Assembly: GCA_045632285.1 (NCBI GenBank)
Contig: JAZQWJ010000069.1
Location: 235-64,234, forward strand
Reading direction: 5' to 3'
DNA from: Eubacteriales bacterium
GTDB taxonomy: Bacteria > Bacillota > Clostridia > Oscillospirales > CAG-272
DNA length: 64,000 nt
Below are positions 1 to 64,000 of the stretch, in pieces. Under the pieces are notes generated by a model. It saw only the letters and a program-made list of their open reading frames with translations. It did no database searches and was not told the origin of the DNA. Each line of letters starts with the position of its first letter. Position 1 is the stretch's first letter. Both the position numbers and the translations under genes were made by a program.

Positions 1-204
1 GTGGCAAAATGCCGAGCCGTTGCTCGGCAAGCCAAGGTTATCCTACTTGCCGCAGGCAAGTTGACATGCACCCGCTCGCTTTTGAAAAAGCGAGACCAAA
101 ACTTTCCCCAAACGCGCGCCGCATTGTGCGGTGCAAATACCCCCACAAATCAAAATTCGAATATTTTAACAACCCATTTTATAATACATAACAAGGAGGA
201 ACAC

Positions 205-1365
205 ATGAAAGTAACCGATGTAAAAGTATTTGCCGTGGATTGCTTCCGCACCAACTGGATGTTTGTTAAGGTCTACACCGACGAGGGTGTGACCGGTGTG
301 GGCGAGGCGACCCTGGAATACAAGGAAAAGGCGCTGATCGGCGCCGTGGAGCACATCAAGGAATATCTGGTGGGCAAGAACCCCTTGGATATTGAAAAGC
401 ACTATCACGATATCTACCGCGATGCCTATTGGCGCGGCGGTGCCGTGCTGATGTCCGCCCTCTCTGCCGTGGAAATGGCCCTGTGGGATATTCTCGGCAA
501 GCACCTTGGCGTGCCCGTATATCAATTGCTTGGCGGCAAGGTCAACGACAAGGTGCGCATCTACGTCAACGGCTGGTTCTCGGGTGCCAAGGAGCCCGAG
601 GAGTTCGGCGAAAAGGCGAAAGTAGCCGTGCAGCGCGGCATCACCGCAATGAAGTGGGATCCCTTTGGCAAATCCTATCTGGAGATCTCCAATGCCGACC
701 TTGACAAGGCGCTGCGCTGTGTGGCCGCTGTCCGTGAGGCGGTGGGCGACAAGGTAGACCTGCTCATCGAGGGTCATGGCCGTTTCAACGTGCCCACGGG
801 AATCAAGATCGCCAAGGAGCTGGAGCAGTTCAAGCCCATGCTCTTTGAAGAGCCGGTTCCCCCCGACAATCTGGAGGCGCTGAAGGCCGTGCGCGACAAA
901 TCTCCCGTGGCCATTTCTGCGGGCGAGCGTCTTTACACGCTGCGCTCCTTTAAGGATCTGTTTGAAATGCGTGCCGCCGACTACATCCAGCCCGATATCA
1001 GCCATGCGGGTGGCATTATGGAGCTGAAAAAGATCGCTGCCGCCGCCGAGGCCTACTACATCCCCTTCGCTCCCCACAATCCCTCCGGCCCCGTGGCCAA
1101 CGCCGCCACGCTGCAGCTGGCCGCCTGCTGCCCCAACTTCTCCATTCTGGAGATCATGCACAGCGACGTGATCTGGCGCGCCGACGTGACCAACGAGAAG
1201 CTGGAGTACAAGGATGGCTATATCACCGTTCCCGACAAGCCCGGACTTGGTATTGAAATTAACGAGGAGGAGTGCCTGAAGCATCCCTATTCCGTCCATA
1301 CGCTGCGCCATTACACCGGGGCACTGACCGACATCAGACCTCCCGAGACCGCGTTTTATTTTTGA
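205..1365 (+). CDS. Enolase-superfamily sugar-acid dehydratase (D-galactonate dehydratase / mandelate racemase family)
   Basis: Frame-1 ORF. The ATG at 205 is preceded by AAGGAGG (193-199). MKVTDVKVFAV..VYTDEGVTGVGEAT..ALWDILGK..GGK.. and later KWDPFG, EEPVPP, ISHAGG, APHNPSGP follow the layout of DgoD-like enolase-superfamily enzymes. The 68 codons upstream, reaching the window edge, are hairpin-rich and look non-coding. Confidence 0.85.
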   Translation: MKVTDVKVFAVDCFRTNWMFVKVYTDEGVTGVGEATLEYKEKALIGAVEHIKEYLVGKNPLDIEKHYHDIYRDAYWRGGAVLMSALSAVEMALWDILGKHLGVPVYQLLGGKVNDKVRIYVNGWFSGAKEPEEFGEKAKVAVQRGITAMKWDPFGKSYLEISNADLDKALRCVAAVREAVGDKVDLLIEGHGRFNVPTGIKIAKELEQFKPMLFEEPVPPDNLEALKAVRDKSPVAISAGERLYTLRSFKDLFEMRAADYIQPDISHAGGIMELKKIAAAAEAYYIPFAPHNPSGPVANAATLQLAACCPNFSILEIMHSDVIWRADVTNEKLEYKDGYITVPDKPGLGIEINEEECLKHPYSVHTLRHYTGALTDIRPPETAFYF

Positions 1366-1374
1366 GGTGAAGTC

Positions 1375-2151
1375 ATGAACAAAACCGTACTTATCACCGG
1401 CGCCTGCATCAACACGGGCGTGGCTATTGTTGAAAAATTTGCTGCCGAGGGCTATGACGTGGTCTTTACCGGCAGAAGCCCCGAAAAGGTGGCCGAGGCT
1501 GAGACGGCCTACCGCAAAAACTTCCCCGACGTGAAGATCCTCGGCTATGCCATTGATTCCTTGATTAACCCCACAACGGTAGACGAAAACGGCGTTTTGG
1601 AGCTGTTTGCAGACCTTGATCAAAAGGGCATTTTCGTTGAAACGCTGGTGCTGAACGCCGCCGATCAGGGCCTTGGTATGAAGATCTTTGAAAGCCCCCT
1701 CACCGACATGATGCGGGTGATCAATACCAACGTGGTCTGGAACTATTGCCTTTGTGAGCAGGCAGCACTCCGCATGAAGGCACAGGGCGGCGGCAACATT
1801 GTGTTTGTCAACTCCAACACCGCCTACCGCGCCATTCCCGACCGCGTGGCCTACGTGGCCTCCAAGGGCGGCCAGCTGGGACTGATGCGCGCGTTGACAC
1901 TGGATCTCGGAAAGTACAACATCCGCGTCAACGCCGTGCTGCCCGGTATGATCAAGACCGACCGCTGGGAGAAAAATCCCGACTTTTACAACACCGTACC
2001 CTCACGCTATACCCCCATTGGGGACGTGGCCGTCGGTGCAGATATTGCGGATGCGGTCTACTACTTCGCAGCCCACGCACGAAACACCACAGGCGCAGAG
2101 CTGGTGGTGGACGGCGGTAACACCGTGCAGCTGTATCCCATTATTCCCTAA
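1375..2151 (+). CDS. Short-chain dehydrogenase/reductase (SDR) family oxidoreductase
   Basis: GAGGTG RBS lies upstream of the ATG at 1375. It has an N-terminal Rossmann motif VLITGACINTGVAI and a Y-x3-K active site (YVASKGG). It starts 10 nt after the dehydratase, so the two are probably one operon. Confidence 0.85.
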   Translation: MNKTVLITGACINTGVAIVEKFAAEGYDVVFTGRSPEKVAEAETAYRKNFPDVKILGYAIDSLINPTTVDENGVLELFADLDQKGIFVETLVLNAADQGLGMKIFESPLTDMMRVINTNVVWNYCLCEQAALRMKAQGGGNIVFVNSNTAYRAIPDRVAYVASKGGQLGLMRALTLDLGKYNIRVNAVLPGMIKTDRWEKNPDFYNTVPSRYTPIGDVAVGADIADAVYYFAAHARNTTGAELVVDGGNTVQLYPIIP

Positions 2152-2157
2152 ACAAAA

Positions 2158-2202
2158 ACAGGCAATATCCCCCCAAACGGTGTGGGATATTGCCTGTTTT
2201 CT
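2158..2202. terminator. Rho-independent terminator between the SDR gene and the orphan spoIVB 3' fragment
   Basis: The 14-bp stem ACAGGCAATATCCC / GGGATATTGCCTGT is followed by TTTT. Confidence 0.75.
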
Positions 2203-2206
2203 GTCT

Positions 2207-2349
2207 TTACCCCGCCTGCGACAGGGGCGTTGCCATATTGGCAAGCATATTCTCTATAAATATCCCATATCCCGTGGTGGGATCGTTGATCATCACGTGG
2301 GTGACCGCACCGACCAGCTTGCCGTTTTGAATGATGGGGCTGCCGGACA
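2207..2349 (-). pseudogene. Orphan 3'-terminal fragment of spoIVB (last ~45 codons only)
   Basis: The minus-strand translation ..[46 protein letters not shown] nearly duplicates the C-terminus of the intact SpoIVB at 5448-6470. There is no upstream protease or PDZ coding. The residues upstream in track ORF 2207-2419 are unrelated. Confidence 0.85.
2230..2349. repeat. Direct repeat, copy A (120 bp), pairs with 5459-5578
   Basis: Aligned by eye, it starts TTGCCATATTGGCAAGCATATTCTC and ends ATGATGGGGCTGCCGGACA. I count 4 mismatches in 120 nt. Confidence 0.9.
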
Positions 2350-2485
2350 CGAGTGTGGTCAAGTAGGGACAACACATTTTTGCAATTTTTTGACTGTTTT
2401 GACACCATTTGTTAAGCAAATCGTCCCTTTATATCAATTTCAATAAGATGATATTTTTATGAAAAATTTGCTGTTGCGTATTATT

Positions 2486-3289
2486 TTATATATTGTTGGT
2501 CTTTTGCCTTTTGTATTGCAATGGTGACATGCCTGTTTCGTTTTTGAAAGTGCGTGAAAAAAATGAAATGCTGCTGAATCCGCAGCTTTCGCTGATTTCT
2601 GTGACCGACAGATCTGTTTTGCTAAGCAACTCTTTTGCCATGGTGATTCGCGTTTTCATTATATACTCCATAACGGTCAATCCGATTTTTTTCTTGAACA
2701 GTCTGCAAAAATGATATTTGCTCAGATAGCACGAGGCACAAATCTGATCAATTTTTAGTTCTTCTGTAATATGATGGTTGATGTATTCCACCGCCGTTTG
2801 GATGTTGTCGAAATTACAGGTGAGCTCATCCCCCATGCTCTGAGAGATCAGTACCGTCAAATCGAAAATTGCCGCATAGGACTTTGCTTGAAAATGATCT
2901 GTGTCGCTCCTTAGCTTATTAAGTTCTTCAAAAATATCTTCCGCACGGTGAAAATTGTGCTCGGAAAGCATCCCTATCACGATCCTATCCTCGCCAAGTA
3001 TAGGATATAATTTTCGGTTATGTGATAGAAGTCCGGAGATTTTTTCAAGCTCTTCTGAATCAACAAAGAGCTTACTTCTTGTGTATTGCTCGGGAATATC
3101 CGGGAATGTGTAATGGTATTTCCGATTTCCGATAAAACAGAGCAGCCCTTTTTCCATAGGATAACTTTTCTCTCTTGTAACAATGCTTCCGCTGCCGGAT
3201 TGGATCAACAGAAACATGTTATTTTCTGGCTCATGCCAGATTTTGTAATGCGCATCTCGCCCTACCTGTCGATATATTATCTCACTCAT
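2486..3289 (-). CDS. AraC-family transcriptional regulator
   Basis: The C-terminal double HTH (..YLSKYHFCRLFKKKIGLTVMEYIMKTRITMAKELL..TEISESCGFSSISFFSRTFKNETGMSPLQYKR) is typical of AraC/XylS, and the N-terminus is a cupin-like sensor. The gene is AT-rich compared with the flanks. Confidence 0.85.
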   Translation of the reverse strand: MSEIIYRQVGRDAHYKIWHEPENNMFLLIQSGSGSIVTREKSYPMEKGLLCFIGNRKYHYTFPDIPEQYTRSKLFVDSEELEKISGLLSHNRKLYPILGEDRIVIGMLSEHNFHRAEDIFEELNKLRSDTDHFQAKSYAAIFDLTVLISQSMGDELTCNFDNIQTAVEYINHHITEELKIDQICASCYLSKYHFCRLFKKKIGLTVMEYIMKTRITMAKELLSKTDLSVTEISESCGFSSISFFSRTFKNETGMSPLQYKRQKTNNI

Positions 3290-3424
3290 TGCCCAATCAC
3301 CTCATCGTCCATTATACCGCATTTTGCAGAAAAAAGCAATACAAGTCAAAAAACAGGCAAGAATAAACTTTTTTCACTCTGATTTTTGAGATATAATGAT
3401 GAAAACAAAGAAAGGAAGAAGAAA

Positions 3425-4306
3425 ATGAAAAACTTAAAAGGAATTTATACCGCGTTGCTAACCCCCTTTACAAAGGATGGTAAGATCAACGAAAAAGAGC
3501 TCGCAAAGCTTGTGCGCTATAATCTCGCACTCGGAGTAGACGGTTTTTACGTTTGCGGAAGCACGGCAGAGGCACTGATGCTGAACGTGGAAGAGCGAAT
3601 GGAGATCATGAGAATTGTCAAAGATAACGCAAAGGATGCAAATCTAATTGCACACATCGGAAGCTTGAACGAACGCGATGCGCACAAATTGGCGGCGTAT
3701 GCCCGTGAGTTATCCTACGATCTGATCTCCTCGGTTGCACCGTTTTATTATAAGTTTAGTTTTTCTGAGATCAAGGACTATTACGTTCGTCTTGCAGAAT
3801 CCTCGGGAATGAAAATGCTGGTTTACCACTTTCCTGCGTTTTCGGGTGTATCTATGGGGTCTGATGAAATATCTTCCTTCCTTGGTGACGATCGGTTTGC
3901 GGGAATTAAATTTACCTCAAACGATTTCTTTACGCTTGAGCGGTGCAAGAGTAAATTTCCCGACAAGCTTGTTTTCAACGGATACGACGAAATGATGCTT
4001 TCAGGACTTGCGATGGGGGCGGATGGCGGTATCGGAAGCACTTATAATTTTATGGCTGACAAATTTGTTTTGATAAGAAAGCTATTTGGGGAAGGAAAGA
4101 TTGAAGGGGCAAAACGCATACAAAACGAGGCAAACAGAATAATTACCGTTCTTTGCAAGATTGGTGTAATGCAAGCCGAAAAAGAGGTTATGAATCAGCT
4201 AGGTTTTGATTTTGGCGATTGCTTACCGCCGTTTTCAAAAATCAGCGAGGAACAAAAGGCATTGATTGCCGAGAAAATAATGCCTTTTATAAAAAACGGC
4301 ATTTGA
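3425..4306 (+). CDS. nanA: N-acetylneuraminate lyase (DHDPS/NanA family)
   Basis: The ATG at 3425 follows GAAAGGAAGAAG. Blocks match E. coli NanA as recalled: LLTPF, GSTAEA, APFYYKFSF, VYHFPAFSGV, catalytic-Lys context GIKFTSND, NGYDE, GADGGIGSTYN. The track start at 3386 is a TTG without an RBS. Confidence 0.85.
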   Translation: MKNLKGIYTALLTPFTKDGKINEKELAKLVRYNLALGVDGFYVCGSTAEALMLNVEERMEIMRIVKDNAKDANLIAHIGSLNERDAHKLAAYARELSYDLISSVAPFYYKFSFSEIKDYYVRLAESSGMKMLVYHFPAFSGVSMGSDEISSFLGDDRFAGIKFTSNDFFTLERCKSKFPDKLVFNGYDEMMLSGLAMGADGGIGSTYNFMADKFVLIRKLFGEGKIEGAKRIQNEANRIITVLCKIGVMQAEKEVMNQLGFDFGDCLPPFSKISEEQKALIAEKIMPFIKNGI

Positions 4307-4322
4307 CGGAGAGGCGTTGAAA

Positions 4323-5294
4323 ATGGTTGTAGAAAAGGCGATAGCGGATTATACAGACTTCAGGATTCCGGGGTTAGTCGTAACAGAGAGCGGTACGCTG
4401 CTTCGATATTGTGAATGCCGCCGTTCTCGGAGCGATTGGGCAGATATTGATATTAAGATCAGCAGAAGCACGGATAATGGAAAGACATGGGAAACGATTC
4501 TTTTGATAGAAAGCGGCGGTAATACGCTGAATAATCCCGTTATGTTTGTTAACGAAGAAAAGCTTGTTTTTCTTTATTGTAAAAACTATAAAGAGATATG
4601 GAAATGTGTAAGCACGGACGACGGTAAAACCTTTGGCGAAGCCAAGCGTGTGGATTTTGAGAACAGCGTTGACTTTTTTTACAACGTTGTAGCGGTGGGA
4701 CCGGGGCACGGAATTGTCCATAAAGGAAGACTTTTGGTGCCAATCTGGTTTGCATATAACAGGCAAGATGAAAAGGCGCATCGCCCGTCCTTTATTTCCA
4801 CGCTCTATTCCGATGACGGTGGCGATCATTTTCGCGTTGGCGAAATTATTTTTAGGGATATACTTAAAAATCCCAGCGAGTGCGCATTTGCTATCACCGC
4901 AGAAAATGAGGTCCTGATATCAATTCGTCATGAAGGCGAAATAAGAAAGCGCGGCTTGGCAAAAAGTGCTAACGGCATCTCTGCATGGAGAGAGCTTCAC
5001 TTTGAGGAAAATCTTTCTGATCCCATATGTATGGGAAGTATGACGCACCATAATGGCAGGATATATCACTCAAATTGCGATTCTGTTCAAGAAAGGATAA
5101 ATTTAACAGTTAAAATATCCGACGACTGTTTTAAGACAATTCACAACATATATGTTTCCGACTTCGGCGGATACTCGGATATAGCAGTATGGGATGACAA
5201 GCTCTTTATCCTTTATGAAAAGACCGTTTTAACAGAAAGTAAAGCAATTAAACCGTTTGAATTGTTTTTTGAAACCATAAATCTGCCAAGATGA
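4323..5294 (+). CDS. Exo-alpha-sialidase (GH33, BNR/Asp-box), no signal peptide
   Basis: It has the FRIPGL (RIP) motif near the N-terminus and Asp-boxes SRSTDNGKTW, STDDGKTF and YSDDGGDHF. The ATG at 4323 lies 8 nt after GGAGAGG. There is no N-terminal hydrophobic segment. Confidence 0.85.
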   Translation: MVVEKAIADYTDFRIPGLVVTESGTLLRYCECRRSRSDWADIDIKISRSTDNGKTWETILLIESGGNTLNNPVMFVNEEKLVFLYCKNYKEIWKCVSTDDGKTFGEAKRVDFENSVDFFYNVVAVGPGHGIVHKGRLLVPIWFAYNRQDEKAHRPSFISTLYSDDGGDHFRVGEIIFRDILKNPSECAFAITAENEVLISIRHEGEIRKRGLAKSANGISAWRELHFEENLSDPICMGSMTHHNGRIYHSNCDSVQERINLTVKISDDCFKTIHNIYVSDFGGYSDIAVWDDKLFILYEKTVLTESKAIKPFELFFETINLPR

Positions 5295-5447
5295 AAGGCA
5301 TCATCCAAGGAAGAGTAGTGTGTTATAATAGAGACAACACTTTTATGCAACGAATTTAATAATCTTCGGACAAAAACGATTGTCCCTTATTGAACTCACT
5401 CATAGTGAACGTTCCGTAAGGGACAACAGTTTTATTCATTTTTTGTG

Positions 5448-6470
5448 TTACGACGCCTTTGCCATATTGGCAAGCATATTCTCAATAAAGATACCATATC
5501 CCGTGGTGGGATCGTTGATCATCACGTGGGTGACCGCGCCGACCAGCTTGCCGTTTTGAATGATGGGGCTGCCGGACATGCCCTGCACGATGCCACCTGT
5601 TTTGGAAAGCAGTGCGGGATCGGTCACCTTTACGGTAAAGCATTTGTTGCCGTCGGCATTGCAACGGATGGCAGAAAGCTCCACCGCGTATTCCCGAGGA
5701 GCGCCGTCATCCAACGTACAGCGCAAGGTGGCGGTGCCGGATTGCACCTCGTTCCGATAGGCAATGGGTAGCGTGTCACCAAGGTAGCGCGGGCAGGCCG
5801 TAAAGCTGCCAAACACACCGCAAACGGTGTTTTGCGTTAAAACGCCGTTGCGTTCCGGCGAAAAATGACCGCGCAACTCGCCCGGTGCCCCTGCGGCGCC
5901 CTTGCGGACGTCGCTGATGCCAACACCCATCACGGTTCCGCGCGAAAGCGGGATCAGCGCGCCGCTTTCACCGTCACAAATGCCGTGCCCCAGCCCGCCA
6001 AAGGCAAGATCCTTGGTAACAAAGGTCACGGTGCCGATGCCGGCCCCCGCATCCCGTACAAATAACCCGGCGCGCAATCGGCCGTCCTCATCGCAGGGGA
6101 GTGGCGTCAGCGTGACCCTGCTCTCTTGCCCATCTCGCTTATAAAGCAGCGTGATGGGTTTTTTGCCGTTTTGAGCAATGACCTCTGACAGCTCGCCCGC
6201 GGTGTCGATCTGCCGACCGTTGACCGCGCAGATGCAGTCGCCGGGGCGCAGCCCCGCCTCTTTGGCGGGGTTGCGATCTTTGCCGTTGCATCGCACGTCA
6301 CAGTAGTTGACCACCAGCACGCCATCGGTGAGAAAGCGCACGCCAAAGGGTGTGCCGCCCACGGTGAGGGTGGGCCGATCCTCGGCCGCCGTTGGCAGGG
6401 CGGCCATGCAAATGAAAAGAAGCAATGTCAGCAAAAAGCCGCACCGTTTCAATGTTTTTTTGATTTTCAT
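5448..6470 (-). CDS. spoIVB: SpoIVB stage IV sporulation signalling serine peptidase (S55) with PDZ domain
   Basis: The start is MKIKKTLKRCGFLLTLLL.. (signal/anchor) at 6470, after a GGGGGA RBS. It has a PDZ-like segment (GLRPGDCICAVNGRQI) and the S55 peptidase C-terminal block [20 protein letters not shown]. The track start at 6539 lacks an RBS. Confidence 0.85.
   Translation of the reverse strand: MKIKKTLKRCGFLLTLLLFICMAALPTAAEDRPTLTVGGTPFGVRFLTDGVLVVNYCDVRCNGKDRNPAKEAGLRPGDCICAVNGRQIDTAGELSEVIAQNGKKPITLLYKRDGQESRVTLTPLPCDEDGRLRAGLFVRDAGAGIGTVTFVTKDLAFGGLGHGICDGESGALIPLSRGTVMGVGISDVRKGAAGAPGELRGHFSPERNGVLTQNTVCGVFGSFTACPRYLGDTLPIAYRNEVQSGTATLRCTLDDGAPREYAVELSAIRCNADGNKCFTVKVTDPALLSKTGGIVQGMSGSPIIQNGKLVGAVTHVMINDPTTGYGIFIENMLANMAKAS
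5459..5578. repeat. Direct repeat, copy B (120 bp), pairs with 2230-2349
   Basis: This copy forms the in-frame 3' end of the intact spoIVB. Confidence 0.9.
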
Positions 6471-6610
6471 GTGTGTTTTCCCCCAAAAACTCGCAGTGAT
6501 ATTACTATGTGCAAAAATGCCGACTTTCATCAATAGCAATTAACACACCGCTTGTCTGTTTTATCCGTTTTGCAGACTTGCGTTCCTTTTTATAATATCT
6601 CTTTTTTCTA

Positions 6611-6658
6611 TTGACTTTATCAAAAAATGTGGTACAATATTGTTAGTTATCTAACTAA
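6611..6658 (+). promoter_or_regulatory. Sigma-A-type promoter plus palindromic operator upstream of the marR-ABC operon
   Basis: TTGACT (6611-6616), a 16-nt spacer, then TACAAT (6633-6638). A perfect 7-bp inverted repeat TTAGTTA-TC-TAACTAA (6643-6658) follows immediately at the expected +1 region, which is typical of MarR autoregulation. Confidence 0.6.
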
Positions 6659-6681
6659 TTATTTTTGAAAAGAGGAGTATT

Positions 6682-7161
6682 ATGGAAAAGCAGAACCGTA
6701 TGCCGCCGTCTCCGCCTGTGCGAGAGGAGCTGCGGCATTTGCCGCAGGCGCCCCGTATGATCATGGAGATCTCGCGCTTGATCCGCTTTCGCGTAAGAGC
6801 GCGCGAGGAGGGGGGCATTATGGCGCAGAATACCGCCCGATTGATCCTGGCCCATCTGGCAGCACAGGATAACGTGCAGCAGCTGGAGCTTGTTAAGCTG
6901 ACCCGTTTAAAGGCACCTACGGTCAGCGTTCTGCTGCGCCGATTGGAGGCTGAGGGCTACGTGGTGCGTACGCCCGACCCTGTGGATCGGCGCGCGGTGC
7001 GCGTGTCGTTGGGGGAGCGCGGCAGAGAATTTGACCGGTTGCATCTTTCTAACATTTCGTGCAACGATCAAGCGGCTATGGCGGGATTTACCGCCGAGGA
7101 GCGGGCCACTTTGGAGCGATTGCTTGCCCGCGTACGCGATAATTTGCTTGGAGGTGAGTGA
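6682..7161 (+). CDS. MarR-family transcriptional regulator
   Basis: AGAGGAG RBS. It has a winged-HTH core (LELVKLTRLKAPTVSVLLRRLEAEGYVVRTPDPVDRRAVRVSL). Confidence 0.85.
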   Translation: MEKQNRMPPSPPVREELRHLPQAPRMIMEISRLIRFRVRAREEGGIMAQNTARLILAHLAAQDNVQQLELVKLTRLKAPTVSVLLRRLEAEGYVVRTPDPVDRRAVRVSLGERGREFDRLHLSNISCNDQAAMAGFTAEERATLERLLARVRDNLLGGE

Positions 7162-7162
7162 G

Positions 7163-8962
7163 ATGCGCGGATTGTTTAAATACTTAAAGCCCTATTGGCA
7201 TTTTGCCATTTTGTCGCCCATTTTGATGATCCTGGAGGTCACGGCCGATCTGTGCCTGCCCTATTTGATGTCCTTTATCGTCAACTACGGCATTATTGGC
7301 GCGGATATTTCCGAAAGCGGATTGGCTTTTGGCATTATGAGCACGCTGTTTCCGGGTGGATTTGAGGGGATGCACGTCATATTGACCTTTGGTGTGCTGA
7401 TGCTGCTGGTCACCCTTGTGGGTGGCTTTTTCGGCACGCTTTGCGCGTGGACTGCGGCCAAGGCCTCTCAGGGCTTTGGGCACGATCTGCGTCGTGATGC
7501 CTATGCCCGCGTGATGTCTCTTTCTATCGAGCAGACCGACAAATTTACCACCGGATCGCTGGTCACCCGTATGACCAATGACATTGCGATGATCGTGGAA
7601 TTTATGGAAATGATCCTGCGTATGTTCGTGCGGTCGCCCTTTTTCCTGATCGGTGGCACCTTCTTTTTGTTGTCGCTGGACGTCAGCTTTGGTGTGGTGC
7701 TGCTTGCGGCCATCCCTGTGCTGATCCTGACGCTTGGGCTGGTGCTGTTTCGTGCCGTGCCCATGTTTTCGGTGGTGCAAAAGCGACTGGACCGCGTGAA
7801 CTGCGTGGTGCAGGAAAATGTCAGCGGCGCTCGCGTGGTCAAGGCCTACGTGCGTGAGGATTATGAGTGTGAGCGTTTTCGTGCTGCCAGTGGGAGCTTG
7901 CGTGACGTGAACTATCGTGTGCAAAAGCTGATGGCTATCATCCATCCCGTGCTGGTGGTGGTGCAGAATTTTGCCGTGATCGCGGTGATCCTGCTTGGCG
8001 GGCACAAGATCGCAGACGGCATTGGCGGTATGAGCACGGGCAACGTGATGGCCGCCGTGACCTATACCATTCAGGTCGTATCCTCTATTATGATGATCAC
8101 GATGATGTTTCAATCGGTCTCTCGCGCCCTTGCCTCGGCGCACCGTGTGCGCGAGGTCTTGGATACCGAGCCCGTGATCCAAAGCGGCGATAAGCGCGCA
8201 GAGGGCGCCCCCGTGGCGGTGGCCTTTCGCGGCGTCGGCTTTCGTTATCCCGGCACCGTAGGTCGCCCTGTGCTGCACGACATTGATCTGGAGGTGCACC
8301 GGGGAGAGACCCTTGCCATTGTGGGTGCCACCGGATGCGGCAAATCCTCGCTGGTGAGGTTGATCCCCAGATTTTACGATCCCACCGAGGGAGAGGTGCT
8401 GGTGGACGGCGTGCCGGTGCGGGAATACGATCTGAAGGCTCTGCGCCAAAAGATCGGCTTTGTGCTGCAAAAAAGCGAGCTGTTTTCCGATACCGTGGCG
8501 GGGAATATTCGTTGGGGGCGTCCCGAGGCCACCGATGCCGAGGTGCGCGAGGCTGCCGAGATCGCACAGGCGTCAGAATTTATTGCGGATTTTACCGATG
8601 GCTTTGATACCTTTGTAGCGGAAAAGGGCGCATCGCTTTCCGGTGGACAAAAGCAGCGCATGTCGATCGCCCGCGCACTGTGCCGCAAGCCTGAGATCCT
8701 GATCTTGGACGATGCCACCTCGGCGCTGGACCTTGCCACCGAGGCGAGACTTCGCGCTGCGTTGCACGAAAAATTAAAGGATACCACCGTGATCCTGATC
8801 GCGCAGCGCATTGCCAGCGTGCGAGAGGCAGATCGCATTGCCGTGATCGAAAACGGCACGGTCAAGGCCTGTGCTCCCCACGATGAATTGATGAAAAACT
8901 GCGATACGTATCGCGAAATTTATGCCTCTCAGATGGAGAGAGGAGGTGCGGCAAATGAATAA
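7163..8962 (+). CDS. ABC exporter fused TMD-NBD subunit, degenerate-site partner of a heterodimer
   Basis: The ATG at 7163 comes right after the marR stop, and the track start at 7031 overlaps marR. It has Walker A GATGCGKSS and signature LSGGQKQR. Walker B is ILILDDAT, with Asp in place of the catalytic Glu. Confidence 0.85.
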   Translation: MRGLFKYLKPYWHFAILSPILMILEVTADLCLPYLMSFIVNYGIIGADISESGLAFGIMSTLFPGGFEGMHVILTFGVLMLLVTLVGGFFGTLCAWTAAKASQGFGHDLRRDAYARVMSLSIEQTDKFTTGSLVTRMTNDIAMIVEFMEMILRMFVRSPFFLIGGTFFLLSLDVSFGVVLLAAIPVLILTLGLVLFRAVPMFSVVQKRLDRVNCVVQENVSGARVVKAYVREDYECERFRAASGSLRDVNYRVQKLMAIIHPVLVVVQNFAVIAVILLGGHKIADGIGGMSTGNVMAAVTYTIQVVSSIMMITMMFQSVSRALASAHRVREVLDTEPVIQSGDKRAEGAPVAVAFRGVGFRYPGTVGRPVLHDIDLEVHRGETLAIVGATGCGKSSLVRLIPRFYDPTEGEVLVDGVPVREYDLKALRQKIGFVLQKSELFSDTVAGNIRWGRPEATDAEVREAAEIAQASEFIADFTDGFDTFVAEKGASLSGGQKQRMSIARALCRKPEILILDDATSALDLATEARLRAALHEKLKDTTVILIAQRIASVREADRIAVIENGTVKACAPHDELMKNCDTYREIYASQMERGGAANE

Positions 8963-10937
8963 GGGAGCGATGAATGATAAGCGCCCGCAGCTCTCTTTTG
9001 GCCCGGGTGGACCCGGTGGCGGACACCGAAACAATATGAGCCGCGTGCATGCGGAAAAGCCCAAACATACCAAAGAGACCCTGACAAGGCTGATGCGCTA
9101 CGTAGGGCGCAGCCGCTACGTGCTGATCGCGCTGCTGATCATTACGCTGATCACCTCGGTGATCGAGCTGACCGGCCCGTTGCTGCAGGGCAATGCCATT
9201 GATGCCATCGAACCGATCTATTACAATACGGCAGACGGTGCCGTGATCCGCGCCGATGCACTGGAGGCCGCCAAGGCAGCAGGCGTTGCCGTGCGGACGG
9301 AGTATCGCGTGCATTTCTTTGCATCGGATTACGTGGGGCGCGATGGGCACACGGGGGGCATGGTCTCCTATCTGATCGCAATGGGCGTGCTGTTTTTGAT
9401 CTCTGCCGTACTGCATTACGTGATGGGCGTGGTGGCGGCAAGGCTTGCGCAGCACACGGTCTATACGATGCGCAACGAGTTGTTTGAAAAGATCTCTCAC
9501 TTGCCCATTCGCTATACCGATACCCACAAGCACGGCGACATTATGTCCCGCATCACCAACGACGTAGAGAACATCTCCAACGCCGTCTCCAGCGCGATCA
9601 CGCTGCTGTTTTCAGGCGTACTGACCATTGTGGGCGCTTTGGTGATGATGCTGATCTTAAGTCCCATTATGACGCTTGTTGCTATGATCACCATTCCGCT
9701 TTCCATCTTTATTTCCGGCAAGCTGACCAAGTTTATGCGCAAATATTTCCGCGTGCGTCAGCAGCTGCTGGGCGCGATGAACGGCACCGTTGAGGAGATG
9801 GTGACCTCTTATGGCACGGTGGTGGCTTACAGCAAGGAGCAGACTGCCATTGAAAGATTTGACGGCTTTAGTGCCGATTACCGCGATTGCTCGGTCAAGG
9901 CGCGTGTTTGGGGCTCGATCATGGGCCCGATCATGAATTTTCTTGGCAATTTGCAATACGTGCTGGTGGCGGCCACGGGCGGTGCGATGATCATTTTCGG
10001 CGGCCCCGGAAACATCAGTATCGGTAATATTCAGTCGATGCTGTCCTATTCCAAAAGCTTTACGCGCCCCATCAACCAGATCGCCAATCAGTATTCTGCC
10101 ATTCTTACGGCACTGGCGGGCGCCGAGCGTATTTTTGCCATTATGGATCACCCCGAGGAGATCGACGAGGGCAAGGAGCATCTTGACGTTGCGAATATGG
10201 AGGGCAGGATCTCCTTTGAGGACGTGCAGTTTTCTTACGTTGAGGGCGAGCCCGTGCTGCAGGGCTTTGACCTTGAGGTGGAAAAGGGAAAAAAGATCGC
10301 CATCGTTGGTGCCACGGGATCGGGAAAGACCACTGTGGTCAATCTTTTGACAAGATTTTACGATCCCGACAGCGGTAGGATCGCCGTGGACGGGGTGGAT
10401 ATTACCCATATTCCCAAGGCCGAGCTGCGGCGCTCGATCGCGATCGTGCTGCAGGATACCGTGCTGTTTCGCGATACCATCCGCAACAACATCAAATACG
10501 GTGCCGAGGGGGCCAGTGATGAGGAGATGATGCGCGCCGCGCGTCATGCGCGTGCCGACGTGTTTATCGAGCGCTTGCCCGACGGCTATGACACCGTGCT
10601 GACCGAGGGCGGCGGAAACCTTTCCCAGGGGCAGCGCCAGCTGTTGGCCATTGCAAGAGCTGTGCTGGCCGATCCCAAGATCTTGATCTTGGACGAGGCC
10701 ACCTCCTCTGTGGATACCCGCACCGAGATGCACATTCAGCAGGCGATGGTAGAACTGATGAAAAACCGCACCTCGCTGATCATTGCGCACCGCCTGTCTA
10801 CCATTCGTGATGCCGACACCATCGTGGTATTGCGTGACGGCGTGATCGCAGAGGCGGGTAACCACGACGCGCTGCTTGCGCGCGGCGGGGAATATGCCAA
10901 GCTTTACAGCAATCAGTTTGCGGGGATCGCCACATGA
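8955..10937 (+). CDS. ABC exporter fused TMD-NBD subunit, consensus-site partner of a heterodimer
   Basis: AGGAGG (8941-8946) precedes the ATG at 8955, which overlaps the upstream stop. It has Walker A GATGSGKTT and Walker B ILILDEAT (canonical Glu). The signature is degenerate (LSQGQRQ). This asymmetry is complementary to the upstream subunit, as in LmrCD, BmrCD and TM287/288-type exporters. Confidence 0.85.
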   Translation: MNKGAMNDKRPQLSFGPGGPGGGHRNNMSRVHAEKPKHTKETLTRLMRYVGRSRYVLIALLIITLITSVIELTGPLLQGNAIDAIEPIYYNTADGAVIRADALEAAKAAGVAVRTEYRVHFFASDYVGRDGHTGGMVSYLIAMGVLFLISAVLHYVMGVVAARLAQHTVYTMRNELFEKISHLPIRYTDTHKHGDIMSRITNDVENISNAVSSAITLLFSGVLTIVGALVMMLILSPIMTLVAMITIPLSIFISGKLTKFMRKYFRVRQQLLGAMNGTVEEMVTSYGTVVAYSKEQTAIERFDGFSADYRDCSVKARVWGSIMGPIMNFLGNLQYVLVAATGGAMIIFGGPGNISIGNIQSMLSYSKSFTRPINQIANQYSAILTALAGAERIFAIMDHPEEIDEGKEHLDVANMEGRISFEDVQFSYVEGEPVLQGFDLEVEKGKKIAIVGATGSGKTTVVNLLTRFYDPDSGRIAVDGVDITHIPKAELRRSIAIVLQDTVLFRDTIRNNIKYGAEGASDEEMMRAARHARADVFIERLPDGYDTVLTEGGGNLSQGQRQLLAIARAVLADPKILILDEATSSVDTRTEMHIQQAMVELMKNRTSLIIAHRLSTIRDADTIVVLRDGVIAEAGNHDALLARGGEYAKLYSNQFAGIAT

Positions 10938-11710
10938 CGGTGGGCAGCAAGATCACGTTTGAAAAGCTGTGCCACGAGGAGCTTTCCCGCGTGAAGGAAA
11001 GGGATGGCATAGGCCTGTATGCCGAAAAGCGCTTGCACAGCGTGCTAAAGCGTTGGATGTATGACGATTTTTCGGCGCACGAACAAAAAGTGCCCCAACG
11101 GGGTGGGAAAATCAGCCGTTTTGTGGCTGACGTTCTGACCCCGGATGGGGAGATCATTGAGATCCAAACCGGCAAAATGTACCCGCTTGCCCGCAAGGTG
11201 GCATTTTATATGGAGCAGACCGACCTTAAGGTCACGCTGGTGCACCCTTTGCTTGCGCGCAAGTGGGTCAATTGGCTGGAGCCCGAAACGGGAGAAGTGC
11301 GAGAGCGTAATCGCTCTACAAAAAAAGAGACGGTGCTGTCGGGGCTTGCGCAGCTGAAGGCAATGGCACAGTACCTGGGCGATCCTCGGCTGACGGTGGT
11401 GCTTCCAATGTTGGAGCTGGAGGAGTTCCGCTTGCTTGACGGATGGGTCAAGGACCCCAAGCGGCGCTCTCACCGTTACGAGCTGATCCCCACTGCTCTG
11501 CTTGATACGGCGGTGCTGCGTGATAAGCAGGATTATGCGGCGCTTTTCCCGCAGGAGCTGCCCGAAAGATTTACGGCAAAGATCTTTTCAAAGCATACCC
11601 GTTTGCGGGGATATGCGCTTTATGATGCCATTGCGGTGTTTGAGGCGCTTGGCGTGATCCGCCGCCTTGGCAAGGAGGGGCGGAGCTTTGTGTTTGAACG
11701 AACGATATAA
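10934..11710 (+). CDS. Hypothetical protein, CoiA-like / PD-(D/E)xK nuclease-fold candidate
   Basis: Its ATG overlaps the ABC stop (ATGA at 10934-10937). AEKRLHSVLKRW..(x)..FVADVLTPDGEIIEIQTG resembles the E..H..K / D / E-x-Q core of CoiA-type restriction-endonuclease-fold proteins. The function call is inference only. Confidence 0.45.
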   Translation: MTVGSKITFEKLCHEELSRVKERDGIGLYAEKRLHSVLKRWMYDDFSAHEQKVPQRGGKISRFVADVLTPDGEIIEIQTGKMYPLARKVAFYMEQTDLKVTLVHPLLARKWVNWLEPETGEVRERNRSTKKETVLSGLAQLKAMAQYLGDPRLTVVLPMLELEEFRLLDGWVKDPKRRSHRYELIPTALLDTAVLRDKQDYAALFPQELPERFTAKIFSKHTRLRGYALYDAIAVFEALGVIRRLGKEGRSFVFERTI

Positions 11711-11711
11711 G

Positions 11712-11740
11712 AAAAAGGCAAGCAAATGCTTGCCTTTTTG
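11712..11740. terminator. Bidirectional rho-independent terminator
   Basis: AAAAAGGCAAGC-AAAT-GCTTGCCTTTTT lies between convergent genes. Confidence 0.8.
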
Positions 11741-11742
11741 CG

Positions 11743-12606
11743 TTACAGTCCCAACGCTGCGGCGAGACCGGTGAGATCAAACAGCACGCCGAACAGGATG
11801 CCGCAGCCAAGGAGGGCGGCGGTGAGCAGCAGGTTTTCTTTTAAGTGACGGTTGGTGCGGAACAGCACCAGAATGCCTGCGCCCGCACCGGTGAGAAGAC
11901 CGGCCAGCATAGCGCCGCCGGAGATCACGCCGTTGACCCAAAGCGTGGCAATGGCCACAGAAACAGCGCAATTGGGGATCAGGCCGACCAAGGCGGCCAA
12001 CGCGGAGCCAAGGAGGGGAACGCTGCCAACGGCGGAGGCGATCGCCTCCTCGCCCACCAGCTCAAACAGGGCGGTCAGCGCCACATTGATGATCCAGATG
12101 AACAGAAAAACGAACAGCGTGTGGTGAATAGACGAACGCCAGACGCCCTTTTCGCAGTGGCAATGCTCCTCTTCGCACAGCTCCTCGATGTGGGTCTCTT
12201 TGATCTGCTTGTGCAAGAGCAGATCCGTTGAAAAACCGACAACAAGCGCCAGCACCAGCTTGATTGTCAACACAGTCAGGATCTTGGCGGGGCCAACGCC
12301 CTCACCAATGAATACGGGCAGCATCTCATCGGAGGTGGCCAAAAAAACCGCCAACAGCGTACCGGGGGTCACCACGCGGCCGGCATAAAGTCCTGCCGCC
12401 ATGGTAGAAAAGCCGCATTGCGGCACAAGGCCCAGCACACCGCCAATGGCGGGACCGGCACGGCCTGCTTTTTTGACGGCGGTCTGCACACGGTCGCCCG
12501 CCTTGTGCTCGATCAGCTCCATCAAAACGTAGGTCAAAAACAAAAAGGGGAGGATTTTTAAGGAATCCAGTGTGCCGTGGCCTAAAATATGTAGGAATTC
12601 ATGCAT
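11743..12606 (-). CDS. Polytopic membrane protein, putative metal-ion permease (ArsP_2/DUF2899-like)
   Basis: It is highly hydrophobic, with paired motifs (LVPQCGFS.., LIPNCAVS) and a His/Cys-rich loop (EEEHCHCEKG). It starts 3 nt downstream of the Fur-family gene, so the two are probably one operon. Confidence 0.6.
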   Translation of the reverse strand: MHEFLHILGHGTLDSLKILPFLFLTYVLMELIEHKAGDRVQTAVKKAGRAGPAIGGVLGLVPQCGFSTMAAGLYAGRVVTPGTLLAVFLATSDEMLPVFIGEGVGPAKILTVLTIKLVLALVVGFSTDLLLHKQIKETHIEELCEEEHCHCEKGVWRSSIHHTLFVFLFIWIINVALTALFELVGEEAIASAVGSVPLLGSALAALVGLIPNCAVSVAIATLWVNGVISGGAMLAGLLTGAGAGILVLFRTNRHLKENLLLTAALLGCGILFGVLFDLTGLAAALGL

Positions 12607-12609
12607 TGG

Positions 12610-13041
12610 TCAGCCCTCCTTGGCACAGGCTGCGCAAAGCCCATACAGGACCGAGCGGCCGCGGTCCACCGAAAATTGGTGAGAGGCGCTGAGTGCCTCG
12701 GCAATGGCATCGCCACACTTGCATTCCAAATGTGTAACGCGCCCGCAGACGGTGCAGTGCAGATGAAAATGGGTGTGACAGCGGTGGGCGTTCCCCACGT
12801 ATTGGTATACAAAGCCGTCACCATCCTTGGCGGGGAGCTTGGCCACCTCACCCTCGTCGTACATTTCCGAGAGCATACGGTAGACCGAGCTGCGGCCGGG
12901 GGCTGCAACGCCCGCGTTGCGGCAGGAGGACAATAGACCGCTATAAAGCTCCTCGGCGCTTTTTGGGGGCTCGGCGGCCACGTTTTTCAGGTGTTGAGCA
13001 AGGCGCGTGCGCCCTGCGGTGTTGTAATGCTTTTTTTCCAT
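12610..13041 (-). CDS. Fur-family metalloregulator
   Basis: The N-terminus is a winged helix (SVYRMLSEMYDEG). It also has an HTHFHLHC-x2-CG metal-site block and a C-terminal C-x2-C (LCAACA). Confidence 0.8.
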   Translation of the reverse strand: MEKKHYNTAGRTRLAQHLKNVAAEPPKSAEELYSGLLSSCRNAGVAAPGRSSVYRMLSEMYDEGEVAKLPAKDGDGFVYQYVGNAHRCHTHFHLHCTVCGRVTHLECKCGDAIAEALSASHQFSVDRGRSVLYGLCAACAKEG

Positions 13042-13052
13042 AAGGATCCTTT

Positions 13053-13075
13053 TTGAAAATGAGAACTGTTTTCAA
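13053..13075. promoter_or_regulatory. Inverted repeat, candidate Fur-family operator
   Basis: TTGAAAA-TGAGAACTG-TTTTCAA lies 12 nt upstream of the Fur-family start codon. It is AT-rich and Fur-box-like. Confidence 0.4.
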
Positions 13076-13194
13076 ATTGTACCATACAAACGGCATTTTG
13101 TCAAGGAGAAACGGCAAAAAATGTAGCAAGCAATTGACTTTTGCGTGATCGTGTGCTACAATACTATGGGAATTTTGAAGGGAAGGTGAGTTGG

Positions 13195-14121
13195 ATGGAT
13201 AAGCGCAAGCTAACGGGCCCTGTGCTGCTGTTTTTGGCGGCATTCATCTGGGGCACTTCCTTTGTGGCACAGGACGTGGGAGCCGAGACTATCGGCAGCT
13301 TTACCTATCAGGCGGTACGCAATCTGATGGCGGCAACCATACTGCTTCCGCTTTGCTTTTTATCCAATGCGGTGGCCAAAAAGCGCGGCACGTGGCAGCC
13401 GATGACGGCGCGCTCGCGTAAGTATCTGTTGCTTGGCGGCTTGGGCTGCGGCCTGCTGCTTTCTGTGGCGGTGATCCTGCAGCAGTTTGGCATTGCGGGC
13501 AACGTGACCTCCCCCGGCAAGGATGCCTTTATTACGGCGCTGTATATCGTATTTGTGCCTGTGATCGGCCTCTTTTTTGGAAAGCGCTCGCGCCTTCACG
13601 TGTATCTTTGCGTTGTGGTGGCGCTGGTGGGACTTTGGCTGCTTTGCATGGGTGGCTCCGGCATTACCACCGCCGATATTTTGGTGATCGCTTGTTCGGT
13701 GGCGTTTTCTTTTCATATTATATTGGTGGATACCGTGGCGCCTCACGTCAATGGCATTGCGCTTTCCTGCCTGCAATTTTTTGTGGCGGCGGCTATTTCC
13801 TTTGTGGGGATGCTGATCTATGAGGAGCCCAGTATCAGTGCCATTTTGCACGCTTGGTTTCCGCTGTTTTATTCCGGCGTGCTGTCGGGCGCGATCGCTT
13901 ATACCCTGCAGATCCTGGGGCAAAAGCACACCCCTGTTACGGTCGGCAGCCTGATTATGAGCTTAGAGGCGCTTTTTGCGGTGGCGGCCAGTATGATCAT
14001 GCTGCCCGAGGTGCCTGCACCGACGGGGAGAGAATGGATCGGCATGGCCTTGATCTTTGCGGCTATTATCGTATCGCAGCTGCCGATCCCAAGCTTTAAA
14101 AAAGAAAGCAAACAAATATAA
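13195..14121 (+). CDS. DMT-superfamily (EamA-like) transporter
   Basis: The ATG at 13195 follows GAAGGGAAGGTGAG. Upstream is the promoter TTGACT (13134-13139), a 17-nt spacer, then TGcTACAAT. The protein has 10 predicted TM segments and a duplicated EamA layout. Confidence 0.8.
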   Translation: MDKRKLTGPVLLFLAAFIWGTSFVAQDVGAETIGSFTYQAVRNLMAATILLPLCFLSNAVAKKRGTWQPMTARSRKYLLLGGLGCGLLLSVAVILQQFGIAGNVTSPGKDAFITALYIVFVPVIGLFFGKRSRLHVYLCVVVALVGLWLLCMGGSGITTADILVIACSVAFSFHIILVDTVAPHVNGIALSCLQFFVAAAISFVGMLIYEEPSISAILHAWFPLFYSGVLSGAIAYTLQILGQKHTPVTVGSLIMSLEALFAVAASMIMLPEVPAPTGREWIGMALIFAAIIVSQLPIPSFKKESKQI

Positions 14122-14168
14122 AATGCGCCTACGTACCGTTTTTTGGGGGTACGTAGGCGCATTTTTTG
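14121..14168. terminator. Bidirectional rho-independent terminator
   Basis: The 16-bp stem AATGCGCCTACGTACC / GGTACGTAGGCGCATT is flanked by an A-tract and a T-tract. Confidence 0.8.
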
Positions 14169-14175
14169 TGCAATC

Positions 14176-14775
14176 TCAGTCAAAATCCCGACGGCCCTCA
14201 AGGGCGCGGGAGAGTGTGATCTCGTCGGCGTATTCCAGCTCGCCGCCAAAGGGGATGCCGTGGGCAAGACGGGTGACCTTGATGCCAAGGGGGCGCAGCA
14301 AGCGCCCGATATACATGGCAGTGGCCTCGCCCTCGGTGGTGGCGCCGGTGGCCACGATGACCTCGCGCACGCTGTCGTCCTCTAAGCGGCAAAGCAGCTC
14401 GCGCAGAGCCAAGGCATCCGGCGTGATGCCGCTGATGGGGGAGATCAGGCCGTGCAGCACGTGATAGGTGCCACGAAACGAGCGGACCTTTTCAAAGGCC
14501 ATTACGGCGCGGGGATCCTCGACCACGCAGATCACCGATCTGTCGCGTGCGGTATCGGCGCAGATGGGGCAAAGCTCGCGGTCGGTCAGGTTTTGACAGT
14601 TGGGGCAACGGTGGATCTTTTCCTTGGCCTCGGTGATAGCCGAGGTCAGTGCCTCGATCTCATCGGGGCTGTACTTCAATATGGAAAAGGCCAGACGCTG
14701 TGCCGTTTTTTTGCCAATACCGGGCAAACGGGCAAGCTGCTCTGTCAAAACGTCAAGTGCCTCGATGCCTGACAT
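14176..14775 (-). CDS. recR: Recombination protein RecR
   Basis: MSGIEALDVLTEQLARLPGIGKKTAQRLAF (HhH), a C4 zinc finger (CPNC..CPIC) and a Toprim domain. The track start at 14826 overlaps ybaB. Confidence 0.9.
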   Translation of the reverse strand: MSGIEALDVLTEQLARLPGIGKKTAQRLAFSILKYSPDEIEALTSAITEAKEKIHRCPNCQNLTDRELCPICADTARDRSVICVVEDPRAVMAFEKVRSFRGTYHVLHGLISPISGITPDALALRELLCRLEDDSVREVIVATGATTEGEATAMYIGRLLRPLGIKVTRLAHGIPFGGELEYADEITLSRALEGRRDFD

Positions 14776-14776
14776 A

Positions 14777-15151
14777 TCAGAACAGGCCGGGCATACCGCC
14801 CATGCCGGGCAGACCCAGTGCGCCAAGGGCGCCGGTGATCTTATCCATTTCTGCGGCAGAGGTCTCTTCTACCTGCTTGATGGCCTGATTGATGCCGGCT
14901 ACCAAAATATCGGAAAGGGTCTCGATGTCGTCGGGGTCCACGATCTCGGGCTGGATGTCCAGTGCAAGGATCTCTTTTTTGCCGTTGATCTTAACGGTCA
15001 CTGCACCGCCGCCGGCAGAGATCTCGTACTCGCGCTCCTCCAGCTCGGCTTGCTTTGCGGCCATATCCTCCTGCATCTTTTGGACCTGCTGCAGCATAGC
15101 GGCCTGGTTGTTCATATTCATACCTTTTGCTTTGGGAATGTTTGCTCTCAT
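14777..15151 (-). CDS. ybaB: Nucleoid-associated protein YbaB/EbfC
   Basis: AAGGAGA RBS lies 8 nt upstream. The block ..MLQQVQKMQEDMAAKQAELEE..GGGAVTVKINGKKEI..IDI is present, and the gene sits in the conserved position between dnaX and recR. Confidence 0.85.
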   Translation of the reverse strand: MRANIPKAKGMNMNNQAAMLQQVQKMQEDMAAKQAELEEREYEISAGGGAVTVKINGKKEILALDIQPEIVDPDDIETLSDILVAGINQAIKQVEETSAAEMDKITGALGALGLPGMGGMPGLF

Positions 15152-15171
15152 TTTTATGTTCTCCTTGTTTG

Positions 15172-16857
15172 TTATTCGGTTTGGTTGGCGGCCTCAAGCA
15201 GGTCGTCCAGTATGGTGTCGCGGACGGTCTCACGCTCGCCGATGGTCTCTAGGATCAGCTCGGCAGGGGTGGGGGCTCTTTTGATCTCGGGGGCAATGGC
15301 ACGGCAAAGCAGAGCCTTGTTTGCGGGGGTATCCAGCATCATCGGTGCCATAGGATTGACCAGCTGAAGCACGACCTTGCCGTCGTCATCCAAAAACGCC
15401 TTGCCTTCCTCCAAAAACGGGGCCAGCATCGTATTCTCGCGGCGGACGCGCTCTACACAGTTCATATAGCCGCGTATGCGGTGCAAAACACGACCCGTTG
15501 CGGGGGTATTTGCAACAGGGGCTTTCGTTGCGGGCGCTTTTTGCGGTGCGGGGGTTGACGGAGCTTGCTTGGGCGCCGGAGGCGCGTTAAAAAGCGGATC
15601 TGTAAGGGGCTCGAAGGCCGGGGGCGGTGCTTCCTTTGGGATGGGGGCGGCCTCTTGCACGGTGGGTGCGGGCACAGGAGCCTTTGGTGCTTGTGCAGGC
15701 ATAACGGCGCCGGCAGCCACGCTGTCCTCCAGCCGCTCTAAGCGGGCAAGAAGGCTTTCTGTGGAGGTATCAAGGGCGGGATCGCACATCCGTACCAGTG
15801 TCAGCTCGGCCACCATACGCTTGACGGCATTGGCCTTTTGCATGGCAAACAGTGCATCCTCTAAAAGGCGGCAATGGGCAAGCAGGGTGCCCTTTTTAAA
15901 ACGATCGGCCAGTGCGCGGAGCTGTGCGGTCTCGCTATCGGTCAGATCCAGATAGCGGGCGGCTTCGGCAGTGGTCTTGATCACCAGAATGTCGCGGTAG
16001 ATCCCGATCAGATCCTGCCAAAAAACAGCCAGATCGCGGGAGGAGGCCACGGCCTCGTCTACAGTAGAAAAGATGGTGTCGTAATCGGCATCTGCCACGG
16101 CAGTGACCAACGCCAGCATCGCTTCACGTCCGCCGGAGCCCATCATTTCGTCAACGGTGGGGACGTCAATGTGCTTTCCGGCACTGCCGCAAAGCTCCAA
16201 CAGGCTGATGGCATCGCGCATGCCTCCCTGTGCCATACGCGCAATGCGCTCGGCTGCGGCAGACTCTAATGACAGGCCCTCTTGCGCGGCAATATAAGAG
16301 ATGCGGCTTGCCAGCACCGATAAGGCGATGCGGCGGAAGTCAAAGCGCTGGCAACGGGAGATGATGGTGGCGGGGAGCTTGTGCAGCTCTGTAGTAGCCA
16401 GAATAAAGATCACGTGAGAGGGGGGCTCTTCCAGTGTCTTCAGCAAAGCGTTAAAGGCGCTGGAGGATAGCATATGGACCTCGTCTACGATATAAACGCG
16501 GTAACGGAGCAGGGTGGGGGGATAGACCACCTCGTCGCGGATGTCGCGGATGTTATCTACGCCGTTGTTAGAGGCGGCGTCCATTTCCAACACGTCGGTG
16601 GCGGCGCCGCTGTCAATGGCGCGGCAAGAAGCGCATTTGCCGCAAGGATTGCCGTTTTCGGGCGCCTCGCAGTTTACGGCCTTGGCCAGGATCTTGGCGC
16701 AGGTGGTCTTGCCGGTTCCGCGTGAGCCGCAGAACAGATATGCGTGCGAGAGGGCGTTGTTGGATACCTCGTAACGCAATACCGAGGTGATGTGCTCCTG
16801 TCCGCAAACGTCATCAAAGCTTTGCGGTCTCCATTTGCGATATAATGCCTGATGCAT
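15172..16857 (-). CDS. dnaX: DNA polymerase III subunit gamma/tau
   Basis: YRKWRPQSFDDVCGQEH, Walker A GSRGTGKTT, a Zn module C-x8-C-x2-C-x2-C, Walker B/DEAH-like IVDEVHML, and SRC (ISRCQRF). Confidence 0.95.
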   Translation of the reverse strand: MHQALYRKWRPQSFDDVCGQEHITSVLRYEVSNNALSHAYLFCGSRGTGKTTCAKILAKAVNCEAPENGNPCGKCASCRAIDSGAATDVLEMDAASNNGVDNIRDIRDEVVYPPTLLRYRVYIVDEVHMLSSSAFNALLKTLEEPPSHVIFILATTELHKLPATIISRCQRFDFRRIALSVLASRISYIAAQEGLSLESAAAERIARMAQGGMRDAISLLELCGSAGKHIDVPTVDEMMGSGGREAMLALVTAVADADYDTIFSTVDEAVASSRDLAVFWQDLIGIYRDILVIKTTAEAARYLDLTDSETAQLRALADRFKKGTLLAHCRLLEDALFAMQKANAVKRMVAELTLVRMCDPALDTSTESLLARLERLEDSVAAGAVMPAQAPKAPVPAPTVQEAAPIPKEAPPPAFEPLTDPLFNAPPAPKQAPSTPAPQKAPATKAPVANTPATGRVLHRIRGYMNCVERVRRENTMLAPFLEEGKAFLDDDGKVVLQLVNPMAPMMLDTPANKALLCRAIAPEIKRAPTPAELILETIGERETVRDTILDDLLEAANQTE

Positions 16858-16897
16858 GGCGGATGCCCTCCTTCAGATAAAAAACAAGCTGCAAAAT

Positions 16898-17180
16898 AAG
16901 ACCATACACCTCCCAATCGAACGTCACCTTTGCGCGGATCTCGAGCCTTTCGCTCGGAGCAGGCTGCCTCGCGGCACATCAGGTTAACCGCTTAATGCTG
17001 CTTGGTTCCCCACCTGACATGGTTCACAGTGTCTGATTGCGCAAGACCCACTCTTCATCACGGAAGAACCCGCTCCGGACCGCATCGCTTCGGTCCTCAA
17101 GGGAGGGATCTACCCCTGCTATAGCGGATTTCAGGTGCAGGGCTCCGCTACTTCCCCGGCTGGTATGGCCTTATTTCACA
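16898..17180 (-). ncRNA. ffs: Signal recognition particle RNA, long Bacillus/Clostridium type with Alu domain
   Basis: The minus strand reads ..GCCGGGGAAGUAGCGGAGCCCUGCACCUGAAAUCCGCUAUAGCAGGGG.. (Alu domain). Further on it reads ..GAACCAUGUCAGGUGGGGAACCAAGCAGCAUUAAGCGG.. (domain IV/S-domain motif). This follows B. subtilis scRNA as I recall it. The gene sits at the conserved position upstream of dnaX. The ends are approximate, within about 10 nt. Confidence 0.85.
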
Positions 17181-17191
17181 GCTTTCATTTT

Positions 17192-17220
17192 ATTATACCA
17201 CAACTCTTTTTGTTTTGCAA
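17192..17220 (-). promoter_or_regulatory. Sigma-A-type promoter for ffs
   Basis: On the minus strand: TTGCAA, a 17-nt spacer, then TATAAT, ending about 7-12 nt before the predicted SRP RNA 5' end. Confidence 0.6.
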
Positions 17221-17254
17221 GAGAAAAGATGTTTTTTTAAGCAGAAATTTTCTG

Positions 17255-17707
17255 TTATTCTTTGGCGCGGTCCTGCATACGCTCTGCAAGGTTGCTTGGC
17301 GGCGCTTCTGTTACCAAAGAAAGAAGGACGTCACAGCCGCGACGCCGCAAGGCGGCAAGATCCAGCCAACCAAGGAGCTGCCCCCCCTCCAGCGGGGCGC
17401 CGATGCTTGCAAGGGGCAAAAAATCGCCGTGCAAGAGCGGGAGCGCCGCATCGTTTTTGGCGTGCAGGCAGAGCAGGACCTGTGCCCGCCCGCAAACGGC
17501 AAAGCACAGGCTTTGCGGCTCGCATAAGGCAAGGATCCCCGAAAGCGGCGCGCGGAGCGTGCCGTTTTCGGGCAGTAGCACCGCGCGACACAAGGGTGTG
17601 TTGCTTTTCAAAAAGTCCTTGAACGGGGCGAGAAAATGGCGATTTTTGCCCGTGATATCCTCCACTGTCAGCAGCTTGCTGTCCATGGGCGGCCGCAACG
17701 GGATCAC
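17255..17707 (-). CDS. PTS EIIA-Glc-like domain protein (divergent)
   Basis: By-eye alignment to E. coli IIA-Glc: ..GTLRAPLSGIL.. corresponds to ..KMVAPVDGTI.., and LLCLHAKNDA corresponds to LFVHFGIDTV. The His equivalent to the phospho-acceptor is retained and the first active-site His is lost. The start overlaps the upstream stop by 4 nt. Confidence 0.5.
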   Translation of the reverse strand: MIPLRPPMDSKLLTVEDITGKNRHFLAPFKDFLKSNTPLCRAVLLPENGTLRAPLSGILALCEPQSLCFAVCGRAQVLLCLHAKNDAALPLLHGDFLPLASIGAPLEGGQLLGWLDLAALRRRGCDVLLSLVTEAPPSNLAERMQDRAKE

Positions 17708-18531
17708 GGAGTTGTGTGCCGCACTGCGGCTGCGCCGAAAAGATCGGAGGGGGATAAGATCAGCGCATCGATGCCCATAGCGATCAGCTCCGGCAGCAGC
17801 TGTTGCAGGGCGAGAGAGCCGGCGCGTATGGCGGCGCGGCGACCCACAAGATGCGTGTTGCCGACTGCGATCTCGACAAGGTGCAGTAAGGGATCGCGCC
17901 CGGCAGCAAGCAACGCGGCACGATCCCTTGCGTTGGGAGGAGCCCCCAGCGTCAGGGAGATCAGTGCATCCAGCTCCAATATCACAAGGTCAGCCTCTTG
18001 CACAAGTCGGCGCGAGTGCATAACCGCCGCAGGGGAGGAAATGGAGATATATAGCTCGGTCAGCTCGTCAAAGGTCTCGCCCTGTGCTGTCAAGCGGCGC
18101 ATCGTTGTCTCTGTATACTGCCTTGCACTTGCGATCTCTGCGGTAGAGCAGACAAGCGGTAGTAGCAGCGCCACGGGTCCAAGGCGGGAGGCGCGCAGCG
18201 CGGCCGAAAGATAGGCTTCCATCAGGGCGGGGCGTTGCAGGGTCGCGCGGATGCCGGAAGCAGCGTTCTTTTCGTTGGGGACGGGAGCGGAAAGGATCAC
18301 CTGCTGCCCAAGCGCCGCTTTCACGGCGCTTGCAAATTGGCTGTACAGGCGCTCCTCGGCGTGCATCAGGGCCTCTGCGTGCAGAAAAGAGGGGTCCAGA
18401 AGCAGACGCTTACCGCCTATCCCCGATGACAACGCTCCCTGATCCAAGGGGGCCGAAAGGGCAGCGATCAACGTGATCTCATCGGCACTTGCGTTTGCTC
18501 TTGCAGCTTCTTTTAGCATGATTACCCCCAT
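17704..18531 (-). CDS. PEP-utilising-enzyme TIM-barrel (Enzyme I C-terminal domain)-like protein, lacking N-terminal domains
   Basis: [24 protein letters not shown] corresponds to [38 protein letters not shown] corresponds to FSIGTNDLTQYTL. IRAGSLA occupies the position of MCGELA. It is only 275 aa, with no HPr-binding or phospho-His domain. Confidence 0.6.
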   Translation of the reverse strand: [275 protein letters not shown]

Positions 18532-18579
18532 AACGGTGTGCGTTTTTCATAGTTTTTGCCGAAAAGCACGCAAACATAC

Positions 18580-18610
18580 AAAAAGGCTCCGCGCAAAATT
18601 GCGCGGAGCC
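18580..18610 (-). terminator. Rho-independent terminator after the DUF1846 gene
   Basis: The minus strand reads GGCTCCGCGCAATTTTGCGCGGAGCC followed by TTTTT. Confidence 0.8.
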
Positions 18611-18617
18611 GATGAGA

Positions 18618-20108
18618 TCAACCGTGATACAGCTTTTTGGTTTGATAGCGAGGCTCGCAGGTCATTTGGATGCCCAGCTTTTTCAGCGTGCTTTGATCGT
18701 TTTGAGAAAGGATCACCGTAGAATGCGCTTCGCAGTGGCGCAGTGCAGAAAGCTGCTCCAGTGCACGGCGCGCGGTCTCGTCGCCCACGGCGCAGATCGA
18801 CAGGGCGATCAGCACCTCGTCTAAATGCAGGCGGGGATTGTGGTTGCCAAGGCGTTGGATCTTCAGCGCGGATACGGGCTCCAGGATCTCGGGGGAGATC
18901 AGCTTGGTCTCCTTGGGGATGTTGGCAAGCAGCTTTAGGGCGTTCAGTAGCATAGCCGAGGCGGCGCCAAGCAGCTTGGTCGTTTTTCCCGTAACGATGC
19001 GGCCGTCCAAAAGCTCCAGCGACACCGCAGGCTCACCGGTCTGCTCGGCGCGCTCAAGCGCGGCGGCGATCACGGGGCGGTGAGAGGTGTCAAGGCCGTC
19101 CTTGGCCATCAGCATACGGATGCTCTCGACCTCGGTATCGTTGCCCTCGCCCTTGCGTTGGCGGCAGAGTGCGGTATAGTAGCGGCGCAGGATCTCGTCG
19201 CGTGCACCCTCGCGCACGGCGTCGTCGTCAAAAATGCAATTGCCGACCATATTGACGCCCATATCGGTGGGGGATTGGTAGGGGCACTCGCCGTAAATAT
19301 GTTCGAACATTGCCTTGACCACGGGAAAGATCTCTACGTCGCGGTTATAGTTGACGGCGGTGGTGCCGTAAGCGGCCAAGTGGAAGGGGTCGACGATGTT
19401 GCGGTCGTTGAGATCGGCGGTGGCGGCCTCATAGGCCAGATTGACAGGATGCGTCAGGGGCAGATTCCAAACAGGGAAGGTCTCAAACTTGGCATAGCCC
19501 GAGCGGATGCCGCGCTTGTTGTCAAGATAGAGCTGAGACAGGCAGGTCGCCATCTTGCCCGATCCGGGGCCGGGCGCGGTGACCACCACCAGCGAGCGAG
19601 AGGTCTCGATATATTCGTTTTGGCCAAAGCCGTCGTCGCTGACGATCTTTTTTACGTCAAGGGGGTATCCCTCGATAGAATAATGGCGATAGACCTTTAG
19701 GCCAAGGCTTTCCAGACGCTTTTGAAAGGCGATGGCGGCGCCCTGCTCTGTAAAGCGGGTCAGCACCACGCTGCCCACGTAAAGGCCAAAGCCACGGAAG
19801 GCATCGATCAAGCGGAGCACGTCCTGGTCGTAGGTGATGCCAAGGTCGCCGCGCACCTTGTTTTTCTCGATATCGGCGGCGTTGATCACAATGACGATCT
19901 CTGCCTCGGAGGCAAGCTCTACCAGCATACGGATCTTGCTGTCGGGCGCAAATCCGGGCAACACGCGAGAGGCGTGATAGTCATCAAAAAGCTTGCCGCC
20001 AAACTCCAGATAGAGCTTGCCGCCAAACTGCTGAATGCGCTCGTGGATATGGCTGGATTGATCCTTGATATATTGGTCGTTATCAAATCCGATCTTAAAC
20101 ATGGTCAA
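18618..20108 (-). CDS. DUF1846 (UPF0371) family protein
   Basis: The N-terminal block [43 protein letters not shown] is characteristic of this conserved Firmicute family, as far as I recognise it. At about 496 aa the length is typical. Confidence 0.75.
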
Positions 20109-20195
20109 AGCCTCCGGTTTTTAACTGCGTTACGTACAACATTCAGTATATCACAAAAACGCTTTTTGGGCAAGGGCTTTTTATAAAAAACAAGC

Positions 20196-20232
20196 AAAAA
20201 AATAGCTGCGCCCCGCAAGTGCGGGGCACAGC
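20196..20232 (-). terminator. Rho-independent terminator after the sugar-phosphate isomerase gene
   Basis: The minus strand has a GCTGTGCCCCGC-ACTT-GCGGGGCGCAGC stem followed by a T-rich tract. Confidence 0.7.
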
Positions 20233-20243
20233 CGTTTGGGGGA

Positions 20244-21182
20244 TCAAATATCGGTATCGCTTTCGGAAAGGATGCGTGCGCGGAAGTATTTTCCGATGTT
20301 GATGATGTGGGAGAGGACGGATTCCCACAGAGGCTTGGGCGTGAGATCGGTCACGCGGAAGGTCTCAAAGCACATCGAGCCGCGGTAATTGATGTGACGG
20401 AGTCCCGCGATAAATTGCTCCCAATCCAGTGCACAGGTGCAGGTTTTGTAATAGCGGGTCTGCGTATAGGGCGCCATATGCAGGTCGTTTTGGCCGTCGT
20501 TGTCGTGGATGTGCAGGCAGGTCAGGCGGTGACCGAGGGTTTCAAGATAGTGGCAGATGTTTTTGTGCAGCAGATTGGCGTGGCCCACGTCAAAGCAAAA
20601 GCCAAAGCAATCGCAGCCGGCCTCGGCATTCAGGGTATCGATGTAGCGAACGGCTTCCTCGGCGTCGGCGCAAACACCCTCTAAAACGCGACCCGTTCCC
20701 ACGGTAAACAGGTTTTCAAGGCAGATCTTGACACCGGTCTCTTTGGCGATGGGCATCAGCCGGCGGTACAGCATCATATTGGTCTCCCACTCCTTTTCCT
20801 TGGTGGATCTGGTAACGGGATGGATCACGATGGCAGGGCATCCTATGGCAGCGCAGGTACGCATGATCTTTTCCAGAGTGGGGATCATAAATTCGTTGTG
20901 CGCATCCTCGCCCTTGCGCCAGATGGGGAAGGGGGCGTGGGCGTGAGACACGGTGATGCCTTGCTTGTCTGCAGCAGCCTTCATAGCGAGAAAAGGCTTT
21001 GCAAATTCTTCAAAGGGCAGATCGTAGCGAGAGGGAAGAATGGTTTGATTTTTTGCATCGTAGCTCAGGTGGGCAAAGCCCAGATCCATGGTTTCAAAGC
21101 CAACGCGCTTGGCCCATTCCAAGGATCTTTCGGGATCAGCGAATGAAAGCCAGCCTGCGGTTTGTGTTCCGATCTTTAACAT
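20244..21182 (-). CDS. Sugar phosphate isomerase/epimerase (xylose-isomerase-like TIM barrel)
   Basis: The ATG at 21182 is 8 nt after GGAGG, and the track TTG at 21197 lies inside that RBS. Metal-ligand blocks typical of the AP_endonuc_2 fold are present (ICLENL, FDVGHANL, LHIHDNDG, FET). Confidence 0.8.
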   Translation of the reverse strand: MLKIGTQTAGWLSFADPERSLEWAKRVGFETMDLGFAHLSYDAKNQTILPSRYDLPFEEFAKPFLAMKAAADKQGITVSHAHAPFPIWRKGEDAHNEFMIPTLEKIMRTCAAIGCPAIVIHPVTRSTKEKEWETNMMLYRRLMPIAKETGVKICLENLFTVGTGRVLEGVCADAEEAVRYIDTLNAEAGCDCFGFCFDVGHANLLHKNICHYLETLGHRLTCLHIHDNDGQNDLHMAPYTQTRYYKTCTCALDWEQFIAGLRHINYRGSMCFETFRVTDLTPKPLWESVLSHIINIGKYFRARILSESDTDI

Positions 21183-21366
21183 GATGTTTACCTCCAATTT
21201 TTAAAAAGCCGCCTAACGGTATCAAAAAACGGAGCTTGGCGGCTTGCGGATCCTCTGCCCCCGGCAGAGTGTACGGATACAGTATACTACACTTTTGCTT
21301 TGGGGGCAATAGGATTGCTGAAATTTGCAAAAAATGTCGATTGTGTACCGCTTGCGGAGAGAGGTG

Positions 21367-21395
21367 TTGACTTTGTCCGGCGCTTGTGTTATAAT
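21367..21395 (+). promoter_or_regulatory. Consensus sigma-A promoter upstream of the MATE transporter gene
   Basis: TTGACT (21367-21372), a 17-nt spacer, then TATAAT (21390-21395). Confidence 0.65.
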
Positions 21396-21430
21396 GGGCG
21401 CTACGTGTGATAAGAAAGGAGCGTGATAAA

Positions 21431-22762
21431 GTGGCCATCCATCTGTCGGATCATTTTACCTATCGGCGTATTTTGCGTTTTACGGCGCCGTCGGTGTTGA
21501 TGATGATCTTTACGTCGATCTACGGTGTGGTAGACGGTTTTTTTGTCTCTAATTTTGTTGGCAAGGTTCCCTTTGCCGCAGTCAACTTTATCATGCCCTT
21601 TTTGATGATCCTCGCTGCCTTTGGATTTATGATCGGTGCGGGCGGTACCGCTGTGGTGTCGCAGGCGATGGGCGAGGGTAGGAGCGACGATGCAAAGCGC
21701 TATTTTACATTTCTCACCGTTTTTGTGATTGGCGGTGGCGCGGTGCTTGCCGCGCTTGGCGTTGCTTTTATGGGCCCCATTTGCCGCCTTCTTGGTGCCG
21801 AGGGCGAACTGCTTGAGGATTGCGTGCTGTACGGGCGCATCATTTTGGTGGCGTTGCCTGCGTATATGCTGCAAACGATGTTTCAAAGCTTTTTGATCAC
21901 TGCCGAGCGCCCAAAGCTGGGGCTTTGGATCACGGTGGCGGCGGGCGTTTGCAATATGGTGCTGGACTTTTTGCTGGTCTATGTATTTTCCCTGGGGCTT
22001 GCGGGTGCTGCCCTTGCCACCGGCATCAGCCAAGGCGTTGGCGGTGTTGTGCCGCTGCTGTATTTTTGTGGCAAACGGGGAAGGGTGTTGCACTTTAAAC
22101 GGTTTAAGTTTTACGGATACGTATTGCGAAAAACCTGTACGAACGGCTCCTCAGAGCTGATGTCTAACATCTCAATGTCGGTGGTGGGCATTTTGTATAA
22201 CAACCGTTTGCTTGCCCTTGCGGGCGAGGACGGTGTGGCCGCCTATGGCGTGATCATGTACGTCAACTTTATCTTTGTGGCCATCTTTATCGGCTACAGC
22301 ATTGGTGTGGCGCCTGTGATCGGGTATCATTACGGCGCGCGCAACCGATCTGAGCTGAAGGGGCTGCTGAAAAAAAGCACGGTGATCGTGGGGGCGGGCG
22401 GCGTTTTGCTGACTGCTGTGGGGATGGCGTTCTCTTATCCCTTTTCCCTTATATTTGTAGGCTACGACACGGCGCTGCTGGATATGACGGTGCGCGGCCT
22501 TTTGATCTCCGCCGTTTCCTTTTTGTTTTGCGGCTTTGGTATTTTTGGCTCCTCGTTTTTCACCGCGCTTGGCGATGGACTGACATCTGCGCTGATCTCG
22601 TTTTGCCGCACGATGGTGTTTCAGGCGGGCGCCATACTGTTGCTGTCGGCGCTGTTCCGACTGAACGGCATTTGGTTTTCGATCTCTGTGGCCGAGGCTT
22701 TGGCCGCCGCAATGACCGCTTTGTTTATACTTGGCAAGCGGAAAAAGTACGGATATTTGTGA
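21431..22762 (+). CDS. MATE-family efflux transporter
   Basis: It has 12-TM hydrophobicity and the N-terminal MatE signature ..ILRFTAPSVLMMIFTSIYGVVDGFFVSNFVG. The GTG at 21431 lies 9 nt after AAGGAG. The track start at 21407 would fall only about 12 nt after the -10 box. Confidence 0.8.
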   Translation: MAIHLSDHFTYRRILRFTAPSVLMMIFTSIYGVVDGFFVSNFVGKVPFAAVNFIMPFLMILAAFGFMIGAGGTAVVSQAMGEGRSDDAKRYFTFLTVFVIGGGAVLAALGVAFMGPICRLLGAEGELLEDCVLYGRIILVALPAYMLQTMFQSFLITAERPKLGLWITVAAGVCNMVLDFLLVYVFSLGLAGAALATGISQGVGGVVPLLYFCGKRGRVLHFKRFKFYGYVLRKTCTNGSSELMSNISMSVVGILYNNRLLALAGEDGVAAYGVIMYVNFIFVAIFIGYSIGVAPVIGYHYGARNRSELKGLLKKSTVIVGAGGVLLTAVGMAFSYPFSLIFVGYDTALLDMTVRGLLISAVSFLFCGFGIFGSSFFTALGDGLTSALISFCRTMVFQAGAILLLSALFRLNGIWFSISVAEALAAAMTALFILGKRKKYGYL

Positions 22763-22852
22763 TATTTTTTGTGTATATGGCCGAGAGGGCGGCGATTTCA
22801 CCGGCATTTCTTGCCAAAAATGCGAAAAAATGACCTAAAATAAAAAAAACTA

Positions 22853-22882
22853 TTGACAAAACGACCCGGTTTCGTATATAAT
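22853..22882 (+). promoter_or_regulatory. Sigma-A-type promoter for rpmH
   Basis: TTGACA (22853-22858), then TATATAAT 16-18 nt downstream. Confidence 0.6.
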
Positions 22883-22963
22883 ATATGTTGTCACTGTAAA
22901 AAGCGTCCATTGGGTTCACTGTCCGATACGCTTCCGAATCCAAAAATCTAAGGAGGTGCCACC

Positions 22964-23098
22964 ATGCTCAGAACTTACCAGCCCAAAAAGCGTCAGAGAA
23001 AGAAGGAGCACGGTTTCAGAAAGAGAATGAAGACTGCTGACGGCAGAAACGTTCTCAAGAGAAGACGTGCAAAAGGCAGAAAGAGACTGACCTACTAA
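22964..23098 (+). CDS. rpmH: 50S ribosomal protein L34
   Basis: It is absent from the ORF track because it is only 44 aa. AAGGAGG RBS, and the translation is [44 protein letters not shown]. Confidence 0.95.
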
Positions 23099-23130
23099 TT
23101 CCCGGTCGTCGGATTTCTCACATAGAAAAT

Positions 23131-23166
23131 GACCGGTGTATTTGTTCACACCGGTCTTTTTTCTCC
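23131..23166 (+). terminator. Rho-independent terminator after rpmH
   Basis: GACCGGTGT-ATTTGTTC-ACACCGGTC followed by TTTTTT. Confidence 0.75.
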
Positions 23167-23390
23167 AAATCTTGAATGAAATAAGCGGCGCAATACGGCG
23201 TTGCTCCTCGCAGACGACCTCAACGTACGCCAAGTATGTTATCGCCCGTCTGCTGCGGTGCGCCTGGTCTTGCTTGCTTTTTTCATCCAAGGGATGTCCG
23301 GAAGAAATTCCGCGAGGGAAGCCGGGAGATCATCCAAGCCGATCCCGGAAGGAATTCCACAATCACAATTTTCAACGGAAGTGAATACAG

Positions 23391-23774
23391 ATGAAGCAAT
23401 ACGCGATCAAAGAACACCATCTTTATAACAAGGCCTTTTCCAAGGGTCAGCGTGCCGTTGGCAAGCTGGTGGCCGTTTACGTGCTGCGGGATTATGCCGC
23501 AAAGCGCATTATGCAGGCCAACCCGCAAAAGAAGTATCTCAACCGCGTTGGATTGTCGGTCGGCAAGCGGATCGGCAGTGCGGTGCATCGCAATCGCGCA
23601 AAGCGACTTTTGCGCGAGGGCTACCGTGCCGTGCAAGCGGCGGGTGTGGCCAAGGGCTATCTGGTCGTATTGGCCGCGCGAGAGGAGATCAAGGGCAAAA
23701 AGGCACAGAACGTGCAAAAGGAAATGCTGTACCTGTTCCGCCGCCTTGACCTTTTGCAGGATAAAATAAAATGA
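23391..23774 (+). CDS. rnpA: Ribonuclease P protein component
   Basis: It is basic and 127 aa, with the RNR motif block [15 protein letters not shown]. It sits in the conserved position before yidD and yidC. Confidence 0.9.
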
Positions 23775-24163
23775 AGTATTTGTGTATCTGGCTGATCAAA
23801 TTTTACAGAAAGTGTCTGTCACCCCTGAAAGGAAAGCCCTGCTGTCGGTTTGTGCCGTCATGCTCTGCCTATGCCATTGAGGCATTTCAAAAACGTGGCT
23901 TTTTCGTGGGACTTATCATGTCGGTATGGCGCATTTTGCGTTGCAACCCTTATTGTGAGGGGGGCTACGATCCCGTGCCCGACAAGGGACTGCGATACAA
24001 GGGCTCGCGGGTGATCCCGATCACTTATGACCATCACTGCCCGGGAGAGGAGGGCAGCTGCTGTCACTGCGACGGCGAAATCGCCTCTCAGGAAGCGGAG
24101 AACCGAGAAGAGAACTTGGAAGAAACCGCTATTTCCAATGACCGAAAGGATCAAAATCAATGA
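23771..24163 (+). CDS. yidD: Membrane protein insertion efficiency factor YidD, with C-terminal extension
   Basis: The core is [34 protein letters not shown]. An extra tail of about 55 aa contains [16 protein letters not shown] and an acidic end. It overlaps rnpA and yidC by 4 nt each. Confidence 0.85.
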
Positions 24164-25812
24164 AAAAGAAAGTAATCAAGCGCATTTTGCTTGCAGTTCT
24201 TGCAACGGCAATGCTGCTTTGCGTGCTGACCGCCTGTGGTGGCGGTGGTGTTGCCGTGGCAACGCCGGACAGCATCCCCACCCCCTTGGACGAAACGCAG
24301 CACGTCAGCTATCTGGCCAATCTGCTGATGACCAACCAAGAGGCTGTACAGGCATTTGTGGCGGCATCTCGCGGCTACAATATGTATGAGCAGGGCTTTA
24401 AGGACAACGATCTGAACAAGGACGGTGCCGACGACGGCAATCTGCCCGCGGCCGATCTTGGCACTGTAAACCTGGAGGCGGCCAAGACCGCGCTTTCCAA
24501 GGTGACCCCCACCGAGCAGAGCAAAAAGGACAACTACTTTTTGCCTCTTTACAACAACCTGACCGAAGAGCAGGTGAAAAACGTTGTCAACGCCATTAAG
24601 GCTGCAAACACCGTGGATCTGACCGAGCCCAACAACCCCATGGTCTGGATCGGTAAGTTCCTGAATGTGCTGACCAAGATCACGGGCGGCTATTACGTGC
24701 TGGCGCTGCTGATCTTTGCCATTATCGTAGAAATTCTGCTGCTCTACTTCAGCATCAAGCAGCAAAAGAACTCCATCAAGCAGGCGCGTATGTCCCCCAA
24801 GGAGCGTGCCATCCGCAAAAAGTATGCAGGCCGCAACGATCAGGTCTCTCTGCGCAAGCAGCAGGAGGAGATCCAGCGCCTGTATCAGGAGGAGGGCTTT
24901 AACCCCATGGGCGGCTGTCTGCCTATGCTGATCCAAATGCCCATCCTGATCATGCTGTACAACATCGTGATCGATCCCCTTTACTACGTGCTGGGCAAGG
25001 CCGAGGGCCTTTCCGCAGCGCTTTCCACCTATGCAACCACGGCACGTGCCGCCGGCGGCCTTGGCATCAAGCTTGGATCCAGCAATAGCACCATCGAGCT
25101 GCTTTCCAATCTTGACAGCAATAAGCTGACAGGCTTGCAGAATTTTGCATACTATTCCAACAGCGCCGATTGCGCTAAGGCACTGGAGGGCATTCAGCTC
25201 CCCAAGTTCACTATGTTTGGCCTGAACGTTGGTGCGACCCCCTCCTTTACCCCCGACAGAACCGTTTACTTCTGGCTGCTGCTGATCCCCGTGCTGACCT
25301 TTGTGGCTTACTTCTTCAGCATGAAGATCAACCGCAAGCTGATGTATCAGCCCGCAATGGACGCTATGACCAGCCAGCAGGTTGGATGCTCCAACAATAT
25401 GATGGACATCACCATGCCCCTGATGAGTGTGTTCATCGCATTTGTGACTCCTGCCGCCATTGGTATCTACTGGATCTTTAAGTGCCTGATCGGTGTTGGC
25501 AAGCAGTATATCATCCACAAGCTGATGCCGCTGCCCACCTTTACCGAAGAGGATTATAAGCAGGCCGAAAAGGAGATCAAGGCCAAGAGCAAGGGTCAGC
25601 GCCTGCCCTCTGTGATGCAGGCAACCGACGGCCGCCAGTATCGCTCGCTCCATCACATTGATGACGAGGACGATCTTCCCCCTCGCGGTAGCGTGCAAAA
25701 ATCTGCCGTGTACGTGGATGATGAGGATGAGATGGCTGCCGTGCAGGAAAAGCCTGAAAGCAAAATGGCCGCACCCTTAAAGGACGACCGCAAAAATGAC
25801 CGCAAAAAGTGA
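24160..25812 (+). CDS. yidC: YidC/Oxa1-family membrane insertase (lipoprotein-type, unusually long)
   Basis: It has a lipobox LTAC at the N-terminus. The insertase core is ..[37 protein letters not shown]... It also carries a long extracytoplasmic N-terminal region and a charged C-terminal tail. Confidence 0.85.
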
Positions 25813-26518
25813 GGAAAAGACATTGAAAAAGCAAACGATCGTAACGGCAAAGACCGTTGAAGAGGCTATTGCAAAGGCCGTGGCAGAGCTGGGTGCTCCC
25901 AGTGCCGAGGCTGTAGAGTATACTGTGTTGGAGGAAGCAAAGAAGGGCTTTTTCGGCCTTGGTGCCACCCCCGCAAAGGTAGAGGTGACCTATGCGCCCA
26001 AGGGTGCTGAGGTCGCACTGGACTTTATCCGCAATCTGGTTGACAGCATGGGCCTGGAGGCCAAGGTCACCCTGACCGAGGTCGAGGGCGAGAATAAGCT
26101 GATCCGTGTGGACGGCGAAAGCGCAGGCGTGCTGATCGGTCATCACGGCGACACCCTTGACAGCTTGCAGTATCTGGCAAACCTTGCCGCAAACAAGAAG
26201 GTTGCCGGCGAGAAGCGCGAGTACTGCCGTATTACCGTTGACGTTGAGAACTATCGCCTGAAGCGCGAGGAGACCCTGCGCGCACTGGCTCGCCGTATGG
26301 CAGACAAGGTCCTGCGTTATAAAAAGAGCGTGATGCTGGAGCCCATGAATCCCTACGAGCGCCGCATCATCCACTCTGAGGTACAGAAGGTCGAGGGCGT
26401 TTCTACCAACTCCATCGGCAGCGAGAACAATCGCAAGGTGGTGCTGTATCTGGACAACGAGGATGCTGTTGAAAGCAACTACGTTGCACGCAATCACGAG
26501 GAGAACGGCGAATTTTAA
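25796..26518 (+). CDS. jag: Jag/KhpB RNA-binding protein (Jag_N, KH, R3H)
   Basis: TVEEAIAKAVAELG (Jag_N), GHHGDTLDSLQYL (KH-like GxxG) and MNPYERRIIHSEV (R3H). It sits in the conserved position after yidC. Confidence 0.85.
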   Translation: MTAKSEEKTLKKQTIVTAKTVEEAIAKAVAELGAPSAEAVEYTVLEEAKKGFFGLGATPAKVEVTYAPKGAEVALDFIRNLVDSMGLEAKVTLTEVEGENKLIRVDGESAGVLIGHHGDTLDSLQYLANLAANKKVAGEKREYCRITVDVENYRLKREETLRALARRMADKVLRYKKSVMLEPMNPYERRIIHSEVQKVEGVSTNSIGSENNRKVVLYLDNEDAVESNYVARNHEENGEF

Positions 26519-26536
26519 TTGCTGATCAAACGCGGT

Positions 26537-26577
26537 ACAGCCCCGTCCCGATCCGGGGCGGGGCTGTATGTTATTTT
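26537..26577 (+). terminator. Probable rho-independent terminator after jag
   Basis: ACAGCCCCGTCCCG / CGGGGCGGGGCTGT stem followed by a weak T-tract. Confidence 0.55.
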
Positions 26578-26601
26578 GAATGATCGAAAGGAAAAGAGCC
26601 A

Positions 26602-27669
26602 ATGAAAAAACTCATCGCCCTTATACTTTCTGTTTGTGCGCTATGCTCCTGCGCTGTGCTGCCGACCGCTGCCGAAACAGAGCAGACCCATACACTGACC
26701 CTGGAGGGGGAGGGGGAGCCGATCGTGCTTGCGGGGGCTTTGTCCTACGTGCTGCCGGCCTCCACTGCCCCCGAGGGCAAGCAATTTGTGGGGTGGCAGG
26801 GCGAGCTTGCGGGTGAGCCCGTGTTTTTGCCGGAGGGCGCGGATATCGATCCTGCGTCGGACGGCACGCTGCGTGCCGTTTATATTGGCATTCAAATGCG
26901 CAGCAAGCCCCAGATCCGCTATGATGTAGAGGGTTTGCGGTATCTGACCAAGATCGACAGATCCGATCTGGAGGCACTGGAAGCCTTGACTGAGGTGGGC
27001 TTTGGCACGCTGATCACGCCCAAGGAGCACCTCAAAAAAAATCAGGCGCTGAATCACGGGGTGTTGACCTCCTCCGGTAAGGCTTTTTTGGACGTGGTGA
27101 CGGCTGGCCTTTACACCAGAGACGAAGAGACCTGCTGGCTGGCAGGTTCCGTTGGACATATCAAGACCAAAAACAACTGCCGCGAGCTGCTGGCGGCGGG
27201 GTATCTGACGGTGGCCTATACCGATGGCAGCACGGGATGCGTCTATGCTCCGGTTACTGTCAAAAAGGGAAGCACCGCGCCCCATCTGTATCAGTTGGCG
27301 GCCGATGCTTATCGCGGCGGAACCGATGCAGAGCGCGTTTTCTTGCGCGGTGTGCTGGATACGGTGGTCAATTTTGATACGACACGTGATGCCATCGGCA
27401 ATATTACTGCATTTTTCAGCGGTCCCAAGCAGGCCGAGGGCTATACGTCGCCCTATACGGCGCGTTATGAAAAAAAAGCACAGCGCATTGTGATCGGGAT
27501 CAATGAGGGGGCGGCGGTGAATTTCAATACGCACTATGCCGGCATCATTTTTGACGGGCATATCTATCACGCTTCCTTTTTGAAAAATTCCGATGTGCAG
27601 TTCGGAGCCGACGGCACGCTTCTTTATATTGAAAATTGGTCCGGCGGAGAGTATTCCGATTTTTATTAA
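26602..27669 (+). CDS. Secreted hypothetical protein
   Basis: It has a signal peptide MKKLIALILSVCALCSCAVLPTAAE. An N-terminal FVGWQGE segment is reminiscent of Listeria-Bacteroides-type repeats. I recognise no other domain. Confidence 0.6.
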   Translation: MKKLIALILSVCALCSCAVLPTAAETEQTHTLTLEGEGEPIVLAGALSYVLPASTAPEGKQFVGWQGELAGEPVFLPEGADIDPASDGTLRAVYIGIQMRSKPQIRYDVEGLRYLTKIDRSDLEALEALTEVGFGTLITPKEHLKKNQALNHGVLTSSGKAFLDVVTAGLYTRDEETCWLAGSVGHIKTKNNCRELLAAGYLTVAYTDGSTGCVYAPVTVKKGSTAPHLYQLAADAYRGGTDAERVFLRGVLDTVVNFDTTRDAIGNITAFFSGPKQAEGYTSPYTARYEKKAQRIVIGINEGAAVNFNTHYAGIIFDGHIYHASFLKNSDVQFGADGTLLYIENWSGGEYSDFY

Positions 27670-27678
27670 AGAAATGCA

Positions 27679-27710
27679 AGCCTCCCCGAGCAGGTCGGGG
27701 AGGCTTTGTT
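27679..27710 (+). terminator. Rho-independent terminator
   Basis: AGCCTCCCCGA-GCAGG-TCGGGGAGGCT followed by TTGTT. Confidence 0.65.
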
Positions 27711-27724
27711 ACAGGAGCAGTAAA

Positions 27725-29095
27725 ATGTTTGAAATTTTTGATACCGTTGCCGCCGTTTCTACGCCAAGGGGCAAGGGCGGCATTGCGGTGATCCGCATTT
27801 CGGGTGCTGATACCGCCCCGGTATTGGCGCGCGTGTTTCGTGCCAATACCGATCCCGCAGCGGCGCCGCGCAAGGCGATCTTCGGTAAGATCCTGGATGC
27901 CGCAGGTCAGGTGATCGACGAGGGGCTGGCCGTGTTTTTCAAGGGGCCAAATTCTTTTACGGGAGAGGACGTGGCCGAAATCTCCTGTCACGGTGGCGCC
28001 TTGGTGACCGAGTGTGTGCTTTCCGCCGTTTTGGCGGCAGGGGCCCGCGCCGCAACGGCGGGGGAATTTACGCGCCGCGCGCTGCTGAACGGCAAGATGA
28101 CGCTATCCTCTGCCGAGGCGTTGGGTGCGCTGCTGGAGGCACAAACCACGGGGCAAATGACGTTGGCGGGCAGCGGTATGCGCGGCAAGCTTTCGCAGGC
28201 TGTGGGCGGCGCCTTTGAGCGGTTGTCCTTGCTTTTGGCGGATGCCTACGCCAAGATCGATTTTCCTGACGAGGATCTGAACAGTATGAGCCGCGAGGAG
28301 CTGACCAAGGCCTTGGAGGGTGTGCAAGCCGACTTGAACGGTTTGCTTGCCACCTATCGCACAGGCCACGCTGTGGCCGAGGGCATTTCTACCGTGATCT
28401 GCGGCCCGGTGAATGCGGGCAAATCCACACTGTATAACGCCCTTGTGGGGCGCGAGGCCGCCATTGTGACCGACGTGGCGGGCACGACCCGTGATATTTT
28501 GTGCGAGACCGTTGCACTTGGTGCAGTGACCTTGCGACTGTTTGACACGGCAGGTCTGCGCGATACCGACGATACCGTAGAGGGCATTGGCATTGATCGC
28601 GCCCGCCGCGCGATGCAGGATGCCGAGTTGATCCTGGCTGTTTTGGATGCAAGCACCCCCGCCACCAAAGAGGAAGAGGCGCTGCTGAGCGAGCTGCGTC
28701 GATCTGCTGCCACTGTGGTGGTCGTGTTGAATAAATGCGATAACGGTATGCGTTTTTCGCGACATTTGCTTGAAGGCTTTGACCACGTGGTGCGGCTTTC
28801 TGCCTCCTGCGGCAGGGTGGATGCGCTGCGGGAATTGGTAGAAAAGCTATATCTTTCAGACGGTATTTCGCTCCGTGAGGATGCGGTGGTCTCCAATGCC
28901 CGTCAGTATGCTGCGCTGAGCCGCGCTGTTGATGCGTTGGGTGTGGCGCTGGCCTCTTTGCACGGAGGTGTGCCGCTGGATGCCGCTTGCATTGACGTTG
29001 AGCTGGCGATGGCTGCCCTTGGAGAGGTGGACGGCCGCGCGGTGGATGAAAGTATCATTGCCGATATCTTTTCTCACTTTTGCGTTGGGAAATAA
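27725..29095 (+). CDS. mnmE: tRNA modification GTPase MnmE (TrmE)
   Basis: MFEIFDTVAAVSTPRGKGGIAVIRISG is a typical N-terminus. It has G1 GPVNAGKSTL, G3 DTAG, G4 NKCD and a C-terminal CVGK. The track start at 27593 overlaps the upstream gene. Confidence 0.95.
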   Translation: MFEIFDTVAAVSTPRGKGGIAVIRISGADTAPVLARVFRANTDPAAAPRKAIFGKILDAAGQVIDEGLAVFFKGPNSFTGEDVAEISCHGGALVTECVLSAVLAAGARAATAGEFTRRALLNGKMTLSSAEALGALLEAQTTGQMTLAGSGMRGKLSQAVGGAFERLSLLLADAYAKIDFPDEDLNSMSREELTKALEGVQADLNGLLATYRTGHAVAEGISTVICGPVNAGKSTLYNALVGREAAIVTDVAGTTRDILCETVALGAVTLRLFDTAGLRDTDDTVEGIGIDRARRAMQDAELILAVLDASTPATKEEEALLSELRRSAATVVVVLNKCDNGMRFSRHLLEGFDHVVRLSASCGRVDALRELVEKLYLSDGISLREDAVVSNARQYAALSRAVDALGVALASLHGGVPLDAACIDVELAMAALGEVDGRAVDESIIADIFSHFCVGK

Positions 29096-29133
29096 AAAAA
29101 AGAAGCAAAGCTGTGCTTTGCTTCTTTTTTTTA
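29094..29133. terminator. Bidirectional rho-independent terminator (mnmE / ldh)
   Basis: AAAAAAAA-AGAAGCAAAGC-TGT-GCTTTGCTTCT-TTTTTTTT. Confidence 0.85.
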
Positions 29134-29139
29134 TTTCTT

Positions 29140-30099
29140 TTAGATCTCGATCTGCTCTAAAACGGCGCGCAGACAGTCGGCGCTGTGTTGCAGCTTTTTG
29201 ATTTCTTCGTCGGTCAATTCTACGGGGATGTGTGCTTTGATGCCGTCAGGGCCGACCAAGGCCAAGGTAGAAAGGCAAATGTTGTCAACACCGTACTCGT
29301 TGTGGTGCATAGTCGACACGGTCATAGCCGTTTCGTTGCCGCTGAAGATGCACTTGCAAATGTGTACTGCTGCGGTAGAGACTGCATAGAAGGTGGCACC
29401 CTTGCGGGCAATGATCTGAGAGCCGGAGGTGCGTACGTATTCCTCGGCCGCCTCGTGGTCAAGGGGCGGGACGGGCTCATCGTTTGCAACGGACACCTTG
29501 TGGTATTTATCAACGTCTACGCAAGAGATGTTGGCCTGAGACCACGGAACAAACGAAGAATCGCCGTGCTCGCCAAACACAAATGCGTGTACGTTCTGGC
29601 GGCTGATGTGGAAGTGGTCGCCAAGATAAGAGCGCAGGCGGGAGGTATCCAAAATGGTACCGCTGCCGATGATACGGCTTTCGGGGATATCGGTGACCTT
29701 GTTGAATACGTAGGTCAGCACGTCTACGGGGTTGCTGATCAGCAGATAGATGGCATTGGGGGCGTAGCGGGTGATCTCTTTGGCAATGCTTTTGAGAATG
29801 TTGACGTTGGTCTGTGCAAGATCCAGGCGGCTTTGGCCGGGCTTTCTTGCAATGCCGGAGGTAATGATCACAATATCGGAATCCACGGCGTCCTCATAGT
29901 CACCGGAGATCACGCGGGTGCCCTTAAAGAAGGGGGAGCCTTGGGTAATGTCCATGGCCTCGCCCTCTGCCTTGTCCTTTTTGATATCGATGATGACGAT
30001 TCTGTTGGCAATGCCCTCTATAGCCATAGCATAGGCGATGGTGGCACCTACGTTGCCGGCACCAATGATCGTTACTTTTCTTAAATCGGGTTCGCGCAT
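29140..30099 (-). CDS. ldh: L-lactate dehydrogenase
   Basis: VTIIGAGNVGAT (NAD-binding), ITSGIARKPGQSRLDL, NPVDV and the catalytic-His block FGEHGDS. Confidence 0.9.
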   Translation of the reverse strand: MREPDLRKVTIIGAGNVGATIAYAMAIEGIANRIVIIDIKKDKAEGEAMDITQGSPFFKGTRVISGDYEDAVDSDIVIITSGIARKPGQSRLDLAQTNVNILKSIAKEITRYAPNAIYLLISNPVDVLTYVFNKVTDIPESRIIGSGTILDTSRLRSYLGDHFHISRQNVHAFVFGEHGDSSFVPWSQANISCVDVDKYHKVSVANDEPVPPLDHEAAEEYVRTSGSQIIARKGATFYAVSTAAVHICKCIFSGNETAMTVSTMHHNEYGVDNICLSTLALVGPDGIKAHIPVELTDEEIKKLQHSADCLRAVLEQIEI

Positions 30100-30108
30100 G
30101 GTGCCTCC

Positions 30109-31185
30109 TTACTTGCTGGTTTCGTAAACCATTTTGTAGATGGCCTCGATCTCGGCGTGGCGCTGTGCGGCCAAGGCCTTCATAGCGTCTACCTGCTCGG
30201 TGCTGAACTTGTCAAGGTCGCCGGGCTTCAGCTTATTCTTGTAGTTACGGTCTGCGATCAGAGCATAATTGATATCAAGATCGGTGATCTTGCCGTCGAT
30301 CTCACAGATAACGATGTTGCTCTTGCCCTCCAGCAAAAGCTCTACGGCGCGCACGCCCATCTGGGTGGCGGTCATACGGTCGCGCAGGGTGGGATCACCG
30401 CCGCGTACCACGTGTGCAAAGCGGGCAAACTTGGTCTCAACACCGGTCTCGGCATCAATCTTCTTGGCAAGGACCTCGCCGTACTTTTTGCCGTCCTCGG
30501 TGAATACACCCTCGGAAACAACAACAAGGAAGCCACGCTTGCCGTCGGCCTTCATTGCCTTGATACGCTCGATAGTGCCGGCCTCGTCAAAGGGCATTTC
30601 GGGGATCACGGCAGCAGCCGCGCCGGAAGCAAGGGCGGTGAAAAGCGCGATCTGACCGCAGTCACGGCCCATAACCTCGATGACGTTGCAGCGTGCGTGA
30701 GATTCGCAGGTGTCGCGCAGGCAGTCGATCATCTTAAGGGCGGTGTTCATAGCGGAGTCAAAGCCGATGGTATAGTCGGTTGCGGTGATATCGTTGTCAA
30801 TGGTGCAGGGCACGCCAACGGTGGGGATGCCGCGGTTGGTCAGGTCGGTCGCACCGCGGAAGGTGCCGTCGCCACCGCAGGCCACGATGGCCTCGATACC
30901 GTGCTTTTTGCAGGTAGCGATCGCCTTTTGCATACCCTCCTCGGTCTTGAATTCGTCACAACGGTCAGAGTACATAAAGGTGCCGCCGCGAGAAATGATG
31001 TTAGAGACCGAGCGGGGGGTCAGCGTGATGATATTGTCGTTGATCAGGCCGGAGTAGCCGCCAATGATGCCAACGACCTCCATGCCTTCGTCAAGAGCCT
31101 TACGGGTGATGGCACGCAGTGCCGCATTCATACCGGGGGCGTCACCTCCGGAGGCAAGCACACCGATCTTACGGAATTTAGCCAT
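30109..31185 (-). CDS. pfkA: ATP-dependent 6-phosphofructokinase
   Basis: IGVLASGGDAPGMNA, GGDGT, PCTIDND and MGR motifs. I chose the start at 31185 (MAKFRKIG..). An in-frame ATG at 31197 is also possible. Confidence 0.9.
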   Translation of the reverse strand: MAKFRKIGVLASGGDAPGMNAALRAITRKALDEGMEVVGIIGGYSGLINDNIITLTPRSVSNIISRGGTFMYSDRCDEFKTEEGMQKAIATCKKHGIEAIVACGGDGTFRGATDLTNRGIPTVGVPCTIDNDITATDYTIGFDSAMNTALKMIDCLRDTCESHARCNVIEVMGRDCGQIALFTALASGAAAAVIPEMPFDEAGTIERIKAMKADGKRGFLVVVSEGVFTEDGKKYGEVLAKKIDAETGVETKFARFAHVVRGGDPTLRDRMTATQMGVRAVELLLEGKSNIVICEIDGKITDLDINYALIADRNYKNKLKPGDLDKFSTEQVDAMKALAAQRHAEIEAIYKMVYETSK

Positions 31186-31342
31186 GATTTTATCCATCCT
31201 TTCCTAATTCGGGGTCATTTTAAAATCCCATCATAAAAACATTGATATTATTTTAACATACTTTTGTGTCACTGTCAATAATATTTATTATATTTATGTA
31301 AAAAAGTGCAAAAAAAGGGATAAACGATGTTCTTGACAACGG

Positions 31343-32626
31343 TTATGGCAGACGTACGTCGCACAGCAGTCGCCAAAGATCCAAAATGGCGTTGGTTGCG
31401 GCCACGGTGCGGATGTAGGCGCGGTCGCGGCGAGAGGAAAGAGACAGTCGGCGGCAGGATACCTTCTCCTTGGTTGCAACGGCAACGTAAACGGTGCCTA
31501 CGGGATCCTGCTCGGTGCCGCCGCCGGGGCCGGCATAGCCCGTGGTGGCGATGGCGGTGTCCACGTCAAATTTTTCAAGCACGCCCTTGGCCATAGCAAC
31601 GGCAACCTGCTCGCTGACCACCGTATGTGTCTTGATCAGAGCGGGATCAACGCCAAGGATGGCGGTTTTTTCGCGGGTCTGATAGGTCACGGCGCCGCCT
31701 GCCACCACGTCAGAGCAGCCCGCTACGTCGGTCAGGCGCCCCGCGATCAGGCCGCCCGTGCAGGATTCGGCGGTGGCCACGGTCAGGCTGCGGGATCTCA
31801 GCAGGTCGACCAGCGCCGCCTCGGCAGAGGGGGTGTCGATGCCATAGATATAGGGCGCCACGGGGGTTTTTTGAATTTCGGCTACCATTGCGTCACAAAG
31901 GGCGGCAGCAGCGCTTTCATCGGCGGCCTTGGAGGTCACGCGCAAGCGTACCTCGCCCGCAATGCAATAGGGAGCAAGAGTGGGATTGGCGCTTTGGAGA
32001 AGGGCGGGGGGCAGCACGCTTTCTACCATAGATTCGCCCATACCCGCAATGTGAACGTTGCGACTGAACAGCACGGCATCGCAAAGAGGCTGCAAAAAAG
32101 GCTCGACACGTTCGCGGAAAAGCGGCTCCAGCTCGCGAGGGGGACCCGGGAGCATCACAAGGATCTTGCCATCCTCGCGGGTGAGGGCCAGTGCGGGAGC
32201 GGTACCGTAATCGTTTTCAAAAACATGGGCGCCCACGGGCATCATAGCCTGCTTTTCGTTGTTGGGGGTCATCTTGCGACAGGTTGCGGTAAAATAGTGC
32301 TTGATGCGCTCAAGTGAGGGGAGATGCATTTCCATCTTGCGCCCAAAAACCCGTGCGGCGGTTTCCTTGGTCAGGTCATCGGCAGTGGGGCCAAGTCCGC
32401 CGCTGGTGATCACCAGATCGGCGCGGTCAAGGGCGGTTTGCAGGTCCTCGGCAAGGCGCTCAGGATTGTCACCTACCACGCATTGGCGATATACGCCGAT
32501 GCCAAGGGTGGCAAGGCGGCGGGAAAGATAGGCGGCGTTGGTGTTGACAATGTCGCCGATCAGCAGCTCTGTGCCAACGCACAGGATCTCGGCACGGCGA
32601 AGCTTACGTGTGGTCATTTGGTACAC
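31343..32626 (-). CDS. cinA: CinA-family protein (MoCF-binding domain plus NMN deamidase/CinA domain)
   Basis: AEILCVGTELLIGDIVNTNAAYL..VITSGGLGPTADDLTKE is at the N-terminus, and the C-terminal domain is ..ATAESCTGGL... The start may instead be at 32617. Confidence 0.85.
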   Translation of the reverse strand: MYQMTTRKLRRAEILCVGTELLIGDIVNTNAAYLSRRLATLGIGVYRQCVVGDNPERLAEDLQTALDRADLVITSGGLGPTADDLTKETAARVFGRKMEMHLPSLERIKHYFTATCRKMTPNNEKQAMMPVGAHVFENDYGTAPALALTREDGKILVMLPGPPRELEPLFRERVEPFLQPLCDAVLFSRNVHIAGMGESMVESVLPPALLQSANPTLAPYCIAGEVRLRVTSKAADESAAAALCDAMVAEIQKTPVAPYIYGIDTPSAEAALVDLLRSRSLTVATAESCTGGLIAGRLTDVAGCSDVVAGGAVTYQTREKTAILGVDPALIKTHTVVSEQVAVAMAKGVLEKFDVDTAIATTGYAGPGGGTEQDPVGTVYVAVATKEKVSCRRLSLSSRRDRAYIRTVAATNAILDLWRLLCDVRLP

Positions 32627-32789
32627 TCCTTGTCAAAATTTGAGGTGCGGAAAACGGAGCTTGTCGCTTTACAGCTACTGCTATTTTACCACATTCTGTG
32701 CGCGCTTGCACGCATTTTTTTAAAAAACTTGAAAAAAACCTTGTAATGTGTTATCATAAAATAAAAATCAGGTGAAGGGAGGTGCCGCC

Positions 32790-33680
32790 GTGGGTTGCAC
32801 GTTATGTCCAAGACACTGCAATGCAGATCGCACAGCGGGGGAGATCGGTTTTTGCGGAATGCCCGCAGAGCTGCGGATCGCAAGGGCGGCGCTACACCCC
32901 TTTGAGGAGCCACCCATCAGCGGCACGCGGGGCTCGGGAACCGTATTTTTCTCCGGATGCTCGCTGCGCTGCATCTTTTGCCAAAACGCCGCCATTCGCA
33001 CGCCGTGTAGCGGAAAAAGCACAACGGTGACGGAATTTTGTGACATTTTGCGTGCTTTAAAGGCAAAGGGAGCGCACAATATCAATCTTGTCACCCCCAC
33101 GCACTACGCCGATAAGATCGCCGAGGTGCTAGCGGCTGTTAAGGGCGAGCTTGACATCCCCGTGGTGTGGAATTGCGGGGGCTATGAGCGTGTGGAAACC
33201 TTGAGAATGCTGGAGGGTCTGGTGGATATTTATCTGCCCGATTTTAAGTATGCGTCGCGTGATCTGGCGCGGGATTATTCCGCTGCGCCCGATTATGCCG
33301 AGGTGGCTACGGCGGCGCTGGCCGAAATGCACCGCCAGACGGGGACAGTGCGCTTTGACGGCGAGGGGCTGATGACAAGGGGCGTGATGGTGCGGCATTT
33401 GGTGCTGCCCGGCAGTCGCGCCGACAGCATGGCGGTGTTGGATCGCATTGCCGCAACGGTGCCCGTTGCAGACGTGCGCCTTTCGCTGATGCGGCAATAT
33501 ACCCCCGATTTCGCACCCCGTTCGGGGCCTAAATCGCTTTTGAGACGCGTTACGTCCTTTGAATACGACAGCGTGATGCAGCACGCCGTTGACCTTGGCT
33601 TTGAGGGCTATTTTCAAACCAAAGAAAGCGCCGACAGCGCCTATACGCCCGATTTTGCGAAGATGGAGATCGCCAAGTGA
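32790..33680 (+). CDS. Radical SAM protein (PflX / pyruvate formate-lyase activase-like)
   Basis: The GTG at 32790 lies 7 nt after GGGAGG. It has an N-terminal CTLCPRHC cluster and the radical-SAM motif GCSLRCIFCQN (C-x3-C-x2-C). Confidence 0.8.
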   Translation: MGCTLCPRHCNADRTAGEIGFCGMPAELRIARAALHPFEEPPISGTRGSGTVFFSGCSLRCIFCQNAAIRTPCSGKSTTVTEFCDILRALKAKGAHNINLVTPTHYADKIAEVLAAVKGELDIPVVWNCGGYERVETLRMLEGLVDIYLPDFKYASRDLARDYSAAPDYAEVATAALAEMHRQTGTVRFDGEGLMTRGVMVRHLVLPGSRADSMAVLDRIAATVPVADVRLSLMRQYTPDFAPRSGPKSLLRRVTSFEYDSVMQHAVDLGFEGYFQTKESADSAYTPDFAKMEIAK

Positions 33681-33686
33681 CGGCAC

Positions 33687-33735
33687 AAGCCAAACACCCC
33701 CTGCCGCATGTCATACGGCAGGGGGTGTTTGGCTT
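33687..33735. terminator. Bidirectional terminator hairpin
   Basis: A 20-bp stem AAGCCAAACACCCCCTGCCG / CGGCAGGGGGTGTTTGGCTT lies between convergent genes. Confidence 0.75.
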
Positions 33736-34456
33736 AAATGCTTTTTAAAAAATCGATCAGCTCGGCAAAATTGCCCTTGGGGCAATCAAGGCCCTTTTGG
33801 AGCAGGCCGTCCTCGTCGATCAGGCAATCGGTCAGCAAAAAGGCGGAAAGCCCTGCTTTTTGTGCCGCCCACACGTCCTCCTTGGCGTTGTTGCCGATCA
33901 TCAGGCATTGGCCCGGGTCAAGCCCCAGCTTTTCGCAGATCTCAAGATAGTAGGTGGGGTTCGGCTTGCAGGAGCGGGAATTTTCGTAGGTGGTCAGCAG
34001 GTCAAAGTCGCTTGCTGCAAGCCCCGCCCACGAAATGCGGCTCTCCACCGCCACACGGGGGAAAAAGGGGTTGGTGGCAAGCACCACGCAGTCGGCCTTT
34101 TGCCGCGCCAGCGCAACGGCTTCCTTGGCAAGGGGAGTGGGCTGCGTGAGAGTGGCGGCCTTGTGAAAGCCGTTGGGATCGCTGTAAAACGCATCAAAGG
34201 TGGGGATGTCGCCGTAGACCTTTTCTCCAAAGCTTTTGGAGAAATATTCCCAAAAAATATCAAAATTCGTTTTGCTGCCGTCGTTTTTTACCATGGCTGC
34301 CACGCCCTGCCACATGGTGGGGATCATCACCTCGGCCTTGTAGCCGAGATGCGCCACGGCCCCCGACAAAAGCCCCAGATAGCCCTTGATAAAGGTGTCG
34401 TTATCCATAGGCAGCAGCGTGCCGTCCAAATCAAACAATATACCTTGGTATTTCAT
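33734..34456 (-). CDS. HAD-superfamily hydrolase
   Basis: Motif I ILFDLDGTLL, and motif IV-like GNNAKEDV near the C-terminus. Confidence 0.8.
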   Translation of the reverse strand: MKYQGILFDLDGTLLPMDNDTFIKGYLGLLSGAVAHLGYKAEVMIPTMWQGVAAMVKNDGSKTNFDIFWEYFSKSFGEKVYGDIPTFDAFYSDPNGFHKAATLTQPTPLAKEAVALARQKADCVVLATNPFFPRVAVESRISWAGLAASDFDLLTTYENSRSCKPNPTYYLEICEKLGLDPGQCLMIGNNAKEDVWAAQKAGLSAFLLTDCLIDEDGLLQKGLDCPKGNFAELIDFLKSI

Positions 34457-34610
34457 AAGCTCACCTCTTGTTACAGATGTCTATTATTATATCAAAAACA
34501 GTGTTCGGTGTCAACGGATTGATAAATTTTTAACGATTCGCCTTCTATGTCTTGACAATCTTTCCTGTTAGGTGTAAAATGTAGAAGATACCTTTTCGGG
34601 AGGCTTTGCT

Positions 34611-35222
34611 GTGAAAGAAGGAAAATTGATCGTTTTCGAGGGCATTGACGGCTGTGGCAAAAGCACGCAGATCAAAATGCTGGCCGAGGCTCTGCGGGCA
34701 AAGGGCAGAGAGGTGGCCGTGACCGCCGAGCCCACCGAGACCGAGACGGGTAAGATGCTGCGACGCGCGCTGTCGGGCGCTATGCCTGCCACGCCCTGCC
34801 AGATGGCGGCAATGTTTACGCTGGATCGCATCGTGCATAACACGGCAGAGGGCGGCATCTGCGATACGCTTCAAAAGGGTGCCGATATGCTGTCAGATCG
34901 CTATTACTATTCCTCGCTTGCCTATCAGGGCAGCCTGTGCGACTATGAGTGGGTGAAGGTGATGAACGTGAATTGCCCCGACATCAGAAGGCCCGACCTT
35001 TGCATTTTTTTGGATATCTCGCCCAAAGAGGCACTGGCCCGCATCGGTAAGCGGGGCGAGGCCAAGGAAATTTATGAAAAAGAGGATACGTTAACGACTT
35101 TTCGTGACACGTTCCTGCGCGTTTTTCAAACGCTTGGTGACAATGTGGCAGTGATCGACGCTTCCGGAACGCCCGAGGAGGTGGCCGCACGCGTGCTGGC
35201 TGCCGCAGAAAAAATACTTTAA
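34611..35222 (+). CDS. tmk: dTMP (thymidylate) kinase
   Basis: GTG start 7 nt after GGGAGG. It has the P-loop FEGIDGCGKSTQ and a DRY motif (SDRYYYSS). Confidence 0.85.
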   Translation: MKEGKLIVFEGIDGCGKSTQIKMLAEALRAKGREVAVTAEPTETETGKMLRRALSGAMPATPCQMAAMFTLDRIVHNTAEGGICDTLQKGADMLSDRYYYSSLAYQGSLCDYEWVKVMNVNCPDIRRPDLCIFLDISPKEALARIGKRGEAKEIYEKEDTLTTFRDTFLRVFQTLGDNVAVIDASGTPEEVAARVLAAAEKIL

Positions 35223-35248
35223 AATTTTTGACAAAAGGAGATAGAACG

Positions 35249-36469
35249 ATGAAAGCAGTGATGTATGGTGCAGGAAATATCGGCCGCGGATTTATTGGCC
35301 AGCGCTTTTTCCTGTCGGGCTATGAGACCACCTTTATCGACGTCAATACCGACGCTGTCAATGCCATTAACGAGGCGGGGAAATATCCCATTTACGTGAC
35401 CCGCGGTACCGAATACGTGCCCGAGTGGGTAGAGAACGTGAAGGCTGTGAACGGCCGCGACGAGGCTGCCGTGGTCGAGACCATTGCCGATGCGGATATT
35501 CTTGCCACCGCGCTGGGCGTGAACATTCTGCCCTTTGTGGCGCCTCTGATCGCCAAGGCGATCCTGAAGCGCAAGGCAGACAGTAACCGCCCCTTGAACA
35601 TTTTGATCTGTGAGAATATGATCGGCTCTAACGAGTATCTGCACGGCCTTGTAGAGCCTCATATCCCCGAGGCGGATAAGGCTTGGTTTGAAGCGAACGT
35701 GGGCTTTGTTTGCGTGTCGGTGGGTCGTACCGTCCCCCCCACGCCCGAGGAATTCAAGGCGCAGTATCCGCTTGCCGTTTGTGCCGAGCCCTATAGCGAG
35801 CTGCCCGTGGACGCCGCCGGCTTCCGCCCGATCGGCTGCGAGCTGCCCCCCATCAAGGAGCTGGTGCCCTTTTCTCCTTTTGCCTTCTTTATCGAGCGCA
35901 AGCTGCTGATCCACAATATGGGTCACGCGCTGATGACCTATATCGGTTATCTCAAGGGATACGGCTTTATCTTTGAGACCGCCACCGACGGCGAGATCAA
36001 ATATATCCTCACCCGCGCCCTGCTGGAATCTGCCCGTGCGCTTTGCAAGCGCCACGGTGCGCCCCTTGACGACACGATGCAGTTTGTTGAGGATCTGATG
36101 GTGCGCTTTGAAAACAAGCTGCTTGTAGACTCGCTGGATCGCGTTGGCCGCGATCCCAAGCGCAAGCTCTCTTCGGGCGACCGCCTTGTCGGCGCCTTTA
36201 AGATGGTACGCGAGCAGGGCGGCGTCCCCGCTCACATTGCCGTGGGCGTTGCCGCCGGCTATCTCTTTGATATGCCCACCGACCCCGCAGCTGTGGAGAT
36301 CACCGACTATGTCAAGGCCAACGGCCTTGCGGCAGCCTTGGAGAAGTATAGCGAGATCACGGATGAGGCTGACGTTAAGATGATCCGTACCTTCTATGAT
36401 ATGCTGAAGAGAAAAGCACCCTTTGCCGAATTTGTAGAGGTGCTGGCAGGCATGAAGAATACCCACTGA
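35249..36469 (+). CDS. Mannitol dehydrogenase family oxidoreductase (mannitol-1-phosphate 5-dehydrogenase-like)
   Basis: The ATG at 35249 follows AAAGGAG. It has the Rossmann motif MYGAGNIGRGFIG and a long-chain MDH C-terminal domain (..KLLIHNMGHAL..). Confidence 0.7.
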   Translation: MKAVMYGAGNIGRGFIGQRFFLSGYETTFIDVNTDAVNAINEAGKYPIYVTRGTEYVPEWVENVKAVNGRDEAAVVETIADADILATALGVNILPFVAPLIAKAILKRKADSNRPLNILICENMIGSNEYLHGLVEPHIPEADKAWFEANVGFVCVSVGRTVPPTPEEFKAQYPLAVCAEPYSELPVDAAGFRPIGCELPPIKELVPFSPFAFFIERKLLIHNMGHALMTYIGYLKGYGFIFETATDGEIKYILTRALLESARALCKRHGAPLDDTMQFVEDLMVRFENKLLVDSLDRVGRDPKRKLSSGDRLVGAFKMVREQGGVPAHIAVGVAAGYLFDMPTDPAAVEITDYVKANGLAAALEKYSEITDEADVKMIRTFYDMLKRKAPFAEFVEVLAGMKNTH

Positions 36470-36480
36470 GGTGTCGGACG

Positions 36481-36777
36481 ATGAAACGTATAGCGCTGAT
36501 CCTTATGACGCTTGCCGTGCTGCTGGTGTTTGCCTCCTGCGGCAATCAGGATTGCCTTGACACCAACTATACTATGGAATACATCGTGATCCACGAGGGA
36601 GAGGAGTATGTGCTTCATACGGTGGACTCCTGGGGCGATTCGCAAAGCGACTCGGTCACTGTGACCACCGCCTGCTGTGGCAATTACATCTGGACCTCGG
36701 TCAACAGTGCAACGCTTTATCGCAGCAAGCCCTCTCAAAAGGCATATACACACGTGTGCCATGGAGAAAATCCGTAA
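36481..36777 (+). CDS. Small hypothetical lipoprotein
   Basis: It has a signal peptide with lipobox (LLVFASCGN). It is 98 aa and I recognise no domain. Confidence 0.5.
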   Translation: MKRIALILMTLAVLLVFASCGNQDCLDTNYTMEYIVIHEGEEYVLHTVDSWGDSQSDSVTVTTACCGNYIWTSVNSATLYRSKPSQKAYTHVCHGENP

Positions 36778-36858
36778 GGAAATTGCAAAAAGACGAGCTG
36801 GGTTGGTGTTAACGTGGGATTTTGACAAAAAATCGCCTTGGATCTGCCCAAATCGCTC

Positions 36859-36887
36859 TTGACAATATTTGCAAAACGTGGTATAAT
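36859..36887 (+). promoter_or_regulatory. Consensus sigma-A promoter driving the riboswitch and P-type ATPase
   Basis: TTGACA (36859-36864), a 17-nt spacer, then TATAAT (36882-36887). Confidence 0.7.
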
Positions 36888-36894
36888 TTTTGAC

Positions 36895-37011
36895 AACCGT
36901 GAGGGAGTAGTTACGCCGCTGTGCGGATATGTCAACATCACTGGCCGAAAGGTCTGGCATATCTTGATTAACGAGACTCATGTAGGGGAATGCTCTACAT
37001 GAGTCTTTTTT
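36895..37011 (+). promoter_or_regulatory. yybP-ykoY (Mn2+) riboswitch with intrinsic terminator expression platform
   Basis: The conserved elements GAGGGAGUAG (36901-36910), AUGUCAACAU and GGCAUAUCUUGAUUAACGAGAC match the yybP-ykoY consensus as I recall it. The 3' aptamer strand (GAGAC) overlaps the 5' arm of the terminator AGACTCATGTAG / CTACATGAGTCT followed by TTTTTT (36974-37011). Confidence 0.7.
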
Positions 37012-37062
37012 GGCATTTACGGCAATATCCTCTCACTTGCCCAATGGGCAGAAAGGAGCAAT

Positions 37063-39750
37063 ATGAAGCATTATTTGGAAGAAAGCTCTGCGGTTCTTTG
37101 TGAGCTGCAAAGCGGCACCGAGGGCCTTTCCGAGCAGGAGGCCGCCGCGCGCCTGGAGAAAAACGGCAAGAACAAGCTGGCCGAGGGTAAGAAGGAATCC
37201 CTTTTGCACCGCTTCCTCAAGCAGCTGGCCGAGCCGATGACCATCATCCTGCTGGTGGCTGCTGCCATTGCTGCAGGTATGGAGATCTACAACGGTGTGC
37301 AGAGCGGTCATTGGGAGTTCCCCTTTGACGTTGTGATCATTCTGGCCGTCGTTATCATCAACGCAGTGCTGGGCGTATTTCAGGAAAGCAAGGCTGAAAA
37401 GGCCATAGAGGCGTTGCAGGAGATCGCCGCAGCCACCTCTAAGGTCATCCGTGACGGCAAGCAGATCACGGTGCATAGCGAGGACCTTGTGGTGGGCGAT
37501 ATCATCGTGTTGGAGGCCGGCGATGCCGTTCCTGCCGATGCACGTATCATCGAATGCGCCTCGATGAAGATCGAGGAGGCCGCCCTGACCGGCGAGTCGG
37601 TGCCTGTTACCAAGCAGGATAGCGCACTTTCTGCAAACGCCAACGGCGACGTGGCGCTGGGTGACCGCAAGAATATGGTGTTTATGGGCTCTACCGTGGT
37701 CTACGGCCGCGGCAAGGCTGTGGTGGTCGCCACCGGTATGGATACCGAGATGGGTAAGATCGCCGACGCGCTTGCCAACGCACAGGAGGGCAAGACCCCC
37801 CTGCAGATCAAGCTGGCAGGCCTTTCTAAGATCCTGACCTATCTGGTTATCGGCATTTGTGTTGTTGTGTTTGGCATCAACGTGATCCGTGCATTGGCAA
37901 CGGGCTCCGGCTTTGGATTTGCCGTGGCAATGGACTTCTTTATGGTTGCCATCTCACTGGCGGTTGCCGCCATCCCCGAGGGCCTCGCCACCGTTGTGAC
38001 CATCGTGCTGTCTATCGGTGTCACCAATATGTCCAAGCGCAATGCCATCATCCGTAAGCTGACCGCAGTAGAGACCCTGGGCTGCACCCAGATCATCTGC
38101 TCGGATAAGACCGGTACCCTGACCCAGAACAAGATGACCGTGGTGGATCATTACGGCTGCGACGAAAAGCTGCTGGCTACCGCTATGTCCATGTGCTCGG
38201 ATGCCGAGTTTGATCGCGATGCAAAGACCGCCGTGGGCGAGCCCACCGAGTGCGCGCTGGTCAACTATGCCGAAAAGCTGGGTATGGATAAGAATGATCA
38301 GAAGAAGGAATACGTCCGTGTGGGCGAGGTTCCCTTTGACTCGATGCGCAAGATGATGACCACCGTTCATAACGTGAACGGTACGTTGGTGCAGTTCACC
38401 AAGGGCGCACCTGACGAGATCCTGAAGCGCTGCACCACTGCCGTGACCGAGCAGGGTGAGGTGCCCATGACCGAGGAGATCCGCAGCGAGATCCTTGCCG
38501 CCAATAAGGGTATGGCCGATCAGGCGCTGCGCGTGCTGGCCGCCGCCAAGAAGAGCCTTGCCGCCGAGCCCGCCGTTTACGAGGCCGAGGCTGTGGAGTG
38601 CGATCTGTGCTTTGTGGGCCTTGTGGGTATGATCGACCCCGTCCGTCCCGAGGTCAAGCCCGCCATTGACCAGTGCCGCTCTGCAGGCATCCGTCCCATT
38701 ATGATCACCGGCGACCACAAGGATACCGCTGTGGCCATCGCGATGCAGCTGGGCATCATCGAGAATGCTTCTCAGGCCATCACCGGTGCCGAGCTTGACA
38801 ACATCTCCGACGAGGAGTTTGAAACTGCCGTTGAAAAGTATTCGGTCTACGCCCGTGTACAGCCCGAGCATAAGACAAGAATCGTCAACGCTTGGCGTAA
38901 AAAGGGCAAGGTCACTGCGATGACCGGTGACGGCGTCAACGACGCGCCCTCCATCAAAAACGCCGACATCGGCGTGGGCATGGGCATTACCGGTACCGAC
39001 GTGACCAAAAACGTGGCCGATATGATCCTGGCCGACGATAACTTTGCCACCATCGTTTCTGCCGCCGGCGAGGGTCGCCGTATTTACGACAACATCCGCA
39101 AGGCCATCCAGTTCCTGCTGGCCTCCAACCTCTCTGAGGTGCTGTCCATCTTCTTTGCAACGCTGCTTGGTTTTGCGATCTTCCAGCCCGTGCAACTGCT
39201 GTGGATCAACCTGATCACCGACTGCTTCCCCGCATTGGCGCTGGGTATGGAAAAGCCCGAGGCTGACGTGATGAAGCGCAAGCCCCGTGACAGCCGCGAG
39301 GGTATCTTTGCGGGCGGTCTTGGCGCCGCCGTGGTCTATCAGGGTGTGTTTGTGACCCTGATCACCTTGATCTCTTATTTTGTGGGCCACTGGTACGAGA
39401 CCGGCAATCTTGAGATCACCAACAGCGTACACGGTACGACTATGGCGTTTTTGACCCTTGCTATGTGTGAGGTGTTCCATTCCTTTAATATGCGCTCGCT
39501 GCGCGGTTCTATCTTTACCATCAAGGGCCAGAACAAGTGGCTGTGGGGCGCAGGTCTGCTTTCGCTCGTCCTGACCTCTGTGGTCGTGCTGATCGAGCCT
39601 GTTGCAAAGGCCTTTAGCATGACGCCCATCGACGCTGCCGAATATTTCATTGCCATGGGCCTTGGTCTGTGCATCATTCCCTTGGTTGAGATCGTTAAGC
39701 TGGTGCATCGCATCATCGACAAAAAGCGCGGCGTGACCCACGCAGCCTAA
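37063..39750 (+). CDS. P-type (P2-like) cation-transporting ATPase, candidate Mn2+/Ca2+ exporter
   Basis: AAAGGAG RBS. It has TGES (LTGESVPV), the phosphorylation site CSDKTGTLTQN, and the MTGDGVNDAPS hinge, with 10-TM architecture. The ion assignment is inferred from the upstream riboswitch. Confidence 0.9.
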   Translation: MKHYLEESSAVLCELQSGTEGLSEQEAAARLEKNGKNKLAEGKKESLLHRFLKQLAEPMTIILLVAAAIAAGMEIYNGVQSGHWEFPFDVVIILAVVIINAVLGVFQESKAEKAIEALQEIAAATSKVIRDGKQITVHSEDLVVGDIIVLEAGDAVPADARIIECASMKIEEAALTGESVPVTKQDSALSANANGDVALGDRKNMVFMGSTVVYGRGKAVVVATGMDTEMGKIADALANAQEGKTPLQIKLAGLSKILTYLVIGICVVVFGINVIRALATGSGFGFAVAMDFFMVAISLAVAAIPEGLATVVTIVLSIGVTNMSKRNAIIRKLTAVETLGCTQIICSDKTGTLTQNKMTVVDHYGCDEKLLATAMSMCSDAEFDRDAKTAVGEPTECALVNYAEKLGMDKNDQKKEYVRVGEVPFDSMRKMMTTVHNVNGTLVQFTKGAPDEILKRCTTAVTEQGEVPMTEEIRSEILAANKGMADQALRVLAAAKKSLAAEPAVYEAEAVECDLCFVGLVGMIDPVRPEVKPAIDQCRSAGIRPIMITGDHKDTAVAIAMQLGIIENASQAITGAELDNISDEEFETAVEKYSVYARVQPEHKTRIVNAWRKKGKVTAMTGDGVNDAPSIKNADIGVGMGITGTDVTKNVADMILADDNFATIVSAAGEGRRIYDNIRKAIQFLLASNLSEVLSIFFATLLGFAIFQPVQLLWINLITDCFPALALGMEKPEADVMKRKPRDSREGIFAGGLGAAVVYQGVFVTLITLISYFVGHWYETGNLEITNSVHGTTMAFLTLAMCEVFHSFNMRSLRGSIFTIKGQNKWLWGAGLLSLVLTSVVVLIEPVAKAFSMTPIDAAEYFIAMGLGLCIIPLVEIVKLVHRIIDKKRGVTHAA

Positions 39751-39775
39751 AAACAAAAAGCACCTGTGACCGCGG

Positions 39776-41164
39776 TCACAGGTGCCTTTTGTTTTGCAAA
39801 AGAGAGTATAATTTTTCCAGTCCCTCCTGTAGCGCGGTGGGCTCAAGCCCTGCGTAATTCAATACCGCAGTGTGCGTGTCGGGGCGAAGGCCGTCAATGC
39901 GATAATCCTGCAAAAATGTAATACGTATGCCTGATTTTTGCGCCAAAAGGCGCAGTTCCTCATCCGAGCGGGCGGTTTTGACCTCCACCAAAAAGTGGAG
40001 ACCCGCATCGGCCTCTTTGATGGTGATGTGCCCGGAGAAGGGGGAACTCTTCAGCATCCCGATCACCGCATCCCGCCTTGCGCGGTAAAAGGTGCGCATG
40101 CGCCGCAGGTGCGTAGAGAAATGCCCCTCGGCAATAAAGCGCGCCAGCGTATACTGCTCGAAGGCAGGCACAGGGCAGGCGTAAAAGCCAAGTAGCTTGT
40201 GATAGCGGGAGAGCAGCGCTTGGGGGAGCACCATATAGCTGATACGCATAGAGGGGGCAATGGTTTTAGAAAAGGTGTTGATGTACACCACGCGGTCGGC
40301 GGCATCCATACTGAACAGGGGCAGGATGGGGCGGCCGGAAAAGCGGAATTCGCTGTCGTAATCATCCTCGATGATATAGCGGTCGCCTGCCTGTGCCCAA
40401 GCAAGCAGAGCGCGCCGTCGGGCGGCCGAGGTCACGGCTCCGGTGGGGTAATGATGGGCGGGGGAAAGGTGAAGCGCGTTGACGTCGGCAAGATCCTTTT
40501 CGGTAACGCATACGCCCTCGGGGTCTACGTCGACAGGCTTAAAACTCACCCCGTTCAGGGCGTAAATGCGTGCGATCTTGGTGTGGCCGGGGTTTTCAAG
40601 TCCATAGCGGCGCTCTTTTCCAAGCAGCTGGAGCAGCAGATGATACAGGTATTCGGTGCCCGCACCGATCACGATCTGGGCGGGGCTGACCTCCATGCCG
40701 CGCTCCTCCATCAAATAGGTGGCAATGGCGTTGCGCAGTGCGGGGGCACCGGTAGAGGGCAGGGGAGCAAGCAGCCCTTCGCCCTCCTCGCTCAGCACGC
40801 GGCGCATCAGGCGCGCCCACAGGGAAAAGGGAAAGCGAGAGCCGTCGGTGGTGCCCGTAGGTGGCTCGGTCGTTGGGGCGTGACGGGTGGGCTCGTGTAC
40901 GGGGTGGGACGTAATGTCGCGGTCAAGCGCGGGCAGGGCGGCCACAAAATAGCCATAGCGCTCTCTTGCCTCGATATACCCCTCTGCGATCAGCTGCTCA
41001 TAGGCGTTTTGCACGGTGTTGACGCTGATGCCGTGATGCTCGGCCAATCGGCGCTTAGAGGGTAGACGCTCACCGGGGGCAAGAGCACCGGAGCGGATGT
41101 CGGCGCGGAGCGCCGCGGGCAGCAGGTCGCAAAGCTTACCGCCCTCAAGGTCATACGTATGCAC
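39776..41164 (-). CDS. MocR/GabR-type regulator (GntR HTH fused to PLP aminotransferase-like domain)
   Basis: The GTG at 41164 lies 6 nt after GGGAGGTA. It has a GntR HTH LPSKRRLAEHHGISVNTVQNAYEQL and a fold-type-I aminotransferase domain (..YINTFSKTIAPSMRISY.., with a PLP lysine candidate). Confidence 0.85.
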   Translation of the reverse strand: MHTYDLEGGKLCDLLPAALRADIRSGALAPGERLPSKRRLAEHHGISVNTVQNAYEQLIAEGYIEARERYGYFVAALPALDRDITSHPVHEPTRHAPTTEPPTGTTDGSRFPFSLWARLMRRVLSEEGEGLLAPLPSTGAPALRNAIATYLMEERGMEVSPAQIVIGAGTEYLYHLLLQLLGKERRYGLENPGHTKIARIYALNGVSFKPVDVDPEGVCVTEKDLADVNALHLSPAHHYPTGAVTSAARRRALLAWAQAGDRYIIEDDYDSEFRFSGRPILPLFSMDAADRVVYINTFSKTIAPSMRISYMVLPQALLSRYHKLLGFYACPVPAFEQYTLARFIAEGHFSTHLRRMRTFYRARRDAVIGMLKSSPFSGHITIKEADAGLHFLVEVKTARSDEELRLLAQKSGIRITFLQDYRIDGLRPDTHTAVLNYAGLEPTALQEGLEKLYSLLQNKRHL

Positions 41165-41357
41165 GGTCGATACCTCCCTTTCGTTTGAAGGATCCTTGCT
41201 TTTATTGTAGCACATTTTACCTGTTTCGGCAAGTCAAAAAAAATCAGTCCCGTGATGGGGCCGAAAACATCGCGATTGACATTTAAACGTAAATATGTTA
41301 TACTGGTGTGCGAAATGAAGGCGCGCTGGGACGTGCCGAGCGCATCAAGGAGAAAAT

Positions 41358-42461
41358 ATGAAAAAAACAGCAGTTTTTCTGTGCCTTGTCCTATTGGCCT
41401 GCTTGCTTTGTGCCTGCGGCGGGCATACGCATACACTGACCTATTATGAGGCAGTTGCTCCCACCTGTGGCAAGGCGGGCAGCATCAGCCATTGGCATTG
41501 CGACGGCTGCGGCCAAAATTTTTCCGATCAGGCGGGCAGTATGCCGATCGCCGAGGCAGCTATGGCCGTGGCACCGACGGGCAAGCACGCGTTTAACGGC
41601 GTGGATGCTTGTATGCTTTGCGGCGAAAAAATGGAGGGGGAGCGTGGCGAGCCCTTTACGCTGAACAGCGATGGTGAATCCTATACCTTTTCGGGGGGCA
41701 TTCGGGCCGATCAGATCCTGATCCCCGAGACCTATAAGGGGAAGCCCGTGACTGCCATTGGCGCGGACGCCTTTCGACGTAACAGTGGATTGCGCCGCAT
41801 CGTGATCCCGAACAGCGTGACCGAGATCGGCGCGGGCGCCTTTGCAGATTGCAGCGGATTGCTTGAGATCACCTTGGGCGATGGCGTTCGTCGGATCGGT
41901 GAAAATGCCTTTTCGGGCTGCGCTATGCTTAAAAAGGTGCAGGTTTCGGACGTTTCGGTCTGGCTTGGTATCACCTTTGAAAACGCCGTTGCCAACCCCT
42001 TTAGCTATGCAAAGGAGCTTTACGTTAAGGGGGGACTGATGACGGACATCGTGGTGCCTGCCGGCGTGACCGAGATCAAGCCGTATGCCTTTTATAATAT
42101 GCCCTCGCTGATCTCGGTGCGATTGCCCGACAGTGTGAGCAAGATCGGTGATGCCGCTTTTTACGCTTGCAGCCGTATGGAGCGCTGCACCCTGTCAGAG
42201 GGGCTGCGTGAGATCGGCGCCGAGGCCTTTGACTTTTGCCGCAGCCTGAAAATGCTGACGTTGCCCCAAAGCCTTGTCAAGATCGGCGCGGGCGCCTTTG
42301 GACGCTGCACCTCGCTTGTTGACGTGACCTTTGCCAATACCGAGGGGTGGAGCTATAACGGCACCGCACTGATGCCCGCAGAGCTGGCGACCCCTGCCGT
42401 GGCCGCCTCTTATCTGACGGTCTCTCACATTTTGGAGCCGTGGCTTTGCGGCGAGGATTGA
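41358..42461 (+). CDS. BspA-like leucine-rich-repeat surface lipoprotein with N-terminal Cys/His module
   Basis: It has a lipobox LLCACGG. The N-terminal module is HTLTYYEAVAPTCGKAGSISHWHCDGCGQNFSD. It is followed by repeats of the type IPNSVTEIGAGAFADCSGL. Confidence 0.8.
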   Translation: MKKTAVFLCLVLLACLLCACGGHTHTLTYYEAVAPTCGKAGSISHWHCDGCGQNFSDQAGSMPIAEAAMAVAPTGKHAFNGVDACMLCGEKMEGERGEPFTLNSDGESYTFSGGIRADQILIPETYKGKPVTAIGADAFRRNSGLRRIVIPNSVTEIGAGAFADCSGLLEITLGDGVRRIGENAFSGCAMLKKVQVSDVSVWLGITFENAVANPFSYAKELYVKGGLMTDIVVPAGVTEIKPYAFYNMPSLISVRLPDSVSKIGDAAFYACSRMERCTLSEGLREIGAEAFDFCRSLKMLTLPQSLVKIGAGAFGRCTSLVDVTFANTEGWSYNGTALMPAELATPAVAASYLTVSHILEPWLCGED

Positions 42462-42473
42462 TAGATAGAGCAA

Positions 42474-42508
42474 GGAGCCTGCGCCCCGGGGGCGCAGGCT
42501 CCTTTTTG
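42474..42508 (+). terminator. Rho-independent terminator
   Basis: GGAGCCTGCGCCC-CGG-GGGCGCAGGCTCC followed by TTTTT. Confidence 0.85.
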
Positions 42509-42678
42509 TTGTCGCCCTGCGGGGCAAAAGGGCTGATTTTGGAAAAATTCATGAAAATATCACAAAAGAAAGCGCCAAAACTATCATTTGGCGGTTGATT
42601 ATTATTATTAAATATGTTATAATATAAACTGGATTTTTGCGAAAGCAGAAAAGAACATACCGAAAGGATCCTGTTTTT

Positions 42679-43755
42679 ATGATTAAGATCGATCATCTGG
42701 TCAAGCATTACGGCGCAAACTGTGCCGTGGACGATATCAGCTTTGAGATCGCTCAGGGTGAGATCGTTGGCTTTCTTGGCCCCAACGGTGCCGGCAAGAG
42801 CACCACGATGAATATTTTGGCGGGCTACCTTTCCTCCTCGGCCGGGCGCGTTATGGTGGATGGACTGAACGTGCTGGACGAGCCCTTGGAGGTCAAGCGT
42901 CGCATCGGCTATCTGCCCGAGCAGCCGCCCCTTTATCCCGAAATGACCGTGGAAGAATATTTGACCTTTGTATATAACCTTAAGGGCTGCACGCTCAACC
43001 GCGCAAAGCACCTGGAGGAGATCTGCGACGTGGTCAAGATCAAGGACGTTTACAAGCGCCTGATCCGCAACCTTTCTAAGGGCTATAAGCAGCGCGTGGG
43101 CATTGCGCAGGCGCTGATCGGCAATCCGCCCGTCATTATTTTTGACGAGCCCACCGTGGGACTTGACCCCAAGCAGATCATTGAGATCCGCAACCTGATC
43201 CGCACCTTGGGAAAGGATCATACGGTCATCCTTTCCACTCACATCCTGCAGGAGGTGCAGGCCGTTTGCGACCGCATCATTATCATCAACAAGGGCAAGG
43301 TCGTGGCCGACGAGTTGACCGAAAACATCAATCGCGTGGCCGAGGGCAGCCGCCGCTATCGCGTTAAGATCTGCGGCCCCCAGCGCGAGGTGATGAATAT
43401 GCTCAACGCCCGCTCTGATATATCCTTTGTCGAGGCACAGGCAGGCCGAGACGGCGATGCCTACGTCTATATGATCGAGGCGCAGCCCAACGTGGATATG
43501 CGCAAGTCGCTGTTTTATACGCTGGCCGAGCGCGGCTGGCCGATGATCGGTATGGAGGCAATGGGCATGAGCCTTGAGGACGTGTTTATTTCCATTGTCA
43601 ACAAGAGCAACGCGCCCGATGGGCTGAAGCCCCGCGGTGGCAGAAACCGCCGTGGCCGCACCGCCACCGATCTTGAGCAGGATCTGGCCCAGTCTATTCT
43701 GGATGCCACTGCCGAGCAGCAAAAGAGCATTGCCCCCTACGAGGGCGAGGATTGA
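42679..43755 (+). CDS. ABC-2-type transporter ATP-binding protein (GldA-like) with C-terminal extension
   Basis: The ATG at 42679 begins MIKIDHLVKHYG. It has Walker A GPNGAGKST, signature LSKGYKQR and Walker B IIFDEPT. An extra tail of about 60 aa is Arg-rich and acidic. Confidence 0.85.
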   Translation: MIKIDHLVKHYGANCAVDDISFEIAQGEIVGFLGPNGAGKSTTMNILAGYLSSSAGRVMVDGLNVLDEPLEVKRRIGYLPEQPPLYPEMTVEEYLTFVYNLKGCTLNRAKHLEEICDVVKIKDVYKRLIRNLSKGYKQRVGIAQALIGNPPVIIFDEPTVGLDPKQIIEIRNLIRTLGKDHTVILSTHILQEVQAVCDRIIIINKGKVVADELTENINRVAEGSRRYRVKICGPQREVMNMLNARSDISFVEAQAGRDGDAYVYMIEAQPNVDMRKSLFYTLAERGWPMIGMEAMGMSLEDVFISIVNKSNAPDGLKPRGGRNRRGRTATDLEQDLAQSILDATAEQQKSIAPYEGED

Positions 43756-43809
43756 CGCCGTAAGGCTTAACCCAAAGAAAGGAGCATCGGCCCTTGCCGA
43801 TAAACTGTT

Positions 43810-44559
43810 ATGTTTGCTATTTTCAAAAAAGAGCTGCGCGCGTATTTCACCACCCCCGTGGGCTACGTGTTTGCCGGTATCTTTTTGGCTGCGGCAGCCT
43901 TGATCTGTGCCACCACCACCTATGGCGCGGACGAGCCCAGCTATGATACCACCTCTTATTTTCAGTATCTGATCTTCACGTTCGTTATTCTGATCCCGCT
44001 TTTGACCATGCGTTTGTTTTCCGAGGAAAAGAAGATGCGCACCGAGCAGCTGCTGCTGACCTCTCCCATTACCATTACGGGTATGGTGTTTGGCAAGTTC
44101 CTGGCAGCCTTTACGCTGTTCCTTTCCAGCATTTTGGTTTCTTGTATAAACTTTTTCCCGCTGTGGTCTTATGCAATGTCCGAGCGGGCTGCCTCCAGCA
44201 GCAACGCCCACGTGGGCCCCGTTGCGGGTGAGCTGTTCGGCTGTATGATCGGTGTGATCCTGATCGGTGCCTGCTTTATTGCCGTGGGTCTGTTCATTTC
44301 TTCTTTGACCGAGAGCCAGCTGTCTGCCGCAGTCATCAGCATTGCCGCTATCATCGTCATGGTGCTGGCGGGCATGTTCAATTCTTACATCGGCGTTGAG
44401 TGGATCCGCTCGGTGCTGAATTGGGTCTCTGTGCTGAGCCGCTTTGATACCTTTGCAAAGGGCTTGTTTGATTTTTCTGCCCTGCTTTATTATTTGTCGA
44501 TTTCCGGTGTATTTTTGTTCCTGACGGTGCGCGTTTACGAAAAGCGCCGCTGGGGCTGA
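43810..44559 (+). CDS. ABC-2-type transporter permease (GldF-like)
   Basis: MFAIFKKELRAYFTTPVGYVF.. has a typical ABC-2 permease N-terminus and 6 TM segments. Confidence 0.8.
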   Translation: MFAIFKKELRAYFTTPVGYVFAGIFLAAAALICATTTYGADEPSYDTTSYFQYLIFTFVILIPLLTMRLFSEEKKMRTEQLLLTSPITITGMVFGKFLAAFTLFLSSILVSCINFFPLWSYAMSERAASSSNAHVGPVAGELFGCMIGVILIGACFIAVGLFISSLTESQLSAAVISIAAIIVMVLAGMFNSYIGVEWIRSVLNWVSVLSRFDTFAKGLFDFSALLYYLSISGVFLFLTVRVYEKRRWG

Positions 44560-44574
44560 TGGGAGGTGTTACGG

Positions 44575-46194
44575 ATGAACGTTTTAAAAAGCAAAAAGGT
44601 CCGCTATGGCAGCGTTTCCGTGGCACTGACGGTGGCGATCATTGCCGCTGTGATCCTGGTCAATGCCATCGTTACCGCGTTGGTGCATAAAAACGAGCTG
44701 TATCTGGATATGACCGCAGAGAATGTGTTTACCCTTTCGGATACGGCCAAGGAATATCTGGCACCCATTTCCGAAAATCAGCGCCGCGTTAAGATCATCT
44801 TCTGCGCCGCGGAGGATGAGATCGAGGCCGACCCCTATATTTACTATGCTTACCATACCGCCAAGGATATCCGCGAGGAGCTTGGTGACGAGTGTGTAGA
44901 GCTGGAATTTGTAGACATCATCAAAAACCCCACCAAGCTAAAGCCCTATTTCACCGGGGAAAGCACCACGCCCAATGCCTATGCCATCATTTTGGCCGGT
45001 CAGGTCAAGGATGAAAACGGCGAGTGGAAGGATGCCTATTCTCAGGTCTACAGCGCCACTGCACTGTTCCTTGGAGACAGCAGCGGTAACGTGATCGGCT
45101 ATAACGGCGAGCAGCGACTGGTCTCCGGTATCCTGACCGTGACCCAATCCGAGCAGCCCGTGGTCTGCTTTACCACCAATCACGGTGAGACCTCGCCCGA
45201 GGGCACGGCCTTTAAGGTGCTGCTGGAGGACTGCGGCTTTAAGGTCAAGACCATTGACCTTTGGAACGAGGAGATCGATCCCGATTGCACCCTTGTGGTC
45301 ATCAACAACCCCACCAGCGATTTCAAGGCTGTCAGCGAGTACAGCAAGATCTCTGAGATCACCAAGCTGGAAAGATTTTTGGATGAAAAGAAGGCCCTGA
45401 TGGTCTTTATGAACAGCGAGACCGGCAGCGACTATGGCGTGGGCGGCAGACTGCCCAATCTGGAGGATCTTTTGGCCCAGTGGGGCATTGGTCTTTCCCG
45501 CCAGACCGACGACAGCGGCCTGATGAGCAGCTGCTATATGATCGAGGAGAGCAGCGAGGATAAGCTTAGCTCCGTGGTCAACGTGGGCACGTATATCAAG
45601 GGCGGTCTCGGTCGCTCGATCAACGCAAAGCTGCTTGCCAGACCCGAGCAGCCTGCGGTTCTGTTCCCCCGTCCTGCTGCACTGATCAATACCTATACCG
45701 ATTTTGATCAGCAGACCGACAGCAAGAGCGGCGTGGAGTACAGAGTCTATAAAAACGATTCCAATATGACGGGTCGCCGCTGCTATGACGTGTTTACCTC
45801 CTCTACGGGGGCAAGCGCTATGCTGAACGGCAGTGCGGCAGCCCTAACAGGCCCCTTCTCGTATATGAAGATCACCCAGGAAACGCACGAGGATCATAAC
45901 GCCGCCTCCGGCGAGTCCTATTCTTACGTGTTGGCCTGCTCCTCGACGGATTTTGTGGCCAACGGTGCGTTGGTGGGACAGTACGGCAACCATGCCGTTT
46001 TGACCCGCGCCTGCCATGAGATGGGTGCCAGCAAGATCTCGGTCTCGATCGACGCCAAGTACTTTACCGACAATACCATTGAAAGCATTACCGTAGGTGC
46101 CATCAACACCTATACCGTGGTGCTGACCGCGGTCCCCGCTTTGGCCATCTTTGTAACGGGCATTGTGATTATGGTAAGGAGAAGATACAGATGA
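44575..46194 (+). CDS. GldG-like ABC-transporter auxiliary protein
   Basis: The ATG at 44575 lies 8 nt after GGGAGG. It has N- and C-terminal TM anchors around a large external domain, and it sits after the GldA/F-like genes. Confidence 0.65.
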   Translation: MNVLKSKKVRYGSVSVALTVAIIAAVILVNAIVTALVHKNELYLDMTAENVFTLSDTAKEYLAPISENQRRVKIIFCAAEDEIEADPYIYYAYHTAKDIREELGDECVELEFVDIIKNPTKLKPYFTGESTTPNAYAIILAGQVKDENGEWKDAYSQVYSATALFLGDSSGNVIGYNGEQRLVSGILTVTQSEQPVVCFTTNHGETSPEGTAFKVLLEDCGFKVKTIDLWNEEIDPDCTLVVINNPTSDFKAVSEYSKISEITKLERFLDEKKALMVFMNSETGSDYGVGGRLPNLEDLLAQWGIGLSRQTDDSGLMSSCYMIEESSEDKLSSVVNVGTYIKGGLGRSINAKLLARPEQPAVLFPRPAALINTYTDFDQQTDSKSGVEYRVYKNDSNMTGRRCYDVFTSSTGASAMLNGSAAALTGPFSYMKITQETHEDHNAASGESYSYVLACSSTDFVANGALVGQYGNHAVLTRACHEMGASKISVSIDAKYFTDNTIESITVGAINTYTVVLTAVPALAIFVTGIVIMVRRRYR

Positions 46195-48248
46195 CGCAAG
46201 AAACCAAGGTACCCGCTGTAATTCAAAAAAAGCGCCGCACGCATCTGCAGCGCCAACGGCTGGCGGTGATCATCGTTGCCTGTGTGGTGGTGGCGCTTGC
46301 CATTACCTTTGGCATCGTGTATCATTTCACCTCTCGCATCATTTTTACCGATGATGACGGCACCCGTTATTTTGTCCGTCAGCGCGATCTGACCACTACG
46401 CAGTATAACGGCGAGGTCGTTGTGCTGGAGGATCAGTACGTGCTGGAGGACGAAGAGGGCAATATGATGCCCAGAGACAATACCAGCTTTAACTATTACA
46501 CCAAGCTGAACACCATCGTAAACGTTGATCCCGATACCGGTGTTTACACCGTGGTGGCCAAGGTGTTGACCGCCGGCGGCGAGACCACCGAGTTCAATTC
46601 CTCGTCAAACGAGTTCGACGTGCTTTTGTACCCCTATTTAAGCAACGAGCAGATCTCGTCTATCCACGTGTCCAACAAAAACGGCAGCTTTACCTTTGTC
46701 AAGGATGAAAAGGGAACGTTCCATATCGAGGGACACGAGGGCCTTCCCGGTATCAACGCCACGATGTTTGGTACGTTGGTCAACCTGACCGGCTATACCA
46801 CCACGATGGCGCGCATCAGCTTTCAGACTGCCTTTGATCCAAACGCCGAGGATTACGACGCTTACGAGGGCTTTCGCCTGAACGGCTATCGGGAGTACGG
46901 CTTGCCCGACGACCCCAACGAAGCCACCACCTATTTTATCATCAAGGGCAAGGGGGCAGACGGCCAATGGGTCGAGCATAAGGTGATCATTGGCGACCCC
47001 ATCCTCTCGGGCGTTGGCTATTATGTCCGCTACGTCGGCAGAGACGAGGTCTACGTGCTGCGTGAGATGGAGGAGACCGAAAATTACACCACGCTTTCTG
47101 CCACCCTGCTTGGCCGTATGGAGGATTACGTGACCCCGATGGTCACCGTTCCTATGTCCACCAATAATTATTTTGACGTGCAGAATTTTTCTCTTTCCGT
47201 ACTGGAAAAGGGAGCCGAGGAGTTTTTTGAGCTGATCGGCTTCAGCTATCTCCCCATTGAAAACCGAGAGGGCAAGTTTGCCGCCAACTATCCCTATGAG
47301 CTGGTGATGAAAAACGGTGCGCTCAAGGGCTATAACGTCAATAGCTACCGTGTCGACGATTGTCTGCAGCATTTGCAATCCATCAAGCCCTTGCGCACGG
47401 TCAAGCTGTACAGCGAGTACCCCACCGAGGAGGATCCCGACGTCAGCTTGAATCGTTTTTTAGAGGAATATTGGAGCAAGGAATCCGGCTTGAAGCTGTA
47501 TACCGTTGGCTTTGATTTTGTTGCCAAGCGCGACGAAAAGACAGCCGAGCCTGTCGAGGGCGAGGTCTATCCCCAGCAGATCTGGATCGCCGAAAACGAG
47601 GCGGGGACCTATTATCTGTTTAACGCCGAGTTCAATATGGTCGTAGAATGCTCGGTAGAGTATCTGGAGTTTTTGGAGTGGAACCGCTTTGAATGGATCG
47701 AATCTGATATTTTCTCGGGCAATGTTGCTTACGTAGAAAAGATCGAGATCCTGATGCCCGGTGGCATCGGCACGCTGAACGGCGCCAATCGCGTTGTACT
47801 GTACTTTGATAATTCCCAAAGCGAGCTGCCCAGCAAGGAGAACAATTTTATGGTCTCCAGCAACAAGCTGAGCATCACCGCCGATTACGGCAGTATGGTC
47901 GGCGTTAAGGTCGACGTTAAGCAGTTCCGCCTGTTCTATCAGACGCTGCTGATCTCTTCGCTGGAGGGAATGATGCCCACGGGTACCGAGCAAAAGCAGC
48001 AGGATCTAATCGCCTCCGGTGATGCCGGTGCAGAAATGGTGATCAAGATGACCTATAATGCGGATGGCGAAGAGCTGGTCCGCACCTATCGCTTTTACTC
48101 CAGAGCGAACGGCAATCTCAACGCCTTTGTAACGCTGAACGGAACGGGCAGCTTTTATATGCTGCAGCGTCGCGTGGATAAGATCATCAGCGACGTAGCA
48201 AAGATCTTTAACCCCGCAGAGACGATCGATCCCGAAAGCAAATTTTGA
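46191..48248 (+). CDS. Large membrane-anchored hypothetical protein (DUF4340-like position)
   Basis: ATGA overlap with the upstream gene. It has a single N-terminal TM (LAVIIVACVVVALAITFGIV). The DUF4340 family assignment rests on gene context only. Confidence 0.5.
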   Translation: MTQETKVPAVIQKKRRTHLQRQRLAVIIVACVVVALAITFGIVYHFTSRIIFTDDDGTRYFVRQRDLTTTQYNGEVVVLEDQYVLEDEEGNMMPRDNTSFNYYTKLNTIVNVDPDTGVYTVVAKVLTAGGETTEFNSSSNEFDVLLYPYLSNEQISSIHVSNKNGSFTFVKDEKGTFHIEGHEGLPGINATMFGTLVNLTGYTTTMARISFQTAFDPNAEDYDAYEGFRLNGYREYGLPDDPNEATTYFIIKGKGADGQWVEHKVIIGDPILSGVGYYVRYVGRDEVYVLREMEETENYTTLSATLLGRMEDYVTPMVTVPMSTNNYFDVQNFSLSVLEKGAEEFFELIGFSYLPIENREGKFAANYPYELVMKNGALKGYNVNSYRVDDCLQHLQSIKPLRTVKLYSEYPTEEDPDVSLNRFLEEYWSKESGLKLYTVGFDFVAKRDEKTAEPVEGEVYPQQIWIAENEAGTYYLFNAEFNMVVECSVEYLEFLEWNRFEWIESDIFSGNVAYVEKIEILMPGGIGTLNGANRVVLYFDNSQSELPSKENNFMVSSNKLSITADYGSMVGVKVDVKQFRLFYQTLLISSLEGMMPTGTEQKQQDLIASGDAGAEMVIKMTYNADGEELVRTYRFYSRANGNLNAFVTLNGTGSFYMLQRRVDKIISDVAKIFNPAETIDPESKF

Positions 48249-48260
48249 TCGTTTGCCATA

Positions 48261-48308
48261 AAAAAGCACACCGTGTGTCACAAAATGTGACACACGGTGT
48301 GCTTTTTT
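48261..48308. terminator. Bidirectional rho-independent terminator
   Basis: The 21-bp stem AAAAAGCACACCGTGTGTCAC / GTGACACACGGTGTGCTTTTT. Confidence 0.85.
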
Positions 48309-48309
48309 G

Positions 48310-49692
48310 TTAATCTCGCTGATCCAGCGGAACGTAAGAGCGGTGGCCGGTAATGCACTTGTAGGCAGGGCGGATGATGCGCTTTGCCGTGGTATATTCC
48401 TCAATGCGGTGCGCGCACCAGCCGGCGGCGCGGGCAATGGCAAACAGGGGCGTGTACATACAGGTGGGGATGTTGAGCATACGATAGATCAGGCCGGAAT
48501 ACAGGTCAACGTTGGCACACATAGCCTTGTCAAGCCCCTTGTAGCGAGAAAAGACCTCGGGGGTCAAGCGCTCGATGGATTCCAGCAGAGCAAAGTCGTC
48601 TCCATAGCCCTTCTTTTCGGCCAGGCTGCGGGCGTATTTTTTCAGCATCACGGCACGGGGATCGGACTTGGTGTAGATGGCGTGACCCATACCGTAGATC
48701 AGACCGGTGTGGTCGTTGGCCTCGCCCTGCAGGATCTTGGCAAGAAAGCTCATCAGCTCCTCGTCGTCCTTGGGGTCGTGTACGTTTTCCTTGATGCAGT
48801 CAAACATTTCTTGCACCTTGATGTTGGCGCCGCCGTGGCGGGGACCCTTCAGCGAGCCGATGGCTGCACCGATGGCTGAATAGGTATCGGTGCCGGAGGA
48901 GGACAGCACGCGGCAAGCAAAGGAGGAGTTGTTACCGCCGCCGTGCTCGGCGTGGATCACAAGGCAAAGGTCAAGCAGTCTTGCCTCCTCCTCGGTATAG
49001 GATTTGTCGGGGCGGAGCATCCGCAGGAAGTTGGCTGCCGTGGGCAGACCGTCCTTGGGGTTGTGGAGATTTAAGCTGTGCCCGCCGAATACGTTACGGT
49101 AAATGGCATAGGTGTGGGCGGCGATCACGGGCAGACGCGCCACCAGCTGCATGCTCTGGCGGATCATATTGCCAAGGCTGGTCTCGTCGGGGTTGTCATC
49201 ATAGGCGTACAGTGAAAATACGCCGGTGGCCATTTTGTTCATGATCGAGGGCGAGGGTGCCTTCATCAAAATGTCCTCGTCAAAGCGGGCGGGCAGACGG
49301 CAATAGCGGTCCATCAATGCAGTAAAGCGCTCTAACTGCGTGGGGGTGGGGAGTTGACCGAAAAACAGCAGGTAGCAGCACTCGGCAAAGCCATAGCGCC
49401 CCTCGTTAGAAAAGTTTTCGCACAGGTCGCTCATCAGATAGCCGCGGTAGTACAGCTTGCCGTCTACAGGGGCGCGGACACCCTCGTCAATGACGTAACC
49501 GTGGGCATTACAGATGCGGGTAACGCCGGCCATAACGCCGGTACCGTCGGGCTCACGAAGGCCGCGCTTTACGCGGTAGTTATCAAAGGCGGAGTTGGGG
49601 ATCTGATATTCTGTTGTCGATGCGGCGACCAGCTCTTCAAGCAGCTCTGCGTTTTCTTGGTCAAACGCATCGTTTTTCATATAAAAATCCAT
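48310..49692 (-). CDS. Citrate synthase
   Basis: The ATG at 49692 lies 7 nt after GAGGTG. It has LVIHAEHGGGNNS, GPRHGGAN, GMGHAIYTKSDPRA and NVDLYSG blocks. Confidence 0.9.
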   Translation of the reverse strand: MDFYMKNDAFDQENAELLEELVAASTTEYQIPNSAFDNYRVKRGLREPDGTGVMAGVTRICNAHGYVIDEGVRAPVDGKLYYRGYLMSDLCENFSNEGRYGFAECCYLLFFGQLPTPTQLERFTALMDRYCRLPARFDEDILMKAPSPSIMNKMATGVFSLYAYDDNPDETSLGNMIRQSMQLVARLPVIAAHTYAIYRNVFGGHSLNLHNPKDGLPTAANFLRMLRPDKSYTEEEARLLDLCLVIHAEHGGGNNSSFACRVLSSSGTDTYSAIGAAIGSLKGPRHGGANIKVQEMFDCIKENVHDPKDDEELMSFLAKILQGEANDHTGLIYGMGHAIYTKSDPRAVMLKKYARSLAEKKGYGDDFALLESIERLTPEVFSRYKGLDKAMCANVDLYSGLIYRMLNIPTCMYTPLFAIARAAGWCAHRIEEYTTAKRIIRPAYKCITGHRSYVPLDQRD

Positions 49693-50106
49693 GATGTGGC
49701 ACCTCGCTTTCGGTGGGAAAATGTAATTTCTATCTATTATAGCATTGATCCCTCTGTTTTGCAAGGCGAAAATGCAAAAAATTCATAATTTTTACCAAAC
49801 AGGCAAAAAAATCTGCAAAAATACGCCGTTTTCAAAAAAAATTGACGGAATCTGTCGCTGTTTTGTCAATTTTACGGAGGAGGACGGGCGCCGAAACGAT
49901 GGATGTCAAGCTCCTTTATAAAAAGTTGTGCCGCGCGCTTGGTTTGGCAGAAATGCCATAATACAATATTTTAATTAGTATAAAATGACAAAAAATAAAA
50001 AAACAATTGTTTTTTCTTGTTCCTTGTGCTAAAATGGGAATACCACACGCGGGCGCGACCGCACGCGAGTCGTATTTGCGAACCAAAACAAAAAGGAGAA
50101 ACAGCT

Positions 50107-53100
50107 ATGAAACGAATTGTTGTATTGTTGCTTTGCCTGTGTATGCTGCTGCCCATGGTGTTTGCCATGACCGCAGTAAATGCGGGCGCCGAGGCCACGG
50201 TAACGGTTTCTACCGACAAGGAGGTCTACGCGCCCGGCGAGGCCATTAAGGTCACCGCACCTGCCGGCAATGAAAAGGACTGGGTGGGCATTGTGCCTGC
50301 CGATGCCAACGGCGATCCCATTATCTCGCAGGGCACGATCTATTGGAAATACGTCGGCGAGGGTCTGACTGCGTCCTCTTTGGTTGAGGGCGCTACCGCC
50401 ATCAACACCGCCAAGGGCGATGCCCTTGCCGCTTTGATGGGCATGACCAGAGCGGAGATGCTGACCCTGCCCGAAGGTCGCTATTTCGTGGCGCGTATTC
50501 CCAACGATCTCGGCATTCCCAAGGCCGACGAGCAGGGCTTGGTGACCTACGTGCCTATTACCATTGCATCCAAGATCACAATGGAAAAGACCACCTTTGC
50601 ATACGGTGAAGATATTCCGGTCATCCCTTTGGTCAAGAACACCGAAAAGGACTATATCGGTCTTTCCCGTGTGGACAATGACGGAAACGTTTGCCAGAAC
50701 TTGTACTATACCTACATTACCGATGCAATGGTAAATACGCCAATCAATATCAATGAGGGTGTACTGTACGGTTCAGATAAGGCAAACTACGGACATTTGC
50801 CCGCAGGCCGCTACGTGGTCTATTTTGCCCCCAACGATGCGGGTGCTCAAACCCGAGATAAAAGCTCTGATATTCACATTGAAATAAAGGGTTTGACGAC
50901 CGATAAAACCGATTACAAGGTCGGTGAGCCCATTATGGTTACTGCCAGCGGCGGTCTTAAGGACTGGGTCGGCATCGGCCTTTTGAATCACAGCAGCACG
51001 TATAAGCTGACCACGATCCGCTGGAGATACATTACGCACAATAGCGGCAACCCCGGCACCACGGGCTACGGCTCCGGTGAGACCTTTGACATTGCGCAGG
51101 CGCAGATCATCAATGATAATGTGCTGCCTTATGCAGATCTGCCCGCAGGCGAATACGTGATCTATCTGGTTGCCAACAACGGCTCGGCTGACAGTGCTTC
51201 CTCCGAGTCGACCTATATCTACATCACCGTCAGCGACGTTGCCCCCGATGCCCCCGCCTCGGCCACTCTGTCGCTGAACGACGCGCGCACCGGCCTTGCG
51301 GGTGGCAAACTGGCTGTAACCTTTGCGGAAGAGTCGATGGCGATGGGCAAAAAGCCCACCAAGCTGCAGCTGTATTGGGCTGACGAAAACGGTGACAAGA
51401 TCGTAAACAGCGATTTTGGCGCGTACGACGTGACCGGTGCCGTGACCGAGATCGCAATGCCCGATTGTATGCTCATCCCCGCCGAGGCCAAGTCCTTGAT
51501 GGTGCGTGCCTACAACGGCGCGGGCTATGCCGATGCGGCCGTTGCCGCCGCGCTGCCCGCCGATCGCGGCTACCGTGCGACCGGTGCCGAGATCGCTTCC
51601 TTCCAGATCGTCAGCGATATGCATATCGGCTACGCGGATTACAGCAGCGAGCACGCAATCGCTCTGTTCAACGATATTCTGGCGATCGATCCCGACAGCG
51701 TGGGTATCTTTGTGGCAGGTGATGCCGCCGATCACGGTCAGGCTGCCGAATACGAGGAGCTGTTTGCTCTGTGGCAGGCCTCGGGTCTTGACGCACAGCT
51801 CTATCTTGGCGTGGGCAACCACGAAATGATGAAGGATACCTCCGGCCACAATTATAACGACGATTATCAGGTTCAGATCGAGCGCTTTTTGACCTATGCA
51901 AACAAGAGTTTGACCGAGGCCGAGAAGACCGAAACCCCTTACTATTACGTCAACCGCGGCGGCCAGCACTTTATCTTCCTTGCCACCGAGGAATGCGGAA
52001 CCCACGCTTACCTCTCCGATGCGCAGCTTGACTGGCTGGAGGCAAAGCTTGGCGAGGTTGCTGCCGACGGCGCACCCGTGTTCATTATGCTCCATCAGGG
52101 TCTGTATAATTCTATTGCAGGCACGCTGGAGGGGCAGGGCTGGAACGGTATCATCTGCGGTGAGGAGAACTTTAACGCTTGGAAGGCACTTGCCGCCGAA
52201 AAGGGCGTGACCACCAGCAATCATACCTATATGAAGGGGCAGTACGAGCAGCCCCTGCGCGATATTCTTGCGCAGTATCCCTCCGCTATGATGTTCAGCG
52301 GCCACAGCCACTGGATCATGGAATCTCTTGGCAACGTCTACAATGCCACCGAGGCGCAGCCCAATTACCTGTTTAATACCGCATCGGTTTCTTATCTGTG
52401 GACCGATCGCGATGAAATGAACGGCGGCCAGGGCACCGATGAGGGCAGCCAGGGCTACTTTGTCACCGTTTATGAAAATTGCATCGAGGTCCGCGGCCGC
52501 GATATTTTGAACGGCGAGTGGATCAACGGCGCTTCCTATCAGATCTGGCTTGACTGCGCACACGAGTACGATTTCGCTTGTGCCACCGGCAGATGCGTCT
52601 GGTGCGGCGAGGCCGACCCCGAGGCTCCCGCCTGCGTTGGCGAAAACGAATGTTCTACCACCTGTGCCACCTGCCATCAGGAGACCGTTGTAGACGCCAA
52701 GCCCTGCACCGGCTCGGTGGAATGCTCTGACGTGTGCATCTACTGCGGTGAGAATACCGTTGCCGATGCCGTGGCATGCACGGGCGAGTTTGATTGCTCT
52801 ACCAAATGTATGTACTGCGGCGAGGCCGTAACGCCCCGCGTTGCCGAGCACAGCTTTGCCTACCTCTGCACCGCACTTTGCGATATCTGCGGTGAGGCCA
52901 ACCCCAACGTTGTGCCCTGCAGCGGCAAGTTTGATTGCTCTACCAAGTGCGAATACTGCGGCAAGGCCGTTACGCCCCGCGTTGAGACGCACACCTTTAC
53001 CTACGCTTGTGACGAGAATTGCAGCACCTGCGGCGAGGCAAACCCCGACGTTCAAGCGCACAAGGGTCTGTACGATTGCTCTGATAAGTGCCAATACTGC

Positions 53101-55029
53101 GGTATCGACGTTGAGCACGAGGCGCACGTTGGCGCCAATGGCTGCGAGGTCGTTTGCAAGTTTGGCTGCGGCACTGCCGTTTCGGGCACCGGCCACGAGA
53201 GGGAGTTTGATTGCTCTGTGGTCTGCAAGAACTGCGGCTCGGATATGACCGAGGGCGCCGCCGCTCACGAGGGTGTTGCTGCTTGTGCGACCGCTTGTAA
53301 GTACGGCTGCGGCACTGCCGTGACCCCCGATGCCGAGGCCGCTCATGCGGGCGAATTCGATTGCTCCGAGATCTGCGCCGCTTGTGGCGAGGCCATCGCG
53401 CAAAAGACCCCTCACGCAGGCGAATTTGCTTGCTCCGACAAGTGCGCAACCTGCGGCTGCGACATTCAGCCCGCCTCCGATCATATCGCAAGCGAGGTGC
53501 TTTGCTCCGGTCTTTGCACCCTGTGCAATACCGTTCAGTTCACCCCTGCCGCACACGAGGGCGCTGCCCCCTGTGCTACTGTTTGTAAGTACGGCTGCGA
53601 GACCGCCGTTGAGCCCACAGCTGAGCACGATGCACCCTTTGACTGCTCTGCGATCTGTACGGTCTGCAACGAGAGCATCGCGCACGCTGAGCACGAGGGC
53701 GTTGCCGCCTGCGCAACCGTTTGTAAGTACGGCTGCGGCACTGCTGTGACCGCTGCTGACGAGCATACCGCCGCGTTTGTATGTTCTGAGACCTGCGCCG
53801 TTTGTGAAGAGACGATCACGCCCGATGCCGCGCATAGCAAGGCGCATGCCTGCACCAACGCCTGCGACGTTTGCGGCGCTGAGATGGAGGCGACCGCAGC
53901 GCATACCGCGCTCTTTGCCTGCTCTACCGGTTGTGCTGTCTGTGGCGAGACCATTGAGCCTGCTGCAACGCACACCACCGTATACGAGTGCGATACCAAG
54001 TGCGCTGTTTGTAACGAGGACGTTGCGCACAAGGCACACGACGGCGAGTTTGCTTGCTCTACCGTATGTCAGTATGGATGCGGCACCGTGATCGAGGATG
54101 CCGTCCCCTGTGTGGGCGCTATCGCTTGCCGCGATGAGATCTGCCAATACTGCGGTGCTGAGGTCGAGGTCAAAAAGCATGAGGGTGCATACAGATGCTC
54201 TACCGTATGTCAATACGGATGCGGCATTGCCATCAAGCCCAAGATGGGCCACGTAAAGGTCAACGCTTGCTCTGACGTTTGCACGATCTGCGGCGAGACC
54301 ACAACGCGTTCCCGTCACACCTATGACAACACCTGTGACGTGGATTGTAACGAATGCGGCTTTATAAGAGAGGCCGCTCAGCACGTTTATGATAATTCCT
54401 GCGACGCCTCTTGTAATGTGTGCGGCGCTGCCCGCACCCCCGCTGCTCACGAATACGTCAGTGAATGCGCAGATCTTTGTCGCGTGTGCCACGCTGAGCG
54501 CGAGGCCTTTGGCGACCACAGCTACAACGGCGATTGCGACACCATCTGTGATGCCTGCGGAAAGGTCAAGGAGCAGGGCGAGCATAGCTTTGGTGACTGG
54601 ACCGTATTGGTTGAAGCCACGTTGGATGCGACCGGCTTGCGCGAGCACGCTTGTGTATATTGCGGCGAGGCCGAGAGCGAAGAGATTCCCAAGCTGACCG
54701 TGGATCCCAACGCACTGAACAGCGCACCCACAGTGAACCTTCCTGTTGTGGGCGAGGTTGATCAGAACACCTTTATTCTGGTGGTTGCCATTGCCGGCGG
54801 CGTGCTGCTGCTGATTGTGATTGCGATCATTGCAGGTGCTAAAAAGAAAAAGAATGCCAAGAAGGCCAAGAAGGCCGAAAAGGCTGAAGCTACCGAGGAA
54901 AAGGCTGAGGAGACCGAAGCCACCGAGGGAGAGGCTGAGGTGACCGAGGAGGAAACCGAGGAAAAGACCGAGGAAAAGACCGAGGAAGCCACCGAGGCCG
55001 ACGAAACCGAAAAGAAGGATGAGGAATAA
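50107..55029 (+). CDS. Giant membrane-anchored surface protein: three Ig-like modules, a calcineurin-like metallophosphoesterase, about 29 tandem Cys-rich modules, a TM helix and a K/E-rich tail
   Basis: The ATG at 50107 follows AAGGAG, and the protein has a Sec-type signal peptide. All five metallophosphoesterase motifs are present: SDMHIG, GDAADHG, GNHEM, MLHQG and SGHSHW (about 51590-52330). A TM helix lies at about 54770-54840, followed by a Lys/Glu/Thr-rich cytoplasmic tail. Confidence 0.9.
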   Translation: MKRIVVLLLCLCMLLPMVFAMTAVNAGAEATVTVSTDKEVYAPGEAIKVTAPAGNEKDWVGIVPADANGDPIISQGTIYWKYVGEGLTASSLVEGATAINTAKGDALAALMGMTRAEMLTLPEGRYFVARIPNDLGIPKADEQGLVTYVPITIASKITMEKTTFAYGEDIPVIPLVKNTEKDYIGLSRVDNDGNVCQNLYYTYITDAMVNTPININEGVLYGSDKANYGHLPAGRYVVYFAPNDAGAQTRDKSSDIHIEIKGLTTDKTDYKVGEPIMVTASGGLKDWVGIGLLNHSSTYKLTTIRWRYITHNSGNPGTTGYGSGETFDIAQAQIINDNVLPYADLPAGEYVIYLVANNGSADSASSESTYIYITVSDVAPDAPASATLSLNDARTGLAGGKLAVTFAEESMAMGKKPTKLQLYWADENGDKIVNSDFGAYDVTGAVTEIAMPDCMLIPAEAKSLMVRAYNGAGYADAAVAAALPADRGYRATGAEIASFQIVSDMHIGYADYSSEHAIALFNDILAIDPDSVGIFVAGDAADHGQAAEYEELFALWQASGLDAQLYLGVGNHEMMKDTSGHNYNDDYQVQIERFLTYANKSLTEAEKTETPYYYVNRGGQHFIFLATEECGTHAYLSDAQLDWLEAKLGEVAADGAPVFIMLHQGLYNSIAGTLEGQGWNGIICGEENFNAWKALAAEKGVTTSNHTYMKGQYEQPLRDILAQYPSAMMFSGHSHWIMESLGNVYNATEAQPNYLFNTASVSYLWTDRDEMNGGQGTDEGSQGYFVTVYENCIEVRGRDILNGEWINGASYQIWLDCAHEYDFACATGRCVWCGEADPEAPACVGENECSTTCATCHQETVVDAKPCTGSVECSDVCIYCGENTVADAVACTGEFDCSTKCMYCGEAVTPRVAEHSFAYLCTALCDICGEANPNVVPCSGKFDCSTKCEYCGKAVTPRVETHTFTYACDENCSTCGEANPDVQAHKGLYDCSDKCQYCGIDVEHEAHVGANGCEVVCKFGCGTAVSGTGHEREFDCSVVCKNCGSDMTEGAAAHEGVAACATACKYGCGTAVTPDAEAAHAGEFDCSEICAACGEAIAQKTPHAGEFACSDKCATCGCDIQPASDHIASEVLCSGLCTLCNTVQFTPAAHEGAAPCATVCKYGCETAVEPTAEHDAPFDCSAICTVCNESIAHAEHEGVAACATVCKYGCGTAVTAADEHTAAFVCSETCAVCEETITPDAAHSKAHACTNACDVCGAEMEATAAHTALFACSTGCAVCGETIEPAATHTTVYECDTKCAVCNEDVAHKAHDGEFACSTVCQYGCGTVIEDAVPCVGAIACRDEICQYCGAEVEVKKHEGAYRCSTVCQYGCGIAIKPKMGHVKVNACSDVCTICGETTTRSRHTYDNTCDVDCNECGFIREAAQHVYDNSCDASCNVCGAARTPAAHEYVSECADLCRVCHAEREAFGDHSYNGDCDTICDACGKVKEQGEHSFGDWTVLVEATLDATGLREHACVYCGEAESEEIPKLTVDPNALNSAPTVNLPVVGEVDQNTFILVVAIAGGVLLLIVIAIIAGAKKKKNAKKAKKAEKAEATEEKAEETEATEGEAEVTEEETEEKTEEKTEEATEADETEKKDEE
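52555..54665 (+). repeat. Coding tandem array of about 29 degenerate 22-26-aa His..C-x3-C-x2/3-C modules
   Basis: Examples are HSFAYLCTALCDICGE, HKGLYDCSDKCQYCGI, HEGVAACATACKYGCGT, HTYDNTCDVDCNECGF and HVYDNSCDASCNVCGA. The nucleotide copies are diverged, so this is not an assembly duplication. Confidence 0.85.
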
Positions 55030-55049
55030 TTCCCATTCTTAAAAAACAA

Positions 55050-55084
55050 AGCCGCCCCGTGCGATTTCGCACGAGGCGGTTTTG
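55050..55084. terminator. Shared terminator hairpin between convergent surface-protein genes
   Basis: GCCGCCCCGTGCGA-TT-TCGCACGAGGCGGT followed by TTTT, with an A-tract upstream. Confidence 0.7.
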
Positions 55085-55104
55085 ATTTAACCCGCTAACG
55101 GGTG

Positions 55105-58100
55105 TTAAAAATGACGCTTTTTGCGGAATAAGAGCACGATCACAAGCGCAATATTTCCAACAAGCAGGAGGCAGGAGAGCACGATAGCCACCGTGGCGGC
55201 GGTGGTGGCGCTTTCCAGTGCGGCGGTGTCTGCGGTGGCATCTTTGCCGTCCTTTCCGTCAATGCCGTTCAGACCGTTTAGACCGTCCTCGCCCTTTTTT
55301 CCGGGCAGACCGTTGGCGCCGTCCTTTCCGTTGGCGCCGTCCTTTCCGTCGGCGCCATCCTTGCCGTCGGCGCCGTTGTCACCCTTATCTCCCTTAGGGC
55401 CGGTGGCAGGAACGCCGCTGTCTGTGTTGTCAATAAACCAATTTCCGTTGGGGCCAATGGAAAGCGTTGCGTCAATGGTGCCCGCGGCGCCGTCACGCCC
55501 CTCGGCACGCACACCGGTGGGGGTGCCGTTGATCACCCAATAGCCCTCGCGGATCTCAACCGTGGGGGCCTCGCTTTTCAGCGAGCCCCGCAGAGTCCAA
55601 TCGCTTTCAAAGCAATAGACGTTACCGCTGTCAAGATCCAGATACAGCGCGCCGTCCTCGGCTGTTGCCGTGGGAGCGCCGCTGCCCAAATGCCAGCGGT
55701 TGGCGGCAAGGGGTGGCACATAGCTCTCGTCGACCGTAACGGTGAACAGCTCGGTGCATTTGGTATACATCGTGCCGGAATGCGTAAAGAAAGAAGCGGA
55801 GAGCAGGCACTTGGCAGAGCCCGTGCCGCTTGTCGTCAGCACGCCGTTGTCATAAGAGCAGGAGAGCGTGCCGCTTTGCTCCACCACGGTCAGCGTGGCG
55901 CGGGCGGGGTGCGTGACGCCGCCGTTATAGGCGATGGCCGAGAGAGAAAGCGGAATATCCCGCAGAACGGTATTAGAAATGTAGGTGTTTTGGTCGGTGC
56001 GCAGGTCCTTGATATAATCGGATACCCAGGCGGTATAGTCGGTGGTAAAGGCGTGGGAGCCATAGCGGAAGAGCTTGTCAAAATCCGTGCGGTTGTTGAT
56101 GGTCCAGGGCAGGATCAGCACGCCGCGATGGTTGGCGGCCTCGATGAGATTGGGGCCGATGCTTGCGTAACTCGGGTTGTAGGTCGAGTTATATTGCTGC
56201 ACGGTGGCAAGGATCTCGGCAACGGCGCGCTCGGGATCGGCCTCGGCGCTTGCATAGTTCATAGAAAGCGAGCCCAGCCAGCCTACCGAAAGCGCGGGGC
56301 AGATCTCCTTGAATTTCAGCAGGATGCTTGTGTTAAAGGAGATCAGATTGACCTGATCGCGCATACCGTACTCGTCGATGATATTTACGATATGTTGGCA
56401 AATGGCGGTGTCGCCATCCTTGATCTCAATGAGCAATCGCACGTTCTTGCCCTTCAGGGCCTCGCAGTACTCCCGCAGCGTGGGGATGGGCTTGGGGGCA
56501 ACGCCTGCGTTGTCGTTGACAACGTATTGGCAAAGCTCGGCATAGGTGAAGTCCTTAACCCGTCCCGCACCGTTGGTGGTGCCGTCGATGGTGGCGTCGT
56601 GCATACCCACCACCACGTTATCCTTGGTGAGATAGAAGTCGGCCTCGATCAGGGTGGCACCCAGCTCCACGGCAAGCAGCGCGCTTTCCACCGTGTTCTC
56701 CTGGGCATAGATGGGCGTGCCGCGGTGACCGATGATGCCTGGGGCACGGATCAGGGTGGTGGGCATAAAATAATCGGTATAGCAGGCGGCCAGGGCGGCA
56801 GGGTCGCTTGTGACGATGCCGTTGGCGCCCGTCAGCGTGGCACCGACCAGCGCGGCGTCAGAGCTGTCGGCACTCTCGACCCACACCGAGATCAGCAGAT
56901 CGTGCATAGCCGCCACGGTGTCGCGGGTGGCATAGTCGGCAGAGAGCAGACCCACGCGAGAGCCGCTTTGGTTGATCTCAGCGCAAAGCGCGGCGGGGGC
57001 GGTGGCGGTGAGATCGCGGTCACGCAGATCCAGCACGCCGCGGCACATTGTCGCAAAATTCCGCACACGTTGTATCAAATTTGCGTCCTTTGCCATCACA
57101 AAGGCATCCACAAGGCCGCCATCTCTCAGCCATTGGCCGAGGGCGTCTGCGGCAGCGGAGCCCTCTATATAAAAGGCGGGGATGACCCTGTGCTCCAGTA
57201 ATCGCATGGCGTTTTCAAGCGAGCAGAGCACCGTGCCTGCGGGGTCGGTCACGTTCAGCTCGCTGTTCACGCGCAGGATGGCCGTGGCGGGCAGGGCGTC
57301 ACTTGCGGTGAGTGCGGTGAGCTCGGCGGCGCTCTCGATGGGCTTGATGATCGAGGGAGCCACCACCACGTCGGAGTTGGGGTCAATGATCTCCGCCGCG
57401 TCGCCGTCGGCGGGGATCACCACGCGATAGCTTTCTACCGAGATTTCGCTGGCGCGGACCTGCAGGCCGAGGCGGCCGCGGTCATACTCGGGCATATAGA
57501 CGTTGGTGGCCACGGCGGTGCCGTCAATGATCGAGGTCACATAGTCTCCAAAGGCCTCCACGGTAAAATCGTGGTAGGTGGGGGTATTGGTGCCGTCGTT
57601 AATGGCCTTCGAGTAGGCTGCTGTATGCACCACCTCCCAGGTGTCATCGGCATTGCGCTCGGCCACCTCGGTGCCGCTGCCCGCGGTGGTCATGGCGCGG
57701 AAGGTGTTTTGGTAGTAGGGATAGTCGTCATTTTGCACGCGGTACATAAATCCCATCCAATGGGTGTTGGCGATGCGGGCGGTCATGGCGGCATTTGCCT
57801 CGATGCGGTAGTCGCCAAAATCACCCAGCCACGCGGGGAACAGCAGGCGGATATAGCAATCCTTGTGTGCGTGACCCGAAAGCACCAGCTTGCCGTCGGT
57901 TACTGCGATCTCGGCCGAGGCGGCCTTCTCAGCGACCGTATAGCCTTTGTTCAGCAGCTCGTCAAAGGAGGACACGTCCTCAAAATCCTCCTCAAACAGC
58001 ACATATTCGGTGTCGGCGGGGTCCTTGACCAGCAGGTAGACGGTCTTGGCCTTGCCGCCCGCCGTGGCAGTCAGGTGGTAAACGCCCTTTGTCGTCGGGG

Positions 58101-58356
58101 TGACCTTGCCGCCCGATACGGTGATCTCGTCCGACGTCCAGACGATGTCGTCGGCGGCAAGAATGCTGCCGTCGTCGGCGGTGACACTGTAAAACGACAG
58201 GTCAACGGTCTCGCCCGCGTCGGCCTTGACGGCAGGAAAACCCAGCGACAGGGTCACGGGCAGCACGGGCACCGTAGCCGCCGCCCCGACGGGAAATGCG
58301 GCAAGCAGGGGCACCAACAGACAAACGGTCAAAAGCAGAGCGAAAAATCGTTTCAT
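55105..58356 (-). CDS. Membrane-anchored surface protein: Ig-like domain, ConA/LamG-like domain, glycerophosphodiester phosphodiesterase (GDPD), collagen-like stalk and TM helix
   Basis: It has the signal peptide MKRFFALLLTVCLLVPLLAAFPVGAAA. The GDPD signature is IIGHRGTPIYAQENTVESALLAVELGATLIEADFYLTKDNVVVGMHD..IPTL..LLIEIKD (about 55990-56760). It ends with 18 G-X-Y triplets and a C-terminal TM followed by RKKRHF. Confidence 0.85.
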   Translation of the reverse strand: MKRFFALLLTVCLLVPLLAAFPVGAAATVPVLPVTLSLGFPAVKADAGETVDLSFYSVTADDGSILAADDIVWTSDEITVSGGKVTPTTKGVYHLTATAGGKAKTVYLLVKDPADTEYVLFEEDFEDVSSFDELLNKGYTVAEKAASAEIAVTDGKLVLSGHAHKDCYIRLLFPAWLGDFGDYRIEANAAMTARIANTHWMGFMYRVQNDDYPYYQNTFRAMTTAGSGTEVAERNADDTWEVVHTAAYSKAINDGTNTPTYHDFTVEAFGDYVTSIIDGTAVATNVYMPEYDRGRLGLQVRASEISVESYRVVIPADGDAAEIIDPNSDVVVAPSIIKPIESAAELTALTASDALPATAILRVNSELNVTDPAGTVLCSLENAMRLLEHRVIPAFYIEGSAAADALGQWLRDGGLVDAFVMAKDANLIQRVRNFATMCRGVLDLRDRDLTATAPAALCAEINQSGSRVGLLSADYATRDTVAAMHDLLISVWVESADSSDAALVGATLTGANGIVTSDPAALAACYTDYFMPTTLIRAPGIIGHRGTPIYAQENTVESALLAVELGATLIEADFYLTKDNVVVGMHDATIDGTTNGAGRVKDFTYAELCQYVVNDNAGVAPKPIPTLREYCEALKGKNVRLLIEIKDGDTAICQHIVNIIDEYGMRDQVNLISFNTSILLKFKEICPALSVGWLGSLSMNYASAEADPERAVAEILATVQQYNSTYNPSYASIGPNLIEAANHRGVLILPWTINNRTDFDKLFRYGSHAFTTDYTAWVSDYIKDLRTDQNTYISNTVLRDIPLSLSAIAYNGGVTHPARATLTVVEQSGTLSCSYDNGVLTTSGTGSAKCLLSASFFTHSGTMYTKCTELFTVTVDESYVPPLAANRWHLGSGAPTATAEDGALYLDLDSGNVYCFESDWTLRGSLKSEAPTVEIREGYWVINGTPTGVRAEGRDGAAGTIDATLSIGPNGNWFIDNTDSGVPATGPKGDKGDNGADGKDGADGKDGANGKDGANGLPGKKGEDGLNGLNGIDGKDGKDATADTAALESATTAATVAIVLSCLLLVGNIALVIVLLFRKKRHF
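55240..55401 (-). repeat. Collagen-like G-X-Y triplet repeat (18 uninterrupted triplets)
   Basis: GPKGDKGDNGADGKDGADGKDGANGKDGANGLPGKKGEDGLNGLNGIDGKDGKD lies 19 residues before the predicted C-terminal TM helix. Confidence 0.9.
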
Positions 58357-58498
58357 AATGACCTCCTTAAGGGGTGGAGTGCCTACATTATAACACGCTT
58401 TTATGCAAATTGCAACATTTGGGGGTTTACAATGAAGAAATTTTGTGCTAAAATAAAGATAAGAGGCTTATATTTTGAATAAGGAAAGGAGACTGAAC

Positions 58499-60727
58499 AT
58501 GAACAAAAGAAGATTTGGAATTTTATTGGTACTGCTGCTGTGCTTGCTGAGCCTGCCTCTCCTGATCGCCTGCGGCGAAGAACCCGAGCCACCCGTGGGG
58601 GAACAGACGTGTACGCACAGTCTGACCCATCATGAGGCCGTTGCGGCCACCTGCGGCGGCGAGGGTAACACCGAATATTGGTCTTGCGACCAATGCGGCA
58701 AATACTTTTCCGACGCCGCGGGAAGCACCGAGATTACCGATAAGGATTCGGTGCGGGTGGATCGGTTAAAGCATCTTCTTTCGCGTCATCAAAAGGTGGA
58801 GGCCACCTGCGGTAATGCGGGAAACATAGAGCATTTTTCTTGTGTGGCTTGCGGAGAGCTCTTTTTTGATTCCGAGGCTATGCTTGAAATTGCCGACACT
58901 GTCTCCGTGATCCTACCTCAAGCCGCGCATCCATTTGTGCTGGAATACAACGAGACCACACACTGGGGAAGCTATGCTTGCGAACACGGGCTTTCCGCCA
59001 CGGAAGAAACGCCCCACACCCTTGACGATCAACTGTGCTGTACCGGTTGCGGATTTCAGACCGGAACTCCGGGCATGGAATACAAACTAAACAGCAACGG
59101 CGAGAGCTACACGCTCGTTTACGCAGGCGCGGCATTTGCATCTGCCAACGTGATCGTCCCCAGTTTTTACAATGGGAAGCCTGTAACAGCCATCTCCGGC
59201 ATGGCCTTTTCCGAAGCGCTGAGCTCTGTTCGCATCCCCGACACGGTTACGTTGATCCAAAGCAACACGTTTCGCCAATGCCGCAACCTGACCGCCGTCA
59301 CCATACCCGCAAGCGTTCAGAGAATCTCAACAGCTGCATTTGAAGAATGCACCGCCTTGACCGCCGTACACATCACTGACCCGGAGGCATGGTGCAAGAT
59401 CCTATTTGAAAACGCTGCCGCCAATCCACTCAATGGGGGCGCTACGCTGTATCTGAATGGCGAGCCCGTCACTGCATTTACCGTACCAAGCACCATATCC
59501 GCCATCGGGGACTATGCGTTTTACAACTGTGACTCCTTGCAAACGATCAAATTGCCTTTGAGCGTGGAAACCATTGGAAATGGTGCGTTTGGCGCTTGCT
59601 CCGCACTGGTGGAAGCGGACATTCCGCCCACAGTCACAAGCATTGGCGAGCAAGCCTTTATGGATTGCTACGCTTTGAAAGAAACCGTCATTCCTTCTTG
59701 CGTATCCGTTATGGGAGAGGGGGCCTTCCGTTCTTGTATCAGACTGGAACAGGTGACTTTTGGAAAAAGAAGCTGCTTGGTTACTCTGCCGAAAGAAGCC
59801 TTTTACGGTTGCTATTCGTTGAAAAGCGTAATCTTTGAAGAGGGCAGTGTTTTGGAGGACGTAGGTGAATCTGCGTTTTTTGAATGCGACAGCATGACCA
59901 TCGTCTCCTTCTCCTCTGCTTTGAAAACGATCAAGCGGCAGGCGTTCCAAAACTGCGAAGAGCTGACCGCGCTGATCACGTTGCCGGGCGAACTTCGTAT
60001 CTTTGAGAACGCGTTTCCGCATTGCGAAAAACTGATCCAACGGGAAAACGGTGCGGAATACGTCAACCAGTGGTTAATCGGCTACGATGCCAATGCCACC
60101 ACCGTGGTACTGCGAGATAACACGACCATCATTGCGGATCAGGCCCTTAAAAACTGCAACGCCTATATCAACGGCACGCTTCCCGCAAGCTTGATCTACG
60201 TGGGTGCGTTGGCCTTTGAATCCTGCACAAAACTGCAATCCTTAACCATCTCATCGAGTCTTGCGGTAATTGGAGAATCTGCCTTTAGACGTTGCTTCAA
60301 TCTCAAAAGCGTTGAGCTACCCGCAACACTTACCGAGATCAAAAAAAATACGTTTGCCCAATGCTCGGCACTGGAAACCGTAACGATCGCGCCCGATAGC
60401 CGTTTGGAGGTGATCCATACAGAGGCTTTCCTGAATTGCAGCAAACTGACCTCTGTTACGATCCCTGTGAGCGTGAAAAAGATCACTTCCGATGCCTTTG
60501 AGTCATGTACCGGATTGACCTCCGTTTACTATGGAGGTGTCGCTCGAAATTGGGGTGAAATAGACGGAACAGAATACAATTACTCCGGACCCATCATCTT
60601 TACAAACTACTACATAGTGCATGCGACCCGCTACTATTATTCCGAATCGGAGCCAACCTCGGCCGGAAATTATTGGCACTACGACGTGGACGGCAGCGTT
60701 GCCGTGTGGCCTGCGGTCACGGAATAA
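58499..60727 (+). CDS. BspA-like leucine-rich-repeat surface lipoprotein with duplicated N-terminal Cys/His modules
   Basis: The ATG at 58499 lies 7 nt after AAAGGAG. It has a lipobox LLIACGE. Two modules are of the type H..HEAVAATCGGEGNTEYWSCDQCGKYFSD, followed by many repeats of the type IP.SV..IG..AF..C..L. Confidence 0.85.
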   Translation: MNKRRFGILLVLLLCLLSLPLLIACGEEPEPPVGEQTCTHSLTHHEAVAATCGGEGNTEYWSCDQCGKYFSDAAGSTEITDKDSVRVDRLKHLLSRHQKVEATCGNAGNIEHFSCVACGELFFDSEAMLEIADTVSVILPQAAHPFVLEYNETTHWGSYACEHGLSATEETPHTLDDQLCCTGCGFQTGTPGMEYKLNSNGESYTLVYAGAAFASANVIVPSFYNGKPVTAISGMAFSEALSSVRIPDTVTLIQSNTFRQCRNLTAVTIPASVQRISTAAFEECTALTAVHITDPEAWCKILFENAAANPLNGGATLYLNGEPVTAFTVPSTISAIGDYAFYNCDSLQTIKLPLSVETIGNGAFGACSALVEADIPPTVTSIGEQAFMDCYALKETVIPSCVSVMGEGAFRSCIRLEQVTFGKRSCLVTLPKEAFYGCYSLKSVIFEEGSVLEDVGESAFFECDSMTIVSFSSALKTIKRQAFQNCEELTALITLPGELRIFENAFPHCEKLIQRENGAEYVNQWLIGYDANATTVVLRDNTTIIADQALKNCNAYINGTLPASLIYVGALAFESCTKLQSLTISSSLAVIGESAFRRCFNLKSVELPATLTEIKKNTFAQCSALETVTIAPDSRLEVIHTEAFLNCSKLTSVTIPVSVKKITSDAFESCTGLTSVYYGGVARNWGEIDGTEYNYSGPIIFTNYYIVHATRYYYSESEPTSAGNYWHYDVDGSVAVWPAVTE

Positions 60728-60750
60728 ATGCTTTTTGACCGTAGTTCCTT

Positions 60751-60782
60751 GCCCCGAGCGCAAGTTGCGCTCGGGGCTTTTG
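60751..60782 (+). terminator. Rho-independent terminator
   Basis: GCCCCGAGCGCA-AGT-TGCGCTCGGGGC followed by TTTT. Confidence 0.85.
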
Positions 60783-60874
60783 TGTGCATCAAGCCTTTTT
60801 AGTCGCTTTTTCTTGCAAATTTGCCGTGGATATGTTATACTGTTATAAAATAAAGCTCAAAAGGAGGGGAGCGC

Positions 60875-62419
60875 ATGCTTTCAACCGTTTACAGCGCGGG
60901 GCTTGCGGGCATTGACGGCTTTATCGTCAGCGTTGAGTGCGATGCGCAGGAGCGCATGGACGGATTTGAGATCGTGGGTCTGCCCGATCTTGCCGTGAAA
61001 GAGGCCAAAGAGCGCGTACGGACCGCCACGCTGAACAGCGGGTTTCGCTTTCCCTTTTGCCGCCTGACCGTTAATCTTGCCCCTGCCGATCGCAAAAAAG
61101 AAGGCTCGGCCTTTGACGTGGCTATTCTCACCGGCATATTCCGCTCGTCCGGTATCATCCGCCATTTTGTTGATCTTTCGCACGCCTGCTTTCTTGGCGA
61201 GCTGTCGCTTTCGGGTAGCATCCGTGCCGTGCGCGGCGCGCTTTCGATGTGTGTGGCCGCCAAGGAGGCGGGATTTACCGAAATTTACGTACCTGCCGAC
61301 AACGCCCGCGAGGCCGCGGCCGTGGAGGGTATTACGGTCTATCCGCTAACGGATATGCACACACTGGTGATGCACCTGAACGGCGAGGCGCCCATCAAAC
61401 CCTTGATACCGGATCGCACCGCCTTTGCCGACGCGGTGCTGCAAAGCGCCGTTGATTTTGCCGACGTGCGCGGACAGACGATGGCCAAGCGCGCTATGGA
61501 GGTGGCCGCCGCCGGCGGACACAACATTTTGCTGATCGGCCCGCCCGGTACGGGCAAGTCGATGCTGGCCAAGCGCCTGCCCACCATTTTGCCGCCGCTG
61601 ACCTTTGATGAGGCCATTGAAACCACCAAGGTGCATTCGGTAGCGGGCACGCTTTCTGCCGATTGCTCGCTACTTTCGGCCCGCCCCTTTCGCTCTCCCC
61701 ATCATACGATGTCTGCGGTCAGCCTTGTGGGCGGCGGCGCCAATCCTACCCCCGGCGAGGTCTCTCTTGCCCATAACGGGGTGCTGTTTTTGGACGAATT
61801 GCCCGAGTTCCCCAAGACTGTGACCGATACACTGCGGCAACCCTTAGAGGACCGCCGCGTGACCATCACCCGCGCCAGCGGCCGTGTGACCTTTCCTTGC
61901 TCGTTTATGATGGTGGGTGCGATGAACCCCTGCCGTTGCGGTTATTTCGGCCACCCCACCAAGGCCTGCACCTGCTCGCCCCTGGACGTGAAGCGCTATA
62001 TTTCCCGCATCAGCGGCCCCTTGCTTGATCGCATCGATATCGAGGTAGAGCTGCCATCGCTTTCTTATGACGAGCTTTCTGCAAGGGATAGCAATATCGA
62101 GACCTCGGCTACCGTTCGCGCCCGCGTTATGGCTGCACGGCAGTTTGCCGCCGCCCGTATGGCGGGCGAGCAGGGCGTTTTCTGCAATGCTCAGCTGGAT
62201 GCGGCACGCATCCGCAAGTACTGCGTGGCTGACGATGCCGCCATGGCGGTGCTGCGCGGTGCTTATGACCGACTTGGACTTTCAGCACGCGGCTATGACC
62301 GCATTATGCGTGTGGCACGCACCGTGGCCGATCTGGAGCAAAGCGAGTTGATCCGCGCCGCGCACATTGCAGAGGCCATTCAGCTGCGTAGCCTTGACCG
62401 AAAATATTGGGACGCTTGA
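60875..62419 (+). CDS. YifB/ComM-family Mg-chelatase-like AAA+ ATPase
   Basis: It has an N-terminal Lon-protease-like domain ([14 protein letters not shown]), Walker [10 protein letters not shown], Walker B VLFLDEL and a C-terminal ChlI-like domain ([18 protein letters not shown]). Confidence 0.9.
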
Positions 62420-62449
62420 TCCCATCCGTTTCTCTGTAAGGAGGATTTT

Positions 62450-64000
62450 ATGGCAAACGAGATCTTAAGAGAAGTATATGACGTTGCCGATCTTTGCGAG
62501 CTTTTAAGCGAAAGCGCGGCCCGTTACGGTACAAAATGCGCTTTTCGCGAAAAGCGGGACGGCATTTATCAGGACGTTTCCTACGCGCGCTTTGCCGTTG
62601 AGGCCGAGGCCCTTGCCGTGATGCTGAGCAACCGCTTTTCAGCGGGGGATCGCGTGCTGATTATTGGCGAAAACTCATACCGTTGGGTGCTTTCTTTTAT
62701 GGCGCTGACTCTGCTTGGCGCGGTGCCCGTCCCCGTAGATTCGATGGTGCGGATCAAGGATCTTTGCGAGATCTCTGCCAAGGCCGAGGCCAAGGGCGTG
62801 CTGTATTCTCCCATCGAGCGCCGCAAGAAAAAGGGCTATGTGGGGCTTTCTGCCGTCTGCTTTGATAAATATCCGCTGCTGATCGCCGAGGGCAAGCGGC
62901 GCCTTGCCGCGGGGCTGAGTGCGCCGGTGGTGACAAGGGTGGAGCCCGATAGCCTTGCGGCCGTCTTTTTTACCCCGGGTTCTACCAAGGGCGTGATGCT
63001 GTCCCACACCAATATCCTGACAACGGTACGCTATATTTGTGACGCGACTGCGCTTGACAGCCGCGATCTGCTGCTTTCTCATTTGCCCCTCTCGCACGCC
63101 TGCGAATGTATTTGCGGTCTGCTGACACCGCTGTATCTGGGTGCCACCGTGGCTTTTGGCGAGGGGCTTGCGCACCTGATGCGCAATATGCGAGAGACCC
63201 ACCCCACCTGTATGATCACGCTGCCCCTTGTGGCGCGTGCGATCCACCGCAAGATCTGGGCACGGATCGGGGAAAAGGGGAACGAGGCCGGCGTGCGTCG
63301 GCGCATTGCCGTTTCTGACCCTGTACGCCCGCTTTCTGTCCGTCAGGCGCTAAAGGAACGCCTGCTTGCTGCCGAGCGACATTGCGTGGGCGATTCGCTG
63401 AACCGCTTGATCGTGGTGGGGGGCGGCTTAGAGCGCTCTGTGCAAAAGGAGCTGCGCCAGCTGGGCATTTTCACGGTGCAGGGCTATGGCGTGACCGAGT
63501 GTGCGGGTCTTGCCGCGCTCAACCGTGACGAGCACTATTGCGACGGCGCGGCGGGACTGCCGTTTGCCGACACGATGATCGATATTTACAATGCGCAGCC
63601 CGACGGAAGCGGCGAGATCCGCTACAAGGGAAAAAACGTGATGCTGGGCTATCTTGGTGACCCCGAGCTGACGGATAAGGCGCTGAACGGCGGCTGGTAT
63701 TACACCGGTGATATGGGGCGCGTGGACAGCGCGGGCTTTTTGTACGTGCTTGGTCGCCGTCAAAATTGCATCGAGACCGCAGCGGGGCATTTGATCTGCC
63801 CCGAGGAGCTGGAGCGGTTGCTTTGCCAAAGCCCCTTTATCAAGGAGGCTGCAGTGGTGGGTGTGCTGAATCCGGAGACCCGCGACAGCGAGCCCGCGGC
63901 GCTGATCATTCCCGATCACGAGTACTTGAACGAGACGTTTGGTGAGGAAGTCGCTGACAACGACCCCGAGATTGTTGTGGACGAATGGATCGCTCACATC
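62450..64000 (+). CDS. AMP-dependent synthetase/ligase (long-chain acyl-CoA synthetase-like), 3'-truncated by the window edge
   Basis: It is absent from the ORF track. I translated frame 2 from the ATG at 62450 (7 nt after AAGGAGG) to position 64000 and found no stop codon. It has the AMP-binding motif FFTPGSTKGVMLSHTNI, then QGYGVTEC and YYTGDMGRVDSAGFLYVLGRRQN. Confidence 0.8.
   Translation, partial: MANEILREVYDVADLCELLSESAARYGTKCAFREKRDGIYQDVSYARFAVEAEALAVMLSNRFSAGDRVLIIGENSYRWVLSFMALTLLGAVPVPVDSMVRIKDLCEISAKAEAKGVLYSPIERRKKKGYVGLSAVCFDKYPLLIAEGKRRLAAGLSAPVVTRVEPDSLAAVFFTPGSTKGVMLSHTNILTTVRYICDATALDSRDLLLSHLPLSHACECICGLLTPLYLGATVAFGEGLAHLMRNMRETHPTCMITLPLVARAIHRKIWARIGEKGNEAGVRRRIAVSDPVRPLSVRQALKERLLAAERHCVGDSLNRLIVVGGGLERSVQKELRQLGIFTVQGYGVTECAGLAALNRDEHYCDGAAGLPFADTMIDIYNAQPDGSGEIRYKGKNVMLGYLGDPELTDKALNGGWYYTGDMGRVDSAGFLYVLGRRQNCIETAAGHLICPEELERLLCQSPFIKEAAVVGVLNPETRDSEPAALIIPDHEYLNETFGEEVADNDPEIVVDEWIAHI

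Follow-up and report, generated by a model that had tools for sequence, protein, structure and literature searches.

The window, a stretch of 64,000 nucleotides from a member of the Eubacteriales, encodes a 1640-residue surface protein in which 29 tandem His/Cys modules lie between a phosphoesterase head and a membrane anchor. Judging from the sequence, we put the chance at somewhat better than even (about 0.55) that these modules are independently folded knuckles that bind one metal each and together form a zinc-stapled stalk of tunable length. The evidence for this reading comes from the pattern of residues at the putative ligand positions, from the architecture of the protein and its orthologues, and from a large family of related arrays in gut Clostridia.

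The gene runs from 50107 to 55029 on the plus strand (1640 codons and a stop), within an open reading frame spanning 50017–55029. Its likeliest start is the ATG at 50107, which has a GGAG 8–9 nt upstream; the product is identical to an NCBI protein (P0001), and its N-terminus is conserved among orthologues. An antisense frame of 1291 residues (50773–54648, minus strand) was rejected as a gene because the plus-strand protein has orthologues and domain matches, and we regard it as a side effect of the GC-rich pattern of codons. From N- to C-terminus the protein comprises a signal peptide, beta-rich repeats, the phosphoesterase, the array, a module of ~38 residues, a transmembrane helix and a Lys-rich tail. 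The Sec-type signal peptide (residues 1–28, 50107..50190, MKRIVVLLLCLCMLLPMVFAMTAVNAGA followed by EA), as read from the sequence, consists of an MKR n-region, a hydrophobic core and A-G-A before the E, with neither a twin-arginine nor a lipobox. The following ~470 residues (50191..51606) form three beta-rich repeats of ~150 residues with the motif DW(V/I)GI. Nothing in this region scores above cut-off in Pfam or NCBIfam, and it is kept in the orthologues and in P0020.

The head (51607..52554) is, by profile score and motifs, a calcineurin-like metallophosphoesterase. A Pfam scan of the whole protein missed it, whereas a segment-wise scan detected Metallophos (PF00149; match 51607–52311) with 37 bits against a cut-off of 21.5 (E 6.2e-9). 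SDMH, GDAADHG, GNHE, H664 and GHSH are all present, and the PF00149 motifs D-x-H, GD-x2-D, GNH[DE], H and GH-x-H are sited at residues 503, 538, 570, 661 and 732. The head has no relative among PDB sequences at E≤0.01. On the far side of the array, alignment defines a terminal module of another type (54583..54696), which reads H-x-F-G-x-W ... C-x2-C-G ... E-E-I-P over its ~38 residues. It is predicted to be a three-stranded sheet (pLDDT 90–96, strands at model residues 96–99, 107–113 and 119–124), and it also precedes the transmembrane anchor in P0026–P0028, which are otherwise unrelated proteins. A Pro/Val-rich linker of 25 residues (54697..54771) leads to a single transmembrane helix at residues 1556–1578 (54772..54840, FILVVAIAGGVLLLIVIAIIAGA), identified from hydropathy and sequence. 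The tail beyond it (54841..55026) starts with KKKKNAKKAKK, continues as a Glu/Thr/Lys-rich low-complexity stretch, and is assigned to the cytoplasm by the positive-inside rule. With a Sec signal peptide at the N-terminus and this helix downstream, the array is placed outside the cytoplasm, as the original prediction of a Sec-exported, non-Tat protein had it. A homologue search with the 154-residue C-terminal piece returned five word candidates and no match.

The array occupies residues 817–1492 (52555..54582, plus strand) and consists of 29 head-to-tail modules of 22–26 residues with the pattern [H/C]-x5(6)-C-x3(4)-C-x2(3)-C. Twenty-seven have the canonical C-x3-C-x2/3-C spacing, and two are C-x4-C-x2-C variants (Cys1 at 825 and 1341). 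Nucleotide 52555 belongs to the Cys817 codon, and nucleotide 54665 falls in the last C-x2-C-G (residues 1516–1520). Residues 817–1490 contain 94 Cys among 674 residues, and 2000 shuffles of the same residues gave a mean of 2.15 full motifs and a maximum of 12, against the 29 observed. The original prediction of about 29 tandem modules of this size with some 90 Cys is therefore confirmed, and all three of its example strings occur in the protein. Its further statement that a His stands upstream of nearly every Cys triplet holds for 24 of the 29 modules (one at −7, the rest at −6); it missed that the other five carry a Cys there (residues 843, 867, 891, 938 and 1335). No residue besides His or Cys takes this position in the 29 modules. 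A Gly directly follows Cys2-x2-Cys3 in 22 of them, and outside the ligand positions the sequence differs freely from module to module. The last four modules (residues 1404–1492, 54316..54582) match the canonical sequence HxYDNxCDxxCNxCGxxR. Only these four carry Y3, D4, N5, D8, N12 and R18, which are absent as a set from the other 25, divergent flavours of the type HxGxFxCSxxCxxCG and HEGxAACATVCKYGCG. At the DNA level the copies are 60–85% identical, and Tandem Repeats Finder reports a single two-module duplication (141 nt, 77%). Recent slippage was rejected as the origin of the array on these grounds, and the sequences support repeats that are old and under selection, as had been proposed.

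The array belongs, by sequence, to a family of H-x5-C-x3-C-x2-C(-G) repeats in exported proteins. A profile of the module recovers at least 1,363 protein clusters (defined at 50% identity) at E≤1e-3, of which 194 reach E≤1e-30, so that the survey suggested with the original prediction found the module in plenty, as a common feature and not one peculiar to this protein. HxYDNxCDxxCNxCGxxR is the family consensus, with a canonical length of 22 residues; the period ranges from 21 to 24 (mode 22), the length variation falls between Cys3 and the next His, and up to 45 copies stand head to tail. Across 148 diverse members (~2080 motifs), the first ligand position holds a His 1976 times and a Cys 19 times, and a Gly follows Cys2-x2-Cys3 in 70% of modules. 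Signal-peptide-like N-termini are present in 122 of the 148, and a twin-Arg-like motif in one. The net charge in the family is about −2.5 per module. Canonical family modules conserve the Asp/Asn positions D4, N5, D8 and N12, which are mostly missing from the modules studied here and may hint at Ca2+ binding or a different function. The host loci listed are, with few exceptions, Clostridia MAGs of gut, cecum or rumen anaerobes. A Pfam scan of 53 members found BspA LRR, cohesin, dockerin, SLH and fn3 as partners, all of them surface domains. Among the 35 members with a C-terminal transmembrane helix, the array ends fewer than 120 residues before it in 30; in other members it ends near dockerins or wall-binding repeats. 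The source names of 20 members read just 'hypothetical protein' or 'metallophosphoesterase'.

The strongest sequence argument that the upstream residue is a metal ligand is its identity in the modules that lack His, where it is replaced by Cys. Interchange of His and Cys is typical of metal ligands and not of disulfides. To assign the ligands to modules we used anchor-based counting across the family, as HMMER local alignment clipped degenerate modules. Where Cys1 is lost, the His of the same module is also lost in 116 of 216 cases, compared with 18 of 1837 where Cys1 is kept; coupling to the His of the next module is weak (24/216 against 71/1837). The ends of the arrays agree: 159 of 245 start with His and Cys1 before the first knuckle, whereas after the last knuckle H-x5/6-C follows in 20 of 245 and no His at all is found in 90 of 245. 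Together, the co-loss and array-end counts place all four ligands in one module. Two other registers, Cys1–3 with the following His and the knuckle with His and Cys1 of the module after it, are rejected by these counts. The proposal of four potential ligands per module is thus sustained, with a His or Cys in the first position and Cys in the other three. The full set of four is not strictly required, since about 5% of family modules have lost Cys1 yet retain the His and the other two Cys.

Searches of the array and the family against Pfam-A 2025, NCBIfam 2026 and PDB sequences, by single sequence and by profile, gave no match covering the module, and Foldseek of the models against PDB and BFVD gave no significant structural match. 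A full-text literature search found no description of the His/Cys3 repeat, in agreement with the suggestion that the domain is undescribed. The weak matches, all non-significant, are to zinc ribbons, LIM, RBR, C2H2 fingers and rubredoxin. At best they reach E 0.012 by sequence and 0.26–7 by fold; the profile run against PDB scored E 0.2 for rubredoxin and E 1.3 for L24e, which likewise fall short of significance. The AlphaFold check proposed earlier predicts a compact fold. AlphaFold2 models six modules (residues 1054–1196) with pLDDT 95.3 and pTM 0.69, with no helices and single-residue bridges only. The alignment behind this metal-free model draws on eight proteins in overlapping windows, some rows of which repeat the target, and MAFFT staggered the six-module windows rather than stacking them, so it is shallower than its 53 rows suggest. 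In a second metal-free model, of the last four modules with the terminal module, the four modules reach pLDDT 69–88 (eight independent rows). Both models contain a C-x2-C turn flanked by two bridged residues. The array shares this C-x2-C-G turn and its two-residue beta bridge with zinc knuckles and rubredoxin-type ribbons (L24e, RPA12/TFIIS, LIM, RBR), and like zinc ribbons it offers four His/Cys ligands in fewer than 20 residues with no hydrophobic core. However, each module combines one C-x2-C-G knuckle with H-x5-C, where rubredoxins and zinc ribbons have two C-x2-C knuckles, set on two beta hairpins, that share one metal. Zinc ribbons of the classical kind also stand alone or in pairs, in the cytoplasm or nucleus, unlike the tandem, Sec-exported modules of 22–26 residues.

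We propose that each module of ~23 residues is held by one metal, most likely Zn2+, whose four ligands, three Cys and a His (or a fourth Cys), all come from that module. With 18% hydrophobic residues, 14% Cys and a net charge of about −65, the array could not form a normal hydrophobic core. The protein would pass through Sec unfolded, and metal would then drive the folding of the modules outside the cell, where the lack of oxygen and the reducing conditions of the gut lumen preserve thiolates. It counts against this model that exposed Zn(Cys)3His sites would be sensitive to oxygen. The folded modules would then form an acidic, protease-resistant and fairly stiff rod, by our rough estimate ~35–50 nm long, that spans the wall and separates the phosphoesterase head from its anchor in the membrane. 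Metal binding, the identity of the metal and the rigidity of the rod are predicted properties, and among the options of the original prediction the evidence, including the C-x2-C-G turn, favours a rigid stalk of zinc knuckles. We know of no precedent for Zn(Cys)3His sites as a bacterial stalk, and the literature search found none.

A spacer role is suggested by architecture, since the array lies next to anchoring devices and its copy number varies. The orthologues (among them P0002–P0008, of which P0002 is shown to be syntenic) have 39, 22, 22, 18, 16, 11, 8 or 0 modules, and some with none keep the enzyme; copy number, from 0 to 39, would set the reach of the head. The convergent neighbouring gene (55105..58356, minus strand) encodes a signal peptide, a GDPD phosphodiesterase (PF03009, E 2.5e-32), collagen-like Gly-X-Y repeats (PF01391, E 1.1e-8) and a C-terminal transmembrane helix. 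Its layout matches that of the array protein, with a different, collagen-like stalk in the equivalent place. The gene gives context and is not part of the array, and we count this placement in favour of a stalk. Gram-positive stalks (collagen-like, Rib, SHIRT, SasG/Aap G5-E) likewise set repeats between anchor and head, and the array resembles the length-variable ones in its differing copy number between orthologues. These stalks are built on triple helices or beta-sandwich cores with essentially no Cys and no such metal binding, and a Rib or G5 domain is three to four times the size of the array module.

The Giardia VSPs and similar CXXC-rich surface proteins in anaerobic protists of the gut resemble the array protein in having a signal peptide, a Cys-rich ectodomain with regularly spaced CXXC and a C-terminal transmembrane anchor, and their microaerophilic host lives in the gut lumen, a habitat akin to that of the array hosts. 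Their motifs (CxxCxxxCxxC, CxxCHxxCxxC) lack a fixed 22-residue period and their role is antigenic coat variation, whereas the array links an enzyme to its anchor. Neither Pfam VSP (PF03302) nor another catalogued Cys-rich surface repeat was found in this protein or in the 53 family members scanned. Zinc binding by VSPs has been reported, at substoichiometric levels, with tandem repeats in some (PMC2996952), and protease resistance is reported in one source (PMC6341118).

The alternative that fares best, although we consider it unlikely, is a structural repeat without metal, in which disulfides within or between modules staple the stalk and the His is structural. Eukaryotic Cys-rich extracellular repeats (EGF, TSP3, furin-like) are stapled in this way, the five Cys-type modules could each make two disulfides from their four Cys, and a disulfide-stapled stalk was also among the original proposals. 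Most modules, however, have an odd number of Cys (three), the family shows no even-number bias, and Cys1 is lost singly in the ~5% of modules noted above, with its partner Cys retained. Disulfides also leave unexplained why the His is ~95% conserved with Cys as its sole replacement. Two further points count against this explanation: the arrays come from strict gut anaerobes, and in anaerobic Gram-positives the exported proteins lack the even-Cys signature of disulfide formation (PMC2823432).

Slightly less probable still is an array whose modules bind a wall polymer for retention, or a host or dietary ligand for adhesion. The period of 21–24 residues is like that of choline-binding and wall-binding repeats (~20 residues), adhesin-type LRRs are among the partner domains, and canonical modules conserve the surface residues Y3, D4, N5, D8, N12 and R18. 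A simple scan also saw no anchor in 85 of the 148 members, but many of these end in dockerins, wall-binding repeats or weak transmembrane helices, and the protein studied here has a transmembrane anchor already. Wall-binding modules are usually basic, in contrast to the acidic charge both here and across the family, and the freedom of the non-ligand positions to vary between modules of this protein is more what one expects of a scaffold than of a binding site.

Improbable, too, is a surface metal sponge that, like a metallothionein, buffers, stores or captures zinc or detoxifies Cu or Cd, taking up ~29 ions per molecule. Such a role is compatible with all the metal-binding evidence for the stalk, the array offers ~116 potential ligands within 674 residues, and the gut is a zinc-limited, contested niche. 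Metallothioneins are also small and Cys-rich, lack a hydrophobic core and fold in dependence on metal, as we suppose the modules do. They have ~30% Cys in C-x-C and C-C runs and multinuclear clusters, are cytoplasmic, and form neither fixed secondary structure nor long arrays. The array, by contrast, is exported, has less than half that Cys content with no C-x-C or CC runs, and is predicted to have beta bridges and regular, well-ordered modules whose discrete four-ligand sites look structural rather than like labile clusters. Its invariable placement as a linker from functional head to anchor, its loss from some orthologues that retain the enzyme, and the lack of a metal transporter gene among the nine neighbouring ORFs scanned also speak against a sponge.

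Very improbable is a chain of redox centres forming an electron wire from the membrane through the wall. Its 29 centres, 1–2 nm apart, would be rubredoxin-like Fe(Cys)3His, [4Fe-4S] on the C-x3-C-x2-C triad or another small Fe-S cluster, with haem on the two C-x2-C-H motifs as a further variant. The non-haem form, if real, would give more than 1,000 surface proteins a protein-based counterpart of the multihaem cytochrome nanowires. In its favour are the C-x3-C-x2-C spacing of radical-SAM cluster sites, the His(Cys)3-ligated [4Fe-4S] clusters known in hydrogenases, a density of one site per ~23 residues that is near that of 2x[4Fe-4S] ferredoxins, the weak rubredoxin match, and two C-x2-C-H motifs (residues 853–857 and 1458–1462) with matching strings in P0002. 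The radical-SAM or [4Fe-4S] analogy of the original prediction nevertheless finds no support beyond that spacing: export here is by Sec and not Tat (MKR n-region only), a twin-Arg-like motif turns up in just 1 of 148 family members, and we know of no extracytoplasmic pathway of Fe-S assembly. The C-x2-C-G knuckle is a feature of mononuclear sites, which counts against Fe-S clusters. Radical SAM proteins (PF04055) carry one motif per cytoplasmic barrel of ~250 residues with SAM-binding motifs and need an open iron, whereas the array sets 29 units of ~22 residues outside the cell and conserves a fourth ligand. There are no Pfam matches to Radical_SAM, Fer4 or rubredoxin, and the spacing is unlike the C-x2-C-x2-C-x3-C-P of 4Fe-4S ferredoxins. 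The domains attached to the arrays are hydrolases, LRRs, cohesins and dockerins and not redox enzymes, orthologues exist without the array, and genes for cytochrome-c maturation or electron transfer are missing from the nine neighbouring ORFs scanned.

Should the modules bind zinc, as the stalk reading supposes, they would to our knowledge constitute the first large bacterial family of zinc-finger-like domains outside the cell. Strict anaerobes, unable to rely on disulfides, would then build small, stiff, protease-resistant extracellular modules with metal-thiolate staples in the role that cystines have in aerobes and eukaryotes. With zinc-bound arrays, display at the surface would be vulnerable to oxygen and to the withholding of zinc by the host, and the arrays could sequester noticeable amounts of zinc there. 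A self-folding rod unit of 22 residues may also be of use in protein engineering. The members of the family are very large surface proteins, including LRR adhesins, cellulosome-type cohesin and dockerin proteins and nucleotidases, and because the family goes unseen by Pfam, NCBIfam and PDB, defining it would improve the annotation of giant 'hypothetical' proteins in the microbiome.

The window protein is encoded by a long open frame at 50017-55029 (+), whose likely start, an ATG at 50107 with GGAG 8-9 nt upstream, yields 1640 aa; an identical protein from an NCBI metagenome assembly is P0001. A 1291-aa open frame also lies antisense to the gene (50773-54648, -), which we attribute to the GC-rich codon pattern of the plus-strand gene, the one with orthologues and domain matches. 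The N terminus is a Sec-type signal peptide (MKR, a hydrophobic core and an A-G-A↓E junction) without a twin arginine. It is followed by about 470 aa (50191-51606, +) made up of three beta-rich repeats of about 150 aa, which have no family match in Pfam or NCBIfam, carry a conserved D-W-(V/I)-G-I motif and also occur in the orthologues and in P0020, another protein compared. The head after these repeats is a calcineurin-like phosphoesterase (PF00149, 37 bits, E 6e-9), visible only when the isolated segment is scanned, with all five catalytic motifs in place. The Cys array (aa 817-1492) comes next, and is capped by a terminal module of another type (aa 1493-1530; 54583-54696, +), about 38 aa long with the pattern H-x-F-G-x-W ... 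C-x2-C-G ... E-I-P. A 25-aa linker leads to a transmembrane (TM) helix at aa 1556-1578 and a C-terminal tail that starts KKKKNAKKAKK. Everything before the TM helix is assigned to the outside of the cell on the strength of the signal peptide and of a tail that follows the positive-inside rule.

The array comprises 27 C-x3-C-x2/3-C motifs and two C-x4-C-x2-C variants, forming 29 contiguous modules of 22-26 aa each and holding 94 Cys within 674 aa. Shuffles of the same residues give a mean of 2.15 motifs and a maximum of 12, so that the repeat described in the original prediction is confirmed by the count of 29. The first ligand position is His in 24 of the 29 modules and Cys in the other five (aa 843, 867, 891, 938 and 1335), with no other residue at this position in any of them. 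The DNA copies share 60-85% identity, and only one duplication, an old one of two modules, can be detected. The array is therefore ancient and kept by selection, as the divergence of its nucleotide copies had suggested at first sight, and this level of identity rules out recent slippage as its origin. In two modules (52663-52677 and 54478-54492, +) His replaces the Gly after Cys3, so that the residues read C-x2-C-H, spaced as in the haem-c attachment motif; similar strings are present in the orthologue P0002. A scan of nine ORFs around the gene showed no cytochrome-c maturation genes.

The original prediction had proposed a survey for the module. A profile built from 28 overlapping double modules of the window protein was run against 1.84 billion cluster representatives and matched 1,363 proteins at E<=1e-3, 693 at E<=1e-10 and 194 at E<=1e-30. 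Among the best 148 other proteins of the 1,363, lengths span 400-5,500 aa, 122 have a signal-peptide-like N terminus and just one has a twin-Arg-like motif. These proteins hold 6-45 modules each (median 13), with a period that peaks at 22 aa. Six residues ahead of Cys1, their roughly 2,080 motifs have His in 1,976 instances and Cys in 19; the family consensus reads H-x-Y-D-N-x-C-D-x-x-C-N-x-C-G-x-x-R. In the window protein this consensus is recognisable only in the last four modules, the remaining 25 being divergent flavours in which the four ligand positions and the Gly that follows Cys3 are retained. When the canonical motif was back-translated and scanned against one genome per species, at least 120 loci matched. 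Nearly all of those listed come from gut, cecum or rumen metagenome-assembled genomes of Acutalibacteraceae, Oscillospiraceae, Christensenellaceae and other Clostridia; a few Bacilli, one Coriobacteriaceae and one Roseburia also occur. A word-indexed homology search with a 154-aa piece of the array (54250-54711, +) returned five candidates and no match, unlike exhaustive HMMER with the module profile, which gave more than 1,000 relatives. Word-based pre-filters may thus overlook this repeat family.

AlphaFold was run on six modules (aa 1054-1196), the input alignment consisting of windows taken from eight orthologues. The resulting metal-free model, in which some alignment rows overlap the target, has a pLDDT of 95.3, a pTM of 0.69 and no helices, with single-residue bridges at positions 3, 10-11 and 17-18 of each module. 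In this model each module is in effect a tiny knuckle of three strands, with the C-x2-C-G turn lying between the second and the third. A second model, covering the last four modules and the terminal one, had only eight alignment rows and gave a pLDDT of 69-88 for the modules, in which the 10/17 bridge recurs; its terminal module forms a three-stranded sheet (pLDDT 90-96).

The array has no family match in Pfam-A or NCBIfam, nor do the modules of 53 family members, and the database names of 20 members point to no known family. PDB sequences, queried by single sequence and by profile, gave no match to the array; Foldseek comparison of the two models with PDB and BFVD was negative, and full-text literature searches gave no description of the repeat. 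By these comparisons the module is, as first suspected, not a described domain. Every marginal match is a mononuclear-metal finger, including a Gfi-1 C2H2 finger (E 0.012), rubredoxin (0.2), L24e, RPA12, LIM, RBR and phage 'zinc ribbon' proteins, which we read as resemblance, not membership.

Several sequence features of the module would fit a metal site: the interchange of His and Cys at one position, the C-x2-C knuckle ending in Gly, and the odd number of Cys, three per module. Hydrophobic residues make up just 18% of the array and its net charge is about -65, a composition that would suit a metal-stapled mini-domain. We compared three ligand registers by counts over 245 arrays. The same-module His is lost in 54% of cases in which Cys1 is lost, versus 1% where Cys1 is present, while the next His is only weakly linked to Cys1 loss (11% versus 4%). 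His and Cys1 precede the first knuckle in 159 of the 245 arrays; H-x5/6-C follows the last knuckle in only 20, and in 90 there is no His there at all. Length variation is confined to the segment from Cys3 to His. Together, these counts place His, Cys1, Cys2 and Cys3 of one module in the same set. About 5% of family modules have lost Cys1 and kept His, Cys2 and Cys3, making Cys1 the most dispensable ligand. A C-x2-C-G knuckle is a feature of mononuclear sites, and we know of no extracytoplasmic Fe-S assembly; these two points and Sec export favour zinc as the putative metal. Fe2+ in the same predicted site is possible. The analogy with radical-SAM Fe-S sites raised initially draws on Cys spacing as its sole basis, and we consider it very unlikely. 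Disulfides explain none of the His/Cys interchange, the Gly knuckle, the odd Cys number or the low hydrophobicity and acidic charge.

Copy number in orthologues and the position of the array relative to anchors both point to a stalk. Orthologues carry 39, 22, 22, 18, 16, 11, 8 or no modules; proteins without modules end in a different C-terminal domain and lack the TM anchor. Where family members end in a TM helix, the array stops less than 120 aa before it in 30 of 35; others have dockerins or wall-binding repeats as their C terminus. Partner domains include BspA-type leucine-rich repeats (LRRs), cohesins, dockerins, SLH, fn3, SH3_3, nucleotidases and phosphoesterases. The array might instead be a wall-binding element, and its acidic charge speaks against this. 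At an assumed 1.2-1.8 nm for each module, a stalk of 29 modules is estimated to reach about 35-50 nm, which would be more than a Gram-positive wall is thick. We regard the rigid Zn-knuckle stalk, one of the options first put forward, as the best-supported reading, and assign the full statement a probability of roughly 0.55.

The convergent neighbour (55105-58356, -) repeats the layout of the window protein, with a signal peptide, a GDPD phosphodiesterase, a stalk and a C-terminal TM helix, but here the stalk is a collagen-like Gly-X-Y repeat; it is a second surface phosphodiesterase anchored in the membrane, on another kind of stalk. In two BspA-type LRR lipoproteins (58475-60727 and 41358-42461, +), the stretch from the lipobox (lipid-anchored) Cys to the LRR domain contains one to three longer modules of the His/Cys3 kind, H ... 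C-x10/11-C-x2-C-G; these look like a related type, again beside the anchor. The 38-aa terminal module also precedes the TM anchor in the unrelated lipase-like P0026-P0028, and lacks the middle Cys that longer His/Cys modules, such as that of P0030, carry at the corresponding place. The locus of the orthologue P0002 (L121) has in common with the window the gene order of an ABC-2 transporter, a citrate synthase and an adjacent unnamed gene. The next gene there (L121 13961-21553, +) codes for more than 3,152 aa, including a cohesin domain and faint EGF-like matches, and its product may be another giant Cys-module protein. Elsewhere in the window are a large-type bacterial SRP RNA (16902-17168, -; RF01854, 161 bits), as expected for Bacillota, and a dip in GC to 0.43-0.46 at 2001-6000, against 0.51-0.60 in the rest; the 64 kb yielded no tRNA gene.

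In Firmicutes, proteins destined for export as a rule avoid Cys, and aerobic species average about 0.5 Cys in each of them (PMC2823432). An ectodomain with 94 Cys is therefore unusual for the phylum. Anaerobic Gram-positives show no even-number Cys bias indicating disulfide formation (PMC2823432). The nearest functional analogy known to us is that of the CXXC-rich variant surface proteins of Giardia, which likewise combine a signal peptide, a Cys-rich ectodomain and a TM anchor and for which substoichiometric zinc binding has been reported (PMC2996952), but which have no sequence relationship to the window protein. The Cys-rich ectodomain described here occurs only in strict anaerobes, in which thiolates are able to survive. 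That the modules constitute a real, conserved, extracytoplasmic mini-domain family we hold with much higher confidence than the full zinc-stalk statement. Metal-stapled mini-domains and tandem-repeat stalks are already known; what is new is the combination, an exported bacterial 22-aa His-Cys3 module arrayed in up to 45 copies.
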